Part shown: positions 1 through 64,000 of the stretch, one piece after another | How positions within the stretch are numbered: the stretch's first letter is position 1 | Layout of the letters: each line of letters starts with the position of its first letter | The notes under the pieces: generated by a model | The model's input: only the letters and a program-made list of their open reading frames with translations | What the model was told of the DNA's origin: nothing | The model's database searches: none | DNA from: Candidatus Latescibacterota bacterium | GTDB taxonomy: Bacteria > Latescibacterota > CBDEFO01 | Assembly (NCBI GenBank): GCA_965248755.1 | Contig: OZ252149.1 | Span: forward strand, 288,001-352,000 | Reading direction: 5' to 3' | DNA: 64,000 nt | Translations under genes and position numbers: made by a program

Positions 1-211
1 TAGACATTTTGATTTCTATCCGAGAGTTCTGCTAGAACCATATCCAAAGATTTAATACTTTCCTGAATGTTGCTGGACAGATCCATAGCCCTAATCTGTT
101 GCTCGGCTCGAACTATCTTGAATGGATACTCGAATGAATCACAAGCTTTTCTAATTACGTCAAAAACAAGCTCCCTTTTATCTTCGAGTTCCAATGGCTC
201 TTTTCTAAGTG
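1..211 (-). pseudogene. 5'-truncated fragment of a TIR-like/nucleoside 2-deoxyribosyltransferase-like protein, running off the window edge
   Basis: Manual translation gives ...VFDVIRKACDSFEYPFKIVRAEQQIRAMDLSSNIQESIKSLDMVLAELSDRNQNV, resembling the 'D.V.A.LT..N.NV.YE.G' motif. No start codon is visible before the junction at ~212-224. Confidence 0.4.
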
Positions 212-224
212 AGGGAGCGGTATG

Positions 225-526
225 AAACTCCCATCCCAGATGAAGGGAACCGCTTGGCCCACGGCAATCAAGGTATCCGCTGAATCGCAAAGCAAGAGTT
301 GATAATCCGGGAACATTTCAAACAACAGATGCCAGTGGTAGATATTGCCATGCAGCAGAAAGGGAGGCCAGGCTTCGTTGCACAGTCGGTCGATCTGGTG
401 GCAAAACTCTGGTTTCTGGGCGAAGGTATAAATTGAATACGTCCTATCTTCAGTCCAACTCCGGAGATGAGCAGAAAGCCCGCCCAACGGTCGGTTGTAG
501 TAAGTGTTAGGGCCACGCGTGTTCAT
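225..526 (-). pseudogene. 3'-truncated GNAT-like N-acetyltransferase cassette gene
   Basis: ORF 155..532 has EAWPPFLLHG...FPDYQLLL...IAVGQAVPFIWDG. Family-like sequence stops at WDGS, exactly where a 12-bp IS-end sequence begins. Confidence 0.45.
482..512 (-). other. collapsed (internally deleted) attC-like site
   Basis: Minus strand CCCTAAC-N17-GTTGGGC, 10 bp after the stop of 523..993. Both core sites are present but the site is only 31 bp. Confidence 0.45.
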
Positions 527-993
527 AGCCACCGACGGACAGCTGCCTTGTACTGAAAAAATTCCTCGCCAAATTTGGCCTCCAGGTGACGTTCCTCTCT
601 ACGCACCACCCACAGATCCATCACAAGGAACACTGGTGCCACCAAGATTAAGATCCAACCATTGTTAAGGAGGTTTCCAATGCCCAAGTACAAAAGCGTC
701 AACGATACATAGGAAGGATTACGCGAGAACCGATAGGGTCCCTCCGTAATCAGAGCCGAGGCCGGCTTCCGTACGTCGAACGACGTACCCGCTCGGCGAA
801 AGCGCTTGAGGACGGGTGGCATTATTAGCCCACTAACGAGAATAACAACCGACCCGATGACGTATCTCAAGGAGCCTGATAAAGGCGACGTAGGCCATAG
901 GTAATTGAGCACGGATCCTATAGCGAGCGCCGCCACGTAAATTACTGGCGGCGGAATACGGATTCCAGGCCCTGATGATGCTTCCACGTTCAT
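523..993 (-). CDS. isoprenylcysteine carboxylmethyltransferase (ICMT/PEMT) family membrane protein, integron cassette
   Basis: IPPP N-terminal motif, LITEGPYRFSRNPSY, REERHLEAKFGEEF..YK..VRRWL. Flanked by attC sites. Confidence 0.9.
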   Translation of the reverse strand: MNVEASSGPGIRIPPPVIYVAALAIGSVLNYLWPTSPLSGSLRYVIGSVVILVSGLIMPPVLKRFRRAGTSFDVRKPASALITEGPYRFSRNPSYVSLTLLYLGIGNLLNNGWILILVAPVFLVMDLWVVRREERHLEAKFGEEFFQYKAAVRRWL

Positions 994-1015
994 AAAGTTT
1001 TCGTGCTGGCGCGCG

Positions 1016-1087
1016 CCTTAACGTCCAAGCTCACCTGCTTCTATGAAGAGTAGCGGATTAGCGCTCAGGTGCAGCGTCTTGTTAGGC
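1016..1087 (-). other. attC recombination site
   Basis: Minus strand GCCTAAC AAGACGCTGCACCTG...CAGGTGAGCTTGGAC GTTAAGG. R'' and R' cores plus paired L boxes with an extrahelical base; 72 bp; 2 bp after a TGA. Confidence 0.9.
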
Positions 1088-1364
1088 GCTCATACTGACT
1101 TGTCCAATAACAGTTTCTTAAACACAATATAATGAGTGACTAGAAGGGTAGGAACCCAAAATGATGGTATCCAGTATGAAGCACCCATATATGGCCCAAT
1201 GTTGTGTAGTGCTCCCATAAGAAATGGCGTATGTAAGGTCAATTGTGCCAACCACATTAAACACCCACATAGCTGTTATCTTAAACGGCTTATCTTGCCT
1301 AATTGCATATAAGGCAAACAGCGCCAGTAATGCTGTGTACTGCTTCCCAGGAAAGCGACACCAA

Positions 1365-2228
1365 TTAAGCAACCTGGGGTAGTAGATAAAATTGTTTTCT
1401 CCACTCTTTTGGGGTCTTATATCCCAGGGATGAATGAAGCCTGTTCTTGTTGTAATTATCGATCCACTGAGATATGATCTTCTCAGCCTGTTCAAAGGAT
1501 TCAAACTTGTGAAGCCAAACACACTCTTGCTTGAGGGTCCTGAAAAAACGCTCTACAACACCGTTCCAATCGGGTTTACCACTTGGTATGTATTCCTGAC
1601 GAATTCCCCAATATTCGGTACTGGCCAAATAGGCCCGAGCCAAAAAGATGGAACCATTGTCAGAGCGCAAAGTGAGACCCTGGGGGACAGCCTCCTTGGA
1701 AGTGTATCGAGAGATCACGGCCCGATCCAGGGCATCTGTGGCCTCCAGTGCCCTCCCTTTTCGACTAAAACGATACCCAGGAACCTCCCGGCTTCCGTTG
1801 TCCACCACCGCAATAAGAGGACACCAACCATCTTTTCCACAGTAAATCTTTGTCAAGTCACTCGACCACAAACTGTCGGGACTATCCACCACAGAACGCT
1901 TCTGGGCAACCTGTGGCCCCTTTCTCCCGGGACGATTCCACAGCTTACACTGCCACCCCTTAAGCTTCATTATCCTATGAACCTTCTTAACGTTGACACA
2001 TTCCCCTTCCTTGAAACGAAGATGCGCCCAAACCCGCCTGTGACCAAATGCCTCTTCTTGGTCCAGTATCCCTCGAATACGAAAAGCAAGCTCCTCATCT
2101 ATCACAGGCTCTTTAACAGAAGAACTGACACCTCTATCCCTAAACCTATACAGAGTCGAACGATGCAAACCCAAAGCCAAAGCTACCACCTTGCGGGAAT
2201 AGCCTCGACCCAAAAACCGCCCACTCAA
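1365..2228 (-). CDS. IS3-family transposase OrfB (rve DDE domain)
   Basis: WSSDLT, LRSDNGSIF, NGVVERFFRTLKQE, YN..RLHSSLGYKTP. Confidence 0.95.
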   Translation of the reverse strand: MSGRFLGRGYSRKVVALALGLHRSTLYRFRDRGVSSSVKEPVIDEELAFRIRGILDQEEAFGHRRVWAHLRFKEGECVNVKKVHRIMKLKGWQCKLWNRPGRKGPQVAQKRSVVDSPDSLWSSDLTKIYCGKDGWCPLIAVVDNGSREVPGYRFSRKGRALEATDALDRAVISRYTSKEAVPQGLTLRSDNGSIFLARAYLASTEYWGIRQEYIPSGKPDWNGVVERFFRTLKQECVWLHKFESFEQAEKIISQWIDNYNKNRLHSSLGYKTPKEWRKQFYLLPQVA

Positions 2229-2554
2229 GGCAACCGCTTCGTTTTTTTTAGACGGGCTACCTCTTCGAGTATCTCCAACTGGAGCGTCAACTGCCCTACC
2301 TTGCGCTCCAACCGGCTAACCTCTCGCTCCTTCGGATCCTTGCGACCACGCCGAGACTTCAGACTCTCCTGGCCCCCTTCTAAGAAACTATCACGCCAAG
2401 CATACGCCTGCGACTGGCTAATTCCATTCTTACGACACACCTCAGATAGATCTGCTCCTCTCAAAAGAGCCAACACAATCTCTCCCTTACGGGTCGCCGT
2501 CCAGCGCTTACCATCTTTCACTTCGGGGCTCGACACCTTGACCTCCCTTCTCAA
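2225..2554 (-). CDS. IS3-family transposase OrfA (HTH)
   Basis: RWTATRKGEIVL...EVCRKNGISQSQAYAWR...LERKVGQLTLQLEIL. An A8 run (2242-2249) precedes OrfB in the -1 frame. Confidence 0.9.
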   Translation of the reverse strand: MRREVKVSSPEVKDGKRWTATRKGEIVLALLRGADLSEVCRKNGISQSQAYAWRDSFLEGGQESLKSRRGRKDPKEREVSRLERKVGQLTLQLEILEEVARLKKTKRLP

Positions 2555-2877
2555 ACCCCAATTTGCGAAATATTTGTCGCTCTGTCAAGGGGAGCGGTAT
2601 GGCTGATATAAAGTCACCAATCCCAGAAGGGTACGCAAATTGTGGGGGCATGCCTTCATACACCGCACCAGATGTCATAAACATAAGACCAAGATGTCTC
2701 AGCGAATGCAATATCAATATTGGAACAAATATAGCTGCAGCAGATATTTCTTTTAACTTTGGCATCAAATATATCATTGCTGCCCAGTAAAATATGATCG
2801 TACTCAGTGCTAAATTAAATGGCAGGATTCTATCTAAAATAATCTGATCCAATATCATCTCCTTCGTTCTTGTTTGC

Positions 2878-2915
2878 GCCTAATTAGGACTTGTGCAGTT
2901 TTCTAGGCTAAGAAC
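2878..2915 (-). other. attI-like site downstream of intI 3' remnant (copy 1)
   Basis: Minus strand GTTCTTAG...ACTGCACAAGTCCTA-ATTAGGC, 19 bp before a cassette ATG with a GAAGGAG RBS. The motif layout is shared with 17009-17051. Confidence 0.55.
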
Positions 2916-3053
2916 CTATATACAGCTATGTGAGCTATATAAGACCCCACTGAAATATTAAGAAGAAACCTGCAATATTAAAAATATCATTCTGTTGAGT
3001 ATAATTAGCATAAGTCTTGTAGGAATTATATACAGACTGTATAAAACCCCAAT

Positions 3054-3146
3054 TCAACGGTTTAGAACGTGAGTATAAATCATTGTCGTTTTGACATCCT
3101 TATGGCCGAGTAATTCCTGAACTGTGCGAATATCATCACCATCTCC
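3054..3146 (-). pseudogene. intI: integron integrase C-terminal remnant
   Basis: Translates [30 protein letters not shown], the characteristic IntI C-terminus. Confidence 0.85.
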
Positions 3147-3187
3147 CAAGCCGCCTTGCGCGGCGCAGCGCTAACTTGACGTTACAC
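3147..3187 (-). other. partial attC (R'' half only) fused to the intI remnant
   Basis: Minus strand GTGTAAC GTCAAGTTAGCGCTGCGCCGCGCAAGGCGGC, downstream of the cyclase stop. No R' is present. Confidence 0.5.
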
Positions 3188-3240
3188 GCTGTCCTGAAGT
3201 TCATCGAATAGTCGAGTAATGAAAAACTATGGACGACATC

Positions 3241-4287
3241 TCAGGACCTCAGATTTACGCCATATATCTCTACCTTTTCCATCCTTCCGCGCAACTCCAC
3301 GGCTCCGAGAAGAACAAAATCAAGCTCTGCATCCTGCAGGAGTTGCTCTTTCACGTAAGTAGAGACCAAAAGGGATTCGTTGTATTTATTGCATTCTCCC
3401 TGAATTCTGGCAGCCGTATTCAAAACATCGCTCAGATAAGCGATATCTCTTTTTACATCTCCTACCTCCGCTACAGTAACTGGACCTGTATTTATGCCGG
3501 CCTTAAATTCGGGGATGATTCCGTAATTTTCATTGTAATAGGTTGATTTTGACTTCAATTCCCTCTGAAACTCAAAGAATACCATTATACAGTTTTTATT
3601 TCTAATGCCATCCTCAATTGTCCAAGTAAGTATCACTTCATCTCCGACATATTGGTATATCTCGACATCATGCTTTCGCACGGCGTTTGTGAGGTCACTG
3701 AAACAGTCCTGTATCAGTTTGGAAAACTGGATATGTCCAAGTCGTTCGGCATGAGTGGTTGACGATTTCAGATCCAAAAACATAAATATGCGCTTTTCTT
3801 CTCTTGGGAAGTGATATTTACCCATCATAAGATTTATCAGTACCCGTTTCCCCACCATGTTTCCCATCTGGTCAAAAAACGATACTACAGCAGTAGCTGT
3901 GACTAAGTAGGCTAAGGCTACAATGGCAGGTGGCTTAGCAACTCTTCTTGCAAACGAAGGCAACAATTCTGACCAAGAACTTTGGTCTTGAATTATTACC
4001 AGCATTCTTGAAGCGAAAACTAATATTACCATCGATAAGAAAACGATAATGGCTCTATACACAATTATGTAAACATATGATTTTCTGCGAACACTGGGTC
4101 TTTCAGATAGACCCAAGCTGAACCAGTATGATATACCCAGCAATACACTTGCAAATATCCACATCGAAACGAGGGCTTTATTCGTAGATGCCCAGTCAGG
4201 TCTGGATTCGGAACCCACAAATCGAACCAGTAAGTATAAAGCGCTGACTATACTCCAAACGATGATACTTGAGACAACACTTTTCAT
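3241..4287 (-). CDS. membrane-anchored class III adenylate/guanylate cyclase, integron cassette
   Basis: N-terminal TM helices; FMFLDLKSST, YQYVGDEV, FKAGINTG, DVLNTAARIQ, LRGR. Confidence 0.92.
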   Translation of the reverse strand: MKSVVSSIIVWSIVSALYLLVRFVGSESRPDWASTNKALVSMWIFASVLLGISYWFSLGLSERPSVRRKSYVYIIVYRAIIVFLSMVILVFASRMLVIIQDQSSWSELLPSFARRVAKPPAIVALAYLVTATAVVSFFDQMGNMVGKRVLINLMMGKYHFPREEKRIFMFLDLKSSTTHAERLGHIQFSKLIQDCFSDLTNAVRKHDVEIYQYVGDEVILTWTIEDGIRNKNCIMVFFEFQRELKSKSTYYNENYGIIPEFKAGINTGPVTVAEVGDVKRDIAYLSDVLNTAARIQGECNKYNESLLVSTYVKEQLLQDAELDFVLLGAVELRGRMEKVEIYGVNLRS

Positions 4288-4371
4288 GCGTGTGCTTCCT
4301 TTAAGCTTAGTTTATGTACTACCTGTTACACATCCGAAGTAAATAGGAAGAATGGTCGGTTAATTAATCGC

Positions 4372-4434
4372 CTCTAACGTTTCGAGCATTCGCGAACCGC
4401 GAAGCGGTCGGTCAGCTGCATCCCGCTGTTAGGC
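4372..4434 (-). other. attC recombination site
   Basis: Minus strand GCCTAAC AGCGGGATGCAGCTGACCGACCGCTTCGCGGT...AAAC GTTAGAG, 63 bp, 6 bp after a TAG. Confidence 0.8.
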
Positions 4435-4440
4435 CGTGAC

Positions 4441-4630
4441 CTACTTATACTCCGGTTTGTAGCGCGGCTCATAGAGCTCGGCTACGACTCCGCCTGGCAT
4501 CCGACATTGAGTGATGAGGCAGAAACCAGCATCCGTGATTTTGTCTGCGAACTCTACGCTTCGCCTACAAGTCAGCAACGGTTCGGGCCAGATCGTCGCC
4601 GTAGAAGGAGATGCCGTATGTTCCAGCGGA
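4441..4630 (-). pseudogene. VOC/glyoxalase-family cassette gene, 3' fragment
   Basis: YGISFYGDDLARTVADL* ... EFADKITDAGFCLITQCRMPGGVVAELYEPRYK, with a stop and a frameshift. Abuts attC. Confidence 0.6.
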
Positions 4631-4677
4631 AGAACCTATTTCCACGGTTTCAACACTTTTTGACACTATGATATCCA

Positions 4678-5706
4678 TTAAAAACCGGCCTTTAGATCAC
4701 ACACATTCAATAAAGGCTCACCGGCAAGATAGCGCCGGAGATTATCTTTGAATATCTGCCCACGACGCACCCAGAGCTGCGGAGAGTGTGCGGATACATG
4801 GGGAGTTAAGAGCACATTGGGCATATCCCACAAGGGACTATCAGAAGGCGGAGGCTCCTGGGCCAAAACGTCCAATCCAGCTCCTGCGACGTGTCCCGAT
4901 CGAAGGGCATCGATCAGAGCCTCTTCGTCTACGATCCCCCCTCTTGATATCACGATGATATGAGCGCCCGGCTTGATGCGCTCGATACACCGGCGGTCAA
5001 TCATATTACGGCTCTCAGCAGTATAGGGAGCAGTAACAACCAACCAGTCGGATAGCGACAGGAGGTCGTCCAAGCGTTCCATGCCCCAGACTTCGCGGAC
5101 ACCCGGCGGTGGCGATATTGGGTGAATATCGACAGCGTAAACGTCCATATCGAAGCCACGCGCTCGCTGAGCAATGGCCTTGCCCACATCGCCCAACGCA
5201 ACTACCCCCATAGTAGTACCTGCCAATTCTATCATCACATCCATGTAATTTTGTGTATCCCAACGATGAGCTTTTTGGTCGGCTATGAGTTCGGGAATGT
5301 GGTGCGCAAACGCCAGGATCATAGCAAAGGTATGATCCGCCATAGGGATGACGTGCGTGCCCACAGCGTTAGTAAAGACGATATCGCTTTCAACGATTTC
5401 CGGTACTTCTTTCAAAATCTTGTCAAAACCCATACCAATACAATGGAACCAGCGCAGGCAATTTGCTGCCTGGAAGGCTCCTTGGCTGATCAATCCAAAC
5501 TGGACTTCAGCGTCAACTACCTCTTTTACCTCATCCTCAAGGTTGTAGGCGGGTCGGAAATCGACATCCGGGAAAGTTTCCCGTAAATCTCGGACGAATT
5601 CCTCACCTAAATCAAAAGCCAATACGATCTTCATAAGCCAATCCTCATCACCAATACCGGGAGAATCCATTTCCATAATTTCAACACTTTCTGTGAATTC
5701 GATCAT
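4678..5706 (-). CDS. D-2-hydroxyacid dehydrogenase
   Basis: ALGDVGKAIA, ISRGGIVDE, AGAGLDV..QEP, NVLLTPHVS. The true start may be MKIVLA (~5634). Confidence 0.92.
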   Translation of the reverse strand: MIEFTESVEIMEMDSPGIGDEDWLMKIVLAFDLGEEFVRDLRETFPDVDFRPAYNLEDEVKEVVDAEVQFGLISQGAFQAANCLRWFHCIGMGFDKILKEVPEIVESDIVFTNAVGTHVIPMADHTFAMILAFAHHIPELIADQKAHRWDTQNYMDVMIELAGTTMGVVALGDVGKAIAQRARGFDMDVYAVDIHPISPPPGVREVWGMERLDDLLSLSDWLVVTAPYTAESRNMIDRRCIERIKPGAHIIVISRGGIVDEEALIDALRSGHVAGAGLDVLAQEPPPSDSPLWDMPNVLLTPHVSAHSPQLWVRRGQIFKDNLRRYLAGEPLLNVCDLKAGF

Positions 5707-5707
5707 A

Positions 5708-5865
5708 CCATTTAGAACCGCACTTTAGAGCACACACATTCAATGAAGCGTCGCTGGCAAGATACCGTTGGAGATTATCTTTCGATATCTTATTAGGACC
5801 TTCACAGTTTTGGGGCGACTCGACAGAAGCATCGGGAGATAACGACACACAAGGTATATTCATAG
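5708..5865 (-). pseudogene. decayed 3' end of a tandem D-2-hydroxyacid dehydrogenase paralog
   Basis: ISKDNLQRYLASDASLNVCALKCG matches IFKDNLRRYLAGEPLLNVCDLKAG of the adjacent gene. DNA 5712-5790 resembles 4678-4756. Confidence 0.7.
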
Positions 5866-6124
5866 AAAAGCGCGCCGTCCTGTTACGGCCACGAAGCCTC
5901 AAGCTAGTCCGCTATCACGGCGTCCTGGCTCCAAACGCCAGCATCCGGGACCAGCTCGCACCCGCCCAGACTGTATGAGATCAGCCAGCGCTGACACAGC
6001 AGAACGATGACCCCATCCGGGGACGACAACTGCATCGCCTCGTCTGACCCGCCTTACTGGCCAGTGTCTGCGCCATCTACGTCGCTGTCCGCCCAGCCCG
6101 TGCAGGCCGCCTCGAGATCCACTT

Positions 6125-6337
6125 TTGTGCGATGATCTCGACTTCGTCTTGATCTGTACGCCCCGCGGCGGGCAATTGGAGCCAGCACTCGCCGCCGATC
6201 CGCGTGCGATTATGCGTGACAACCATCGCCGTCAAATGGAGAGTATCATACACAGTGTTGAAACTGAGGCGCTACCCCTTTGCGATGAGCGTCAGCGGTT
6301 CAAGGCAGTCGAGATTGTCCTGTTGTGTATAAATTGA
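6125..6337 (+). pseudogene. internally deleted Gfo/Idh/MocA oxidoreductase remnant
   Basis: DLDFVLICTP (N-domain motif) joined to NHRRQMESIIHSVET..PLCDERQ.FKAVEIVL (C-terminal-like). Confidence 0.4.
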
Positions 6338-6372
6338 GTCAGGGTGTACGGATTGTCAACTTACCGCTCCAG

Positions 6373-7287
6373 TCACAGGCCAGGCACGTAACCTTGTCCC
6401 CATTGTTCTTGCCGCGGCTCACGGAAATCCCCGGACAGCGGCATGATCCCGTTCTGGCCCCCGTCGGAGATGAACGTCTGGCCAATGATATACCGCGCAT
6501 CCTCAGACGCCATAAAGACAGCCAACCGTCCAATGTCCCAGGGGTCTCCAATGATACCCGCGGGAATCGTGCGACCGGCAGCTTCCGGGTCCAAGTCCTT
6601 CAGTACTTTTAGATGGTTTTCCACGAGAATCCAACCCGGTGCAATCGCGTTAACGCGAATGCCCTTGGGCGCCAGTTCCAACGCCAGAACACGTGTGAAA
6701 GCAACGATTGCCGCTTTGGTTCCGGCGTAAACCGTATGCTCGGTCATTCCAGTGAACGCATGCACCGAACTCAGGTTGATCACCACACCGTGACCCTGTT
6801 CGATCATAGCAGGAACTGCCGACTGGGTCGCAAAGAACATAGCACGTATATTTACGTGGTAGAGCGTGTCGAATTGCTCGGGCGTCACCTGCAGGAATGG
6901 CTTGTTCATCGTGATGCCTGCGTTGTTCACAATGATATCGATCCCGCCTAGAAACTCCATCGCCGTTGAGACCAATCCCCGAACCTGATGGATGTCACAG
7001 AAATCCGCCTTGAATGCCTCTGCCTTTCCGCCGTCGCGCTTGATTTCATCTACTGCCGTACTGGCTCCTGTCTCGCTGTGAGCATAATGGAGAACGACGG
7101 CAGCTCCTTCCTTCGCAAACTCCAGCGCGACGCCCCTGCCAATTCCGGTGCCCGAACCCGTCACGAGCACACGTTTGCCTGCCATCTTTTTCGTCTGTGT
7201 GATCTTGCACCTCCTGTTGAAAATAGGATTGCCAACATCTATCCGACAATAATAGAACGCCTCAAACCAGATAGATTGGGATTCCAC
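6373..7287 (-). CDS. short-chain dehydrogenase/reductase (SDR)
   Basis: VTGSGTGIG, NNAG, YAGTK, RVNAIAPG. The start may be MAGKRV (~7185). Confidence 0.95.
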   Translation of the reverse strand: MESQSIWFEAFYYCRIDVGNPIFNRRCKITQTKKMAGKRVLVTGSGTGIGRGVALEFAKEGAAVVLHYAHSETGASTAVDEIKRDGGKAEAFKADFCDIHQVRGLVSTAMEFLGGIDIIVNNAGITMNKPFLQVTPEQFDTLYHVNIRAMFFATQSAVPAMIEQGHGVVINLSSVHAFTGMTEHTVYAGTKAAIVAFTRVLALELAPKGIRVNAIAPGWILVENHLKVLKDLDPEAAGRTIPAGIIGDPWDIGRLAVFMASEDARYIIGQTFISDGGQNGIMPLSGDFREPRQEQWGQGYVPGL

Positions 7288-7328
7288 CTTCTAACTGTCC
7301 AGAGAGCTCTAACTCCTGTCACTACAGC

Positions 7329-8552
7329 TTATCCTAAGTGGTATTTCGCAATGCCAAACAGCCTCGCCGCGTTGCCGCCGAGAATCAGGTCTTTTTCTTC
7401 CTGCGACAGGAAATCGCAGTGCAGGCGAATGAAATCCAATGCCTGGCGGTACGTGCACCACATGGCCATGCCGTACGGACTGTCCGTTCCCCAAAGCAGT
7501 TTGTGAGCGCCTACCTGATTGCGCAATTGCTCAAGTTGTTTCTGGCCAAGCGGATACGGATAGTCCGGTGACTTGGCGGGAAACAAAACCTCCGCATAGA
7601 TGTTTGGGCGATCCAGCAATGCAATCACTTCATCGGGGATGCCGATGTCATGAATAATCGCGGCCGGGACAAGTCCATGTGTGATGACCGACTGAATATC
7701 AGGATGTCTCCGGGCCCATTCATCAAACTCAGCCACTCGCCTCATGAACATATCGACGCGATCAATCGTCCGGTCGTCGAGGTACCAGAAAATCGGAATC
7801 TCGAGTTTCCGCACGAGGCCCCACAAGGGGTCGAATTTCGGGTCGTTGAGTATGAAATGCTGCTGCAACACTGAGAAAGGCTCGACGCTGAAGTACAAAC
7901 CTTTGCTGCCGTACTCAGAGATCGCCCGTTCTACGTCCCCCAGGCGCCTGGGGTTGTCGGCCTCCGGTTCCCAAATCTGCGCCAGCCCGATGAATCGGCC
8001 AGGGTGATCTTTCATCGCCTGGCCGAAGTATTCGTTTAAATCGCCGTAGACGTGATCGGGTTGGAGGACACCCGTATCGACCCCAGCCAGATTCATCTCG
8101 GCGACCATACGCTGCGGCGGGGCTTCATTGTTAGCGAGGCTGGGCGGGTAAAGCTGCATGACGTAATCCACCCCGGCAACTGTGATTTCTGCCTGTCCAT
8201 AGTCGGTCAGACGGAAATTAACTTTCGGCATATCGTCTATCTTGTAGGACTCAAACTGCAGAAACTTTTCGGTGACGCGCGTGCCGTCGTCCTTTCGCCA
8301 GAAGTTGTTAGATTCGCGCAAGTGAATCTGCCAGAATTTCAGGAACAGCTCTGGGTCGATCCCCTTGCGCTGCGAGCCAAGCCGGGGAAAGATGTGGTAG
8401 TGCGCGTCGATGATCTTGCTTCGCTTCTGGTTCTTCGAAGCACCCTCGATCACCCAGCCCCCGCCGGTGAATACCATCTTGCCCTCTTTTGTCATGCTAT
8501 CTCTCCGGGAACCTATCCGCATAACGCTTGGCTGGACCCTCCACACCTTCAA
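7329..8552 (-). CDS. amidohydrolase family (Amidohydro_2) protein
   Basis: IIDAHYH, ITHG, LLWGTDSP, LILGGNAARLF. Confidence 0.9.
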   Translation of the reverse strand: MKVWRVQPSVMRIGSRRDSMTKEGKMVFTGGGWVIEGASKNQKRSKIIDAHYHIFPRLGSQRKGIDPELFLKFWQIHLRESNNFWRKDDGTRVTEKFLQFESYKIDDMPKVNFRLTDYGQAEITVAGVDYVMQLYPPSLANNEAPPQRMVAEMNLAGVDTGVLQPDHVYGDLNEYFGQAMKDHPGRFIGLAQIWEPEADNPRRLGDVERAISEYGSKGLYFSVEPFSVLQQHFILNDPKFDPLWGLVRKLEIPIFWYLDDRTIDRVDMFMRRVAEFDEWARRHPDIQSVITHGLVPAAIIHDIGIPDEVIALLDRPNIYAEVLFPAKSPDYPYPLGQKQLEQLRNQVGAHKLLWGTDSPYGMAMWCTYRQALDFIRLHCDFLSQEEKDLILGGNAARLFGIAKYHLG

Positions 8553-8671
8553 CTATCAAAGCCTCCCGGAACTGCTTGACTTCCCCACCGAAAAGGCCCC
8601 CTATCTTTCCTGATACGTTTTGGGAGATCCTACAGACGACAATGTGTAGGGACATGGAGTGTTCTCTTGCT

Positions 8672-11197
8672 TCACCGCAACAACAATCTGAGAGGCGGCG
8701 CCCCTTCCTCCACTCTTTTGAAGAAAACGTCCTCGATGTAGCGCCTTAGCGAAGGATCGGTATCCAGAAGTGGTAGCCGTTCCCTGACCAGGGGGACGAC
8801 AGACGCGGCCTCGCTGCCCAGGGCCGAGAGGAACCTGACGGCAGCCCGCCACTCTGCGCCGCCTCTTGGACGGCTCTTCTCTCCCACAATCTCCGCCAGG
8901 GTCTTGAGCTCCGACTCGCCCCCACGAATGCAGTAGAGGGCGTAGCAGGCGTCAGCCAGGTACCTGTTTTCCGGCGTGAGATACTCCTCCAGAATCGGGA
9001 CGGCCTCAGAGGCCGCCGGCCCGATCGCCGCCAGCGTCCGGGCGGTGAGCCAGTCTCCTCCGCCTTTGGATTCCTCGTACATCTTCACGAGGACGGGAAC
9101 GGCGCTCGCAGCCCCCGGACCTATCCCCGATAGCACCCGTAAACCGAACTCCTTGTGGGTTCCCAGCAGAGCCATCGCGTCAGGCAGCGCGGGTGCACCA
9201 GCCTCACCGGAGAGGAACAGCCCGAGTGCGGCCATCTGCACGACCGAGCGGTACCCGTCTCGCAGCGCCTGCCGAAGCGGTGCGACAACAGTGCGAGCAT
9301 ACAACGACAGCTCATCCGGTAGGTAGCCCTTTACATCTTCATCCCAGCTCGGAGGACGCGTCATGCCGGTGAGGGCAAACGTTGCACCCAGACGCACGTA
9401 GGCATCGGCATGCGACAAAAGCGACGACACTCTCGGCGCCGCTGAGTACGCATCCGGGCCGATACCCTCAAGCGCTCGCAGAGCGGGGATGCGAACCTCC
9501 GGGTCATCAAGCGCAGCGACAAGCGCATCTACTGCAGGGGCTGCCTCCACCCCCATCTCAAAGAGCGCCCACGCAGCGCTTCGACGCTCGGAGGCATGGG
9601 CCCCCCCCAACCCCGCAATGCACTCTTTTACGGACCTGTCGCGGAAAGAAGCGGACTCGTCCTTGAGGTTTGTAACCGGCCACGGCTCAACGCGGCCGGT
9701 CGGCGCGCCCAGCTTCTCAATATAGTCGGACGCCGTTGCGCGGATCTCGTCGTATTCATCGAAGGTCAACGGTTTTCCCGACTCGGCCAGGTGGGGTACG
9801 AACGGGGCCAGGCGGGCCCGCAGGGCCTCGAGCCATGCGGCCGCCTCCACGGCTAGGGGGTCACCCTCGTTCGCCGCCGCGCAGTCCTCGACCATCTGGA
9901 GATAGCGATAGTCGTCAACGCCCTCGCGACGCGCTTCCCAGCCGGTGAGGGGCATCGGCTCGTCACTGCCGGGCAACCACCAGACATGGCCGTGGCGGGT
10001 TCCGTCGGTGTAGGCCCATACGACATTCCCCCCAAGCCGGTGCGCCCAGGTGTAAAGTCCCGCATAGTAACGCTGCCGAACCGGCTTGTAGTCTCCTCTC
10101 AGTATGCGATAGGAATAGGTCCAGACCTGCGCTCCGCGGCGCGCCGCCTCGGCCCGCATCTCGGGCGTGATATGTCCGTCATGAACGATCCACACATCGT
10201 GGACGTCACCGTGCGCGTACGTCGCCGTGCCAGACATGCCTGTCCCCAACCGCATGGACACGTCGCGCATAGGAAGATAATCTTCCCTCAACCCAGGCGC
10301 GGGATAGGGCGGCTCATCCCAGCCGTATACGATGAGTTCCGGCCATCCCTGCTCCAGTCGTTGCGCCTCCAGCCACGCCACCGCCGCTCTTCTCTGTCCT
10401 TCCTCAATTTCCGGGATGTTGCCCTGTAGAATGAGACACGGCACATCCGGATGGATGAGTCCCGCCTCCTTCGCCAGCCCCAGGGACTTCGGCAGGCTGC
10501 TCTTGGGTGGCGACTCGCTGAAGTCTCCCGCCCCGTAGAACGTGACCGAGTTCTGCCCGTGCACCGCCATGTCCCGATAGTCGGGCAGGGAACCCCCGCG
10601 ATAGAACATGCCGAACGCAGCGCGCGGCGTCTGCAGCACTATGGGTCGCACCCGTACGTTAAGGTCAACAACCGTCACCGGCCTGCCCGCGGGTTTGATG
10701 CGGATCTTGCCCGCGTGCGGACCCTCGGATGTCTCGCGATCCGCACGAAACGTCAGCCAGAAATTGACGCTCGTGCCCCTGGGAAGGTCGGCTACGACAT
10801 CACCCCGCTGCAGAAAGACTTCTCCGGGTATCGTGCTCAGCCACGGCATGTTCGTTTCAGCTAGTTTCTGTTTGACGCCAGGGTCGATGCGATGATAAAC
10901 TGTTACCTCGAGGTCCGATTCCACCTCGATCCGGACGTCCTTGACGCCGTCTGAGATCGCGTGTACGCCGAACTGAATAGACTCGTACTCATCCCTGGCT
11001 AAGGCGCATGAAACCTTCTTCACAACGTCGTCCGGCGTGGGCACATGCGAAGGCGGCAGGTTCTTCAGCGTGCTGTAATTAAAGACAACGTAACCCTTGT
11101 CTCGATCCAGTTTCATCCACTCCATGGGCCCACAGGCATTGAGAGCCGTTAATCCAACGGCCAGCAATGTATAGGCAACTATGCTCCGTTTTTTCAT
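8672..11197 (-). CDS. putative lipoprotein: DUF4091/GH123-like TIM-barrel glycoside hydrolase fused to HEAT repeats
   Basis: Signal ending LNAC; ARDEYESIQF, YGWDEP, WEARREGVDDYRYL. C-terminal repeats AAPAVDALVAALDD / IGPGAASAVPVL / IGPAASEAVPIL. Confidence 0.7.
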   Translation of the reverse strand: MKKRSIVAYTLLAVGLTALNACGPMEWMKLDRDKGYVVFNYSTLKNLPPSHVPTPDDVVKKVSCALARDEYESIQFGVHAISDGVKDVRIEVESDLEVTVYHRIDPGVKQKLAETNMPWLSTIPGEVFLQRGDVVADLPRGTSVNFWLTFRADRETSEGPHAGKIRIKPAGRPVTVVDLNVRVRPIVLQTPRAAFGMFYRGGSLPDYRDMAVHGQNSVTFYGAGDFSESPPKSSLPKSLGLAKEAGLIHPDVPCLILQGNIPEIEEGQRRAAVAWLEAQRLEQGWPELIVYGWDEPPYPAPGLREDYLPMRDVSMRLGTGMSGTATYAHGDVHDVWIVHDGHITPEMRAEAARRGAQVWTYSYRILRGDYKPVRQRYYAGLYTWAHRLGGNVVWAYTDGTRHGHVWWLPGSDEPMPLTGWEARREGVDDYRYLQMVEDCAAANEGDPLAVEAAAWLEALRARLAPFVPHLAESGKPLTFDEYDEIRATASDYIEKLGAPTGRVEPWPVTNLKDESASFRDRSVKECIAGLGGAHASERRSAAWALFEMGVEAAPAVDALVAALDDPEVRIPALRALEGIGPDAYSAAPRVSSLLSHADAYVRLGATFALTGMTRPPSWDEDVKGYLPDELSLYARTVVAPLRQALRDGYRSVVQMAALGLFLSGEAGAPALPDAMALLGTHKEFGLRVLSGIGPGAASAVPVLVKMYEESKGGGDWLTARTLAAIGPAASEAVPILEEYLTPENRYLADACYALYCIRGGESELKTLAEIVGEKSRPRGGAEWRAAVRFLSALGSEAASVVPLVRERLPLLDTDPSLRRYIEDVFFKRVEEGAPPLRLLLR

Positions 11198-11533
11198 GTT
11201 CCATCTCCCTCCAGCGAGTTAAGATCTGATCTGTTCAAACACTGCGGTCAGAGAATTGGCTTTTCTACATGAGGTTCCTTTATTGCAACATCCACCTGTG
11301 GATTCGTCTTGGTAGCAGGAACATGGGCTCACCTCCAAAATAAGTACTATGAGTTAGCTGCCGGTCGCAGGTGGTAGAGCCGTGCTTGAAAGTCACGGAT
11401 GAGCTTGACGTCGAACTCCCGTCGTCCGACGGCCAGGCGGGCAACTACTTGGTTAGTAAAGAGGTAAATTACCTGCAGCTTCGCTGATCCGGGAACGGTC
11501 AATTTGGCCTCGACGCTACTCGTCACCGTCCAA

Positions 11534-13258
11534 CTATCTGTTCTTCAAGGCCACCGGCTGACGTTCGAGCTGCGACAGGGCAACCGTCGTTTTCAACGTC
11601 TCGTACTGATCGCTGTACCGCTTGTAGATTCGCAGCGTTACCTGCTCCGGCACCGGCGCTTTGATCGCCCAGTGATAATACCCGTCCGGGTCAGTGTGGC
11701 AATGCCAGCGATTCAACACAACGCAGACACCACCGATTGGTTTGCCGCGCTCATCGACGACCTGTCCGCGCACAAGTCGGCCCTGCTTGAGGGTAAAGTC
11801 CTGCGGCTCGGCCTGCGGCCTGACTCTAACGTGTCGATGCTGAGGCGCGTAGCCCTCCACCTCCACCGTTAAAACACACTCACCCAATTCAACATCGGTG
11901 AATCGGAACCGCCCGTCCCCCTCCGACTTGGCGGTTGGATATCCATTGACGCTCTGTATCGATCGATACGAAAGGTGAGGATTGTCAATGAGCCTAGGCG
12001 CAGCCTTCCAGAGATCCAGCTCGGTCTCTTTGTCCTCTGCCCAGTCGTCAGCTACGTAACGATTCGGACCTCGCTCCACTGTAGCACCAGCAATCGGCGC
12101 GCCCCCTTCATCAACGACCTGGCCGGCCAATGTGATCCTCGTCGGTGAGATCCTCACCCGTTCAACGGTCACCGGGAACACCTGCGCTCCCCCTTCGGTC
12201 CCACCGATCGCCAGCAGCTTATTCGGGCCAACCTTGATGCCGTCCACCTGACCGGTGACAACCGGTTCGGGCGCATGCGAAAAGCTGATGCGATCGCGCC
12301 AGGTGCGTCCGTAGTCCGTGCTGAACGCTACGTGGAAACCCGGCCGGCCATATACACACGCCAGAACGCCGTTATCCAGCATCTGAACGGTTGGCCAGAT
12401 CGTCATCAGATGCGGATTGGTTGGCCGCGGCTTCGTCCACGTCTTTCCCAGATCATCCGACCAACTGACGGACATAGGCCGATACTCGCTCGGGAGGTGC
12501 GAGTATTGCGTCCGCATGACGCAGATCATCTGCCCATTGGACATCAATTCGATGCTCGACTCACACGGGCCGTTGTACTGGCCCGGCCACTCGGGGTTCG
12601 GATCAACGCGTCCGTCGGCCACAGTCGCGTAATAACGCCACGTGTGGCCGCGATCACTCGAGACGGATAGAACGACGCGACTGCGGGTGTCCCCCTTAAA
12701 CAGTCCGTACATCGGCGCTAACAGATCCCCGTTGGGAAGCTGTAGAATCTTGCCCTTATCGAAGATCGGCCAGGTGGAAACTCCGAGATGCGCCTGTTTG
12801 GTCGTCACCGCGTCGGGCATGTAGACCTGGACCGCTTTGGCTTCGAATTGTGTAAAGTCGTCGTTGAACCAGGCAAAAGTAGAATGGAGCGTAAACCAGC
12901 CATCCTTGTACTCGCCCTCCATAGGCGATTTGTGGAACTCGGCCTCGCCCTTAAACGAGGAATCACTGGTGAGGAATCTGAGTACGCCGCCGTCGCGTAG
13001 CGCCACGCTACTGGCGCCGCCGGCGAGTTGATGTGGCGATTCCATTTCCTCTCCCCACGTTTCACCGCCATCGGTCGACGTTCTGTAGAACCTCGGCCCC
13101 GTTTCCGGCTTTGGATAGAACGCTGCCGCTACGCCTCTCCGTGACACCGACATGCTGGCGCTATTCAAATAGGTCAGATCGCTTAATTGGGTCGGCTTAC
13201 CGACTGTGACATTCAGGATCTCAACCTCCTCCACAGCGGATTTCGCGTTCTTGATCAT
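11534..13258 (-). CDS. BNR/Asp-box sialidase-like propeller + carboxypeptidase-regulatory-like domains (paralog A, no signal peptide)
   Basis: Asp-boxes STDGGETW, SSDRGHTW, SDDLGKTW, STDYGRTW. C-terminal GQVVDEGGAPIAGATV and GQVVDERGKPIGG repeats. Confidence 0.8.
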   Translation of the reverse strand: MIKNAKSAVEEVEILNVTVGKPTQLSDLTYLNSASMSVSRRGVAAAFYPKPETGPRFYRTSTDGGETWGEEMESPHQLAGGASSVALRDGGVLRFLTSDSSFKGEAEFHKSPMEGEYKDGWFTLHSTFAWFNDDFTQFEAKAVQVYMPDAVTTKQAHLGVSTWPIFDKGKILQLPNGDLLAPMYGLFKGDTRSRVVLSVSSDRGHTWRYYATVADGRVDPNPEWPGQYNGPCESSIELMSNGQMICVMRTQYSHLPSEYRPMSVSWSDDLGKTWTKPRPTNPHLMTIWPTVQMLDNGVLACVYGRPGFHVAFSTDYGRTWRDRISFSHAPEPVVTGQVDGIKVGPNKLLAIGGTEGGAQVFPVTVERVRISPTRITLAGQVVDEGGAPIAGATVERGPNRYVADDWAEDKETELDLWKAAPRLIDNPHLSYRSIQSVNGYPTAKSEGDGRFRFTDVELGECVLTVEVEGYAPQHRHVRVRPQAEPQDFTLKQGRLVRGQVVDERGKPIGGVCVVLNRWHCHTDPDGYYHWAIKAPVPEQVTLRIYKRYSDQYETLKTTVALSQLERQPVALKNR

Positions 13259-13284
13259 TCTTCCATTTCCTCGTCTTTATGGAA

Positions 13285-13345
13285 TCTCATCGGCAAAGCT
13301 CAGCGGCGCAGCTTCTTCGCGTCCCCTGGAGCGTCTGTTTAAGTG
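13285..13345 (-). other. degenerate attC site
   Basis: Minus strand CACTTAAAC AGACGCTCCAGGGGACGCG-AAGAAGCT-GCGCCGCTGAGCTTTGCC GATGAGA. GCTC(C)AG/CTGAGC pair with an extrahelical C; both cores are mutated; directly after the stop at 13347. Confidence 0.6.
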
Positions 13346-13346
13346 T

Positions 13347-14216
13347 TTATGTGCCTGACTCACCGCGCCTGAGGAATCGCAATCCCACCTCTGCTGCCAG
13401 ATCATGAAGACGTGAGAAGTTCAGCACGTAGTCGCTTTCTTCGGACATGTGCTCGCAGAAACAAGGCGTGTCCGACGGTAGCTGGCTGAGGTGCTTGAGA
13501 TAGGTGGCATAGTCCATCACGCCGTCCCCAATGTGGACTTCATCCCACTTCAGGAACATATGGCGATGGTCGCAGCGGATGTCCTTCAGGTGGACGCTGG
13601 CCACAGTGTTGGCGAGGAGGTCGAACGTTCGGTCGATGAGCTCGGTCGTCTTGTAGAAGTACTTCTGGCTCACTAGGTTCATCTGGTCCAAGTGCAGGCC
13701 GAAGGCGGGATGGTCAACGCTATCGATGAAGGAGCGGATGTCTTCCGGCTGGTAGAAGAACGTGTTGTGCCACGGCTCGATGACGTACCTGGTGGCCTGC
13801 AAGTCCAGCCCGTCCAGGATGCGGAGCACGATGTCCCGGAACTCCCGCCTGCAGTCGTCCGTGTACATGTACGGGTGTGGAGCCAGTACTGCATCCGAGG
13901 GATCCTTGGTGCCCACCAGCGTGACCACGCACCCACATCGCATCACCTCCGCTTTGCGCAGCAGGGTACGCACAGTCTCGATCCGTTCGCGGCGCGCTTC
14001 CGCGTCATCGGTCATCAGGTTCTGCAACATATCTGCCTCACCCACCACCATTCCGAGGTCACGCGCCTTCGAGCCGAACCTGGCGCAGGCCTCATCGGTC
14101 ATTCCGGCCAGATTCTCCGGCGCTGGGATTGCTGACAAACCGTGCGCGTCCAGCTTCTCACAGAGCCCATAAAGTTCATCCACTGCCTGTGCCGAAAAGT
14201 AGCCTCCCAGTCTCAT
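13347..14216 (-). CDS. sugar phosphate isomerase/epimerase (xylose isomerase-like TIM barrel)
   Basis: IEPW, LHLDQMN, VHLKD, IGDGVMDY, CEH. Confidence 0.88.
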   Translation of the reverse strand: MRLGGYFSAQAVDELYGLCEKLDAHGLSAIPAPENLAGMTDEACARFGSKARDLGMVVGEADMLQNLMTDDAEARRERIETVRTLLRKAEVMRCGCVVTLVGTKDPSDAVLAPHPYMYTDDCRREFRDIVLRILDGLDLQATRYVIEPWHNTFFYQPEDIRSFIDSVDHPAFGLHLDQMNLVSQKYFYKTTELIDRTFDLLANTVASVHLKDIRCDHRHMFLKWDEVHIGDGVMDYATYLKHLSQLPSDTPCFCEHMSEESDYVLNFSRLHDLAAEVGLRFLRRGESGT

Positions 14217-15295
14217 GGTTCTCCTCCTTTGCTCCTACAAGCGCCGACAACGTCGCCCGGCAGGTCCAGATCAACCACCCGCCTCTCCAGCAGACTCATC
14301 ACCAGGGCCTCGATAGTGAATATGTTGAGCACAGACTGATCCAGGGGCAGCACCGGTTCCGCCTCGCAGCGGATCACTGCGGCGAAGTTCTCTAACTGAT
14401 GCTGATAGGCATTGGCCTGCTTGACGAAATGTTCCGCGTGACGGTAGTCGGCCCAGCCCAAGCTGCGCTGGTCCACGATCTTAATCTCGCCCGGAATAGT
14501 CCAACTGATCGGGAGTACGAGCCGGCCGTGCGTGCAGACGATCTCCAGTCGCTGGCTGTGGTCTGCTTTCTTGCTGCTCTCCACCACACCGACGCACCCG
14601 TTCCCATATTCCACGAACCCGTGCATACGGTTGATCGTGTCGTAGTGAGGGCTCACGTCCCCCAGGCAGTAGACGCGAGTCGGAATATCACCGGCGAAAC
14701 GGCCACAGGCGTTCACGCAGTAGCACGCGAAGTCGTAGGGGACTCCTCCCCCGCACTCTTTCCGTTGCCGCCAGTTGCGTGTCGTGTCGTCAGCCGGCGC
14801 CGTTTCGGAATCCAAGTCGCTGAAGTCGGCCCGGACACTGTCGACAGCCCCGAGTTCGCCGGACGCAACGAGCCTCTCCATGGCAACTACGGCGGGATGG
14901 TGAAGATACATGAAGCCTTCCGTGACGAAGGCATTGTGTTCGCGTACCAGGTCGCGAATCTCGATTGCCTCGCGGCCCGTGAGTGTGAGAGCTTTTTCGC
15001 AAAGGATACTCCGAACCCCACACCGCAGGCAACTCTCGATCTGTTCCCGGTGCTGATTGGGCCAGGTCGCCAACAGGATGCCGTCCAGATCTTCCCTCTG
15101 GATCATCTCGACATAGTCGGTGTAATAGCCGTCGCAACCGTACTGCTTGGCCCAGGCTTCCGCGGTTTCCTGTCGGATATCACAACAGCTGACTATCCGG
15201 ATTTGATCCGGGATGGCGCTTGCCGCACGAGCGTGCACGTGCGAAATGACGCCGCAACCGACGATTCCCAACCTGAGTGGAACGCTGCTGCTCAT
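14213..15295 (-). CDS. Gfo/Idh/MocA family oxidoreductase
   Basis: LGIVGCGVIS, ILCEKAL, GGGVPYD. Confidence 0.93.
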   Translation of the reverse strand: MSSSVPLRLGIVGCGVISHVHARAASAIPDQIRIVSCCDIRQETAEAWAKQYGCDGYYTDYVEMIQREDLDGILLATWPNQHREQIESCLRCGVRSILCEKALTLTGREAIEIRDLVREHNAFVTEGFMYLHHPAVVAMERLVASGELGAVDSVRADFSDLDSETAPADDTTRNWRQRKECGGGVPYDFACYCVNACGRFAGDIPTRVYCLGDVSPHYDTINRMHGFVEYGNGCVGVVESSKKADHSQRLEIVCTHGRLVLPISWTIPGEIKIVDQRSLGWADYRHAEHFVKQANAYQHQLENFAAVIRCEAEPVLPLDQSVLNIFTIEALVMSLLERRVVDLDLPGDVVGACRSKGGEP

Positions 15296-15425
15296 TTCCT
15301 CATCCTCTGTGCACCCAATGATAGGTTGAGTCGCTGCGGGACTCCCGCCTCAGTATGAGATTTCTGCACGAAGGTAAGGAGCATCATCGCCTTGCCGCCT
15401 CGCAACCAGCGCGTATGCATCAAAC

Positions 15426-16940
15426 CTATCGCACCGAGATCTCTACCCACGTGATCTGGATATCGTGCTTGGCGCTCACCTCGATCAGATTGTAGCCGTC
15501 GCTCAGGGCCTCCGGGGATACGTCATAGACTTGTCGGCGCGGCTCAGGCTCTTTCCAACCTGACGCTTTAACGTGTTCGGCTTCGACAAGTCCCGACCAT
15601 GGACAGGGCATGCCGTTCAGACACACCTCCAGCGGCTCAAGCAGAGGCTGATCTAGGTCCGGCACGACGAGTTCGACCCGGGCGCTCTGCTCCGGCAGCG
15701 GCTTCGGGCCGATGTGAAGACGGAAGACACCGTGCGTACCGGTGTAAGGCAGCGACCTGTCTTCGCCCGGCTCACCCTCCGCCCAGGGACTCGTGATGGT
15801 GATCGCATGCCGTCGCAGCCCGCCGCGAAGCGCGGCATAGGACCCGGCGTCCCTTAGTAGCCGGTCATGGTCCACGCGCGGCCAGCGCTGAAACGGTCCC
15901 GTAAAGAGATTGAAGAAGTATACCGCGTCGGCCCCGCGGTCCAGCCCGCTCACTATCACCCCGCGCATCTCCTCGTGCATCACGGTGCGATTTGCAGTCC
16001 CCGGATGCATCCCGCTCTCTAAACCTACTGCGACAGGCACATTCGTGCCGATGAGCAACCCTTTCCACGTCTCGATCGGCACGTCACTGTCAATAGAGGG
16101 CCAGAAGGGCGAGGCGATAATCAGGTCAACCAGTCCCGCCTTGGCCCACGAGATCGCATCTAGTCCGTGCCTGCGGGCGATCCATGGAGTTGTCGGTACG
16201 CGCACGGAGAGTTCGACAGGATGCCCCAATCGCTTCGCGGCTTCTTCTGTCGCCTGCCGCGCCTGCTCCACAAAAGCCGTCATCAGCTTCGCGCCTACGT
16301 GCTCACGTCCGGAGCGAAAGTACAGCCAGAAGCGCAGAAAATCCAGTTCCAGACCGTCCAGGTCGTAGCGAGAGCACACCTCCCTGACGAGCTTCATGTA
16401 GTGCTCACGCACCTCGGGCTGTTCGTAGTCCAGGCCATATGCAAGGCGCCATTCCGGATGCGACTTCCAGATTGTGCTGTGGGCCGGGTGGTCCGGCAGG
16501 TGGGGATTGTGGTCGTCGTTCATCCGCAGCGAGATCCACGCCTTTACTTGGTTTCGCCTCGCACGATCGATCATCCGCTTCGGGTAGTCGCATCCCTGCT
16601 CGTGAAGCGCCAGCACGTTCTTGAACAACTGTGTCTCGAACCTCCGATTCGGATCGATCCCTGAGAAAAACGGCTGGTCGTCACCGGCGCTCGGGTCGTA
16701 TCCGTCCCAATCTGATTCCCACACATCGCTCCGGTAGTTAGTGCGCTTTGCGTTCACGTTGACAAAGAGGTCCGTGACTCCAAGAGCGGCGTGAGTGTCC
16801 ACGAACTTATCGATCGTCTCAGGGACAATGGGGCCAAACGTCCCCACGAAGAACTCACTGCAGTCCAGGTTGTAGATCACCCTCCCACGCGCAGCATTGA
16901 CATCATTCATCCTGGCTTCTCCTCTCGTATCAATCGACAC
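15426..16940 (-). CDS. putative glycoside hydrolase (GHL10/DUF187-like TIM barrel)
   Basis: VIYNLD, AWISLRMNDDH, HPEW, LDY..PEVR, RYDLDGLELDFLR, GADAVYFFN. Confidence 0.7.
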   Translation of the reverse strand: MSIDTRGEARMNDVNAARGRVIYNLDCSEFFVGTFGPIVPETIDKFVDTHAALGVTDLFVNVNAKRTNYRSDVWESDWDGYDPSAGDDQPFFSGIDPNRRFETQLFKNVLALHEQGCDYPKRMIDRARRNQVKAWISLRMNDDHNPHLPDHPAHSTIWKSHPEWRLAYGLDYEQPEVREHYMKLVREVCSRYDLDGLELDFLRFWLYFRSGREHVGAKLMTAFVEQARQATEEAAKRLGHPVELSVRVPTTPWIARRHGLDAISWAKAGLVDLIIASPFWPSIDSDVPIETWKGLLIGTNVPVAVGLESGMHPGTANRTVMHEEMRGVIVSGLDRGADAVYFFNLFTGPFQRWPRVDHDRLLRDAGSYAALRGGLRRHAITITSPWAEGEPGEDRSLPYTGTHGVFRLHIGPKPLPEQSARVELVVPDLDQPLLEPLEVCLNGMPCPWSGLVEAEHVKASGWKEPEPRRQVYDVSPEALSDGYNLIEVSAKHDIQITWVEISVR

Positions 16941-17008
16941 ATGACCAGCTGTTTCTCCTGTGCCGATTCATCACTCCTGTGTTAACGTGAAACGTCACTT
17001 TCTCCGAA

Positions 17009-17051
17009 GCCCAACTACGATTATACAGTCCCCTTAAACTTGCCTAAGAAC
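17009..17051 (-). other. attI-like site downstream of intI 3' remnant (copy 2)
   Basis: Minus strand GTTCTTAG...ACTGTATAATCGTA-GTTGGGC (perfect GTTRRRY), ~180 bp after the intI remnant stop and upstream of 15426..16940. Confidence 0.55.
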
Positions 17052-17194
17052 TAGACTCTTTTCTTCTTATAAACCAGACACCTCGCGAGCCTCTGGTCGT
17101 TCGGGAGTCTAAATACTTATATTTTCATATCCTATCCTCTTGGCCATCTCGGTGCGCCTGGTTTATAGAGTCTTTATAAGCCGATCCATATCCC

Positions 17195-17289
17195 TTAAAT
17201 AGGGCTGCGCACACCGTGGCCGCTTCTATTGCGCGATGGGTGTAAATCCTGGTCGTGCTGACATACTCGTGGCCCAGCAACTCATCTTG
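17195..17289 (-). pseudogene. intI: integron integrase C-terminal remnant (copy 2)
   Basis: ELLGHEYVSTTRIYTH /frameshift/ RNRSGHGVRSPI*, matching IntI '[25 protein letters not shown]'. Confidence 0.8.
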
Positions 17290-17323
17290 TCAAAGTCCGA
17301 ACTCAGACGATAGAAATCGTCAC

Positions 17324-17512
17324 CGTACCCTCCAAAATAATATCCGAGCATCGAGAAGTCAACCTAAGAATCCACAACACCAGTGCTGTTTAGTCTTCTC
17401 AAAGGCATCCGTCGAGTAGAAGCACAGCAACACAACAAGATGCAGCAGGACTCGCTCACCCCTAGACTGAAAACTGGATGACCTTGGTAACCCCAATTCC
17501 CATTGACATCCA
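17324..17512. repeat. dispersed non-coding repeat/divergent promoter module, homologous to 39790-40151
   Basis: TAATATCCGA.GCATC.AGAAGTCAA...GTCGAGTAG...CAAGAT is shared with 39790-39914, followed by CAATTCCCATTGACATCCAC. Confidence 0.65.
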
Positions 17513-17644
17513 CTATCTCAACTCTAGACCTCCTGGTCGCTTTGAAAGCGACTGCCTAGGCACAGATCCTCTCCGAATGAGGAACATTCGGTTTCAGTTT
17601 CACCCCGGTGCACACAATACTCGGCCTGGAATACCTACTCGCCA

Positions 17645-18580
17645 TCAACCAGGCATCACCAGCTTTGATTCGTCCATAACACACCACCGGTATCTATCGC
17701 TCCGGCCTGCTCCATCTAGCATTTCTGGACTGAAAACTACCATACCAAAGGTCAGCTGGGTAAAGTCATCTGTCTGTCCCTCCGGCATACGGAAGATGTT
17801 GTAATTCTCCGCCGCCTCAATCTGTGCTAGATCAATCAGATCCCGCATCGCGAATCTGCGCACGGCCGAGTTTCCGATAGCCGCCATGCCGACCAATCCT
17901 CGTTCTTCGAGCATTCTTCCGAGGCGACCAAAATCTGGCTCCCGCTCATAATATATACCGTCCTCGCCCGGTTTGGGCTGGTAATCAATCATCTCTTGTC
18001 TTACGACCCGGCCGTCCGAAAGTTTTAGATTTACATTCAGACGTATCGTATGCCTGTAGGGTACATCACAAAGAAATTCTGCAAAGTGGTGGCTGGTTGA
18101 AGCGTCATAGGTCATACCACATATAAGAATCTGGGTATTTAGGGCGAGCATGACACCGAAAGAAGAGCGGAGGTCAAAGGGAGATAGGGCAGGATCGATG
18201 TCAGTAAATACTGGGGCTCTGTGCCCTACAGCGGCAAAACTGTGTCGAAAAGCGGTGCATCTAAGGGCATCCGGCCGTAAGCGAACAGTTTCGGTAATTA
18301 CTCCCATTTCGGAGGGATCTTTGCTGGGGTCAATGACAGGATCCTGTTCGGCTTCGTGGACAAGTGTAAAAGTAGGAACGATCAATGTCCCTCTCTGGCC
18401 GAGCACTTCAAGCAGCGCAGAGACCACCGTCTCGGCGCCCCCTTCGATGGCCCCGAACGTCCGCATTGCAGAATGAACCAGCACTACGTCGCCGGATTTC
18501 AGGCCCGTTTGCCGCAGGCCTTGCACAATTTCCTTTCTCGACAGGCCATACGCACCTCTGCATTGATGCGATGTCATCAT
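17645..18580 (-). CDS. AAC(3)-family (Antibiotic_NAT) N-acetyltransferase-like protein
   Basis: GDVVLVHSAM, GTLIVPTFT, MGVITE, HSFAAVG, STSHHFAE. Confidence 0.88.
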   Translation of the reverse strand: MMTSHQCRGAYGLSRKEIVQGLRQTGLKSGDVVLVHSAMRTFGAIEGGAETVVSALLEVLGQRGTLIVPTFTLVHEAEQDPVIDPSKDPSEMGVITETVRLRPDALRCTAFRHSFAAVGHRAPVFTDIDPALSPFDLRSSFGVMLALNTQILICGMTYDASTSHHFAEFLCDVPYRHTIRLNVNLKLSDGRVVRQEMIDYQPKPGEDGIYYEREPDFGRLGRMLEERGLVGMAAIGNSAVRRFAMRDLIDLAQIEAAENYNIFRMPEGQTDDFTQLTFGMVVFSPEMLDGAGRSDRYRWCVMDESKLVMPG

Positions 18581-18699
18581 AAGTATACCCCTTTTTCAAA
18601 GTACCGCTGTGATCAACATCTTTGGTTCACGCATGCATTCCTCTATTAGGTGTCCTTGACAAACAGAAAGGCCACTATTCTTGTGTAAGCTTCGCACCA

Positions 18700-18893
18700 C
18701 TGGCCTGACGGAAGTACTCCTGAATCTCCCCAGCCGCGTATTGCTCACTGGGGATGCGTTCTCAGCTGCGACAATGTCGCAGCTGTTTAGTCTGACCAGG
18801 GCTACGCCCTCAGCCTTGTTGGCCATCCCTGGAATAGTTCCGCGAGCCAATAAAGCTACCACAATGACAGCGCTAACAACTGTCCCGTGTCAT
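18700..18893 (-). pseudogene. 5' fragment of a DUF4838 paralog
   Basis: AGGAGTTATACA-ATG then frameshifted TVVSAVIVVA...EGVALVRLNSCDIVAAENASP, matching the N-termini of the adjacent paralogs. Truncated. Confidence 0.7.
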
Positions 18894-18953
18894 TGTATAA
18901 CTCCTTCTACTCTGGTCCGTTAGAAGAGGTCTATCCCAAGCCAGCCTTTGCAG

Positions 18954-20798
18954 CTACTTCCCTGTAGGGTCACGGGTCCCCAGAATGGTTTCAAGACGCT
19001 GACGGATCGTCTGCGAGTAACCGTACGCATATCCCGCGACATCCGAACCGATACCGTTCCTTTCACACAATCGGAAGAATTCCTGGACAATTGGTCGCAT
19101 CTGTTCAGCGACAGCCCGATCGACTTCGGCATCCTCCTTCAGTTTAAAAATCGGGTCAATGGCTGCCCGGTAGGCACTGATGGAGGCCTTTTCCACACGA
19201 GCTTTGATCGCATCGCTCTTGGCCAGTTTCAGCGCCTCGACGAACAAGTTCACGCCAGTGGCCGCAACGGCTTCATCGACGGGTAAGCCATGCGGCTTCC
19301 ATTTTGTATGGTGTATTTTGATGTCTCTGTAATGGTTGTGCACCAGATCTATGAAACGGCGGATCGGCGGGGCTGCCTCTGAGTAGTGCAGACTGACGAA
19401 CTCATCAATTATATCCCTATCGTTGAGATCAGGGTTCCACAATAGCCGCGTCATCAGATGTTGCCTTAGATCAACCAGTTCTGTTGTAGCAGCCTGATAA
19501 TCGGACTGCATAAAGACGCCTTTGACTCCGTGGGCTACCAGAGTGTTGATGTTCGGTTTCATGAAAAACAAATCAGGATAGGGCAGAAGAGAGTGGCCCG
19601 CGCCAAAGTGGTAATCCCAGAAATATAGGTTTTTGCAGATTCTGCTCCATCCTTCCAATTCCTGCAGGAACTTGACATTCGGTGGGCAATTGCGTTCCGT
19701 AATTAAATGTACATGACATCGACCATGAGTGGTCAGGTTGACCTCCACATTGGGCCGGCACTTGATGGTCTTCGGAGGTTTGCGTGAGAAGCCATAGGCC
19801 AGCGTACCTATCTCGACATCTGGATGGGTCTTTGCAACCTGATCGGCCACAGCGTTGACGAACTTTAGCAACGCCCCCATGTGGGATTCTTCCGGTCCGT
19901 CAATCGCAGCGCACTCTTCACACTGGCAGTATTGCCAGACCGTGTCGTTTTGAGAGACTGAAAAGTTTTTTCGCCCGACGCAACTGGGAAATCCGATTTC
20001 CTCCAAAACCGCACTGGTAACGATGGGAATCAGATCCGCATTGGTCAAGCAAAGATGAGTGTGCGGGGCTTCATTGCGGCGTGTGCCGTCCCAGAGACCA
20101 AAGTACTCCGGATGTTCTTTGCCGTATTTGTCGATGGTGACCTGTCGGTAGAGGCTGTGATTGATATTGATGAACGCCGAAACTCCACCAAATTTTGGCG
20201 CAGCATGAGCGGCATTGTTCCGTGTGCGAACCGCAAAAACCGGGTATTGAAGTGATGCTTTGTAAACGGCATTACGGTAATTCGCGAAAGGCGGGCGATA
20301 GACACGGTCCACCGGGTCGATCAATCGCTGCTGGCCAACCGGCGGGACGTGGGTATGGTCGTGTGTGAGAAAGCGTACGCCCAGGTAATCTTCCAGGAAC
20401 GTGTAGACGCCATAAAGTGTGCCGCGCGGGCGCCCACCGGCTATGGCAATGTTGTTATCACGTACAACGATGTGTAGATCCTCAGGTCCCAAATCCTCAA
20501 CGCTGAATCCGACTGGGCTGGCTTGCATCACCTCCCCAGGTCCGATGAACACATGCTTGTCCCAACGTTCAATTTTGTGGACGATAGGAAGCTTTACATC
20601 GCTGGCCTGGAGGAAAAACTCCTGGAATTCCTCAGCCGCGTATATCTCACTGGCGATAGCATCGTCAGCCACAACGATGTCCCAGCCGCTTAGGCGGGCC
20701 AGGTCTAAGCCCTCATCAGTGTTGTGCATCGCAGCAATGCCTCCACACGAAAATATAGCTACCACAATGACAGCGCTCACAACTGTGGTCAGTTTCAT
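18954..20798 (-). CDS. secreted DUF4838 protein with GH67/GH20-like N-terminal domain (copy 1)
   Basis: Signal peptide MKLTTVV; GGRPRGTLYGVYTFLE, HPEYF, LCLTN, SVSQND, CQCEEC, TLAY, RLLWNP. Start placed at the ATG after AGGAG. Confidence 0.85.
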   Translation of the reverse strand: MKLTTVVSAVIVVAIFSCGGIAAMHNTDEGLDLARLSGWDIVVADDAIASEIYAAEEFQEFFLQASDVKLPIVHKIERWDKHVFIGPGEVMQASPVGFSVEDLGPEDLHIVVRDNNIAIAGGRPRGTLYGVYTFLEDYLGVRFLTHDHTHVPPVGQQRLIDPVDRVYRPPFANYRNAVYKASLQYPVFAVRTRNNAAHAAPKFGGVSAFININHSLYRQVTIDKYGKEHPEYFGLWDGTRRNEAPHTHLCLTNADLIPIVTSAVLEEIGFPSCVGRKNFSVSQNDTVWQYCQCEECAAIDGPEESHMGALLKFVNAVADQVAKTHPDVEIGTLAYGFSRKPPKTIKCRPNVEVNLTTHGRCHVHLITERNCPPNVKFLQELEGWSRICKNLYFWDYHFGAGHSLLPYPDLFFMKPNINTLVAHGVKGVFMQSDYQAATTELVDLRQHLMTRLLWNPDLNDRDIIDEFVSLHYSEAAPPIRRFIDLVHNHYRDIKIHHTKWKPHGLPVDEAVAATGVNLFVEALKLAKSDAIKARVEKASISAYRAAIDPIFKLKEDAEVDRAVAEQMRPIVQEFFRLCERNGIGSDVAGYAYGYSQTIRQRLETILGTRDPTGK

Positions 20799-20968
20799 CG
20801 TATAACTCCTCGTTGTTAAAAACACAACATAACGCGTTTGCCAAAATACTTCCGCAGGCAAATCGGGGAACTAGGCTGATAACACTCACAAGTAGAATAC
20901 ATTCCATAGTTATAACTCCTTCTACTCTGGTCCATTAGAAGAGTGCCATCCTAAGCCAGTCTTTGCAG

Positions 20969-22789
20969 CTACTTACCTGTAGGATCGAGGTTCCCCAAGA
21001 TGATTCCGAGGCGCTGACGATGTGCGTCATACCCGCCGAGCCCATACTTCTCGCATAGCCGGAAGAACTTTTTGACAAGCGGTCGCATCTGTTCAGCAAC
21101 AGCCGGATCGACTTGAGCATCCTTCTTGAGTCTCCAAATCGGGTCAATGGCTGCCGCAAAAGCGCTGATGGAAGCGTTTTCTACTCGAGTTTTGACCTCA
21201 TCGTTCTCAGCTAGATCCATGGCCTCGGCGAACAACTTCAAACTAGCTTTAGCGACGCCTTCATCAACCGGCAACTCCCAGTGATGGTAGGCGAGTGGAT
21301 CGTTGTGAGTCCCTGAGTCTCTGTAGTGGTTATGTATCATGTTGATGAACCTACGGATCGGTGGGACTGCCTTACCATAGTGTAGATTGAGAAACTCATC
21401 AATCAATTCCCTGTCGTTGAGCTTCGGATTCCACAGCAATCGGCTCATCATATAATGGGGCAGCTTCGCCATCTCTGTGTCGGGCCATCGTCCCGCGTGA
21501 GACTGCATGAAGACCCCTTCAACGCCAGCGTCCAAAAGAGTGTTTATGTTAGGCATGATCGTGTACAGGTTTGGGTACGGCAAGGGAGGCGCGCGGAAGT
21601 AGACGTTATATGTCCAGGCATAGAGGTTCTTGCAAATCCTGCGCCAGCCGCGGAGGTCCTGCATATAAGCGACATTCTTAGGGCAATTGGCATCAGCGAA
21701 GGCGTGGAGCTGACAGGCCCCAGAGCTGGAAAGGTTGATTTGAACATTGTCACGTGGCCTGATATTCTTGGGAGGCTTGCGAGAATAATTGTAAGCCAGC
21801 GTCCCTATAAAAACGTCTGGATGAGTCTTGGCCACCTCGTCGGCTACCTTGTTCACAAAGGTCAGCAGAGCTCCCATGTGCGATCCTTCACGCTCATCGA
21901 TGGCGGCACATTTCTCGCATCGACAGTAGTCGGTGCCCCCGTCGTTCTGGCTGACCGAGATATTCCTGGTCTCCGGTCTGTTTTTAAGCTCATCCCGTAC
22001 CGCCTGGATCACGATTTTCAACACCTCCTGATTGGTCATACAAAGCTGGCTCTGCCATTTAACTTGCCGCTTATCGTCGATCAGCGCGTAATATTCAGGG
22101 TGGTCCTTCCCATACTTCTCCACGGAAACCTGTCGGTAAAAACTGTGGTTGGTATTTCCGAACGGTGAAATACCACCAAACCGCGGCTCATCATGATCTA
22201 CGGTGTTGTTACGAGTACGGACCGCAAGAAAGGGATACTGATGAGGTGCTTTGTATGCGGCATTACGGTAATTCACGAAAGGTGGGCGATAGACGCGGTC
22301 CACCGGGCCGATCACTCGCTGCTGGCCAACCGGCGGGACGTGGGTATGATCGTGCGTGAAAAAGCGCACACCTAAATAATCTTCAAGAAAACTATAAACA
22401 CCGTAGAGCGTGCCACGAGGACGACCACCAGCTATGGCGATGTTGTTATCACGCACGACGATGCGGAGATCTTCTGGGCCTAAATCTTTGACACTGAATC
22501 CGACTGAGCTGGCTTGCATCACCTTACCAGGCCCAATGAACATGTGCTTGGCCAAATCTTTGATCTCGTGGACGATCGGGAGCTTTACTCCGCTGGCCTG
22601 ACGGAAGAAGTCCTGAAACTCCTCAGCCGCGTATACCTCACTGGCGATAGCATCGTCAGCCACAACTATGTCCCACCCATTTAGCTGCGCTAGGTCTAAG
22701 CCCTTAGCAGTTTTGTCCATAGTAGCAATCCTTCCACAGGCAAATATAGCTACCACTATGACAGCGCTCACAACTGTTGTTAGTTTCAT
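20969..22789 (-). CDS. secreted DUF4838 protein (copy 2)
   Basis: Same motifs as copy 1 (HPEYYAL, LCMTN, SVSQND, CRCEKC, TLAY, RLLWNP). Confidence 0.85.
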   Translation of the reverse strand: MKLTTVVSAVIVVAIFACGRIATMDKTAKGLDLAQLNGWDIVVADDAIASEVYAAEEFQDFFRQASGVKLPIVHEIKDLAKHMFIGPGKVMQASSVGFSVKDLGPEDLRIVVRDNNIAIAGGRPRGTLYGVYSFLEDYLGVRFFTHDHTHVPPVGQQRVIGPVDRVYRPPFVNYRNAAYKAPHQYPFLAVRTRNNTVDHDEPRFGGISPFGNTNHSFYRQVSVEKYGKDHPEYYALIDDKRQVKWQSQLCMTNQEVLKIVIQAVRDELKNRPETRNISVSQNDGGTDYCRCEKCAAIDEREGSHMGALLTFVNKVADEVAKTHPDVFIGTLAYNYSRKPPKNIRPRDNVQINLSSSGACQLHAFADANCPKNVAYMQDLRGWRRICKNLYAWTYNVYFRAPPLPYPNLYTIMPNINTLLDAGVEGVFMQSHAGRWPDTEMAKLPHYMMSRLLWNPKLNDRELIDEFLNLHYGKAVPPIRRFINMIHNHYRDSGTHNDPLAYHHWELPVDEGVAKASLKLFAEAMDLAENDEVKTRVENASISAFAAAIDPIWRLKKDAQVDPAVAEQMRPLVKKFFRLCEKYGLGGYDAHRQRLGIILGNLDPTGK

Positions 22790-22957
22790 CGTATAACTCC
22801 TCGTTGTTAAAGACCCAACATTACGCGTTTTCCAGAATGCCTCCCCAGACAAATGGGACAATTAGACTGATAACACTCACAACTGCGATCCGTTTCAACG
22901 TTTAACTCCTTCGAGGCTGGCCCGTTAGAAGAGTTCCACCCCAAGCCAGCCTTTAAC

Positions 22958-24780
22958 CTACTTGCCTGAAGGGTCACTGGTCACCAAGATGCCTTCGATG
23001 CGCTCGCGAGCTCTTGCGACAAGTCCGCCGATCCCATAGTCGTCGCACAGCCGGAAGAACTCTTCGACAAGCGGTCGCATCTGTTTGGCCAGCGCTGGAT
23101 CAATTGCGGCGTCCTTATTGAGTCTCCAAATCGTCTCGATGGCTGCCCGATAGCCGCAGATGGAAGCCTTTTCCACTCGTTCTTTGACTTCATCGTTCTC
23201 AGCCAATTTCATTGCTTCAGAGAACATACCAAGCCCGGCTTTGGCAACGGATTCATCGACCGGCAAATCCCAATGGTCGCGGATCAACGAAGTGTGGTGA
23301 GTACCTGCATCTTTGTAGTGCTTATGTGTCATGTCGATAAAGCGGCGGATTGGTGGGGCTGCTTTACCATAGTGCAAATCGAGGAACTCGTTGATGCACG
23401 CCCTATCGTCGAGATCGGGGTTCCACAACAGACGGTTGATCAGGTAATTGCGGAGGTCCGACAGTTCCGCCACCAAGTCAAAGCTGCATTGCATGAACAC
23501 CCCTTCAACTCCGGCAATTACAAGAGTGTTTACGTTTGGTTTGATCGTAAACAGGTTTGGATACGGCAGAAGAAAGTCGTGAAAATGGCGGTTATACGTC
23601 CAGGCGTAGAGGTGCCTGCAAATCTTGCTCCAACCGCGGAGGTCCTGCATGTATGCGACACTTCGGGGCAACTGGGATCGGCCAAGAGGTGAAGCTGGCA
23701 GGTCTCGATGCTGCTGAGGTTGATCTCCACATTGTCTCGCGGCCTGATAGTTTTGGGCGGCTTGCGCGAAAAACCATAGGAGAGCGTCCCGATAAAGACG
23801 TCCGGATGAGTCTTGGCCACCTCGTCCGCTACCTTGTTCACAAAGTCCAGCAGGGCGCCCATGTGTGATTCTTCGCGCTTGTCAACGGCTGTACACTCTT
23901 CACACTGGCAGTATTGCCAGATAGTGTCGTTCTGAGAGACGGAAAAGTTCTTGCGCCCAATGCTGGTGGCACGTTCGCTTTCCTGCAAGACCGCATCGGT
24001 AACGATAGGTAACAGCTCCGCATTGGTCAGGCATAGATGAGTATGCGTGAAATGGTTCCGGCGTGTCCAATCCCAGAGACCAAAGTACTCCGGATGATCC
24101 TTGCCGTACTTCTGGTAAGGCACTTTCCGATAGAAACTGTGATTGGTATTGCCGAATGGCGAAATGCCACCAAACCTCGGCTAGTCATGGTAGCCATTGT
24201 TGCGAGTACGCACCCCAAAAACCGGGTAATGATAAGATGTTTTGTACCCTGTCAGCCGTAAATTCGCAAAAGGTGAGCGATAGACACGGTCCACCAGGCC
24301 GATCACTCTCTGCTCACCAACCGGCGGCACGTGGGTATGATCGTGTGTGAGAAAGCGTACGCCCAGGTAATCTTCCAGGAACGTGTAAATCCCATAAAGC
24401 GTGCCGCGCGGTCGTCCTCCGGCTATGGCGATGTTGTCGTCACGTACAACAATCTGCAAATCTTAAGGTCCCACATTCTCAACGCCGAATCCCACAGGAC
24501 TGGCTTGCATCAGCTTGCCAGGACCGACGAACACATGCTTGTCCCAACGTTCGATTTTGTGGACGATAGGGAGTTTCACACCACTCGCCTGGCTGAAGAA
24601 CTCCTGAAACTCCTCAGCCGCGTATATCTCACTGGCGATAGCATCGTCAGCCACAACGATGTCCCAGCCGCTTAGGCGGGCCAGGTCTAAGCCCTCATCA
24701 GGGTTGTCCATAGCAGCAATGCTTCCACAGGCAAATATAGCTACCACAATAAGAGCGCTCACAACTGCGATCCGTTCCAT
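22958..24780 (-). pseudogene. DUF4838 protein (copy 3), disrupted
   Basis: In-frame TAA (24463) and TAG (24181), both at Glu positions of a paralog, plus a frameshift near 23665. Confidence 0.85.
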
Positions 24781-24840
24781 CGTTTGACTCCTTCTAATCT
24801 GGTCTGTTAGAATAAATCCATCCCAGCCCGGCCTGTGCAC

Positions 24841-25053
24841 TTACTTGCCTGAGCGGTCAAGGGTTTCCAACATACCTTCGGTGCACTCGCAAGCTCCTGT
24901 GACACGTCCGCCGATCCCATAGTCGTCGCACAGCCGGAAGGGCTCTTCGACAAGCGGTCGTATCTCCTCGGCCAGCGCTGGATCGATTGCGGAGTCCTTA
25001 TTGAGTCTCCAAAATCGGCTCGATGGCTGCCCGATAGGCGCAGACCGAGTCAT
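24841..25053 (-). pseudogene. 3' fragment of a DUF4838 paralog
   Basis: WRLNKDSAIDPALAEEIRPLVEEPFRLCDDYGIGG is nearly identical to the C-terminus of copy 3. Confidence 0.8.
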
Positions 25054-25092
25054 CTTCCAGCCTGGCTCTTGACGCTACTCGTCACCGTTCAA

Positions 25093-26823
25093 TTATCTGT
25101 TCTTCAAGGCTATCGGCTGGCGCTCAAGCTGCGAGAACGACACCGTTGCTTTGAGTATCTCATAATGACCGCTGTAACGCTTGTAAACCATGATCGCCAC
25201 CTGCTCTGGCAGCGGGGACTCCACCGACCAGTGGAAGAACCCAGCAAGATCGGTATGGACGTGCCACCTGTTCAGTACCACACAAGCACCGCTAACCGGC
25301 TGACCTGTGTCATCCACAACCCGGCTGCGAATCTTTCGACCATGCTTCAAACGGAAGTCCTGTGGCTTGGACTCCGGCGATACCTTAATATGCCGATGCT
25401 GTGGGGCATAACCGTCAGCCTCAACCGTCAAGACATATTCACCTAACTTGACCGACTCGAACTGGAACTGTCCCTGAGCGTCCGTCTGCACCGTCGGATA
25501 GCCATCCTCCTTACGAATTGATCTGTATCCCAGTGCCGGCGAACCGATTGTCAGAGGGGTCTTTTTCCAGGGATCCAATTCGGTGGGGTGCTCAAGCCAG
25601 GAGTCGAGATAGTAGCGGTTGGGACTGCGCTCGACAGTCGCGCCGGCAATCGCAGTGCCCTGCTGGTCCAGAACGCGGCCCTCTAAAGCTACATGGGCTG
25701 GCGACACCTTCAGAAGCTCGACCGTAATCGGCCAGACCTTTATGCCCTCAGCGTCGCTGCCGACCGCCACCAGCCGGTTCGGTCCAGTCTTGATCATATC
25801 GAACTGACCGGTAATAAAGGGCTCCGGTAGATCTGAGAACGTAATGCGGTCCTGCCAGGTATGACCGTTATCCAGACTGAAAGCTACATGGAAGCCCGGT
25901 CGGCCGTACTGACAGGCTACTACACCATTGTCCAGAAGCTGCAGCGTAGGCCAGATATTCATCAGGTGCGGCTTGGTCGGCGTCGGTTTGCTCCAGGTCC
26001 TGCCAAGATCGTTCGACCAGCAGACGTACAACGGTCTGTATTCGCCCGCTAGATGTGAGTACTGCGTACGCAGAATGGCCAACATCTGACCATTCGGCAG
26101 GAGCACGAAGCTCTGTTCGTCAAATCCCGCGTACTGACCCGGCAGTTCTGGGTTGGGATCCTGAGGGGTATAGTTGATTGTCACGTAATATAGCCACGTC
26201 CTGCCTTCATCGATCGAGCGGACCAAGTAAGCCCGAAGGACGTCTACGTCACCGCTAAACCGCCCGCCCATCGGCATCAACAGTGCCCCATCAGGCATTT
26301 GAAGAATCTTGCCTTTAGCGGGATTGGGGGTGTATACATGGCTGAGAGCAGTGATGTGATTGGGTACATACATCTTGTCTGTTTCGGTTTCCCAACTCAT
26401 AAAATCGTCGGTGAACCGAAAAACAGTCAAGTCATACCAGTCCCTTTCTCCTTCAATAGAAACTGTGCCTCCTTGAGGCTTGAACACACCGCCATCGCGG
26501 AGTCCTACACTTTCAGCCCCGCCAGCCATCCCGGGACCAGCCATTTCCTTGCTCCAGGTCTGACCCCCATCAGTCGAGACCCGGTAAAACCTCGGGTTAT
26601 GATTCGGCTTTGCATAGAAGACAGCTACGACCCCCGTCCGTGAGACAGACAGACTCGCGGTATTCTGGTAAACCAGATCGCTGATCTTGGTCGCTTCGCC
26701 GACTGTGATGTTGAGAATCTCAGTCTCTTCTCCTACAGCAGGCTGTTCCGCATAACCGGTATCAGCAACAGTCGTGGCAATGCAAAACATGATCCCTATT
26801 ACGTAAAGACAATTCCGTTGCAC
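25093..26823 (-). CDS. secreted BNR/sialidase-like + carboxypeptidase-regulatory-like protein (paralog B)
   Basis: Signal peptide; STDGGQTW, SIDEGRTW, SNDLGRTW, SLDNGHTW; GRVLDQQGTAIAGATV. Confidence 0.8.
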   Translation of the reverse strand: MQRNCLYVIGIMFCIATTVADTGYAEQPAVGEETEILNITVGEATKISDLVYQNTASLSVSRTGVVAVFYAKPNHNPRFYRVSTDGGQTWSKEMAGPGMAGGAESVGLRDGGVFKPQGGTVSIEGERDWYDLTVFRFTDDFMSWETETDKMYVPNHITALSHVYTPNPAKGKILQMPDGALLMPMGGRFSGDVDVLRAYLVRSIDEGRTWLYYVTINYTPQDPNPELPGQYAGFDEQSFVLLPNGQMLAILRTQYSHLAGEYRPLYVCWSNDLGRTWSKPTPTKPHLMNIWPTLQLLDNGVVACQYGRPGFHVAFSLDNGHTWQDRITFSDLPEPFITGQFDMIKTGPNRLVAVGSDAEGIKVWPITVELLKVSPAHVALEGRVLDQQGTAIAGATVERSPNRYYLDSWLEHPTELDPWKKTPLTIGSPALGYRSIRKEDGYPTVQTDAQGQFQFESVKLGEYVLTVEADGYAPQHRHIKVSPESKPQDFRLKHGRKIRSRVVDDTGQPVSGACVVLNRWHVHTDLAGFFHWSVESPLPEQVAIMVYKRYSGHYEILKATVSFSQLERQPIALKNR

Positions 26824-27317
26824 TTGAATCCCTCCAATCTTCGTAACCGTTCAGAACCTTCGCGGCCATGATGCTTCGCCTGACCGGGGAACGCCCCAGA
26901 CGGCAAAACACCAAATTCTCAGCTCATCCCACATAATACACATTCTCTGCCGTGACCTCCCAATGCGCTTTCAGAAACGTTTTCCACGTGCTATGCCGCT
27001 ATCGATCAGGCGCTGGCTGAAGGCCATGGTCCTTAAGAATCTTCCGCACCGTTGTATCTAAGATATCGTGACCCCGATTGACCATCGCAACTTGAAGGCT
27101 AACGTAGCACTAACTGGGTTGCTCTACACGCCATACGCAGAACGAACTACCTAACTTCTTCGGACAGCGGCTTCTGTCTTCGTCGGTTCCGTAATCCAAC
27201 TTAGCGGTAGCCACTTAGCAATGTCAACAGTGGCTCGCGTCCGGCCTAAGGATCTTTAGATATTTCCTGCAAAGCCTTACCGCCCAGCATCTTGACTCTT
27301 TCTACCTCACTACGGCG

Positions 27318-29075
27318 CTAACCGGACTTCACCTCCTCAGGCAAGATGCCGCCGCCCAGCGGGTTGGCCTTGAAATGCTGTTCGATCCATGGCTTGTGCA
27401 TTTCAAGGCGTAGTTCTTCGGCGAAACTGAAGAGGTTGCGCGTCAGATCGTCCTCCGAACTCCGTCGATGCGTGGGAGGCGGACCCGCAGGATCGGGCAC
27501 TACCTGTCCCTTCAACCCCACAAAACCACCGACTACCTCGTCGATCCGGGCATCGCTTAAATAGCCCAGCTTCCAGTCAAAGTAGAGATCCAGTGCCGCC
27601 CTGAAAACCATTGCATCCACGCGATTACCATGCAGGCGAACCGCCATGGCCTCGTGCACCGCCACATCCACCGTCCCCCTCACGCTCTGCCAGAGGCCAA
27701 TCATCCGATCGATCAGTTCAATTGCCTCATCCTTCTCGGCCAGTGCGCGGACCTTTACTTCCGGCGTGATCGGCTCACTGCCGAACAGCAGACGGGTGCC
27801 GGGGAGGGCCCTAATCTCGGCGGCGCGTTGCTCAGGGTACATATCCAGCGGCAAATCCAGACCGATATGGCCCGGTATGCGTGGCGCTTCCCGATAGGGC
27901 CCGCAAAGATGCGAATCAAGGTAGACCAGAGATGCAAGCTGGCTCTGCCCACTGGCCATCAGGCCCTGACACATGAACACGTTTATGCTCGCCTTCTGGC
28001 TGAGACGAAGAATCTCCACGACGGCGGGCGCTGCATCCGCACCATACGTCTGCGCAGCCCAGTCAAACATGATGGCCCCAGGCTCCGTCTCCGGATCGCT
28101 CGCATATCGGTCCAGGGCATACCAGTGCGCCATGTTCCAGGGATGGTCCCACTCGGTACGGTTGATGAACGCCTGTACCCAATACCCGGACAACCGCAAA
28201 CGGCTGATCTCCCGAAACGTACGCGCCCATGCTTCTACCATCGAGCAAGGAAAGAGATTCATACCCCGGTACTGCCCGGGCAACTGGATGCGCGGCAGAT
28301 AAGGCGCACGACCAGAGGACGGAACCCGAAGATGGTCATACATTGGATTCGCCGGCCATCCTGGTTCCTGGTCCCAGTAAAGATCAGAGAACATCACCAC
28401 AACGTTCTCAGGCAGCTGACCCGTCAGGTCAGAAAAGAGTTCGATTTCAACGCGCTGGCCCCAGGGGTCGTCCTGGTGGTTGTTCCAGAGCAGCAACGCG
28501 TCGTGACCAGCGAGCAGTCCCCCCAGAAACCGTAGCGCCTCGATCAGACGCTCTCGGCGGCTCAAAGACCCACACCTGGAACAGTCACACATCCAGGGCG
28601 CACCGTTCGACATGTAGTATTCAGTCGTAATGCCGAATGAATAACCTCCCAGATCGGGAATCTCCCGGAAGTCTGCGGCGACCGCCTCCTGCCAGAATCG
28701 CCGGACCTGCTCATTGAAGGGACACAAGAGAGGGGAGGTGCGCTTAAGGTCTCGATTACGGAGAGGCAGCCAGATCAGCTCACCCGTCTCCAACTCCGTC
28801 CACTGCCGGCAGATCAACAGCCGGATGCCCCTGGCCTTCAAATATCCAGCAAACGACGCCAGCACAGGACGCTGTTCATCCGTGTAATAGCGAAGGTCCA
28901 GCGCGTTGATACCAATCGATGCGATAAAATCCACGAACCTGCCCAGCTCCGAATCCGCAGTAGGATTCAGCATCTCCCGCGACTGAAGAACTGTCGGTTC
29001 GTCGGTAAACAAAACGTCTCCGTCAATCTGCTGCCACAGAGTCATCACCCGCCAGGGCAGATCGTGTGAAGACAT
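27318..29075 (-). CDS. divergent GH67 (alpha-glucuronidase)-like protein (copy 1)
   Basis: IASIGINAL, CPFNEQVRRFW...EIPDLGG and HPWNMAHWYALDRYASDP...WAAQTYG resemble GH67 middle/C-terminal motifs. Confidence 0.55.
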   Translation of the reverse strand: MSSHDLPWRVMTLWQQIDGDVLFTDEPTVLQSREMLNPTADSELGRFVDFIASIGINALDLRYYTDEQRPVLASFAGYLKARGIRLLICRQWTELETGELIWLPLRNRDLKRTSPLLCPFNEQVRRFWQEAVAADFREIPDLGGYSFGITTEYYMSNGAPWMCDCSRCGSLSRRERLIEALRFLGGLLAGHDALLLWNNHQDDPWGQRVEIELFSDLTGQLPENVVVMFSDLYWDQEPGWPANPMYDHLRVPSSGRAPYLPRIQLPGQYRGMNLFPCSMVEAWARTFREISRLRLSGYWVQAFINRTEWDHPWNMAHWYALDRYASDPETEPGAIMFDWAAQTYGADAAPAVVEILRLSQKASINVFMCQGLMASGQSQLASLVYLDSHLCGPYREAPRIPGHIGLDLPLDMYPEQRAAEIRALPGTRLLFGSEPITPEVKVRALAEKDEAIELIDRMIGLWQSVRGTVDVAVHEAMAVRLHGNRVDAMVFRAALDLYFDWKLGYLSDARIDEVVGGFVGLKGQVVPDPAGPPPTHRRSSEDDLTRNLFSFAEELRLEMHKPWIEQHFKANPLGGGILPEEVKSG

Positions 29076-29412
29076 CGTGAACCTCCTCTCAGAAAAGCGT
29101 CTCGTCAGAGACGAAGCAGCAGACCCGATACCAGCGCGTTTGGCTCATACGCCAGTGATCACGCCGATACAGCGAAAAGAATCAGCCGCGTTAGTTGAAC
29201 TTCTACGAAATGGCTGCGCATCTTGCGACCTGCATCGTCCCAGTAATCAGCCAGACCCGCGGCGCTCAGCTTGAGCGGCAAGGGCAATCATGACAGCCAC
29301 CTCGCAGAGTTCGGATGTTTCCAATAGCTCAGGCCGCACCCGATGCACAGATAAGCTCCGCTAGCACACGGCACCCGTGCTACTGACGTCTCGCCTCATG
29401 TTATCCTACGTC

Positions 29413-31152
29413 TTACGGGTGTAACGTGATCGGCTGACGCTCGAGCTGCGACAGGGGAACCGTTGTTGTCAACGTCTCATACTGATCGCTGTAACGCTTG
29501 TAGACTCGCAGCGTCACCTGTTCTGGCAACGGGGCCTCCACCGACCAGTGGAAGAAACCAGCGGAGTCGGTATGGATGTGCCACCTGTTGAGCACTACAC
29601 ATGCGCCAGCAACCGGCTGACCCGTGTTATCCACAACCCGGTTAGAAATCTTTCGGCCTGCTTTCAGCTGGAACTCCTGTAGCTTAGCTTCCGGCCGGAC
29701 CTTGATGTGACGATGTTCTGGGGCATAACCCTCGGCTTCAACAGTCAGGACATAGTCGCCGAGTTTGACGGACTCTAACCGGAAGCGGCCCTGTTCGTCT
29801 GTCTGCACCGTTGGATATCCGTTCTCCTTTCGGATTGATCTGTATCCCAGTTCCGGAGAGCCGATTGTCAGCGGGGTGGCTTTCCAGGGCCCCAATTTGG
29901 TGGGGTGCTCCAGCCAATCGTCGGCCGCATATCGGTTGGGGCCTCGCTCGACCCGCGCACCCGCCACCGGTCCACCTCTTTCATCCAGAACTCGGCCGGT
30001 CAACGTGACGTGCGCAGGCGAGACCATGACCCTTTCAACAGAGAGCGGCCACACCTTCACACCGTCCTTGTCGTTGCCAATCGCCACCAGTTTGTTCGGA
30101 CCAGCTTTGATCATGTCGAACTGGCCGGTAATGAACGGCTCCGGCAGATGTGAGAAGCTGATCCGGTCTTGCCACGTATGGCCGTTGTCCAGGCTAAAGG
30201 CGATGTGAAAGCCCGGCCGACCGTACTCGATGGCTATCACGCCGTTGTCCAGCGCCGCCAGCGTTGGCGAGATGTTCATCAGGTGCGGCTGGGTCGCCAC
30301 CGGCTTTGTCCAGGTCTTTCCCAGATCGTCGGACCAGCACACGGCCATGGGCTTGTATTCGCCGGGATACTGGGAATATTGCGTACGCAGCATGGCCACC
30401 ATCCTTCCATTGGGCAACAGCGTGATGCTCGGCTCAGCGGCGCCGCAATATTGGCCGGGAAGCTCCGGATTCGGGTCCACCGGCTCATATGCAATGGAGG
30501 CGTAGAAGTTCCACTTCCGTCCTTGATCTATTGACCGGACAAGGATCGCCCGATGGATACTTTCGTCGTCCCCTTTGAAGCCTCCGTACATCGGGGCCAG
30601 CATGTCTCCGCTCGGAAGCTGCACCATCTTTCCCTTTGAGAGGCCGGGGTGCTTAACGTCCAGAGAGGGTGGGCCGGCATCGGGCAGGTAGATCTCGACG
30701 AGTTCGGACTCCCAGCTCATCATATCGTCCGCAAAGCGGACGAACATCACGTCGTACCAGCCTTCTTTGCCCTTGGCTGAGGGCTGCGGATCGTTTGTCG
30801 CCATGATAACGCCGCCGTCTCGCAGTGTGCCGCTGTCGTGGCCGGTCTGCTGGAGCGGGGAATCCATCTGCGGCCCCCAGGTGACCCCGCCGTCTGTGGA
30901 CGTTCGGTAATACTTCCGCGCCTTTGGATAGAAGGCCGCAACGACCCCCGTCCGGGAAACAGACAGACTCGCGGCATTCTGATACCTCATCGGGTGGAGG
31001 AAGGTTGGCTTACCGACTGTTATTTTGAGGATCTCAATTTCTTCCGCTGCCGCAGACTTCGCCCCACAACCAGCATGAGGCGCAATGGTCGCAAGGCAAA
31101 ACATAATACTTATTAGAGAAAGACAATCCCATTCCATGTGGATTCCTCCCAT
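29413..31152 (-). CDS. secreted BNR/sialidase-like + carboxypeptidase-regulatory-like protein (paralog C)
   Basis: Signal peptide; STDGGVTW, SIDQGRKW, SDDLGKTW, SLDNGHTW; GRVLDERGGPVAGARV. Confidence 0.8.
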   Translation of the reverse strand: MGGIHMEWDCLSLISIMFCLATIAPHAGCGAKSAAAEEIEILKITVGKPTFLHPMRYQNAASLSVSRTGVVAAFYPKARKYYRTSTDGGVTWGPQMDSPLQQTGHDSGTLRDGGVIMATNDPQPSAKGKEGWYDVMFVRFADDMMSWESELVEIYLPDAGPPSLDVKHPGLSKGKMVQLPSGDMLAPMYGGFKGDDESIHRAILVRSIDQGRKWNFYASIAYEPVDPNPELPGQYCGAAEPSITLLPNGRMVAMLRTQYSQYPGEYKPMAVCWSDDLGKTWTKPVATQPHLMNISPTLAALDNGVIAIEYGRPGFHIAFSLDNGHTWQDRISFSHLPEPFITGQFDMIKAGPNKLVAIGNDKDGVKVWPLSVERVMVSPAHVTLTGRVLDERGGPVAGARVERGPNRYAADDWLEHPTKLGPWKATPLTIGSPELGYRSIRKENGYPTVQTDEQGRFRLESVKLGDYVLTVEAEGYAPEHRHIKVRPEAKLQEFQLKAGRKISNRVVDNTGQPVAGACVVLNRWHIHTDSAGFFHWSVEAPLPEQVTLRVYKRYSDQYETLTTTVPLSQLERQPITLHP

Positions 31153-31403
31153 ATTAGCAGCCGTGCAGGCCCTTTACGGGCCGTGATGCTCCGCCTGCAC
31201 GGGGAAGGCCCCGAACGGCAAAATAGCAAATCTCAGCTCATCCCACATAATACACGTTCTCTGCCGTGACATCCCAATGCGCTTTTAGAAACACCTTTCA
31301 CCTGGTCTGCGCCGGCTGGGGAATCGAACGATTTTGCCCGTCGCGCTTCCAGCACACAGGCTCCTGCAAGGTCCTCGTTGACATGCTACTGAGTACGACA
31401 CCA

Positions 31404-33161
31404 TTAACCGGACTTTCGCTCTTCGGGCAAAATTCCGCTATCTAACGGGTTGGCCTTGAAATGTTGTTCTATCCATGGCTTGTGCATTTCAAGGCGCAGT
31501 TCTTCGGCGAAACTGAAGAGGTTGCGCGTCAGCTCGTCCTCCACACTCCGCCGATGCGTGGGAGGCGGACCCGCAGGATCGGGCACCACCTGGCCCTTCA
31601 ACCCCGCAAAACCACCGACCACCTCGTCGATCCGGGCATCGATTAAACAGCCCAGCTTCCAGTCAAAGTAGAGATCCAGTACCGCCCTGAAAACCATGGC
31701 GTCCACGCGATTGCCATCCAGGCGAACCGCCAGGGCCTCGTGGGAAGCCGCATCCACCGACCCCTGCACGCTCTGCCAGAGGCCGATCATTCGATCGATC
31801 AGTTCGATTGCCTCATCCTTCTCGGCCAGTGCACGGGCCTTTACTTCCGGCGTGATCGGCTCGCGGCCGAACAACAGACGAGTGCCGGGGAGGGCCCTAA
31901 TCTCCGCAGCGCGTTGATCAGGGTACATATCCAACGGAAAGTCCAGACCGATCTGGCCCGGTATGCGCTGCATTCCCCGATAGGGCCCGCAAAGATGTGA
32001 GTCTAGGTAGACCAGAGACGCAAGCTGGCTTTTTGCACTGGCCATCAGGCCCTGACACATGAAGACGTTGATGCTCGCCTTCTCGCTGAGACGAAGAATC
32101 TCCACGACGGCGGGCGCTGCATCCGCACCATACGTCTGCGCAGCCCAGTCAAACATGATGGCCCCAGGCTCCGTCTCCGGATCGCTCGCATATCGGTCCA
32201 GGGCATACCAGTGCGCCATGTTCCAGGGATGGTCCCACTCGGTACGGTTGATGAACGCCTGTACCCAATACCCGGACAACCGCAAACGGCTGATCTCCCG
32301 AAAGGTGCGCCCCCACGCTTCTACCATCGAGCAAGGAAAGAGATTCATACCCCGGTACTGCCCGGGCAACTGGATGCGCGGCAGATAAGGCGCACGACCA
32401 GAGGACGGAACCCGAAGATGGTCATACATTGGATTCGCCGGCCATCCTGGTTCCTGGTCCCAGTAAAGATCAGAGAACATCACCACAACGTTCTCAGGCA
32501 GCTGACCCGTCAGGTCAGAAAAGAGTTCGATTTCAACGCGCTGGCCCCAGGGGTCGTCCTGGTGGTTGTTCCAGAGCAGCAACGCGTCGTGACCAGCGAG
32601 CAGTCCCCCCAGAAACCGTAGCGCCTCGATCAGACGCTCCCGGCGGCTCAAAGACCCACACCTGGAACAGTCACACATCCAGGGCGCACCGTTCGACATG
32701 TAGTATTCAGTCGTAATGCCGAATGAATAACCTCCCAGATCGGGAATCTCCCGGAAGTCTGCGGCGACCGCCTCCTGCCAGAATCGCCGGACCTGCTCAT
32801 TGAAGGGACACAAGAGAGGGGAGGTGCGCTTAAGGTCTCGATTACGGAGAGGCAGCCAGATCAGCTCACCCGTCTCCAACTCCGTCCACTGCCGGCAGAT
32901 CAACAGCCGGATGCCCCTGGCCTTCAAATATCCAGCAAACGACGCCAGCACAGGACGCTGTTCATCCGTGTAATAGCGAAGGTCCAGCGCGTTGATACCA
33001 ATCGATGCGATAAAATCCACGAACCTGCCCAGCTCCGAATCCGCAGTAGGATTCAGCATCTCCCGCGACTGAAGCACTGTCGGTTCGTCGGTAAACAAAA
33101 CGTCTCCGTCAATCTGCTGCCATAGAGTCATCACCCGCCAGGGCAGATCGTGTGAAGACAT
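31404..33161 (-). CDS. divergent GH67-like protein (copy 2)
   Basis: 585 aa, near-identical to 27318..29075 (offset 4086 bp). Confidence 0.55.
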   Translation of the reverse strand: MSSHDLPWRVMTLWQQIDGDVLFTDEPTVLQSREMLNPTADSELGRFVDFIASIGINALDLRYYTDEQRPVLASFAGYLKARGIRLLICRQWTELETGELIWLPLRNRDLKRTSPLLCPFNEQVRRFWQEAVAADFREIPDLGGYSFGITTEYYMSNGAPWMCDCSRCGSLSRRERLIEALRFLGGLLAGHDALLLWNNHQDDPWGQRVEIELFSDLTGQLPENVVVMFSDLYWDQEPGWPANPMYDHLRVPSSGRAPYLPRIQLPGQYRGMNLFPCSMVEAWGRTFREISRLRLSGYWVQAFINRTEWDHPWNMAHWYALDRYASDPETEPGAIMFDWAAQTYGADAAPAVVEILRLSEKASINVFMCQGLMASAKSQLASLVYLDSHLCGPYRGMQRIPGQIGLDFPLDMYPDQRAAEIRALPGTRLLFGREPITPEVKARALAEKDEAIELIDRMIGLWQSVQGSVDAASHEALAVRLDGNRVDAMVFRAVLDLYFDWKLGCLIDARIDEVVGGFAGLKGQVVPDPAGPPPTHRRSVEDELTRNLFSFAEELRLEMHKPWIEQHFKANPLDSGILPEERKSG

Positions 33162-33534
33162 CGTGAACCTCCTCTCAGAAAAGCGTCTCGTCAGAGACGA
33201 AGCGGCAGACCCGATACCAGCGCGTTTGGCTCATACGCCAGTGATCACGCCGATACAGCGAAAAGAATCAGCCGCGTTAGTTGAACTTCTACGAAATGGC
33301 TGCGCATCTTGCGACCTGCATCGTCCCAGTAATTACCCAAGCCGTCCGTCCGGGACTGATGCTTCCGTGTCCATCACGTTGTCCGACGCGCCTTGTGACG
33401 GCTGTAGGCGATCTCGGAGACACGATTAGAGATGTATCGCCCATCTGGACCCGGCGGCAGTGCCCGATTTGTCCGTTAATTCTGCCCTCAAGAGTTACCA
33501 GTCGTGCTGACAATCGCAGGCGTTGGAACCCTTG

Positions 33535-35426
33535 CTATTGTCCAAGCAGCGCCTTGCGATAAGGAGGTTGAAGCCCCGTCCGAGTTTCCAAATCCTTTGG
33601 TGGTTTCCATTCGGCCTGGGTAATCGTCGTATTGTTCTCGAACTTGAAATCTTCTTCTTTCGAGTTGTAGTAAGCAAACGGTTTGACTTCGACCTCCGAA
33701 ACAACAAAGACATTGTGGCGAAAGACTATGTCCCTCGAGTAATGGCCAATCAAAACAGGCGTGCAGGGCCATTTGGGCTGTGCCAGTCCGTAGACCGTGT
33801 TGGCCTCGACAAGGATCTGGGAGGAACGACTGTCAACGTACAGCCCGGCGTAGGGGGCACCCCGGGCAAAAGGGTTGCGCCTGACATCATGGATCAGGTT
33901 GTTGCGAACGACCGTGCCAGGTTGAAAGCCCAGCGTGTATATGCCAGCCCCGTCACCCATCTTTTTCATGACGTCGTAGATGTGGTTGTACTCAATGATA
34001 TTGTTACGACATACGGTAGGTTGGCCACCCCACATCATACCCACGTTGATACCTGTGTAGGGAAGGTCGTGAAGTAGATTGTGCGCAGCGACCGTTCCGT
34101 CAGTGAAGGCAATGTATATCCCTACCCCACCGTAGAAATCTGCGCCACATCCGTGGATATAGTTGTTTGTGATGCGGTTGTCGCGAGGCGTGTCAGAATC
34201 AGGTGGCTTAAAATTTTCATCGTAAATTGTTGATAAGTCCTCTCCGACATTGATACCGTTGGAACCGATGCCATTGATATGGTTGCCCACAAGAAGATTT
34301 TTGACACATCCTTTGCGCAGACTTATCCCGCACCCGCCCACGTGGGCGATCTCGGAGGCAGTCATGCTGCATGACTCTGCGAACTTCCACAAAATCGCCT
34401 CGCCGACGAATCCTGTGCCTCCATACATCGTACCGGCCTGCCTGCCTGCAAATCCCCCTGGGGGCAGCGGCCACTGGGCATGCCTGAAAGCCAGACCTTT
34501 GAAATGCACATTTCGCACGAATTGATCAGATGTGCCTGCAATTTCCAGAAGTTGCGCGAGGACCGGCGCCATAACCTCAACCTTCGACATATCCTGGCCG
34601 TCCAGTGGCCAATATGAAAGGACGCCGCTGGAATGGTCCAGGTACCATTCCCCGGGCTGATCGAGCATCTCGATGGCATTTTCGAAGAAGCACCAACTGC
34701 CCTATCCCGGATCGTGGTGGTGTGTTGGAACGTGAGGCGGGGCCAGAATTATACTTCGCCTTTCGCCTCATCAACGCTTGCCAGTTGCTTGCGCATAATA
34801 TCCCATAGTCCAAGAACGACGATCTCGACATCTGCCATATTTGACCAGTCTCTGACCAGGTCGGGGGCCAGGGTGACTTTCCAGATACCGTCTTTCAGCT
34901 CTGCGTCCTTCACCTGCAGATACGGATCCTTGTTGTCGGCGTTGGGAGTCCGGGATCGAGTGGCTCGCTGGCCATCAACAAACAGTTGGCGAAAGTACCA
35001 TTTCTGCGCCTTGACTTGCGGCAGTTCGACGGCCCATATCGTGCCGGGCCCCTGTTTCCAGCCGGTGATTCTTTTTCCCCCGCTGATGATCGGTTTCTCA
35101 CCAGGATAGGCCACATAGGTAATCGAGAATTTGTAAGTCCCCGAATCTGCGGGCCCCAGAACCAGCGGTTCTTTCAGTTCGTAAGTGCCACCTCGAAGGA
35201 ACACAGCAATGTTGGCAGTCTGCTCTGTCTTAGTCCTTTCTCTGACTGCGTTCCGAGCTCTAGTGAGGCCGGCGAATGGCTTCTGCTTGGTGCCGGGATT
35301 GTTGTCAATCCCCGTCGGTGAAACATAGAACTTCACCGAAGCTTCAGCCCTAAGGCCTCCAGCCGGCAATAAAATGGCCGTCAATAGCACGACTGTAAAC
35401 ACCATTAGTGTGGATAACTGTTTCAT
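33535..35426 (-). pseudogene. secreted right-handed beta-helix glycoside hydrolase (GH141-like), disrupted
   Basis: Signal peptide; FYVSPTG..NPGT..KPF, LRGGTY.L.EPL, AYPGEKPIISGG, ENAIEMLDQPGEWYLD, DLPYTGINVG, DGAGIYTLGFQPG. Frameshift near 34750 and in-frame TAG near 34703. Confidence 0.8.
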
Positions 35427-35519
35427 CTGAGCTCCTTTACATAACCGAAATTTAGCGGACAAACCGCTGTCGAAGCGGTCCCATATGACTCTTGCGGCGG
35501 CCTTCAAACCGCCAGTGTA

Positions 35520-36250
35520 ACGCCCCTCCCGGAGTTTCCAATTCCAGAGACCAAAGTACTCCGGATGATCTCTGCCGTATTTCTGGTAAGGCACCTGCCG
35601 ATAGAAGCTTTGATTCGTATTCCCGGATGGCGAAGTGCCAGCTTACCTCGGTTGGTCATGGAAGCCGCTGTTTCGAGTACGGCCCCCCAAAACCGGGTAA
35701 CGATAAGGTGCTCTATACCCGGTCGGGCGTAAATTCGCAAAAGGTGCGCGATAGACACGGTCTACCGGGCCAATCGTTTGCTGCTGGCCGACCGCAGTTA
35801 CGTGTGTATGTTCATCTCTGAGGAACCGTACGTCCAGGTAGTCTTCCAGAAACGTATAGACGCCGTAAAGCCTGCCGCGAGGCCGGATACCTACAAGGGC
35901 TTGCCACCATCGCGGATCACGATGCGGAGGTCTTCGTGACCGGAGTCGTGAACCTCGAAGCCAACGTTACTCGCGCGCATGGCCTGGCTGGGACCGATAA
36001 TTACGTGCCTGCCAAGCCCATCCACTTCGCGCACGATCGGGAGCTTCACGCGACTGGCTCGGCCAAAACATTTCTGAAATTCCTCAGCCGCGTATATCTC
36101 ACTGGCGATAGCATCGTTAGCCACAACGATGTCCCAGCCGTTCAGCCGGGCCAGGTCTAAGCCGTCGGGAGTCTTGGCGTCTGCCAAACTGCTTCCCCAT
36201 GCAACAGCGATAATTAGACTGAAAACACTGACAACTGCAATGCATTCCAT
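35520..36250 (-). pseudogene. 5' part of another DUF4838 paralog, frameshifted and truncated
   Basis: MECIAVVS...GLDLARLNGWDIVVANDAIASEIYAAEEFQ...; LYGVYTFLEDYL; PYQKYGRDHPEYFGLW, then stops. Confidence 0.8.
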
Positions 36251-36356
36251 CTTATATCTCGTGTAGTCAAGACCCAAGAAAAATCTGCCTTTTTCCAGGT
36301 GCGAGTCCGCCTGGCCTGAGATTGGTCTCAGCTTTCCCAGAAGATTCACCCAGCCA

Positions 36357-36423
36357 CGCTAACTCGTCCCTCCCACAGATCCTCGCCCCAGAGCCGCCGG
36401 TCGGGGTGCATCAGTCGTTAATG
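36357..36423 (-). other. possible degenerate attC site
   Basis: Minus strand CATTAAC GACTGATGCACCCCGACCGGC...GA GTTAGCG, 67 bp. The TAA of ORF 36418..36612 lies inside R''. The right arm pairs poorly. Confidence 0.35.
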
Positions 36424-36767
36424 TGCATGGGCACGGCGTGAACGCCCAGAGTCAACAACGTAGGTCGGTCCGCTCTTGGCAATGTAATAAAGCATCAACC
36501 CGTCCTCGATCCATTGCGCTGCCGGGCACCGCCTGTGCTGATTTGAACTTCTTCTGATGTTACCAGTCGGAGGTACGGCCAAGGCAAGGTGCTCCTCAGA
36601 CCTTACGTGCACTTTAGGGACATCGCACTAATCTGGCTCCTGTGCTCTCCGCGAGGACGGCGGATGCTTTGGCGTAACCGCGGTATGGCAACGGATGATC
36701 CCCCCAGGTATGGCGGGATAAAAACCCACCGGGCGAACTGGCCCTTGTACAGCATCCCGGACTTCTC

Positions 36768-38093
36768 TTACGGTAAACGCCAGCGAACCACTTCACAATT
36801 GAAGAGCTTTCCCGATTCTCCTTCTTCAGGCTTCCAGTAGGAATAGCTGGTCACCAGAGTGCCGTCGTCCAGCTGGACGGTGTTGCCGAAACCTCCGCCC
36901 GAGCTGCGGTCGATGGGAGTCTTGGTATCAATCATAAAGATGTCGTGCTCAAAATCGAATTCGAATCCGTCTTCGGTTTCCCGACCGAGCACCGCACGCA
37001 CACCGAGAGGAGTATCGATCGAACGCTGAGTATAAGTAAACAGGAGCCGTCCATCCCTCAACCGCAGAATGGAATGAAACATCTGGCCGTGGTCACCCAG
37101 GTCCTCACCGGCCTGCCACGTGTGGCCTTCGTCGGTAGAAACCCAGGCTTTCATTCGGCCGAACTGGTCAAAGTCGGTATCGGCAAGATCCTGCACCGGG
37201 GGCTGCCCGTAGTGCCGCAAGGTTACGGCCACGTTTTCGAGCTCCTGGGGGGTGAACACCCGCCCGGGAAGGGGATAGAACTTATGATCAAGCCTGGCTA
37301 TGCCGTAAATTTTACCGGAACGCGCCTGCCAGAGCACTACCTCCCCAAAGATGGACCGGGGATAGCCTTCCGCCACCCCTTCTACTTCCATCGTGTAGCA
37401 GTCCGGCCACGTCCGACCCCCATCGTAACTCCGGGCGACGTATCCATTCCCGTATTGAGAATGGCGAAGAGGGGGATCGTCTTCAGGTATATCGACAATC
37501 TGCAGTAACGAACCGTCCTCCAACTCCAGTATATTTCTCGAGTTGTTCCCCCTGACCCTGGTGGCAAATTCCGGAGGCAACTGGTATTCGGACCAGGTGA
37601 ATCCATCGTCCTCCGAGCGGTACCCCCAGGGGCCTCCCGTTACCAACAACGTGCCGTCTCGCATTTGCGACAAATACGGCTCGCCACCGTCCGGCAGACT
37701 GGTCTCGTCGCGCCCTCCTTCCCAGGTCCGCCCGCCGTCGTGCGAACGATAGAGGTAGGTGGGTAACCCCGCTGCCACATCGTTCAGGTAACACAATAGC
37801 AGCAACTCATCTCCACCCAGGTGTGCGATGTTGGGCTTGTATTCAAGCTTTTGGCCTATCGGAACCCGTTCCGCTGGTATCTCTGCCACTTTTAGCTGGC
37901 GCGGGTTTCGAATGGCAATGAACTTCTCTTGGGACTGCAGAGGTCTTTCACTTTCTTGTTTCGGGGAATCCTGTTGCAAGTTCTTCATCTCTGCTTTACC
38001 CCTTTCGCTCGTTTCCTCGGCGTTTGCCAAAATCGTTCCCCAGGCAAACGCGACAATCAGACTGACAACACTCACAATTCCAATGCGTTTCAT
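36768..38093 (-). CDS. secreted BNR/sialidase-family protein
   Basis: Signal peptide MKRIGIV after AGGAG; SHDGGRTW, SEDDGFTW, SYDGGRTW, STDEGHTW; GGFGNTVQLDDGTLVTSYSY. Confidence 0.82.
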   Translation of the reverse strand: MKRIGIVSVVSLIVAFAWGTILANAEETSERGKAEMKNLQQDSPKQESERPLQSQEKFIAIRNPRQLKVAEIPAERVPIGQKLEYKPNIAHLGGDELLLLCYLNDVAAGLPTYLYRSHDGGRTWEGGRDETSLPDGGEPYLSQMRDGTLLVTGGPWGYRSEDDGFTWSEYQLPPEFATRVRGNNSRNILELEDGSLLQIVDIPEDDPPLRHSQYGNGYVARSYDGGRTWPDCYTMEVEGVAEGYPRSIFGEVVLWQARSGKIYGIARLDHKFYPLPGRVFTPQELENVAVTLRHYGQPPVQDLADTDFDQFGRMKAWVSTDEGHTWQAGEDLGDHGQMFHSILRLRDGRLLFTYTQRSIDTPLGVRAVLGRETEDGFEFDFEHDIFMIDTKTPIDRSSGGGFGNTVQLDDGTLVTSYSYWKPEEGESGKLFNCEVVRWRLP

Positions 38094-38264
38094 CTTATAA
38101 CTCCTGTTAGTTAAAGGGCCAAAAGAACCTGCTTTATGCCAAGTGAGTCTCTGCCAGGCCTGAGACTGTACTGGTTTCCCAACAGGGAATTGACCCCGGT
38201 TTACTTCTATACTCATCTGTGCGCATATTGCTCGTTGCGACACGCAAACGCCAATAACTTCAAA

Positions 38265-39536
38265 CTACCTGTAGAACCATTCCAGCGGATAGATGCGCAT
38301 TACGGTTTCCTGTTTCTTTAGGTTCTGCTCCGCAACTCCCTTTACGGGCGTACCGCGAGTGTAGCTTATGAACACCTTGTCCCCGATCACGTCCACGTTG
38401 GCGTAGTGGAACCAGGCCCACCCGTCCGGCAATGGGCCGACCCAGTCACGAGCTCGCACCATCTGGATTGGGTACTCGCCAGGTAGGTGGGAAATATCTC
38501 TGAGACCGTCGCTTAGTTCAAGAGTCTTGAAGTGCTCCCAGCTGTGTCCACCGTCCCTGGAAACGGCGACTGATAAGCGACCTCGCCGATGGCCCAGTCG
38601 AATCTCATCACGCGAAACCTGGTTCCAGACTACCAGAAGGTCTCCGGTCTGGGGGATACGAGCCAGAACGGCAGGTGACGCCGAACTGGCCAGCTGGCTG
38701 GGCGTCACCGCATACCAGTTTTCCCCTCCGTCCGGACTGTAGCTCTGCACCAGACGCCCGACTGCGGAACGTGCCAGCAGGAGTACCCCTCCGTCTTTGG
38801 TCTCCGCCACAGTGGGCTCAAAACAGCTCGTCTGCCCGGCGCGGCCGTTCGGTACGCCCTCGGCGTCAAACCACCCCATCAATCTGCCAGCGACATCCTT
38901 ATTCCAGTTCTTACCCTTGTTATCGGAACGATAAACGACTGACATGCCAAACTCGGGGATGTGGCCGTGACCCTCTATCTGAATGCGCTTGCCCCGCCAG
39001 AGACCGTAGGACGACTTTTCATGATAATCCAGGTCCGGGTGCGCTCCGGCCCAGCCTTGCTGGAAGGTGAGCAGCAATCGACCGCTGCTGAGCTGAACCA
39101 TGCTGTGATTCATCAATGAAAATGACAGCGGGCAGATCGCCGTTGGCTCGCTCCAGGTCTTGCCCTCATCAGTCGACAAAGAGAAGAGCCAGTCGTTACC
39201 GTTTATGGGTATATTGTGTCCATAAATGGCCAACGCGCCGGATTTGAGTCGGAAAAGACCCACAATATTCTTCATCTTCGCCTTCGGCGGCCGAGCTTCG
39301 CCCCAGGTCAAGCCGTCATCGGTCGAAATGCGAAATCCGCCGCCCTGAGAAAGCATTAGCGAGCCATCCTTAAGCTCAACTATGCCGCCGAGAGGGACGC
39401 TGAAACCTTTTATCTCCACGACACCCTCCGGGACGGGCTTGCGGAAGACAAGCTCCTGACCGCCGTGTGCCACATTGCCTCCCAAGCTAAACGCTGCAAT
39501 CAGACCAATAACACTAACAATTACAATCCGTTTCAT
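38265..39536 (-). CDS. secreted BNR/sialidase-family protein
   Basis: Signal peptide; STDDGLTW, STDEGKTW, SDNKGKNW, FEPTVAE, SPDGGENW, SRDGGHSW. Confidence 0.85.
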   Translation of the reverse strand: MKRIVIVSVIGLIAAFSLGGNVAHGGQELVFRKPVPEGVVEIKGFSVPLGGIVELKDGSLMLSQGGGFRISTDDGLTWGEARPPKAKMKNIVGLFRLKSGALAIYGHNIPINGNDWLFSLSTDEGKTWSEPTAICPLSFSLMNHSMVQLSSGRLLLTFQQGWAGAHPDLDYHEKSSYGLWRGKRIQIEGHGHIPEFGMSVVYRSDNKGKNWNKDVAGRLMGWFDAEGVPNGRAGQTSCFEPTVAETKDGGVLLLARSAVGRLVQSYSPDGGENWYAVTPSQLASSASPAVLARIPQTGDLLVVWNQVSRDEIRLGHRRGRLSVAVSRDGGHSWEHFKTLELSDGLRDISHLPGEYPIQMVRARDWVGPLPDGWAWFHYANVDVIGDKVFISYTRGTPVKGVAEQNLKKQETVMRIYPLEWFYR

Positions 39537-39789
39537 CTCATAACTGATAGCTCCCGAGGCAATCGCAACAAGCAGACTGACAACACTCAGAACTGCAATG
39601 CGTTTTATCTTGTAACTCCTGTAGTTGAACGCCCAAAAGGACCTGCTTTATGCCAAGTGGGTGTCTGCCTGGTGTGAGATCTGTGCGAGCTGTGCGCAGA
39701 GAAACCAGCCATCCGTGATCACCTGCTCAAATACCCAAACTTTCACCACATCCTGCCGAACTCTGGTCTCATGCAACGGCTGTCGTCTC

Positions 39790-39914
39790 CGCATCCCTAA
39801 AGTAATATCCGAAGCATCCAGAAGTCAAGCCAAAAATACATAACATCGGGCTATTCAGTTGTCTCAGAGGCGTCGGTCGAGTAGGTGCAAAGGAACGCAT
39901 CAAGATCGAGCAAG
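39790..39914. repeat. dispersed non-coding repeat with leftward sigma70-like promoter, homologous to 17324-17448
   Basis: Minus strand TTGACT (39828-39823) with TACTTT 18 bp later; faces the minus-strand CAZyme block. Confidence 0.55.
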
Positions 39915-40103
39915 CTTTCAGAAATGACTGACCACATAGGGCTGAACAGAAACCGAAACGAGAGGCCGACAAAGGGTTTCAACTGAAGTTGATTCAGTGC
40001 AACACCACGAGATACGGCAAGGAGGACACTTCATTAATGTCATAGCCTTCAAAGATTACGGGATCTAATCCAGGTTTACAGGCAGTCGTTGTTAGCCAGA
40101 GCG

Positions 40104-40208
40104 ATCCACTGCACAATTTCCATTGACATCCACAGTCTTATTTCGTATCTTCAGTGCTGATTAAGCAGTACCCTACCGTCGGATCCTTCCTCGCGAATAT
40201 AAGCTGCA
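40104..40208 (+). promoter_or_regulatory. repeated sigma70 promoter module, copy 1
   Basis: ATCCACTGCACAATTTCCA-TTGACA(40123)-N17-TATCTT(40146)...CGAATATAAGCT. Confidence 0.7.
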
Positions 40209-40268
40209 AGTGCCCATAGGAATGCTGATGGATAGCCAAATGGAAATTACATATGCACTGTGACAGAG

Positions 40269-40573
40269 GATGTCACAATCGGAGGTCCAGCGGACTCCTG
40301 GGGGATGCGCTTTCCAAGCGATCCAAAGCTGATACCATGCCAGCGGCTCCAGGATGAGGTCGCCCCGCCCAGCTACGAATGGAGCTATGGACATGTTCTG
40401 TGAGCCGCTGAAGGGCACAGTCAACTTCTTAGCTTTCCGGAACGTGCTGTATGAATTCGACTACAACAACCTTGCGAGCATGAAGTAGGACATATATGCG
40501 GTGGCCGTTCGACAGACCATTGCCCATCACCAAACGCACCCGCGTTTTCCTGCGCCAAATCGGCATCCAATGA
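40269..40573 (+). pseudogene. iolE: internally deleted IolE/MocC-like (2-keto-myo-inositol dehydratase) remnant
   Basis: IGGPADSWGMRFPSDPK...LQDEVA...YEW joined to MDMFCEP..GTVNF...PFDRPLPITKRTRVFLRQIGI; lies upstream of the iolH-like gene. Confidence 0.6.
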
Positions 40574-40645
40574 ATTTCCCTGTAACCACAATAGTAGTTC
40601 ATTAAGTACCTGTCGATTTTAACCCATTAGCAAAGGAATGAACAA

Positions 40646-41542
40646 ATGAAGATTGCATTGGATCCCTTCTGCCACGCTGATGTCCCCTTTGAAAGGCTCC
40701 CCCATTTAACGGATGAGATGGGCTTTGAGAACCTTGAGCTCTGCTCACGTGATGAGTTTTTTCCTGAATACAACCCGCCGCGGGCAAACGACGATCGCAT
40801 TCGCGCATTCAAGGAGGGGTTGCGCGAGTGCGGCGTGAACTTGGTCTCGGCCCTGGTGACGTATCGCTGGGCCAGCCCGTTCAAAGACGAGCGCGAAGCA
40901 GCCGTGCGCTACTGGAAACGGGCCATAGACATCGCCGTCGAGGTGGGATGCCAGACGGTAAACTCCATATTCGACAGAGGGCCGTCGCCGCAAAGGTCCA
41001 ATTTTCGAGTGGGACCTGAGATGGCAGAGGAGTGCGAAACTGCGTTCTGGAAGTCAATGGACGAACTCGTTCCCATCTTTGAGAGCAAGGGTCTTCCCCT
41101 GCACCTGGAGGCACATCCGGACGATTTTATTGAGGACAGCAACCTGGCGGTGGACATTATCCGGGCAATCGGTTCGCCAATGGTGAAGTATCTCTACTGT
41201 GCGCCGCATACTTTTCATCTGGGCGATGACATGCCCGCGATGATCCGTCACGCCGCGCCCGTGTTGGCCCACGTCCACGTGGCCGATACGTTCAACCACA
41301 AAGCTAGCTGGCGCTACGTGGTCAACCCTGCGGGTTCAACAGCTCGGGTTCATCAACATCTCGACATTGGCGAAGGAGAGATCGACTGGGATCTCTTCTT
41401 CCAGACACTGGCCGAAGTCGGCTTCGACGGGATCATGACCAGCCAAGCGTTTGCCTATCTGCCGGACCGGGCGGTCGAATCCTCGCGCTTCATGCGCGAA
41501 CGCATCCAGCACTATGTGGATAAGTATTGGACGGACAAATGA
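40646..41542 (+). CDS. iolH: IolH-like sugar phosphate isomerase/epimerase
   Basis: MKIALDP, REAAVRYWKRAI, EAHPDDFIE, YLYCAPHTFH, HVHVADTFNH, RVHQHLDIGEGEIDW. Confidence 0.8.
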   Translation: MKIALDPFCHADVPFERLPHLTDEMGFENLELCSRDEFFPEYNPPRANDDRIRAFKEGLRECGVNLVSALVTYRWASPFKDEREAAVRYWKRAIDIAVEVGCQTVNSIFDRGPSPQRSNFRVGPEMAEECETAFWKSMDELVPIFESKGLPLHLEAHPDDFIEDSNLAVDIIRAIGSPMVKYLYCAPHTFHLGDDMPAMIRHAAPVLAHVHVADTFNHKASWRYVVNPAGSTARVHQHLDIGEGEIDWDLFFQTLAEVGFDGIMTSQAFAYLPDRAVESSRFMRERIQHYVDKYWTDK

Positions 41543-41636
41543 CTCGAGCAAGAACAGTGCAGCTCAGCACCACCATTTATCAATCATAATGATCGTGTAA
41601 TTTGCTTTTGGTATCGCTGACGAGCATCGGAGAGCG

Positions 41637-41670
41637 ACCTAACAAAGCGTTGCAGTGGAACTGGCTCACG
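41637..41670 (+). other. attC left half (R''/L'')
   Basis: ACCTAAC AAAGCGTTGCAGTGGAAC, a typical attC start, ~95 bp after the iolH-like stop. No R' found. Confidence 0.45.
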
Positions 41671-41719
41671 GGTCGGTTTTCAGTACCGTGATCAGAACTC
41701 GCGGGTGTGTCGGTCACAA

Positions 41720-41820
41720 AATCCGCTGCACAATTGCATTGACATCCACCACCTGATTTCGTATCTTCCCAGCAAATAGACCAACACCTTTTTATCTTTC
41801 TCCCGAACATAGGCTACACG
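41720..41820 (+). promoter_or_regulatory. repeated sigma70 promoter module, copy 2
   Basis: AATCCGCTGCACAATTGCA-TTGACA(41739)-N17-TATCTT(41762)...CGAACATAGGCT. Confidence 0.7.
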
Positions 41821-41828
41821 CGGCCCTA

Positions 41829-41858
41829 GATGGACTATAATACGATGGACTATAATAC
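41829..41858 (+). repeat. perfect 15-bp tandem duplication
   Basis: GATGGACTATAATAC x2. Confidence 0.95.
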
Positions 41859-42141
41859 ATAGTTCATCTGAAGAACCCGCAAGGACGTCTGTGAGAGATA
41901 GGAAGTTTGAGATATGATAATACCGTTATGTAGCTCACAGAAGCGCATAAAGTCAACAATGCCCCTACCAAGCATAACATCCCGACTGCGGAGGTGATGA
42001 AGGATGGCGATAGATTTGTGCAGGGCAACCTATCCGCAAAGCCACGGAAGTATCTGCGAGCACGTGGCGCCGAGACAAGAGCTCTAACTGGAACGAGACC
42101 GGTGCTTCGTACTCGAACTCGAACCTCAGCCAGCATATTTC

Positions 42142-42207
42142 AAAGCGGCTTCGGACTTTAAGAAAAGCGGCTTCGGGCTTTAAGAAAAGCGGCTTTGGAC
42201 TTTAAGA
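42142..42207 (+). repeat. 3 x 22-bp tandem repeat
   Basis: AAAGCGGCTTYGGRCTTTAAGA x3, ending 10 bp before the ATG at 42218. Confidence 0.95.
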
Positions 42208-42217
42208 AAGGTACGTC

Positions 42218-43093
42218 ATGAACAACGAGATAGGCTTCTTTCTGAATCTGGATCAGGGCTCGATGACCGACGAGCAAGTCGTGGCCATGCTGTCAGAGAT
42301 TGGCTACCAGTGCATCGGATACTCCATGTGTCACCTGAACCCGCAGACTATGACCATAGCACAGATGCAAGCCCTTGTGCGCATGACCGAGGCCGGTGGC
42401 CTGACAATCTCGGAGTGGGTCGTACAGCGTGAATTCGTCCACTTCGACTCCGCTGTGCGGGACAGAGAAATCCAGCTTACCGTGGATTGCCTGCGCGCAG
42501 CCGGCGATCTGGGGATCGGCGTCGTTAACTGCTTCACCGGCCCGGCGCCGTTCATGAGGATCGGCTCACCAACACTCCATCAAGAGATTAGTGAGGGCGA
42601 GGCCTGGGGAATGGTCTGTAATGCATATGACTGCGTTATTCCGGTCGCCGAGCAGGCCGGCGTCAAGATAGCTGTAGAGGCCGTCTACGGTATGGTCTGC
42701 CGCGACTATTACACCCTTGCCGAGCTAATGAGGCGTTACGACTCGGATTCCTTCGGCGTGAACTACGACCCCTCCCATATGGCCCTGCATTACAACACGG
42801 TCCCCTGGACGATTCATCAACTCGCGGATCGGATCTTTCACTGCCACGTGAAGGACGTTGCCGGCGTCCCCGGCAAGATTTATGGGGACACCTTCGTCTT
42901 CCCCTTCCTCGGCGAGGGACGCGTGGAATGGCCCGGCTTTTTCGACGCAATAAAGGCTATCGGATATGAGGGATGTCTCAGCGTGGAATTCGAAGCCTTT
43001 GCCTACTTTGACACATCACTTCAGAAGGATCTGAGACGGGCGGCTGAGCTGTTCTATTGCGACTTCCGGAGTTTGCAGGAGCAGTACAACTGA
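42218..43093 (+). CDS. sugar phosphate isomerase/epimerase (xylose isomerase-like TIM barrel)
   Basis: IAVEAV, GVNYDPSH, FHCHVKD, LGEGRVEW, GYEGCLSVEFE. Confidence 0.92.
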   Translation: MNNEIGFFLNLDQGSMTDEQVVAMLSEIGYQCIGYSMCHLNPQTMTIAQMQALVRMTEAGGLTISEWVVQREFVHFDSAVRDREIQLTVDCLRAAGDLGIGVVNCFTGPAPFMRIGSPTLHQEISEGEAWGMVCNAYDCVIPVAEQAGVKIAVEAVYGMVCRDYYTLAELMRRYDSDSFGVNYDPSHMALHYNTVPWTIHQLADRIFHCHVKDVAGVPGKIYGDTFVFPFLGEGRVEWPGFFDAIKAIGYEGCLSVEFEAFAYFDTSLQKDLRRAAELFYCDFRSLQEQYN

Positions 43094-43210
43094 TCTCGCT
43101 CCACGGGTCTCTGCCGCAGCGGCGGGTCAGCCGTAACTATTCCCACGCAGTTTGTGGAAGCGATTTAAAGGTTATACCCCCTGAAAAATGAGCTCTAAAC
43201 CAGAGCTGCT

Positions 43211-43338
43211 GGCAGTTGTTGTTTGTCTGAGCAATCCGCTGCACAATTTCATTGACATCTGCAATCTTCTTTTGTATCTTACAAGCGAAATGATCAGTAC
43301 CTAACCTATGTATCTTTCCTCTGGAACATAAGCTCCAC
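43211..43338 (+). promoter_or_regulatory. repeated sigma70 promoter module, copy 3
   Basis: GGCAGTTGTTGTTTGTCTGAGCAATCCGCTGCACAATTTCA-TTGACA(43252)-N17-TATCTT(43275)...GGAACATAAGCT. Confidence 0.7.
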
Positions 43339-43654
43339 ATGGCCACAGAATCACTATATGTAGTCTGCTTGACAAAAGAGAGTCCGTAAAATAGCATGGA
43401 AAGTCTTATATTCACCTCTAATCGTGTTAGTCGCTTTGAACACGACTGCTTATGCGCAGCAAATAAGTGACCTAAGCGATTTCAACGGGTTTGCCAGAGA
43501 CGTAGTTGACTTCTGGGTTACTGGTTCTCTGTCAGGATCATCGACTCAGAAACTCCACAAAGTACGGGCCAGCGATTGGAAGTTGGTAAGATCCGTAGAT
43601 ATACCCTATTCTGTAGGTGTCGAGCAGCTATCAGGTGTTGCATATCGAAGGGGT

Positions 43655-43680
43655 GCCGCTCATCTCGCGGCCCGTTAGTT
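43655..43680 (+). other. attC right half (L'/R')
   Basis: GCCGCTCATCTCGCGGCCC GTTAGTT, resembling an attC end, 72 bp before the GH32 ATG. Confidence 0.35.
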
Positions 43681-43752
43681 TCCCATGAATTGTGGCTTCA
43701 CTTCCGCCGATGAGAATAGCTAATTTTCATATCAGACGAAAAGGATGATTAC

Positions 43753-45318
43753 ATGAGTACACAGATGGATTTTACCTCAAAAGTCCCGCAGCGCATCTAC
43801 GCGACCGCACAAGATGAGCAGGTGAAACAACTAAAAACGGATGAGCTGATGATGCGATTCGCTGAGTCGCGCAAACGACTGTCCTCCGACCCCTACCGGC
43901 CGATCTATCATTACGTCAATCCCGAGGGGAAGCTGAACGATCCGAACGGGTTGTGTTACTGGCAGGGGCGGTATCACCTCTTTTACCAGGCCTACCCTCC
44001 GGAAGACCCGCGCCAGCACTGGGGCCACTCGGTCAGCGATGACCTGGTTCACTGGAAAGACCTGCCTCTGGCCATCTATCCGGGCATAGAACGCAGCTGT
44101 TTCAGCGGCAGCACTCTCGTGGAGGAAGACCGCGTCATCGCCATCTACCACGGCACGCGGGCGGGCAACATGGTCGCGGTGTCAGACGATCCCCTGCTCC
44201 TGAACTGGCAGAAAATCCCAGGCAACCCCGTTATCCCCCTGATACAGGCGGACGAAAAGGGACGGCCCTACCGTATTTACGACCCCTGCATCTGGAAGGA
44301 AAAGGACGGGTACTACTCGCTGTCAGGAACACTCAGGGACGGGATAGTCTTAAACGACTGCCGGATGGTGCAGCATCTGTTTTTTTCGCAGGATCTAAAA
44401 CGCTGGACATACCTCGGACCCTTTGTCGAGGGCGATATCTTCACCGAGCCTGGCGAGGACGGCGCTGTACCGTACTTCTGGCCGATCGGCGATAGGTACA
44501 TCCTGTTGTTCGCCAGCCACCTGCGCGGCTCACAGTATCTGCTCGGCGATTACGACGAGGTACATCACAGATTCAAACCCTACGCGCACGGCCGGTTCAA
44601 TTTTGGACCGATGGAACCCGGCGGCGTCCATGCCCCATCGGCCACACCTGATGGCACCGGAGGTGTGTACGTCATCTATAACATCAACAACGGAAAACCT
44701 ACCCAGGGCTGGGACCACATCATGTCTCTCGTGCGCCTGCTGACCCTGCGCGAGGACAAGAAGCTGGGCATCGAACCCGTCCCTGCGGTCGAATCACTCC
44801 GATTCGACCGCAAACACCTCGGCGAGACCTCCTTGCCCGCAAACCGGGAGATCGTGCTCGAGGGCATAGAAGGAAACGCCATGGAGCTCGCTGCCGAAAT
44901 TGATCCGAATGGCGCTCGGGAGGTCTGCGTCAATGTCCTGCGCTCACCAGACAGTGATGAGTATACAGCCATCAGATTCTACAGGCACGGCCACTTGACG
45001 GTGAACAGAGAGGATCAGGCAATCCAGCAGGACGCCCTTGTAATCGACACGTCCCGCTCTTCGCTATTGCCGGACGTGCTCGCGCGTTCACCTGAGGTGG
45101 CACCGTTCCTACTCGAAGCCGGGGAGCCCCTCAAGTTGCGGATCTTTATAGACAGGAGCGTGGTGGAAGTCTTCGCCAACGGCAGACAATGTCTCGCCCT
45201 CCGGGTATACCCCGAGCGTAAGGACAGCGTGGGAGTATCCATTCGTGCCCAGGGTCGCGATGCGTCCTTGCGCTCTCTGGAAGCGTGGCAGATGAAGAGC
45301 ATCTGGAGGCAGGAGTGA
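43753..45318 (+). CDS. glycoside hydrolase family 32 (beta-fructofuranosidase-like)
   Basis: LNDPNG, YHLFYQ, WGHSVSDDLVHW, FSGS, YDP, C-terminal LRIFIDRSVVEVFANG. Confidence 0.93.
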   Translation: MSTQMDFTSKVPQRIYATAQDEQVKQLKTDELMMRFAESRKRLSSDPYRPIYHYVNPEGKLNDPNGLCYWQGRYHLFYQAYPPEDPRQHWGHSVSDDLVHWKDLPLAIYPGIERSCFSGSTLVEEDRVIAIYHGTRAGNMVAVSDDPLLLNWQKIPGNPVIPLIQADEKGRPYRIYDPCIWKEKDGYYSLSGTLRDGIVLNDCRMVQHLFFSQDLKRWTYLGPFVEGDIFTEPGEDGAVPYFWPIGDRYILLFASHLRGSQYLLGDYDEVHHRFKPYAHGRFNFGPMEPGGVHAPSATPDGTGGVYVIYNINNGKPTQGWDHIMSLVRLLTLREDKKLGIEPVPAVESLRFDRKHLGETSLPANREIVLEGIEGNAMELAAEIDPNGAREVCVNVLRSPDSDEYTAIRFYRHGHLTVNREDQAIQQDALVIDTSRSSLLPDVLARSPEVAPFLLEAGEPLKLRIFIDRSVVEVFANGRQCLALRVYPERKDSVGVSIRAQGRDASLRSLEAWQMKSIWRQE

Positions 45319-45349
45319 AACGCCCTTGGAGGACATTGAGAACCCACCA

Positions 45350-45825
45350 CATCTATATCCCGCTATAGTTGCTGCTCTTTACAGGGACATGAGAAAGGGT
45401 GAGATCCTTAAACTCAAATTGGGAGGATGTAGACTGTAAGTAGAGAGTAAAAGTAGTCAAAAATAGAAAAGATCTTCGCACTGGAAACTGCGACAACCGC
45501 ACTATACCTCTGAAGCAGATTTTAGGGGAAACCTTACGCAAACATCCACAACATATTGCCAGCCCTATGTGTTCTACAGCGAGAAATTAGCTGCTGCCAT
45601 GAAGTGAGGAACTACTTTGCAGGTGCTCTGAGAAGGCAGGAATTACGAACTGTAAGCTCACGATATGAGGCGCAACCTCACCTCATGGGTTGTGATTTCT
45701 ACTTTTGACCTTGCCACAGTCAAAAAGCTCAAAGGACACAAACCAGATTGAGATGATACTACTCTAAGCCCATGTTGCTCCAGATCACCTGAGGGATTCG
45801 ATTGACAAACTAAAGCTTGGGGGTC
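45350..45825 (+). pseudogene. decayed phage/island-type tyrosine recombinase
   Basis: Across frames: AIVAALYRDMRKGEILKLK/WEDVD (box I) ... HDMRRNLTSW...DLATVKKLKGHK/IEM..*AHVAPDHLRDSIDKL (box II). Several stops and frameshifts. Confidence 0.8.
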
Positions 45826-45979
45826 ACCAGAGAGACTCCAAGGAGAAAGAGGAGGCGTTTTGCTGAAAGCTGACTTCCTATAAGTGATTTATTTAAGTGA
45901 GATATATTTTAGATAGTTATCACAATATAAGAAAAGGCTGATCTCACAACGAGAACAGCCTCAACTTACTTCAAAATTT

Positions 45980-46161
45980 GGGACCATCGTACAGAAGCGG
46001 ATCACGCTTCTGCCTGGACCTCCGCGCACTGGAAGACGATGCAGGAAACAATCGCTCCGCCTGTAAGCGGCATCCCGCCCCCTTAGACCTTAATAAAGGA
46101 GGAGAACCTGCGATTACGTACCTTATCGGCAGGTTCTTGGAAATCTTTAATTCTGGTCCCC
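45980..46161 (-). ncRNA. candidate structured RNA (6S/SsrS-like?) at the island boundary
   Basis: GGGACCA/TGGTCCC end pairing; nested stems CCTCC/GGAGG and GGGGGCGGGATGC/GCATCGTCTTCC; hairpins CAGAAGCG/CGCTTCTG and GAACCTGC/GCAGGTTC. Family and strand are not confirmed. Confidence 0.35.
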
Positions 46162-46941
46162 ATCTGTTTCTACCGCTACAGACTGATCCCCGATAGGTTC
46201 AATCGGGGACTGACAACATCTAAAGCCTATCAGATCCAGCCTGTAATCTGGAGTCAGATATCTTACGTATCTGGCAGAACACGTCGCGAAGTTCACGTTT
46301 TGAAACCACGATCCCCCCTTGACCACACGCCATCCCTCCCTTGAAGAGTAGACCCCATCGACCCACTCCCACACATTCCCGCTCATATCATAGACACCGT
46401 AGTCGCTGACACATTCTTTCCACTTTCCTATCTTTGCAATACCCCTGTCGCGTCCCCAGTTTCCATCCACTTGATGGGGCGTATTGCACTTGTCTTCATC
46501 GAAACTGTTCCCATAAGGATACACGTGATTATTCATCCCGGTGCAAGCTCTTTCCCATTCCGCTTCGGAACATAGGCGTTTCCCTTTAGATTTACACTTA
46601 GCCTGAGCTTCGTACCAACTCACATTATAAAGTGGATATTCCCCCACGATATTTGGATACTCGTACCTGTCTATCTTGAAATTCTGGATCTGTACCATCC
46701 CGGAGTCCCTTTTCAAACCAGTCCGTGACTTGTTGCCATCCTCCCCGATAAAGCGGCCGTGCCGCTCATCTTGTGCATAGCAGGAGACTGCCAGACAAAC
46801 AAGATGCACCAGAATCATCCATCTTGAAAGAGCAGCCATCATCGCTTTTCCTCCTTGTTTCTCCCCAATGGAATCCCCGATTGAGTCTATCGGGGATTGG
46901 GCATCAAGTAACGATCTCGAATTCCGATCCAGATCCAGCAT
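46147..46941 (-). CDS. FGE-sulfatase (SUMF1/EgtB/PvdO) domain protein, probably secreted
   Basis: FKIDRYEYPN, VSWYEA..C...GKRLCSEAEWERAC, YGVYDMSGNVWEW, GGSW, IGFRCC. The start is probably MMAALS (~46842). Confidence 0.9.
   Translation of the reverse strand: MLDLDRNSRSLLDAQSPIDSIGDSIGEKQGGKAMMAALSRWMILVHLVCLAVSCYAQDERHGRFIGEDGNKSRTGLKRDSGMVQIQNFKIDRYEYPNIVGEYPLYNVSWYEAQAKCKSKGKRLCSEAEWERACTGMNNHVYPYGNSFDEDKCNTPHQVDGNWGRDRGIAKIGKWKECVSDYGVYDMSGNVWEWVDGVYSSREGWRVVKGGSWFQNVNFATCSARYVRYLTPDYRLDLIGFRCCQSPIEPIGDQSVAVETDGDQN
46188..46208. repeat. REP-like 21-bp palindrome (family also at 46875-46895, 50145-50181, 54120-54140, 61168-61200)
   Basis: CCCCGAT-N7-ATCGGGG. Confidence 0.75.
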
Positions 46942-49900
46942 TTTTTCTCACTTCAATCCTGACGGGAAAAGCCCGTTTCAACTCCTCTAAATGCGTAACC
47001 ACAAGTATCTTGTCGAAATCCTTACTTATCTTATCTATGGCTCCAACCAGATGTCCTAATCCCACCGAATCCTGCGTCCCGAAACCCTCATCTATCACTA
47101 AAGTCCGCAGCTTTGTTCCCGCCCTCCGGGCCAGAAGTTTTGACAGGGCTATCCTCAGCGCAAAGTTGGTCCTGAACGCCTCTCCCCCGCTGTAAAGCTC
47201 ATAATCCCTTTCCCCCAGCTCATCGCTGATCTTGATATCCAATGTCTCCCTTAATCCTCCTGATTTTAGACCCCTTTGAGACTCGATCGAGATATGCGTC
47301 TTATTATCTGTCAGTCTCGACAGTATATCGTTCGCCTCATCTTCAATTTCAGGGATAGCGTTCTCTATTATGAGAGCCTGAATCCCATCCTTTCCGAAGG
47401 CCCTTCTAAGCTTATCGTAAATATCCCTCTCCTCTTGTGCCTTCCTTAAAGACTCAGTAACCTCCTTTTTCTCCTCCTCAAGTTCAAGACACTTATCGTA
47501 CCTCGCCTGAGCGCTGCCCTGTTCTCCAAGGAGCTTCTCCCTATTTACTCTGGAATCCCGAAGCGTCTTTTCAATCCCTGAGATCTTCTCCTCCACATCT
47601 ACTATACCCGCTATCTCCACTTTCAAGCCTTTGATATTCCCTTTGGTCTCATCCTGTCTTTTGATCCTATCTTCAAATCTCTTCTCCAATATCTTCAGTA
47701 CCTCTTTTACCGCATCTATCTTATGCCGCGCATCCCTGAGCCTCTCAGCCTGTACGGGGGCCTGGCTTAGGCTATCCAACTCTAGCCTTATCTTTTCGTG
47801 CTCACGCTTGTCGTATTCGACCTTTTGGATCTCGTCCAAAACCCGCTCAAGTTCCTTCTGCTCCTTTTCGGCGTACTTTTTTTTATCTAGAGATATCTTG
47901 GCAGTCCTTATCTCCTCCTTTATCCCAGGTATCGCCTCCATCGCAACGTTATATCGCTCTAAAGTGGAATCCAGACGCGCCTTTTCTGCCTCAAAACCCC
48001 TCAACTTTTCCAGAGTCTCCCTGATCTCCTCGTGCTTTTGTGGGTTGTAACCCAATCCCTCAATTTGCCTTCTTACCCTCTCCAGATCCTCCCTCTCCTC
48101 TGGGGCAAAGTCCTCCTCATCTAGCCTCGTTCGCACAGCTTCCTCATTTTCTTTGAGCTCTGCTATCTTACCCTCAGCCTCGACTGCTTCGTTGAACAAA
48201 GCATCAGCCTGAGCCGCTCCGCTTCTGATCGAAGGCAGAGACTCTAAGACTTTCTTTGCCTCCCTATACTTTCTCCTAAGTTCCGTTCTTTCTTTCTCAT
48301 CCTCCTCTAACTCCCCCCGTATAACCCCAATCTCCCCCTTCACCTTTTCCATTTTCTCCTCCATCTTCCTTACGATATTCTCTCTTTTTTCCTCATCTAT
48401 ATGGCTTTCGCACAGCGGACAGGAAGCATCTTGGCTCTCCTTGATCAGATCCAGTTTATCGTTCTCCTCCGCTATCTCCTTCTCCAAATCCTGCATCCCC
48501 TTTATGTCTCCATCTATCTTGACGTTCAATTCGCTGCCCGTATCCCTTATACCGTCACTTTCACTTTCTAAACCCTCTAACCTTTCCAATTCCTGCCTGA
48601 TCTTTTCAAACCTACCTTTGAGATACTCTTGGGCCTCTGATTTACTACCCAATTCCGTAATCTGATTCCTTAAGGTCCCAAGCTCCACCTCGAAGCCGGA
48701 CTTAGCCTTCTCAATTTTTCTTTCAATCTCCAGTGCTGCCTTTTCCAGCTCATCCTGTCTCCCTCTCAAATCCTCCATCCCCTCATTCTCTTCCCTGGAA
48801 TTAATCAACTCTTGATACTTATTCTCAATCTCTTTTTCTCTCTTCAAAATCTCCTTTGCCTCATCTAAAACTTTTTCCTCTGAAGCGAGCCTCTCCTCCC
48901 ACAGATTCTTGCACTTTTCAACCTCATGTTTTGCCTCTTCGACCTTCCTAGCGACATCCGCTTTCCGAGATTCCAGATCTCTCAGCCTACCAAGTCTTTG
49001 GGTAAACTCTCTTTCCTGACCAATCAATCTATTGTACGTGGAGATATCTCTCTTAATCTCATCTTCTTTGCATATTATCTTCTCATATTCACCGATCTGA
49101 TCGCTGGATGAATCTATCTGTGCCTTTATGTCATCAATCTCGTCCCGGATTCTGTCAAGTTCAGATTCCAAATCCTCTACCTGCTCTCGCTTCCTTTCTA
49201 GATCCCCCTTTTTTTCCCGAAGTTCTGAAAACACCTTCTCCAGAGACTCAATACCTCTGGACAGCTCCGACAGTCTGACTGTCAGTCCGTCAATTTGTTC
49301 TTTATAAAGATCCTTGTGCGAAAGCTCCTCATTGATCCTTTGAGACTCCCTACAATAAGCTTCTATCTCATTATCCAACTTATTATAGTGAGACCTCGAC
49401 AGCTCCCAGAGAAGATCGTACTTGGAGAGACCCAGAATATCTGCCAGAATCTGTTTCCTCTCTGTCGGGGTCTTCCTCGTAAACTCATCAGCCCGTCCTT
49501 GAAGTATAAACGCAGAATTTATGAAGGTATCGTAATCTATCTTTAGAGCATCATCTATCTCCTCCTGTGTTCTTCTGAGAGACGACACATCGGAAAGGAC
49601 CCTGTATTTTCCCTTATCGTTATCATAGACCTGAAACTCCAAACTCGGATGGCCGCTCCCTTTGCCCCTCCTGAAGGATCTTATCACCCTGAATCTCTGC
49701 CCCTCAACATCGAACACAAAATCCACCCTCATCTCAGACGCACCGATCTTCAATAATCCTTCGTTTGCGCCCCTACTTCTGGATTTTCTGGCTTGGCCCC
49801 AGAGAGACCAGGTCATAGCATCTAAAAGCGCTGACTTTCCGTGACCATTCTCCCCAGAAAGGCACGCAACATGAAACCCTGTAAAATCTAAAGGGCGAAC

Positions 49901-49951
49901 ATCTTCCCCGTAACTCAGGAAATTTCTCAATGACAACTTAACAGGAATCAT
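46904..49951 (-). CDS. sbcC: SbcC/Rad50 SMC-family ATPase
   Basis: Walker A GENGHGKS, coiled coils, CPLC zinc hook, YSGGE signature, VIDEGFG, VVTH. Confidence 0.95.
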   Translation of the reverse strand: MIPVKLSLRNFLSYGEDVRPLDFTGFHVACLSGENGHGKSALLDAMTWSLWGQARKSRSRGANEGLLKIGASEMRVDFVFDVEGQRFRVIRSFRRGKGSGHPSLEFQVYDNDKGKYRVLSDVSSLRRTQEEIDDALKIDYDTFINSAFILQGRADEFTRKTPTERKQILADILGLSKYDLLWELSRSHYNKLDNEIEAYCRESQRINEELSHKDLYKEQIDGLTVRLSELSRGIESLEKVFSELREKKGDLERKREQVEDLESELDRIRDEIDDIKAQIDSSSDQIGEYEKIICKEDEIKRDISTYNRLIGQEREFTQRLGRLRDLESRKADVARKVEEAKHEVEKCKNLWEERLASEEKVLDEAKEILKREKEIENKYQELINSREENEGMEDLRGRQDELEKAALEIERKIEKAKSGFEVELGTLRNQITELGSKSEAQEYLKGRFEKIRQELERLEGLESESDGIRDTGSELNVKIDGDIKGMQDLEKEIAEENDKLDLIKESQDASCPLCESHIDEEKRENIVRKMEEKMEKVKGEIGVIRGELEEDEKERTELRRKYREAKKVLESLPSIRSGAAQADALFNEAVEAEGKIAELKENEEAVRTRLDEEDFAPEEREDLERVRRQIEGLGYNPQKHEEIRETLEKLRGFEAEKARLDSTLERYNVAMEAIPGIKEEIRTAKISLDKKKYAEKEQKELERVLDEIQKVEYDKREHEKIRLELDSLSQAPVQAERLRDARHKIDAVKEVLKILEKRFEDRIKRQDETKGNIKGLKVEIAGIVDVEEKISGIEKTLRDSRVNREKLLGEQGSAQARYDKCLELEEEKKEVTESLRKAQEERDIYDKLRRAFGKDGIQALIIENAIPEIEDEANDILSRLTDNKTHISIESQRGLKSGGLRETLDIKISDELGERDYELYSGGEAFRTNFALRIALSKLLARRAGTKLRTLVIDEGFGTQDSVGLGHLVGAIDKISKDFDKILVVTHLEELKRAFPVRIEVRKNAGSGSEFEIVT

Positions 49952-50172
49952 GGTGATATACTATCCCTTTAGCTTAGCAGTCGGTAAGATTAAACAAGCA
50001 GAAAATAGCACATTTGAAGGGGTCAGCGCACTTCCTGCCTTGCAGGAGAGTGCAGGCAACAAGCCACGAAGTGGTCGCCCCGAGGGCTGGGTAACCCAAC
50101 CCCTGCACTACGCAGTATACGGAGTGAGAAGGTACCCTGTCTACCCCCGATTGAATCTATCCCCGAGTGAAC

Positions 50173-51531
50173 CTATCGGGGGCTGCTGTCTACATTTTCA
50201 CCCTGTCTTTCAAGCTGATCCTCTAACTGGGCGGCGTATTTTTTTAATTCCTTACGAAAAGGTTCAAACTCAGGAGTGTTGTCAATGTACTTATCCAGAG
50301 CCTCGTCGACGCCTAACTCCTCGGACACCTCAGACCTCCTGATCCTCTCAGGGATCTCAACTTTCGGAATGATCCCTACAACGTAGAAAGCTCCAGTATC
50401 TCTTAAAGCCTTATCTATCGCCCTATAATCCACAGAACCTATGACGTCCTCGTACACAGTGTAAAGAACCCTCACAACAGCATCCTTAAGGTCGTTCTTT
50501 TTTATCTCTCTTAAGATAATCTGAGTCGGGTCTTCTCCCTTTTTCACCTCAGATATTATGGTTATAAAGGGTCTTGCGGGAGTCTCTATAAACTCGTATC
50601 TCACCTCCCTTTCCAAAGGTCTGTTATCTTTCTTCGCACACGCAACCTCCGAAAAAAGAGAAAGATTCTCATCCTCCGATTCAGTCCTGACGCCAGGCCC
50701 TTCGCTCTTATCTTTTATAGTCACCAGACAGAATCCCTTTTCCTCCTTCTCCTCGCCGAAGTCCACGCGCTCGACGCTCCCCGGATACACAACGTAGGGC
50801 CTTCCCCGTGGATTCAAATCCTGGAATTTGTGTATGTGCCCCAAAGCCACGTAATCGAACTGACTATTTGTCAGAACACTCGTCAAGAGCGTAGGATCTC
50901 TTCCTATCACCGCAGTCCTTTCGGATTTCGAATATTCCGCGTCAGCCGCAGTCACGTGAGCCAAGAGCACAGATGGAATTCTCTTGTCCAATTCATCACC
51001 AAATTTCTCAACAATGTCCGCGCAAATGCTCTCAATCTTCCTGGTAATCTCAAAAGCAGACAGCCCACTATATTCGTCCTTTGTCATAAGACGGCTCTGA
51101 GTGGGCCAAGGCAGACACGCGACCTGAATAGGCCCGGACTTTGTCTCGATATTAAAGATTCTTGGACCGGTCGCCACAGACACCTTTGAAATCCCCAAAG
51201 TCCCAAAAATATCAATAGAAGTCGCCCTCCCAAAGGCTCCAGGAATATCATGATTCCCCACGACCATCACAAAAGGAACGCCTGCACCGCTGAACTTCTT
51301 AACAAACGAAGCAAAGATCCTTTGATGAGTCGGACTGGGATGGCAGTTCTTATAAGCATCTCCCGAAAAGGCCACCAGATCGATCTCCTCCTCCATGCCC
51401 TTCTCATACACAAAATCCAGGCACTTTTCAAAGTCCTGCGTCCTGGTATGGAGACCCGTAGAAGGATCTATCAGCCCGTGATTTTCTACGCCGATGTGAA
51501 TATCGGCAGTGTGGAGAAACTTTATTTGCAT
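50173..51531 (-). CDS. sbcD: SbcD/Mre11 nuclease
   Basis: HTADIHIG, SGD, VGNHD, YVALGHIH, YPGSVERVDFGEE. Confidence 0.95.
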   Translation of the reverse strand: MQIKFLHTADIHIGVENHGLIDPSTGLHTRTQDFEKCLDFVYEKGMEEEIDLVAFSGDAYKNCHPSPTHQRIFASFVKKFSGAGVPFVMVVGNHDIPGAFGRATSIDIFGTLGISKVSVATGPRIFNIETKSGPIQVACLPWPTQSRLMTKDEYSGLSAFEITRKIESICADIVEKFGDELDKRIPSVLLAHVTAADAEYSKSERTAVIGRDPTLLTSVLTNSQFDYVALGHIHKFQDLNPRGRPYVVYPGSVERVDFGEEKEEKGFCLVTIKDKSEGPGVRTESEDENLSLFSEVACAKKDNRPLEREVRYEFIETPARPFITIISEVKKGEDPTQIILREIKKNDLKDAVVRVLYTVYEDVIGSVDYRAIDKALRDTGAFYVVGIIPKVEIPERIRRSEVSEELGVDEALDKYIDNTPEFEPFRKELKKYAAQLEDQLERQGENVDSSPR

Positions 51532-51544
51532 TTGTAATAGATCC

Positions 51545-52303
51545 TCAGCTAAGACCTAGAAGCCTTAAGGCATTTTCTCCTAACACCTTGTGTCTTGCCT
51601 TATCAGATATATCAGCGGTCATAACCCTCCCTAAATGTATCCTCGGATCCATAAGAGGCATGTCAGACCCAAACAACACTCGGTCCTCCCCCGCTCCGTT
51701 AACGAGGAATTCCACAGACCCGAAAGTGCTGTAAGACGAACATAACTCAAGATAGATATTTGAACACTTTCTCGCCGCCTCTATCGCCTCAATTCTACCT
51801 GGGGGAGTCACGCCCGCATGTCCCAACACCCACTTTACATTCTTGTATTTCTGGGCCAACGGCACGAAGAAAGACGGATTACTGGGACCGCCAGTAACAT
51901 CTGTGTGCGATATAATCGTTAAACCCCTTTCATTTGCAAACTTGAATATCCCTTCCCATGCGGGATCCTCCGCTGACCTCCCAAAATACGGAGGATATAT
52001 CTTTATCGCCCTCATTTTGAGTTTATCGATCGCCCTAAGTAGCTCGTTTTCCACCTCCTCAGGGTAGTACGGAGTCACGAAAGCAAAGCCTACGAACCTG
52101 TCCGGATAGCGCTCCACAGCTTTGGCTACTTCATCGTTCCCGAAACTCGCATTCCCCCGGTGGATGTTAAAGAGACACGCCATATCTACCCCGGCAGAAT
52201 CCATAACCCTTATCAAATCCTCCAGATCGTCGTACATACACAAGCGCTGGCAGGGGCCTATGTGACAGTGAAAATCTACGACCTTAGCTCCATCAATCAC
52301 CAT
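51545..52303 (-). CDS. amidohydrolase family (Amidohydro_2) protein, duplicate copy
   Basis: DFHCHIG, SHT, LGHAG, VLFGSDMP. Confidence 0.9.
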   Translation of the reverse strand: MVIDGAKVVDFHCHIGPCQRLCMYDDLEDLIRVMDSAGVDMACLFNIHRGNASFGNDEVAKAVERYPDRFVGFAFVTPYYPEEVENELLRAIDKLKMRAIKIYPPYFGRSAEDPAWEGIFKFANERGLTIISHTDVTGGPSNPSFFVPLAQKYKNVKWVLGHAGVTPPGRIEAIEAARKCSNIYLELCSSYSTFGSVEFLVNGAGEDRVLFGSDMPLMDPRIHLGRVMTADISDKARHKVLGENALRLLGLS

Positions 52304-52535
52304 TTAGAAGAACCTCCAGAATATCCCGGCGGATAGCCCTCAAAACGTTATCAGATAGCCCGCAGTTGTTCAGATAATAAAGATACGCCCCTCCGTCCAT
52401 CTCAGGGAAGCCCGACCCGAATATTAACCTTTGGGAACCGAAACTGCTGACAAATCTTTCGACAGGTACCATAACGTAATACCGTGAAAGCTGCACGTAG
52501 AGATTCGGTAAATGCTCCATCATTCCAATAATCAC
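52293..52535 (-). pseudogene. duplicated 3' third of 53323..54060
   Basis: GMMEHLPNLYV...LLNGD is near-identical to the C-terminus of 53323..54060. Confidence 0.9.
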
Positions 52536-52574
52536 AAAGTGTGGAGAAATTTTATTTGCATTGTTAATAGATCC

Positions 52575-53333
52575 TCAGCTAAGACCTAGAAGCCTTAAGG
52601 CATTTTCTCCCAATACCTTGTGTCTTGTCTCCTCAGATATATCAGCGGTCATAACTCTCCCTAAATGTATCCTCGGATCCATAAGAGGCATGTCAGACCC
52701 AAACAACACTCGGTCCTCCCCCGCTCCGTTAACAAGGAATTCCACAGAGCCGAAAGTGCTGTAAGACGAACATATCTCAAGATAGATATTTGAACACTTT
52801 CTCGCCGCCTCTATCGCCTCAATTCTCCCTGGGGGAGTCACACCCGCATGTCCCAACACCAACTTTACATTCTTATATTTCTGGGCTAACGGCACGAAGA
52901 AAGACGGATTACTGGGACCTCCAGTAACATCTGTGTGCGATATAATCGTTAAACCCCTTTCATTTGCAAACTTGAATATCCCTTCCCATGCGGGATCCTC
53001 CACAGTCCTCCCAAAATACGGAGGATATATCTTTATCGCCCTCATTTTGAGTTTATCTATCGCCCTAAGTAACTCGTTTTCCACCTCCTCAGGGTAGTAC
53101 GGAGTCACGAAAGCAAAGCCTATGAACCTGTCCGGATAGCGCTCCACAGCTTTGGCTACTTCATCGTTCCCGAAACTCGCATTCCCCCGGAAGATGTTAA
53201 AGAGACACACCATATCTACCCCGGCAGAATCCATAACCCTTATCATATCCTCCAGATCGTCGTACATACACAAGCGCTGCCAGGTGCCTATGTGACAGTG
53301 AAAATCTATGACCTTAGCTCCGTTAATCGCCAT
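52575..53333 (-). CDS. amidohydrolase family (Amidohydro_2) protein
   Basis: Same motifs; near-identical to 51545..52303 (offset 1030 bp). Confidence 0.9.
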   Translation of the reverse strand: MAINGAKVIDFHCHIGTWQRLCMYDDLEDMIRVMDSAGVDMVCLFNIFRGNASFGNDEVAKAVERYPDRFIGFAFVTPYYPEEVENELLRAIDKLKMRAIKIYPPYFGRTVEDPAWEGIFKFANERGLTIISHTDVTGGPSNPSFFVPLAQKYKNVKLVLGHAGVTPPGRIEAIEAARKCSNIYLEICSSYSTFGSVEFLVNGAGEDRVLFGSDMPLMDPRIHLGRVMTADISEETRHKVLGENALRLLGLS

Positions 53334-54060
53334 TTAGAAGAACCTCCAGATTATCCCGGCAGATAGCCCTCAACACGTCGTCAGATAGGCCGCAGTTGTT
53401 CAGATAGTAAAGATACGCCCCTCCGTCCATCTCAGGGAAGCCCGACCCGAATATCAACCTTTGGGAACCGAATCTGCTGACAAACCTTTCGACAGGTTCC
53501 ATAACGTAATACCGTGAAAGCTCCACGTAGAGATTCGGTAAGTGCTCCATCATTCCAAAAACCACAATTTGATGGGTGTAATGCACCCCCACCAGCACTA
53601 TGTTTATCGCCGGATGCGCCCTTGCCATCTCATAGAGATCCTTCATGTCCACCTCATCAATTGGGAGCCATAAGGCTATCCCCTCATCCTCCATCCACTC
53701 CATCCAATCCCCCACCATCCACGACACGAATGGATACGTATGTGTCTTTGGGTATGCCCTCAGACTCTTTATCCCTTTGTCCTTAACACCTTCCTTAAAA
53801 TCCTCAAATAACTCAGCCGGGAAATTGGCTACAAACTGAGGCACAAGCCCTGAAAACCCCTCAACGGTTTTCAGAATCTCTCTATTCCCCTCAACGCTAT
53901 CGTATGTAACCCCATAGGGATTGTAAACCAATGCCTTATCTATTCCAAGTCTTTCCATAACCATCAGAAGACCCTCTGGGGTGTCCACGCTCACCCTCGC
54001 ATCGTGCCTCCTCCCCAAAGCCACATTTCCATCAAAGACAGGAACTCTGGATTTGAACAA
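53323..54060 (-). CDS. amidohydrolase-fold protein lacking the metal-binding HxH motif
   Basis: VFDGNVALG in place of DxHxH; RLIFGSGFP in place of FGSD. Confidence 0.75.
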   Translation of the reverse strand: MFKSRVPVFDGNVALGRRHDARVSVDTPEGLLMVMERLGIDKALVYNPYGVTYDSVEGNREILKTVEGFSGLVPQFVANFPAELFEDFKEGVKDKGIKSLRAYPKTHTYPFVSWMVGDWMEWMEDEGIALWLPIDEVDMKDLYEMARAHPAINIVLVGVHYTHQIVVFGMMEHLPNLYVELSRYYVMEPVERFVSRFGSQRLIFGSGFPEMDGGAYLYYLNNCGLSDDVLRAICRDNLEVLLNGD

Positions 54061-54141
54061 CGTTTGTCTCCTCTCTCCTCAAGTAGATAGGGTACCGTCT
54101 TCCCCTGTTGAATGTCTAGCCCCAATAGATTCAATTGGGGA

Positions 54142-55098
54142 CTACTGACTACTGTCTCCTTGCCCTCCCTTCACACCCCCGAATATGATCTTCCACGGAT
54201 GCCTGGCCACATCCTTGAAAGACGCCGAAATATCCTCCATGTTTTTGAGCGTCGAATCTATTTGCGCTCTATTTTCTACAGTTAGATTGTCCAGATTCGA
54301 CATCAACTTCTCCATCTGATTCAAACTCCTCTGGAGAGCCTCCAGCGCATCCTTTATGTTCTCACTGTTGTCACCTAATATTTCGTTCAGACTCGTCAAC
54401 GTCTCCTTCGAGTAATCCAGGTTTTCATTCAACTTATCTATAGACTCCTTAATACCCGGCTCCAGGGTAGCAATTAGGGACTCGCTCCTTGTGAGCATAG
54501 ACTGAGCGTCCTTGCTCAAGCCCTCCACGTCTTTTGAAATCTTGTGAACTACCTCCACAAACTTCCTGAATCTACCCCCAATTTCTGCGTCCCTTATCTT
54601 CACTGACATTTCAGTCATCCTCTCCAGCATAGTCGCTGCCTTGGCCATGAGTGTCCCGGTATCCAGAGCTTTCTTACCCTTCATAGTAGCACCGGCCTTA
54701 AACGGCAGGTCCCGCTGACTCGAAACGTCTAAATTTATAAAACTATCGCCCACAATTCCCCCTCCCTTAACCTCTCCCACTGTCCCCTCAATAACAGGAT
54801 ATTCGTTCTTGATAGCCAATTCTACAACAAAAAAGACACCCTCTTTTTGCGGTTCAGGATAAAACTCAACTTGCTTGACCTTTCCCACCTCAAAGCCCCT
54901 CAACTTCACCTTCGCGCCCACTCCTATATTTCCTATCGACTTAAACTCCACAAAGAGCGGATAATGCCCTAATGTCAGCCCCTGTTTGAGCACTATGGTA
55001 AAGACCAAAAGGCCGATAGCTACGATCACGCACCCTCCGACCAATATATCCGTCTTCTTGCTCCTCTTAAATTCCATCATATCTACCACACTCCCCAA
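54142..55098 (-). CDS. MlaD/MCE family protein
   Basis: N-terminal TM; IGVGAKVKLRGFEVGKV, GIVGDSFINL; helical tail ending HPWKIIFG. Confidence 0.9.
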   Translation of the reverse strand: MGSVVDMMEFKRSKKTDILVGGCVIVAIGLLVFTIVLKQGLTLGHYPLFVEFKSIGNIGVGAKVKLRGFEVGKVKQVEFYPEPQKEGVFFVVELAIKNEYPVIEGTVGEVKGGGIVGDSFINLDVSSQRDLPFKAGATMKGKKALDTGTLMAKAATMLERMTEMSVKIRDAEIGGRFRKFVEVVHKISKDVEGLSKDAQSMLTRSESLIATLEPGIKESIDKLNENLDYSKETLTSLNEILGDNSENIKDALEALQRSLNQMEKLMSNLDNLTVENRAQIDSTLKNMEDISASFKDVARHPWKIIFGGVKGGQGDSSQ

Positions 55099-55159
55099 AT
55101 CCTTCTCTATCGACCGAAAACAACTTTAAGAGAGACGGATACGACATAATCCCCCTCGA

Positions 55160-55579
55160 TCAATCCTGTTCTGCCCTTAATCTTTTGATCTGCCTCTGCT
55201 CCTTCTCTTTGATCTTCTCTTCAAACGTCCTTATGTCTATAATGTGTTTTTGATATGTCCCCTCGGATATAATGCCCTCCTCGTCCAATATCTCCACATC
55301 GAACACTATCCTCCGACCATCAATTTTAACTAACCTCACACGACACGCCACTTCCATCCACATCGGTACCGGAGCACTATGTGTGACGTTCACGGCCGTC
55401 CCGACTGTGATCAAACCTGGCTCCAAGTAAGCGTCCACCACCTTTGCCGCCGTCCTTTCAATTAAGCCTATGAGCGGCATCGTGCCCAAAACATCCGGCC
55501 TTTTAGGATGCACAAGTTTCGCCGAATGCTCAGGTGAAACTGTCATCCTCATTTCACCCCTCAAACCGACCTCAAGCAT
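55160..55579 (-). CDS. hotdog-fold thioesterase (FlK-like)
   Basis: VLGTMPLIGLIE, TVGTAVNVTHSAP. Confidence 0.88.
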   Translation of the reverse strand: MLEVGLRGEMRMTVSPEHSAKLVHPKRPDVLGTMPLIGLIERTAAKVVDAYLEPGLITVGTAVNVTHSAPVPMWMEVACRVRLVKIDGRRIVFDVEILDEEGIISEGTYQKHIIDIRTFEEKIKEKEQRQIKRLRAEQD

Positions 55580-55798
55580 TCTATTCATCCTAAGATTAAA
55601 GCAACTAGACTGTAACTTAGCATTGTCCGATCTTTCCCTAAATAATAAAGGCATATATAGTACCTTTGTCAAGAAGATTTGAAAGGTCATCCTATGGTTT
55701 TCTGTTGACAGAGCCGCAAATCTTTGATATATTGGTCTACTACCTTTTTCGAGCAAACTGCAACTACTGGGTTAGATGGAAAGGATGATATTTGCAAA

Positions 55799-56206
55799 GT
55801 GAAGTTCGACGCTAACAGCATAGATCACATAGCCATAGCAGTCCAAGACATTGATATGTCTTTAAGAGTTTACTCTAATGCCTTGGGATTCGAGATAACC
55901 GGTCAGGAAACATTAGATAGCGAAAACGTAAAGGTCTCCTTTCTAGACTGCAAAGGGTGCCGGATAGAGCTTTTAGAGCCTCTGTCAGAAGAGGGGCACA
56001 TCTCCAAATTTCTGAGAGATAAGAAAGGTGGCGTTCATCACATCTGCTTCTCCGTCGAAGATATAGGTGAATCTATCGAATCTTGCAGACGCGAGGGGAT
56101 GAACTTTATAGAACCTGCTCCAAGAGAAGGGTCAGAAGGGAAAAAGGTCGCCTTCATACATCCCGAATCATCAGACGGAGTGTTGATCGAACTTCGTGAA
56201 AAATAA
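55799..56206 (+). CDS. mce: methylmalonyl-CoA epimerase
   Basis: IDHIAIAV, IELLEP, ISKFL...GGVHHICF, VAFIHP...GVLIEL. Confidence 0.92.
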   Translation: MKFDANSIDHIAIAVQDIDMSLRVYSNALGFEITGQETLDSENVKVSFLDCKGCRIELLEPLSEEGHISKFLRDKKGGVHHICFSVEDIGESIESCRREGMNFIEPAPREGSEGKKVAFIHPESSDGVLIELREK

Positions 56207-56331
56207 AGTCCCCTTTCAACCGTCATCCTTGACTTCAAAAGTGGACAAGGCTAAATTTAAGAAGATTGTCTTGAATCACAGATCTGAATACTTGATCTGT
56301 CGAGTTGTTATCTGCAAACAGATCTTACATT

Positions 56332-56751
56332 ATGAAAATATACACGAAATCGGGAGATGACGGATACACAGGCCTGCTTCGAGGCGGAAGAATCTTAAAA
56401 AGTTCGCTTAGAGTCGAGGCTTACGGAACTGTGGATGAACTTAATGCGTCTATAGGCGTAGTAAGGTCGTTCAACCAAGATAAGGAGATAGACTCCATTT
56501 TGGAAGGGATTCAGAACGACCTCCATATCCTGGGCGCTCAATTAGCATCGGCTGTCTCGAAGGGAAAGGCGCCATCAATTTCCTCCCAAAGAGTAGACCA
56601 GTTAGAGAATATCATAGATAAGTGCGAAGGAGAGCTGAATCCCCTGAGGTACTTCATCCTTCCCGGCGGATCATCTGCCGCGGCGTTTCTGCACCTTTCC
56701 AGAGGGATATGCCCCAGAGCCGAAAGGAGAGCCGTAGCCCTATCTAAAGAC
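56332..56751 (+). pseudogene. 3'-truncated copy of PduO-type cob(I)alamin adenosyltransferase
   Basis: MKIYTKSGDDG...FILPGG...RAERRAV. Lacks the C-terminal YLNRLSD; direct repeat of 61295-61714. Confidence 0.88.
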
Positions 56752-56819
56752 GGAGCCATCCCTGAACACCCATTATCAGGAACTTTCAATCAGTCGAACA
56801 AGGAGGTGAAAATGAGGGG

Positions 56820-57668
56820 ATGAAATATAAGCATATCGATGTCAATTCAATCACTAGCGCGCTTGGGGCAGAGATCACTGGCGTTGATCTGTCAAAGCCG
56901 CTCAACAACGAAACCTTTGCCGAAATCCACAGGGCGCATCTGGAGCATCTGGTTCTATTCTTCCCGGGTCAGAAAATCACACCGGATACGCTCAAGGTAT
57001 TCGGACACAGGTTCGGTGAACTGAGCGTACACCCGTTCCTGCCCAATCTGGAAGAACATCCGGAAATCATCGTCATCGATAAGCAGGAAGATAAGATGAC
57101 CAACGTTGGCAACGGGTGGCATTCGGACATGTCTTTTCTTGAAAAACCACCGCTTGGCTCGATATTGCATGCTCAGATCATAGCCCCCTATGGTGGCGAT
57201 ACTCTCTTTGCCAACATGTACCTTGTGTATGAAGCTCTCTCGGAAGGGATGAAAAATCTGCTCGACGGGCTGTGGGCTATACATGACTACACTAAAGTCT
57301 TCAAAGAGTCGGCACGCCACGGAAGGACCAAGGTCAGCGAAACCGACGTGGAAGCAGCCCGGGAAGAGCTACCCTCGGTCGAGCACCCGGTCGTGCGAAC
57401 CCACCCGGAGACGGGCCGGAAGTTACTCTATGTCAACCCCTTTTTCACATCGCACATTAAGGGCATGACCCAGCAGGAAAGCCAGCCGTTGCTGGAGTTT
57501 CTCTACCAGCATACCGCCAAACCGGAATTCACCTGCCGCTACCGTTGGACGCAAAATGCGATCGCCTTTTGGGACAATCGCTGTACGCAGCATTATGCGA
57601 TCAACGACTACCACGGATATCGACGTTGCATGTACAGAGTGACGATCAATGGAGATCGTCCGTTCTAA
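56820..57668 (+). CDS. tauD: TauD/TfdA family Fe(II)/2-oxoglutarate dioxygenase
   Basis: LGAEITGVDL, WHSD, GGDTLFAN, HPVVRTHPETGRK, WDNRCTQHYA. Confidence 0.92.
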   Translation: MKYKHIDVNSITSALGAEITGVDLSKPLNNETFAEIHRAHLEHLVLFFPGQKITPDTLKVFGHRFGELSVHPFLPNLEEHPEIIVIDKQEDKMTNVGNGWHSDMSFLEKPPLGSILHAQIIAPYGGDTLFANMYLVYEALSEGMKNLLDGLWAIHDYTKVFKESARHGRTKVSETDVEAAREELPSVEHPVVRTHPETGRKLLYVNPFFTSHIKGMTQQESQPLLEFLYQHTAKPEFTCRYRWTQNAIAFWDNRCTQHYAINDYHGYRRCMYRVTINGDRPF

Positions 57669-58573
57669 AAGTATGCCTCACTAGAAGCCTTGTGAAAAAC
57701 TCTTAAATCGAAAACATAGTATAAAAACATTGACGGAGCAATCTCCATGTATTATATTATATCATTGATAATATTATACATGGAGGAAATAATGACACCA
57801 CAGAAGAAGGAACAGACAAATCCGATATTTCACTATTTTCAGATGGAGGATTTAGTTCCCCAAGACCATATTCTCCGTCAAATTGATAAAGCGGTTGATT
57901 TTTCATTTGTATGAGACGTTGTGTCAGATTGTTATTGCTCTGATAATGGCAGACCCGGTATTGATCCTGAATTAGTTATTCGAATGATCCTTATCGGCTA
58001 TTTGTATAATTTGAGTGAGAATCGGCTTTGTCAGGAAGTGGCGATGCATGCGGCATATAGGTTGTTTTGTCATCAGACATTTGAGGATGAGGTTCCAGAC
58101 AGAAGCACGATCAACAAGCTTCGCAATCACAAGTGGGCATCTAGTGGATTGTTTGAACAGATAATGCGTCAGGTAGTCCAGCGCTGTATAGATGTCGGTC
58201 TTGTGAGCGGTAAACACTTAAGTGTTGATGGCACTCAGATACGAGCGAATGCTTCGGTGAAGAGTATTGAGCCGATAGAGCTTCCTGTTTCTCTTGATGA
58301 CTACCTAAAGGAAATGGGTTTTGAAGGTGATAAGGTACAGGCCGAAGATAGGTCTGGGCATTCTCACGATAAGGACTTTCATGGTGAAAAGTGGACGAAC
58401 CAGACGCACCGTTCGACTACAGACCCCGATGCTCTCTTATACAAAAAGTCAAAAGGCACGGGGGCTTCTCTTTCGTTTATGGGTCATGATCTCATCGACA
58501 CAAAAAGTAGAGTAATCCTTGAGACACAGGGCACACAGGCGACAGGGACAGCCGAGACTGAAAGTGCCCTTAA

Positions 58574-60199
58574 CCCCCATTCGCCATATTAGACCCGAAA
58601 AATGGTTGTCAAAGTCGCCAGAACATGTTATATTACAATAAATAAGACTCATAAATGGCGGATAAATATTGATCATCCAGAGGGTGAAAGAATGAAAGTA
58701 GGTTTTGATGGAGGAATAAAGCTTGAATTTCATGGTGCAAAGGTGACATCAAACGGTGGACTTCTTGCGTATCGTGACCTTGATTACGCACTGGGATTAT
58801 TTGATTCGGTATCAGCGGTTTTTACCGATAAACGCACAGGCCGTAATATCCAACATGATATATCTACTCTCCTGCGTCAATCGATATACAGCCGTCTTGC
58901 AGGATATGAAGATGTAAATGACGCCGAGCGATTATCCGTTGATCCCGTCATGCGAGCGATTACCGGAAAGAAGGACAAAGGCAGGCAAGCTGCCAGCTCC
59001 AACACGATAGGACGTTTTGAAACTGATATACTGACTCAGCATGACAATCTCAGAAACTTGTCAGATATCAATGGCAAGTGGGTTCAAAAAGCGATGAGTA
59101 AAACACAGCATCAACGAATCATTCTGGACATGGACAGTTCGGAGAGTCCGGTACATGGCCAGCAGGAAGGATCAGCTTACAACGGTCATTTCGGATGTAC
59201 CTGTTTTCATCCAGTGTTCTGCTTCAATCAGTTCGGGGATTGTGAAGGAGTCCTACTTCGCTCTGGTAATGTTCACAGTGCTGATCGTTGGAAGGAAGTT
59301 CTGGAACCGATCGTCAAGAGATACGAGAGCAAGAAGAATAGGAAATACTTTCGAGGCGATGCTGCATTCGCAAAGCCTGAGATTTATGATTATCTGGAGG
59401 GAAACGGCTATTTGTATGCCATTCGGTTTCCCGCAAATGAGATACTCTATGAAAAGATACGATACCTGCTGACTCGGCCAGTTGGACGACCGCCGAGGAA
59501 ACCGATTGTATCGTTATATGAATTTCAATATAAAGCGGCCAGTTGGGATCAATCGAGGCGAGTGGTCGCCAAGGTTGAATGGCACCAAGGGGAGTTATTC
59601 CCAAGAGTGGGATTTATCGTGACCAACATGAGCGCCAAGCCAGAAGGCGTGGTACACTTCTACAATGGCCGTGGCAGAGCTGAGCAGTGGATTAAGGAGG
59701 GCAAGTATGCTCTGAACTGGACCCGACTCTCATGCAAGCGTTTCGTCTCCAATCAGGTGAGGCTCTGGCTGTTTGTTCTGGCTTACAACTTGGGCAACTT
59801 CCTGCGACGTTTTGTTCTTCCGAAGAAAATCAAACACTGGTCACTACGCAGCCTCCTCGTGAAATTTATCAAAATCGGAGCGAAGATTGTCAGACACAGC
59901 GGATATATTACGTTTCAAATGGCTGAGGTTGGGATAGACAAGAGGTTATTTGCCGAAATATTATCCCGGATTGAACGATTGCGATGTTATTCTGTTTAAA
60001 CTGCCACATTTTTTTGTGAGTCGATGGAGAGGTGTCTCTAATTGGAGGATTTAAACACAAAGAAAGTGATAATTCAGAGGAAAATACTATTTTAATTGAA
60101 AAAAGTACTTGTTGAAAAATGTAAAAGTGGTAATATTAATTCAGAAACAAGAATGTATCGAAATATAATCCCTCATGAATGTGATATGGGGAATGTCGG
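58574..60199 (+). mobile_element. IS1380-family element
   Basis: IRs CCCCCATTCGCCATAT / ATATGGGGAATGTCGG; 5-bp target duplication CTTAA at 58569-58573 and 60200-60204. Confidence 0.9.
58602..59999 (+). CDS. IS1380-family transposase
   Basis: VTSNGGLL, LAGYEDVNDA, LDMDSSESPVHG.QEG..YNGH, FRGDAAF, YNGRG.AEQWIKEGK. The start may be 58692. Confidence 0.95.
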   Translation: MVVKVARTCYITINKTHKWRINIDHPEGERMKVGFDGGIKLEFHGAKVTSNGGLLAYRDLDYALGLFDSVSAVFTDKRTGRNIQHDISTLLRQSIYSRLAGYEDVNDAERLSVDPVMRAITGKKDKGRQAASSNTIGRFETDILTQHDNLRNLSDINGKWVQKAMSKTQHQRIILDMDSSESPVHGQQEGSAYNGHFGCTCFHPVFCFNQFGDCEGVLLRSGNVHSADRWKEVLEPIVKRYESKKNRKYFRGDAAFAKPEIYDYLEGNGYLYAIRFPANEILYEKIRYLLTRPVGRPPRKPIVSLYEFQYKAASWDQSRRVVAKVEWHQGELFPRVGFIVTNMSAKPEGVVHFYNGRGRAEQWIKEGKYALNWTRLSCKRFVSNQVRLWLFVLAYNLGNFLRRFVLPKKIKHWSLRSLLVKFIKIGAKIVRHSGYITFQMAEVGIDKRLFAEILSRIERLRCYSV

Positions 60200-60934
60200 C
60201 TTAAGATGGTTGATGATCTTGAAGTATACACTATGCCCGAAGGCATTCAGACACTTACTGCCGATACCGGTTACGGTTCTGGTGGTTTTATCGCTGATAT
60301 ACTTGACTGGGGAATCACACCCCACATTCCTCTGCGATCAGGTGAAGAGATTGAGCCAATTCCTACTTGGAAAAACAAGACAAATTTCGCACATATTCAG
60401 GCCAAGCGAGATAAGAAAGTGCGAGAGGCAAAGGCCAGGAATTATGCACGATCTATCTCATTGACATCTGACTACAGACTCTCCCAGAAGCTCCGCAAAC
60501 GCAGTGAACATATCTTTGCTGAAGCCAAACAACAGCACGGTATGGGCCAAGCCCGTTACAGGGGCTTGGCCTCACTGAATGAACAGTTAAATCTTGTTGC
60601 AACAGTGCAGAATCTCAAGAGGCTTGTATCCTTCATAAGAAGGGGAAAAGCGTCTATATGTGCCCTGTCTGTCAAAGACAGTGCATCCTGTTCTTCAAAC
60701 AGCTTCTATTCCTTGCTGACCAGAACTCTGATGAGACTATTTTGCTTATTCCATAGCAAAACGATACGATATGCTACTGTTTGACCCATAATAGGCGTTT
60801 CAGACGCTGCCTACAAGATAACTATTTCACAAGGCTTCTAGATAGTCCAAGAAATAAGACTGGACTTTGGCAAGTTTTTTGCAAAATATCTTTTTAAAGG
60901 TAATCAGTTCGTCTTTTTTAATAGCTTACGTAAG

Positions 60935-61167
60935 GAGCTTACCCTGATAAATCTTCCTAACCTTGATAAGGCTTCCGAGGCTTTATCTGAGCTTTTGGCA
61001 TCAGTGTTGCCTGTGTTAGTGGAACGTCGTAAGCAGTCTTTTGCTTTGCGATCTAATCGCAAACGTGCCCCAGGTGAAGGACGCAAGCGACAGCTTGCGC
61101 CATGTCAGGAGGTGGTGCTGACGTTGATCTATTTGCGTCATAATGTCTCTCTTTCGGTGGTAGGAGT
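60935..61167 (+). pseudogene. IS5-like (DDE_Tnp_4-associated HTH) transposase 5' remnant
   Basis: RKRAPGEGRKRQL...VVLTLIYLRHN...VVG, truncated at a REP-like palindrome. Confidence 0.6.
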
Positions 61168-61294
61168 CCCCGATTGAATCCCCAATTGATTCTATTCAGG
61201 ACAGTTTTCAGACGCCATTCTTCGGATCATCTACTGTCTTAAATCCTGAAATACTCGATCTGTCGAGTTGTTATCTGCAAACAGATCTTACATT

Positions 61295-61837
61295 ATGAAA
61301 ATATACACGAAATCGGGAGATGACGGATACACAGGCCTGCTTCGAGGCGGAAGAATCTTAAAAAGTTCGCTTAGAGTCGAGGCTTACGGAACTGTGGATG
61401 AACTTAATGCGTCTATAGGCGTAGTAAGGTCGTTCAACCAAGATAAGGAGATAGACTCCATTTTGGAAGGGATTCAGAACGACCTCCATATCCTGGGCGC
61501 TCAATTAGCATCAGCTGTCTCGAAGGGAAAGGCGCCATCAATTTCCTCCCAAAGAGTAGACCAGTTAGAGAATATCATAGATAAGTGCGAAGGAGAGCTG
61601 AATCCCCTGAGGTACTTCATCCTTCCCGGCGGATCATCTTCAGGAGCGTTTCTGCATCTTTCCAGAGGAATATGCCGCAGAGCCGAAAGGAGAGCAGTAT
61701 CCCTATCCAAAGACGAGAATGTGGACGCAAATACAATAATTTACCTCAACAGGCTCTCCGATCTACTGTTCGTCCTATCTAGATTAGCCAACAAAAGAGC
61801 GGGCATAAGCGACACCGAATGGCATTACAGCGAGTAA
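61295..61837 (+). CDS. PduO-type ATP:cob(I)alamin adenosyltransferase
   Basis: MKIYTKSGDDG, AYGTVDELNA, FILPGG, CRRAERR, YLNRLSDLLF. Confidence 0.95.
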   Translation: MKIYTKSGDDGYTGLLRGGRILKSSLRVEAYGTVDELNASIGVVRSFNQDKEIDSILEGIQNDLHILGAQLASAVSKGKAPSISSQRVDQLENIIDKCEGELNPLRYFILPGGSSSGAFLHLSRGICRRAERRAVSLSKDENVDANTIIYLNRLSDLLFVLSRLANKRAGISDTEWHYSE

Positions 61838-61868
61838 TCTAAAAACTGGGTTATGCTCCATTTATATC

Positions 61869-62459
61869 TTGGAGGGACCATTAGTGGATAAACTGAAGCT
61901 TAAAAATAGAAAAGCCCTGAAGGAATGGGCTACGGCTGTGAAAGCGATGGACCAAGGCCGTCAATCTATACTGCTCAGGAAAGGCGGCATCGCAGAGGAT
62001 AGGGACGAATTTACCCTGGAAAACTGGGAGTTTTTCCTCTACCCTACGTATGAGCATCAAGACCAAGGCCTAATCAAGCCCCTATTTGTTCCCGATCTGG
62101 AAAAGACAATTAAAAGTGCTGTCGGTGGCAGCGTGACTATAAGTAGTTACGCCGTGGTTCAGGATGTGGTAGATGTCCTTAATTTGGACACAGTCTGCGC
62201 CCTTTCTGACTACCACATATGGTCAGCCGAGTACATGGAAGAGAGATTCCACTGGAGAAAAGATGTTCATCTTCAGCTCTTGCTCCTGAGGGTCTTTCGG
62301 CTTCCTCAACCTTACGAGATACCGGACCTTGAGGAATATGGAGGCTGCAAATCGTGGATAGATCTGGAGATGGAACTTTCAACGGAAGGCGCTTTACCCG
62401 TTCTGTCTGATGAGGAGTTTAAGAGAGTGTCTTATGAGATCAGGGGCGTATTGTCATAG
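61869..62459 (+). CDS. DUF1802 family protein
   Basis: ALKEWA, LLRKGGI.E, FFLYPTYEHQ, YGGCKSWI. Confidence 0.9.
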   Translation: MEGPLVDKLKLKNRKALKEWATAVKAMDQGRQSILLRKGGIAEDRDEFTLENWEFFLYPTYEHQDQGLIKPLFVPDLEKTIKSAVGGSVTISSYAVVQDVVDVLNLDTVCALSDYHIWSAEYMEERFHWRKDVHLQLLLLRVFRLPQPYEIPDLEEYGGCKSWIDLEMELSTEGALPVLSDEEFKRVSYEIRGVLS

Positions 62460-62492
62460 ACCGAAGTTCAACTGAATAATTGAGAGATCAAT

Positions 62493-64000
62493 ATGAACTC
62501 CTTATTTGCGGTTGTACTATCTATAGGCGCTTTTCTGTTGGCCTATAGATTCTACGGGACATATCTACGGGACAAGATATTAGGCCTGGGTGACAGCGAT
62601 AAGACCCCCGCAAATGAACTGAACGACGGAGTGGACTTCGTCCCAACCAGGCGCGTCGTCCTCTTCGGTCACCACTTTGCATCTATCGCCGGACTTGGCC
62701 CAATCATCGGTCCTGCAGTGGCCGTCTATTGGGGATGGCTGCCGGCCCTTTTGTGGGTGGTCTTGGGCACTATCTTTCTGGGAGGTGTACACGACTTTGC
62801 TGCTTTAGCCATCTCCCTCAGACACCAGGGCAGATCCATAGGCGATCTGACACGGGAGATAATAGGCGAAAGAGCCCGCATGCTATTCTTATGGATCATC
62901 TTCTTTTTGCTCACCTTAGCAATGGGACTCTTTGTCTTCGTAATCGCTGTCATATTCACCTTTCTCCACCCTGAAGCCATCATCCCCGTCTTCTCGTTAA
63001 TGATTATCGCCTCTCTTATAGGCACTGCGGTCTATAAATACCGTACGAGCTTGGGACCGGCGACCTTTGTGGGCTTGGCCCTTATGTTCATCTCCATCGG
63101 CGTCGGCGTATATAATCCCATCCCTGTCTATAAGTGGTTTCTGGAGCCTGAGGCTAGAACCGCTCTCGATACCGCTGTTGCATCGGGCGAATTGGCAGAT
63201 ACAAAACTAAAAGCGGCCAAGATGGGAGTGGGAAACGCCAACCTTCCGGGTCAAGCTGCAGCCTACTTCAAGCAGAAGGGACAGGACTCCTTTGCAGCCG
63301 ACGTTAACACCGCTGCTACCAACACCCGCACCTTCTGGATAGTAGTTCTTCTGGGCTACGCCTTTGTGGCCTCAGTTTTGCCCGTCTGGCTGCTCCTTCA
63401 GCCGCGGGATTACCTCAATTCCTATAAGCTCTATTTAGGCATGGCGGCAGTTATCGTGGGCCTGATAATCATGAATCCACAGATCGAGGCTCCCGCCATA
63501 AATCCCAACGCAGCCTCTGATGAATCCGCTGTACCATGGTTCCCCTTCCTCTTCATCACAGTGTCCTGCGGAGCCATCTCAGGCTTCCACAACCTGGTCG
63601 CATCGGGCACAACAGCCCGCCAGCTCCAGAACGAAAGAGACGCCCGTGCTGTCAGCTACGGAGCTATGCTGGCTGAGGGACTTCTGGCGACTCTGGTCAT
63701 CATGGCATGTGCAGCGACATTCAGCGCACGAGGCAAGCTCTTCACGGATGTCTACGGAACATGGAAGGCAATAAACGAGGGAGGCATCGGAGTGAAGCTC
63801 AACGCCTTCATCGAGGGCGCGGCGGTCTTTGTCTCACAACTCGGTGTAAGCGTTGAAGTTGCCGGCGTCTTTATCTCGGTGATGGTAGTCGCATTTGCGA
63901 TGACAACATTAGATTCAGCGACTCGTCTTTTGCGCTACAATATCGAATCCATAGGCGAAAGCGTGAAAATAGCCCCAATAACTAATCGCTACGTGGCCAC
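62493..64000 (+). CDS. cstA: carbon starvation protein A (peptide/pyruvate transporter), partial
   Basis: Manual translation: TPANELNDGVDFVPT, LFGHHFASIAGLGPIIGP, LPVWLLLQPRDYLN, CGAISGFH, FAMTTLDSATRL. Runs off the window. Confidence 0.95.
   Translation, partial: MNSLFAVVLSIGAFLLAYRFYGTYLRDKILGLGDSDKTPANELNDGVDFVPTRRVVLFGHHFASIAGLGPIIGPAVAVYWGWLPALLWVVLGTIFLGGVHDFAALAISLRHQGRSIGDLTREIIGERARMLFLWIIFFLLTLAMGLFVFVIAVIFTFLHPEAIIPVFSLMIIASLIGTAVYKYRTSLGPATFVGLALMFISIGVGVYNPIPVYKWFLEPEARTALDTAVASGELADTKLKAAKMGVGNANLPGQAAAYFKQKGQDSFAADVNTAATNTRTFWIVVLLGYAFVASVLPVWLLLQPRDYLNSYKLYLGMAAVIVGLIIMNPQIEAPAINPNAASDESAVPWFPFLFITVSCGAISGFHNLVASGTTARQLQNERDARAVSYGAMLAEGLLATLVIMACAATFSARGKLFTDVYGTWKAINEGGIGVKLNAFIEGAAVFVSQLGVSVEVAGVFISVMVVAFAMTTLDSATRLLRYNIESIGESVKIAPITNRYVA

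Follow-up and report, generated by a model that had tools for sequence, protein, structure and literature searches.

Two sequence remnants of reverse integrons in a Latescibacterota genome and the likely copying of attI docking platforms around the chromosome

RESULTS

Two integrase gene remnants, each followed by an attI-type site

A 64,000-nt stretch (hereafter, the window) of the 4.54-Mb genome of a Candidatus Latescibacterota bacterium (G000, the source genome) was analyzed and compared with a related genome (G001). Two units in the window, copy 1 and copy 2, each consist of the 3' end of an integron integrase gene (intI) together with a downstream attI-type site, located on the strand of the genes that follow (Table 1). 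This agrees with an earlier note on this DNA, and the palindrome that it had described after each stub is present as well. The window contains no Rfam match.

Table 1. Features of the window around copy 1 and copy 2
Feature	Position	Strand	Basis or remark
Complete attC ending the first cassette after copy 1	1016..1087	-	
IS3-type insertion sequence	1335..2602	-	rve and HTH domains
First gene after copy 1 attI	2508..2858	-	split by the insertion sequence
Copy 1 attI core	2878..2915	-	core motif at 2878-2899
Copy 1 middle inverted/direct-repeat box of attI region	2917..2942	-	
Copy 1 distal palindromic box of attI region	3029..3044	-	kept in intact reverse integrons
Copy 1 intI stub, last 30 codons of alpha IntI	3057..3146	-	profile and alignment
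attC-like half site, inverse core and GC-rich hairpin	3150..3187	-	joined to copy 1 intI stub
Adenylate/guanylate-cyclase gene, upstream of copy 1	3241..4287	-	PF00211; cassette-like
Degenerate attC on the upstream side of the cyclase gene	4372..4434	-	left half 22.9; no full-site call
GHL10-like glycoside hydrolase	15426..16940	-	PF02638; without attC
Copy 2 attI core	17009..17029	-	
Copy 2 distal palindromic box	17162..17179	-	
Copy 2 IntI tail, beta family	17195..17299	-	frameshifted; own stop at 17195-17197
Dispersed repeat immediately upstream of copy 2	17317..17447	-	unrelated; not attC

The best NCBIfam model for the copy 1 stub is TIGR02249 (54 bits, compared to 41 for XerC and 39 for XerD), and the stub is 94% identical to P0009, the full-length IntI used as the reference for identity values. 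Approximately 50 nt, including the true stop codon, are deleted, and a new TGA occurs at 3054-3056. The core motif that the earlier note had placed some 170 to 180 bp after the stop is present in both copies, but the TGA of copy 1 is not the true stop, and the true stop-to-GTT distance is 188 to 189 nt in the alpha family and 185 nt in copy 2. The predicted crossover of copy 1, at 2884/2883, reads ATT in the source genome (G to A), while the G001 ortholog retains GTT.

The insertion sequence downstream of copy 1 is absent from G001 and is skipped by the contigs of four runs; without it, the complete attC lies about 535 bp from the copy 1 attI in G001, giving copy 1 a co-oriented attC cassette after its attI. 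On the other side, copy 1 terminates the cyclase gene in a stretch flanked by two attC sites, which is the layout of a delta-attI-type cassette, and three further cases occur in the source genome's array at 20 to 22 kb. The half site joined to the stub had been read as a half attC. It is attC-like, but scored with an attC profile trained on the same loci and covering a right spacer of 6 nt only, it fails whether read as a left half (-13.1) or as an inverted right half (-8.5). In addition, the G that follows its AAC occurs in none of the 125 top strands found by this profile. Its assignment is ambiguous, and either orientation is possible. The profile gave no matches at scores of at least 22 in 1.5 Mb of shuffled DNA; it was later run at 16 to 20, and the calibration covers scores of at least 22 only.

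The tail of copy 2 is split over two frames, ELLGHEYVSTTRIYTH and NRSGHGVRSPI-stop. Taken alone, it is a weak IntI match (E value of 0.07); across 83 nt, it shares 77% identity with another remnant, which matches TIGR02249 with an E value of 8e-10. The predicted crossover at 17015/17014 reads GTT followed by an attC-like RRRY in the source genome, and shows a G-to-A change in G001. A segment of 208 bp of copy 2, intI stub included, is missing from G001, which directly demonstrates decay in place, as had been proposed for the platform. However, the glycoside hydrolase that copy 2 was thought to feed is not a captured cassette. It belongs to a resident paralogous family without attC, with an 83% paralog elsewhere in the genome that has neither attI nor attC and whose homology begins about 20 nt before the ATG. 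The profile search found no attC between 4434 and 17013, leaving copy 2 with 12.6 kb devoid of a downstream attC, and a different repeat lies upstream. The proposed position of both units inside an array thus holds for copy 1 but not for copy 2, which also lacks the delta-attI-type layout.

The remnants belong to two dispersed families

The 3' regions of copies 1 and 2 are only 49.7% alike, with an alignment score of -21 compared to -36.7 ± 5.7 for shuffles (maximum, -18). This low likeness separates the units, which the earlier note had treated as alike, into two families, alpha and beta. Likeness is 90% between copy 1 and another copy of the alpha family and 62 to 69% between copy 2 and beta copies. 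The source genome holds 13 alpha copies and about 7 beta copies, approximately 20 leftovers in total. The core pattern given in the earlier note matches five times in the 4.54 Mb, every time on an alpha or beta copy. GTTCTTAG was rejected as a shared box, given that its offset differs between copies 1 and 2, that other beta copies lack it, and that the genome contains 92 occurrences. A hidden Markov model trained without sequence from the source genome placed 12 of its 13 matches on alpha and beta copies; copy 2 was not listed.

Among 11 alpha copies, likeness is 92.7% in the 60 nt preceding the crossover and falls to 51.4% in the following 4 nt and 27.7% beyond, marking an attI that ends at G/TTRRRY where the flanks change. 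The divergence point is the same in contigs from two other runs. Co-oriented cassettes follow most alpha copies, and stacking is co-oriented wherever it was mapped, with four alpha copies in 7 kb of the source genome and six pieces in 9 kb of G001. Moreover, the junction between half attC and alpha recurs in G001 with different genes downstream.

The left side is variable. Alpha breakpoints lie 45 to 317 nt from the crossover, with one at more than 460 nt, and several left junctions are ends of insertion sequences or other repeats. The possibility that left ends cluster at the distal palindrome was examined; the majority of junctions found there do not fall at G/TT. A left-half attC occurs within 450 bp upstream of 8 of 47 copies, compared to about 1.4 expected from the genome rate. 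An intact attC stands directly upstream of none of 47 copies in one survey and of one of 48 in another (1 of 95 other copies). Remnants of the 5' part of intI were found in three of the 48 surveyed copies and at an intact-relative locus, L199, described below. No IntI N-terminal remnant was found in the source genome, and with it no sign that the window copies ever held a whole intI. Neither the source genome nor G001 has an intact IntI above the model cutoff, so the copies in the source genome would be inert at present, barring the arrival of an integrase from outside.

Units of promoter plus attI without intI recur at several loci, suggesting that the moving unit need not contain intI. Consensus promoter scans stayed at chance level, with one hit for copy 1 (1.3 in shuffles), one for copy 2 (1.0), and three for a full alpha copy (1.7). 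No attI-attC excision joint was seen among the contigs listed over the window, and contig comparison and the nuoK-nuoL site revealed no empty site or circle junction; at nuoK-nuoL there is no empty allele, and G001 carries other genes there. Pattern scans found no alpha DNA in metagenome contigs or viral contigs.

Intact relatives are reverse integrons

A protein scan found a strong match in 8 of 168 genomes of the phylum, the best at 69%. The close full-length relatives pass the TIGR02249 cutoff (478 bits versus 265), and attI and the array lie downstream of, and co-oriented with, intI, as in reverse integrons. Among the matches listed, loci reach at most 76% identity to P0009, and DNA surrounding an intact intI of the alpha type is not among them. 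Again among the matches listed, 15 of 37 distinct IntI loci with at least 65% identity to P0009 are reverse and none is canonical, versus 9 reverse and 39 canonical among 149 loci below 65%. The attI region has a conserved architecture of three boxes over 160 to 190 nt, and 34 of 35 motif matches place the core 161 to 188 nt downstream of the stop. Checking where attI lies in intact homologues, as the earlier note had suggested, therefore leaves its reading standing. The check for a Xer or phage origin likewise did not refute it. In a tree of IntI proteins built without Treponema sequences, the longest alpha remnant clusters among IntI and well away from XerC/D, and a branch with an SH-aLRT of 98 unites remnant A with 37 other rows, none of them canonical. 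An IntI-type tail is present in 53 of the 83 IntI rows and in neither Xer.

Three loci among these relatives contain nested platforms. L199 carries three platforms, 69 to 72% alike, in one orientation and one array: an internally deleted one; a left-half attC joined to the intI 3' third and attI, which is the layout claimed for copy 1; and an intact one after a near-complete attC. L094 has a promoter-fused attI and four attC cassettes, followed by a PemK-type gene, an intact intI, and attI. In both, the intact intI and attI lie inside an array, downstream of decayed platforms. In L117, intI is frameshifted and an attC lies 2 kb away. Nesting occurs in these 3 of 20 reverse loci, compared to 0 of 25 canonical loci (one-sided P of 0.08, with kin that are not independent). 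At a further locus, L302, the distal palindrome of attI is the exact place where an intact attC ends. The idea of a platform nested as a cassette gains from the intact units in arrays, but an attC before the unit as a rule is not supported, and the left end is not fixed. No whole-platform cassette combining an intact attC with a fixed left end was found, although L199 comes close once.

DISCUSSION

Judged by their sequences, both units are what decay has left of the 3' ends of two distinct reverse-integron platforms, in which an attI region of roughly 185 nt comes after intI. Reverse integrons of this kind likely copy their own docking platform around the chromosome. We consider it somewhat probable that IntI drove the spread of attI-bearing pieces around the chromosome and into arrays, followed by erosion from the left. 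IntI would take any available upstream site as the partner for recombination with attI, with the distal palindrome, or with the first attC. The excised circle would hold a left part of variable extent, namely all of intI and its promoter, a 3' stub, or no more than promoter and attI, and could re-insert at attC, attI, or chromosomal secondary sites. Each new attI might then capture cassettes of its own for as long as an integrase is there, and deletions would erode the inserted pieces from the left. More tentatively, the integrase may excise its own gene together with attI as a cassette and dock in other arrays or chromosomes, without a transposon or plasmid, leaving at least a dozen daughter capture points per genome.

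Alternatively, whole reverse integrons could have arrived or been duplicated repeatedly by other routes, such as IS-flanked transfer or illegitimate tandem duplication between attC hairpins and intI, with the right end created by later capture and the left ends by deletion. A tandem duplication that starts within intI and reaches halfway into the first attC would directly give a half attC, a stub, and attI; several left junctions formed by an IS end or a dispersed repeat (that of copy 2 among them) and nested deletions between the two genomes fit such a history, and the 5' intI remnants indicate that whole genes once stood there. However, recent duplication fails to explain platforms as divergent as those stacked one way in L199, an attC is joined exactly at the distal palindrome in L302, and no flanking mobile element is common to the copies. 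We regard these other routes as rather unlikely.

A role as promoter or regulatory DNA (a domesticated Pc), by which the remnants would have been kept and spread after losing their recombination role, is a poorer explanation still and seems improbable. The 3' 45 to 190 nt are what survives, the crossover G is mutated in copy 1 of the source genome and in copy 2 of G001, and promoter-like hexamers fused to attI recur. Yet the promoter scans do not rise above shuffles in either window copy or in the full alpha copy, and different cassettes starting at the same base are left without explanation. Finally, an origin from XerC/D or phage integrases with motifs arising by chance, which the weak score of copy 2 and its absence from the independent model's matches might suggest, is largely refuted and extremely improbable given the best model, the lack of grouping with Xer in the tree, the IntI-type tail, and the 12 of 13 independent matches on alpha and beta copies.

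By themselves, the window copies are dead remnants that add little. If the integrase does excise and dock its own gene together with attI, this would provide a route for sedentary integrons to pass between phyla and an origin for integrase-less arrays. PMC3607928 and PMC4889954 raise the questions of how chromosomal integrons come and go in the absence of a mobile carrier and of where arrays lacking an integrase originate, the former describing the mechanism of gain and loss as not established.

Reverse integrons and delta-attI cassettes have already been published; no report of 10 to 15 platforms per genome or of nested intact intI was found in the literature searched. As presented in PMC3607928 and PMC4889954, the reverse integrons known from Treponema and elsewhere (also called inverted integrase integrons) are alike in having intI directed toward attI, co-oriented cassettes, and a core about 200 bp after the gene. 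PMC4889954 reports the group of reverse-integron IntI that includes Treponema to be paraphyletic. The present systems differ in up to 15 attI copies per genome, a clade across several phyla, and the three-box architecture of 160 to 190 nt, whereas PMC3607928 gives one attI per integron.

Class 1 and 2 integrons have unusual cassettes of the delta-attI and attI1-ORF-attI1 types (PMC12901181), which similarly place a gene ending in a truncated or whole attI inside an array, and IntI1 is reported to excise and insert such attI-terminated cassettes. The delta-attI segments described there are mostly 14 to 18 nt, with one of 244 nt, and have no intI coding sequence. Those found here measure 45 to more than 460 nt and often include the intI 3' end, with the whole gene in relatives.

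Short, scattered, integrase-less arrays are shared with CALIN/SALIN elements and attG insertions (PMC4889954; 10.1101/2022.09.11.507474), and IntI1 is reported in the latter source to insert cassettes at genomic attG sites. According to PMC4889954, standard tools cannot find attI outside classes 1 to 3; the conserved attI architecture described here offers a search handle. In that source, 95% of CALINs are without a recognizable intI pseudogene, and attI was not searchable, whereas the arrays reported here begin with a recognizable attI, often accompanied by an intI stub.

Copy 1 and copy 2 in the window

The window derives from a single contig of 4.54 Mb in G000, the genome under study. Copy 1 encodes 30 IntI residues, for which the NCBIfam IntI model TIGR02249 scores best; its TGA was created by a deletion of ~50 nt, as judged from other copies. 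Copy 2 is a frameshifted IntI tail, weak on its own (E = 0.07), with DNA 77% identical to a clearer IntI remnant, and it terminates in an IntI-type tail missing from the XerC and XerD of G000. As the earlier note had proposed, both are IntI 3' remnants and not XerC/D, and the palindromes and core motifs lie where it placed them. The downstream regions of the two copies are just 49.7% alike, barely over shuffled sequence. The supposed common box, GTTCTTAG, is not conserved in the family of copy 2.

Copy 1 is part of a small array that runs from a degenerate attC and a cyclase gene through an attC-like half, the intI stub with attI, an insertion sequence (IS)-broken gene and an attC to more genes (see table). 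The IS is absent from the related genome G001, and the crossover G, mutated in G000, is intact there. The attC-like half, called a half attC in the earlier note, is present in G001 too, but it fails the attC profile in both orientations; its start looks like bottom strand.

The upstream neighbor of copy 2 is another repeat, and the attC search of the window found none in the 12.6 kb of sugar-pathway-like genes downstream. Capture of the GHL10 glycoside hydrolase gene at copy 2 was not upheld: an 83% paralogue exists with neither attI nor attC, the homology beginning ~20 nt ahead of the ATG. In G001, copy 2 has lost 208 bp including the stub and its crossover is mutated, and the same deletion occurs in contigs of two runs, which demonstrates the postulated decay in place. 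Other features of the window are an aminoglycoside 3-N-acetyltransferase-like gene, far under NCBIfam resistance cutoffs, numerous tandem paralogues and an SbcC/SbcD-like pair.

Coordinates of features in the window (unprefixed), G000 and other loci
Feature	Coordinates	Remark
attC	1016-1087	After IS-broken gene in copy 1 array
IntI residues of copy 1	3057-3146	
Degenerate attC	4372-4434	Before cyclase gene in copy 1 array
Frameshifted IntI tail of copy 2	17195-17299	
Acetyltransferase-like gene	17645-18580	PF02522
Tandem paralogues	8672-13258; 18954-33161	Large proteins (BNR-repeat, HEAT-repeat, others), probably carbohydrate-active; DNA 67-77% alike where compared
SbcC/SbcD-like pair; nested transposase genes	46904-51531; 57921-60784	Transposase genes flanked on both sides by copies of one gene (from translations)
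nuoK-nuoL insertion	L007:3914-4780 (G000:C1:2107913-2108780)	Beta attI fragment, ankyrin gene, half attC
Dispersed 170-bp repeat	G000:C1:2460452-2460641	And ~15 other places
Short attI-like piece	G000:C1:2968330-2968405	Possible third type
Alpha copy at housekeeping gene	G000:C1:3679521	
Intact 55-nt attC	L302 near 1567 (G008:C349)	
PemK-domain ORF	L094:5203-5856	217 aa

Dispersed alpha and beta families

G000 holds 13 copies of the alpha family (copy 1) and ~7 of the beta family (copy 2); alpha has 17 matches in G001 and also occurs in three genomes of another family. The left ends are ragged. At the right end, which is intact in 11 alpha copies (two in which it is missing or degenerate were left out), the final 60 nt are 92.7% alike; similarity falls to 51.4% across the following 4 nt and to 27.7% farther on. 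A co-oriented attC or half attC lies at most 4 kb from 11 of the 12 core-reaching alpha copies; beta copies mostly have none within that distance. No IntI above the family cutoff was found in G000 or G001, nor any IntI N-terminal remnant in G000.

One alpha copy begins where an upstream housekeeping gene, apparently proS, has its stop codon, and ~9 nt there are common to the intI end; the junction is likely a microhomology deletion. The dispersed 170-bp repeat ends in a promoter-like TTGACA/TATCTT pair and is in some places fused to alpha attI. The short attI-like piece is related to what lies upstream of the alpha copy at 381 kb. The place between nuoK and nuoL is occupied in G001 by another pair of small genes, so this complex I operon appears to contain a cassette site whose content varies.

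Intact relatives are reverse integrons

The nearest full-length IntI proteins are 78 to 82% identical to the longest G000 remnant, one being named by its source a Candidatus Latescibacterota integron integrase. The matches listed comprised 186 distinct loci, which were divided at 65% identity to P0009, a full-length IntI. Among the 37 listed at or above it, 15 have co-oriented attC downstream (reverse), none is canonical, one has a distant upstream attC only and 21 yielded no attC; the 149 listed below it include 39 canonical and 9 reverse loci. In a quick 86-row tree without bootstrap, from which loci lacking attC or motif were left out, the longest alpha remnant (filling 29% of columns) shares with P0006, P0009 and P0011 a 38-row branch (SH-aLRT, 98) without a canonical member.

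An attI motif derived from reverse-locus regions matched 35 loci, none canonical, and lies 161 to 188 nt after the stop in 34, which supports the downstream site proposed in the earlier note. Intact relatives, alpha and beta share three aligned elements: the distal palindrome, the middle box and the core with its terminal GTT. A profile trained without G000 sequence gave 13 weak matches in G000 (best E = 6e-4), 12 of them on alpha or beta copies, with copy 2 unmatched; reversed G000 gave 4 (best E = 0.53).

attI copies and nested platforms across genomes

A sequence-only attI model, for which no more than 18 candidates were scored in each genome, found matches in 17 of 151 genomes from the phylum, and 9 of these contain 4 to 15 copies. 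Of ten genomes outside the phylum, each chosen since it supplied training sequence, 8 have at least two copies. In 40 regions picked from the model's match lists, 48 copies were classed by intI content: one full, one missing the N terminus only, one with both ends, two with the 5' part only, 17 with the 3' end only and 26 with none. A full co-oriented attC follows 18 of the 48, and none has one in opposite orientation. Promoter-attI units lacking intI are found repeatedly, both at separate loci of another genome (G170) and among alpha copies. At locus L302, the intact attC ends exactly in the attI distal palindrome, which suggests that this palindrome is a second crossover site.

The earlier note placed intI+attI units within arrays. 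Intact cases exist at loci L199 and L094, but an intact attC lies within 800 bp upstream of just 1 of the 48 surveyed copies. Of 34 loci, 3 contain a second attI. Three platforms, all co-oriented, stand in L199: one joins promoter, intI start and intI end through an internal deletion, another fuses a left-half attC to the final third of the intI gene, and the intact one (472 bits) follows a 100-nt attC whose right spacer is long, at a distance of ~220 bp plus promoter. L094 begins with a promoter-attI fusion (87% alike), followed by four attC cassettes, a PemK-type gene, intact intI and attI. The single ORF directly before this nested intI carries its PemK toxin domain at the C terminus; its N terminus reads as antitoxin-like, with no Pfam match. 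Co-oriented attC lie upstream in L094, L117 and L199 (the last counted by hand), 3 of the 20 reverse loci, versus 0 of 25 canonical ones (P = 0.08).

Movement of attI and comparison with known integrons

Beyond the attI position, multiplicity, co-orientation and decay, and the whole platforms inside relatives' arrays, all directly observed, IntI probably moves attI-bearing pieces that have variable left ends. We infer this because divergent platforms are stacked in one orientation, half attC are enriched upstream (8 of 47 copies versus about 1.4 expected), one attC junction is exact and IntI1 is reported to act on cassettes that end in attI. The unfixed left end and the IS-type junctions speak against such movement, as does the fact that neither an empty site nor a circle was seen.

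The window feature is real and consists of dead reverse-integron remnants of ordinary identity; their population behavior is unusual. A literature search, with most subscription papers outside its reach, found nothing on reverse integrons with attI in multiple copies or on intI carried as a cassette. In the accessible parts of the sources, the marine attI described are canonical only (PMC3146285), and the inverted-integrase group and CALINs (PMC4889954), attG insertion (10.1101/2022.09.11.507474) and attI x attI activity (PMC7790495) are described. Delta-attI cassettes are likewise reported (PMC12901181), with longer cases possible in its Table S1, and the Treponema reverse integrons have one attI each, their mechanism of gain and loss being given as unknown in the part available (PMC3607928).
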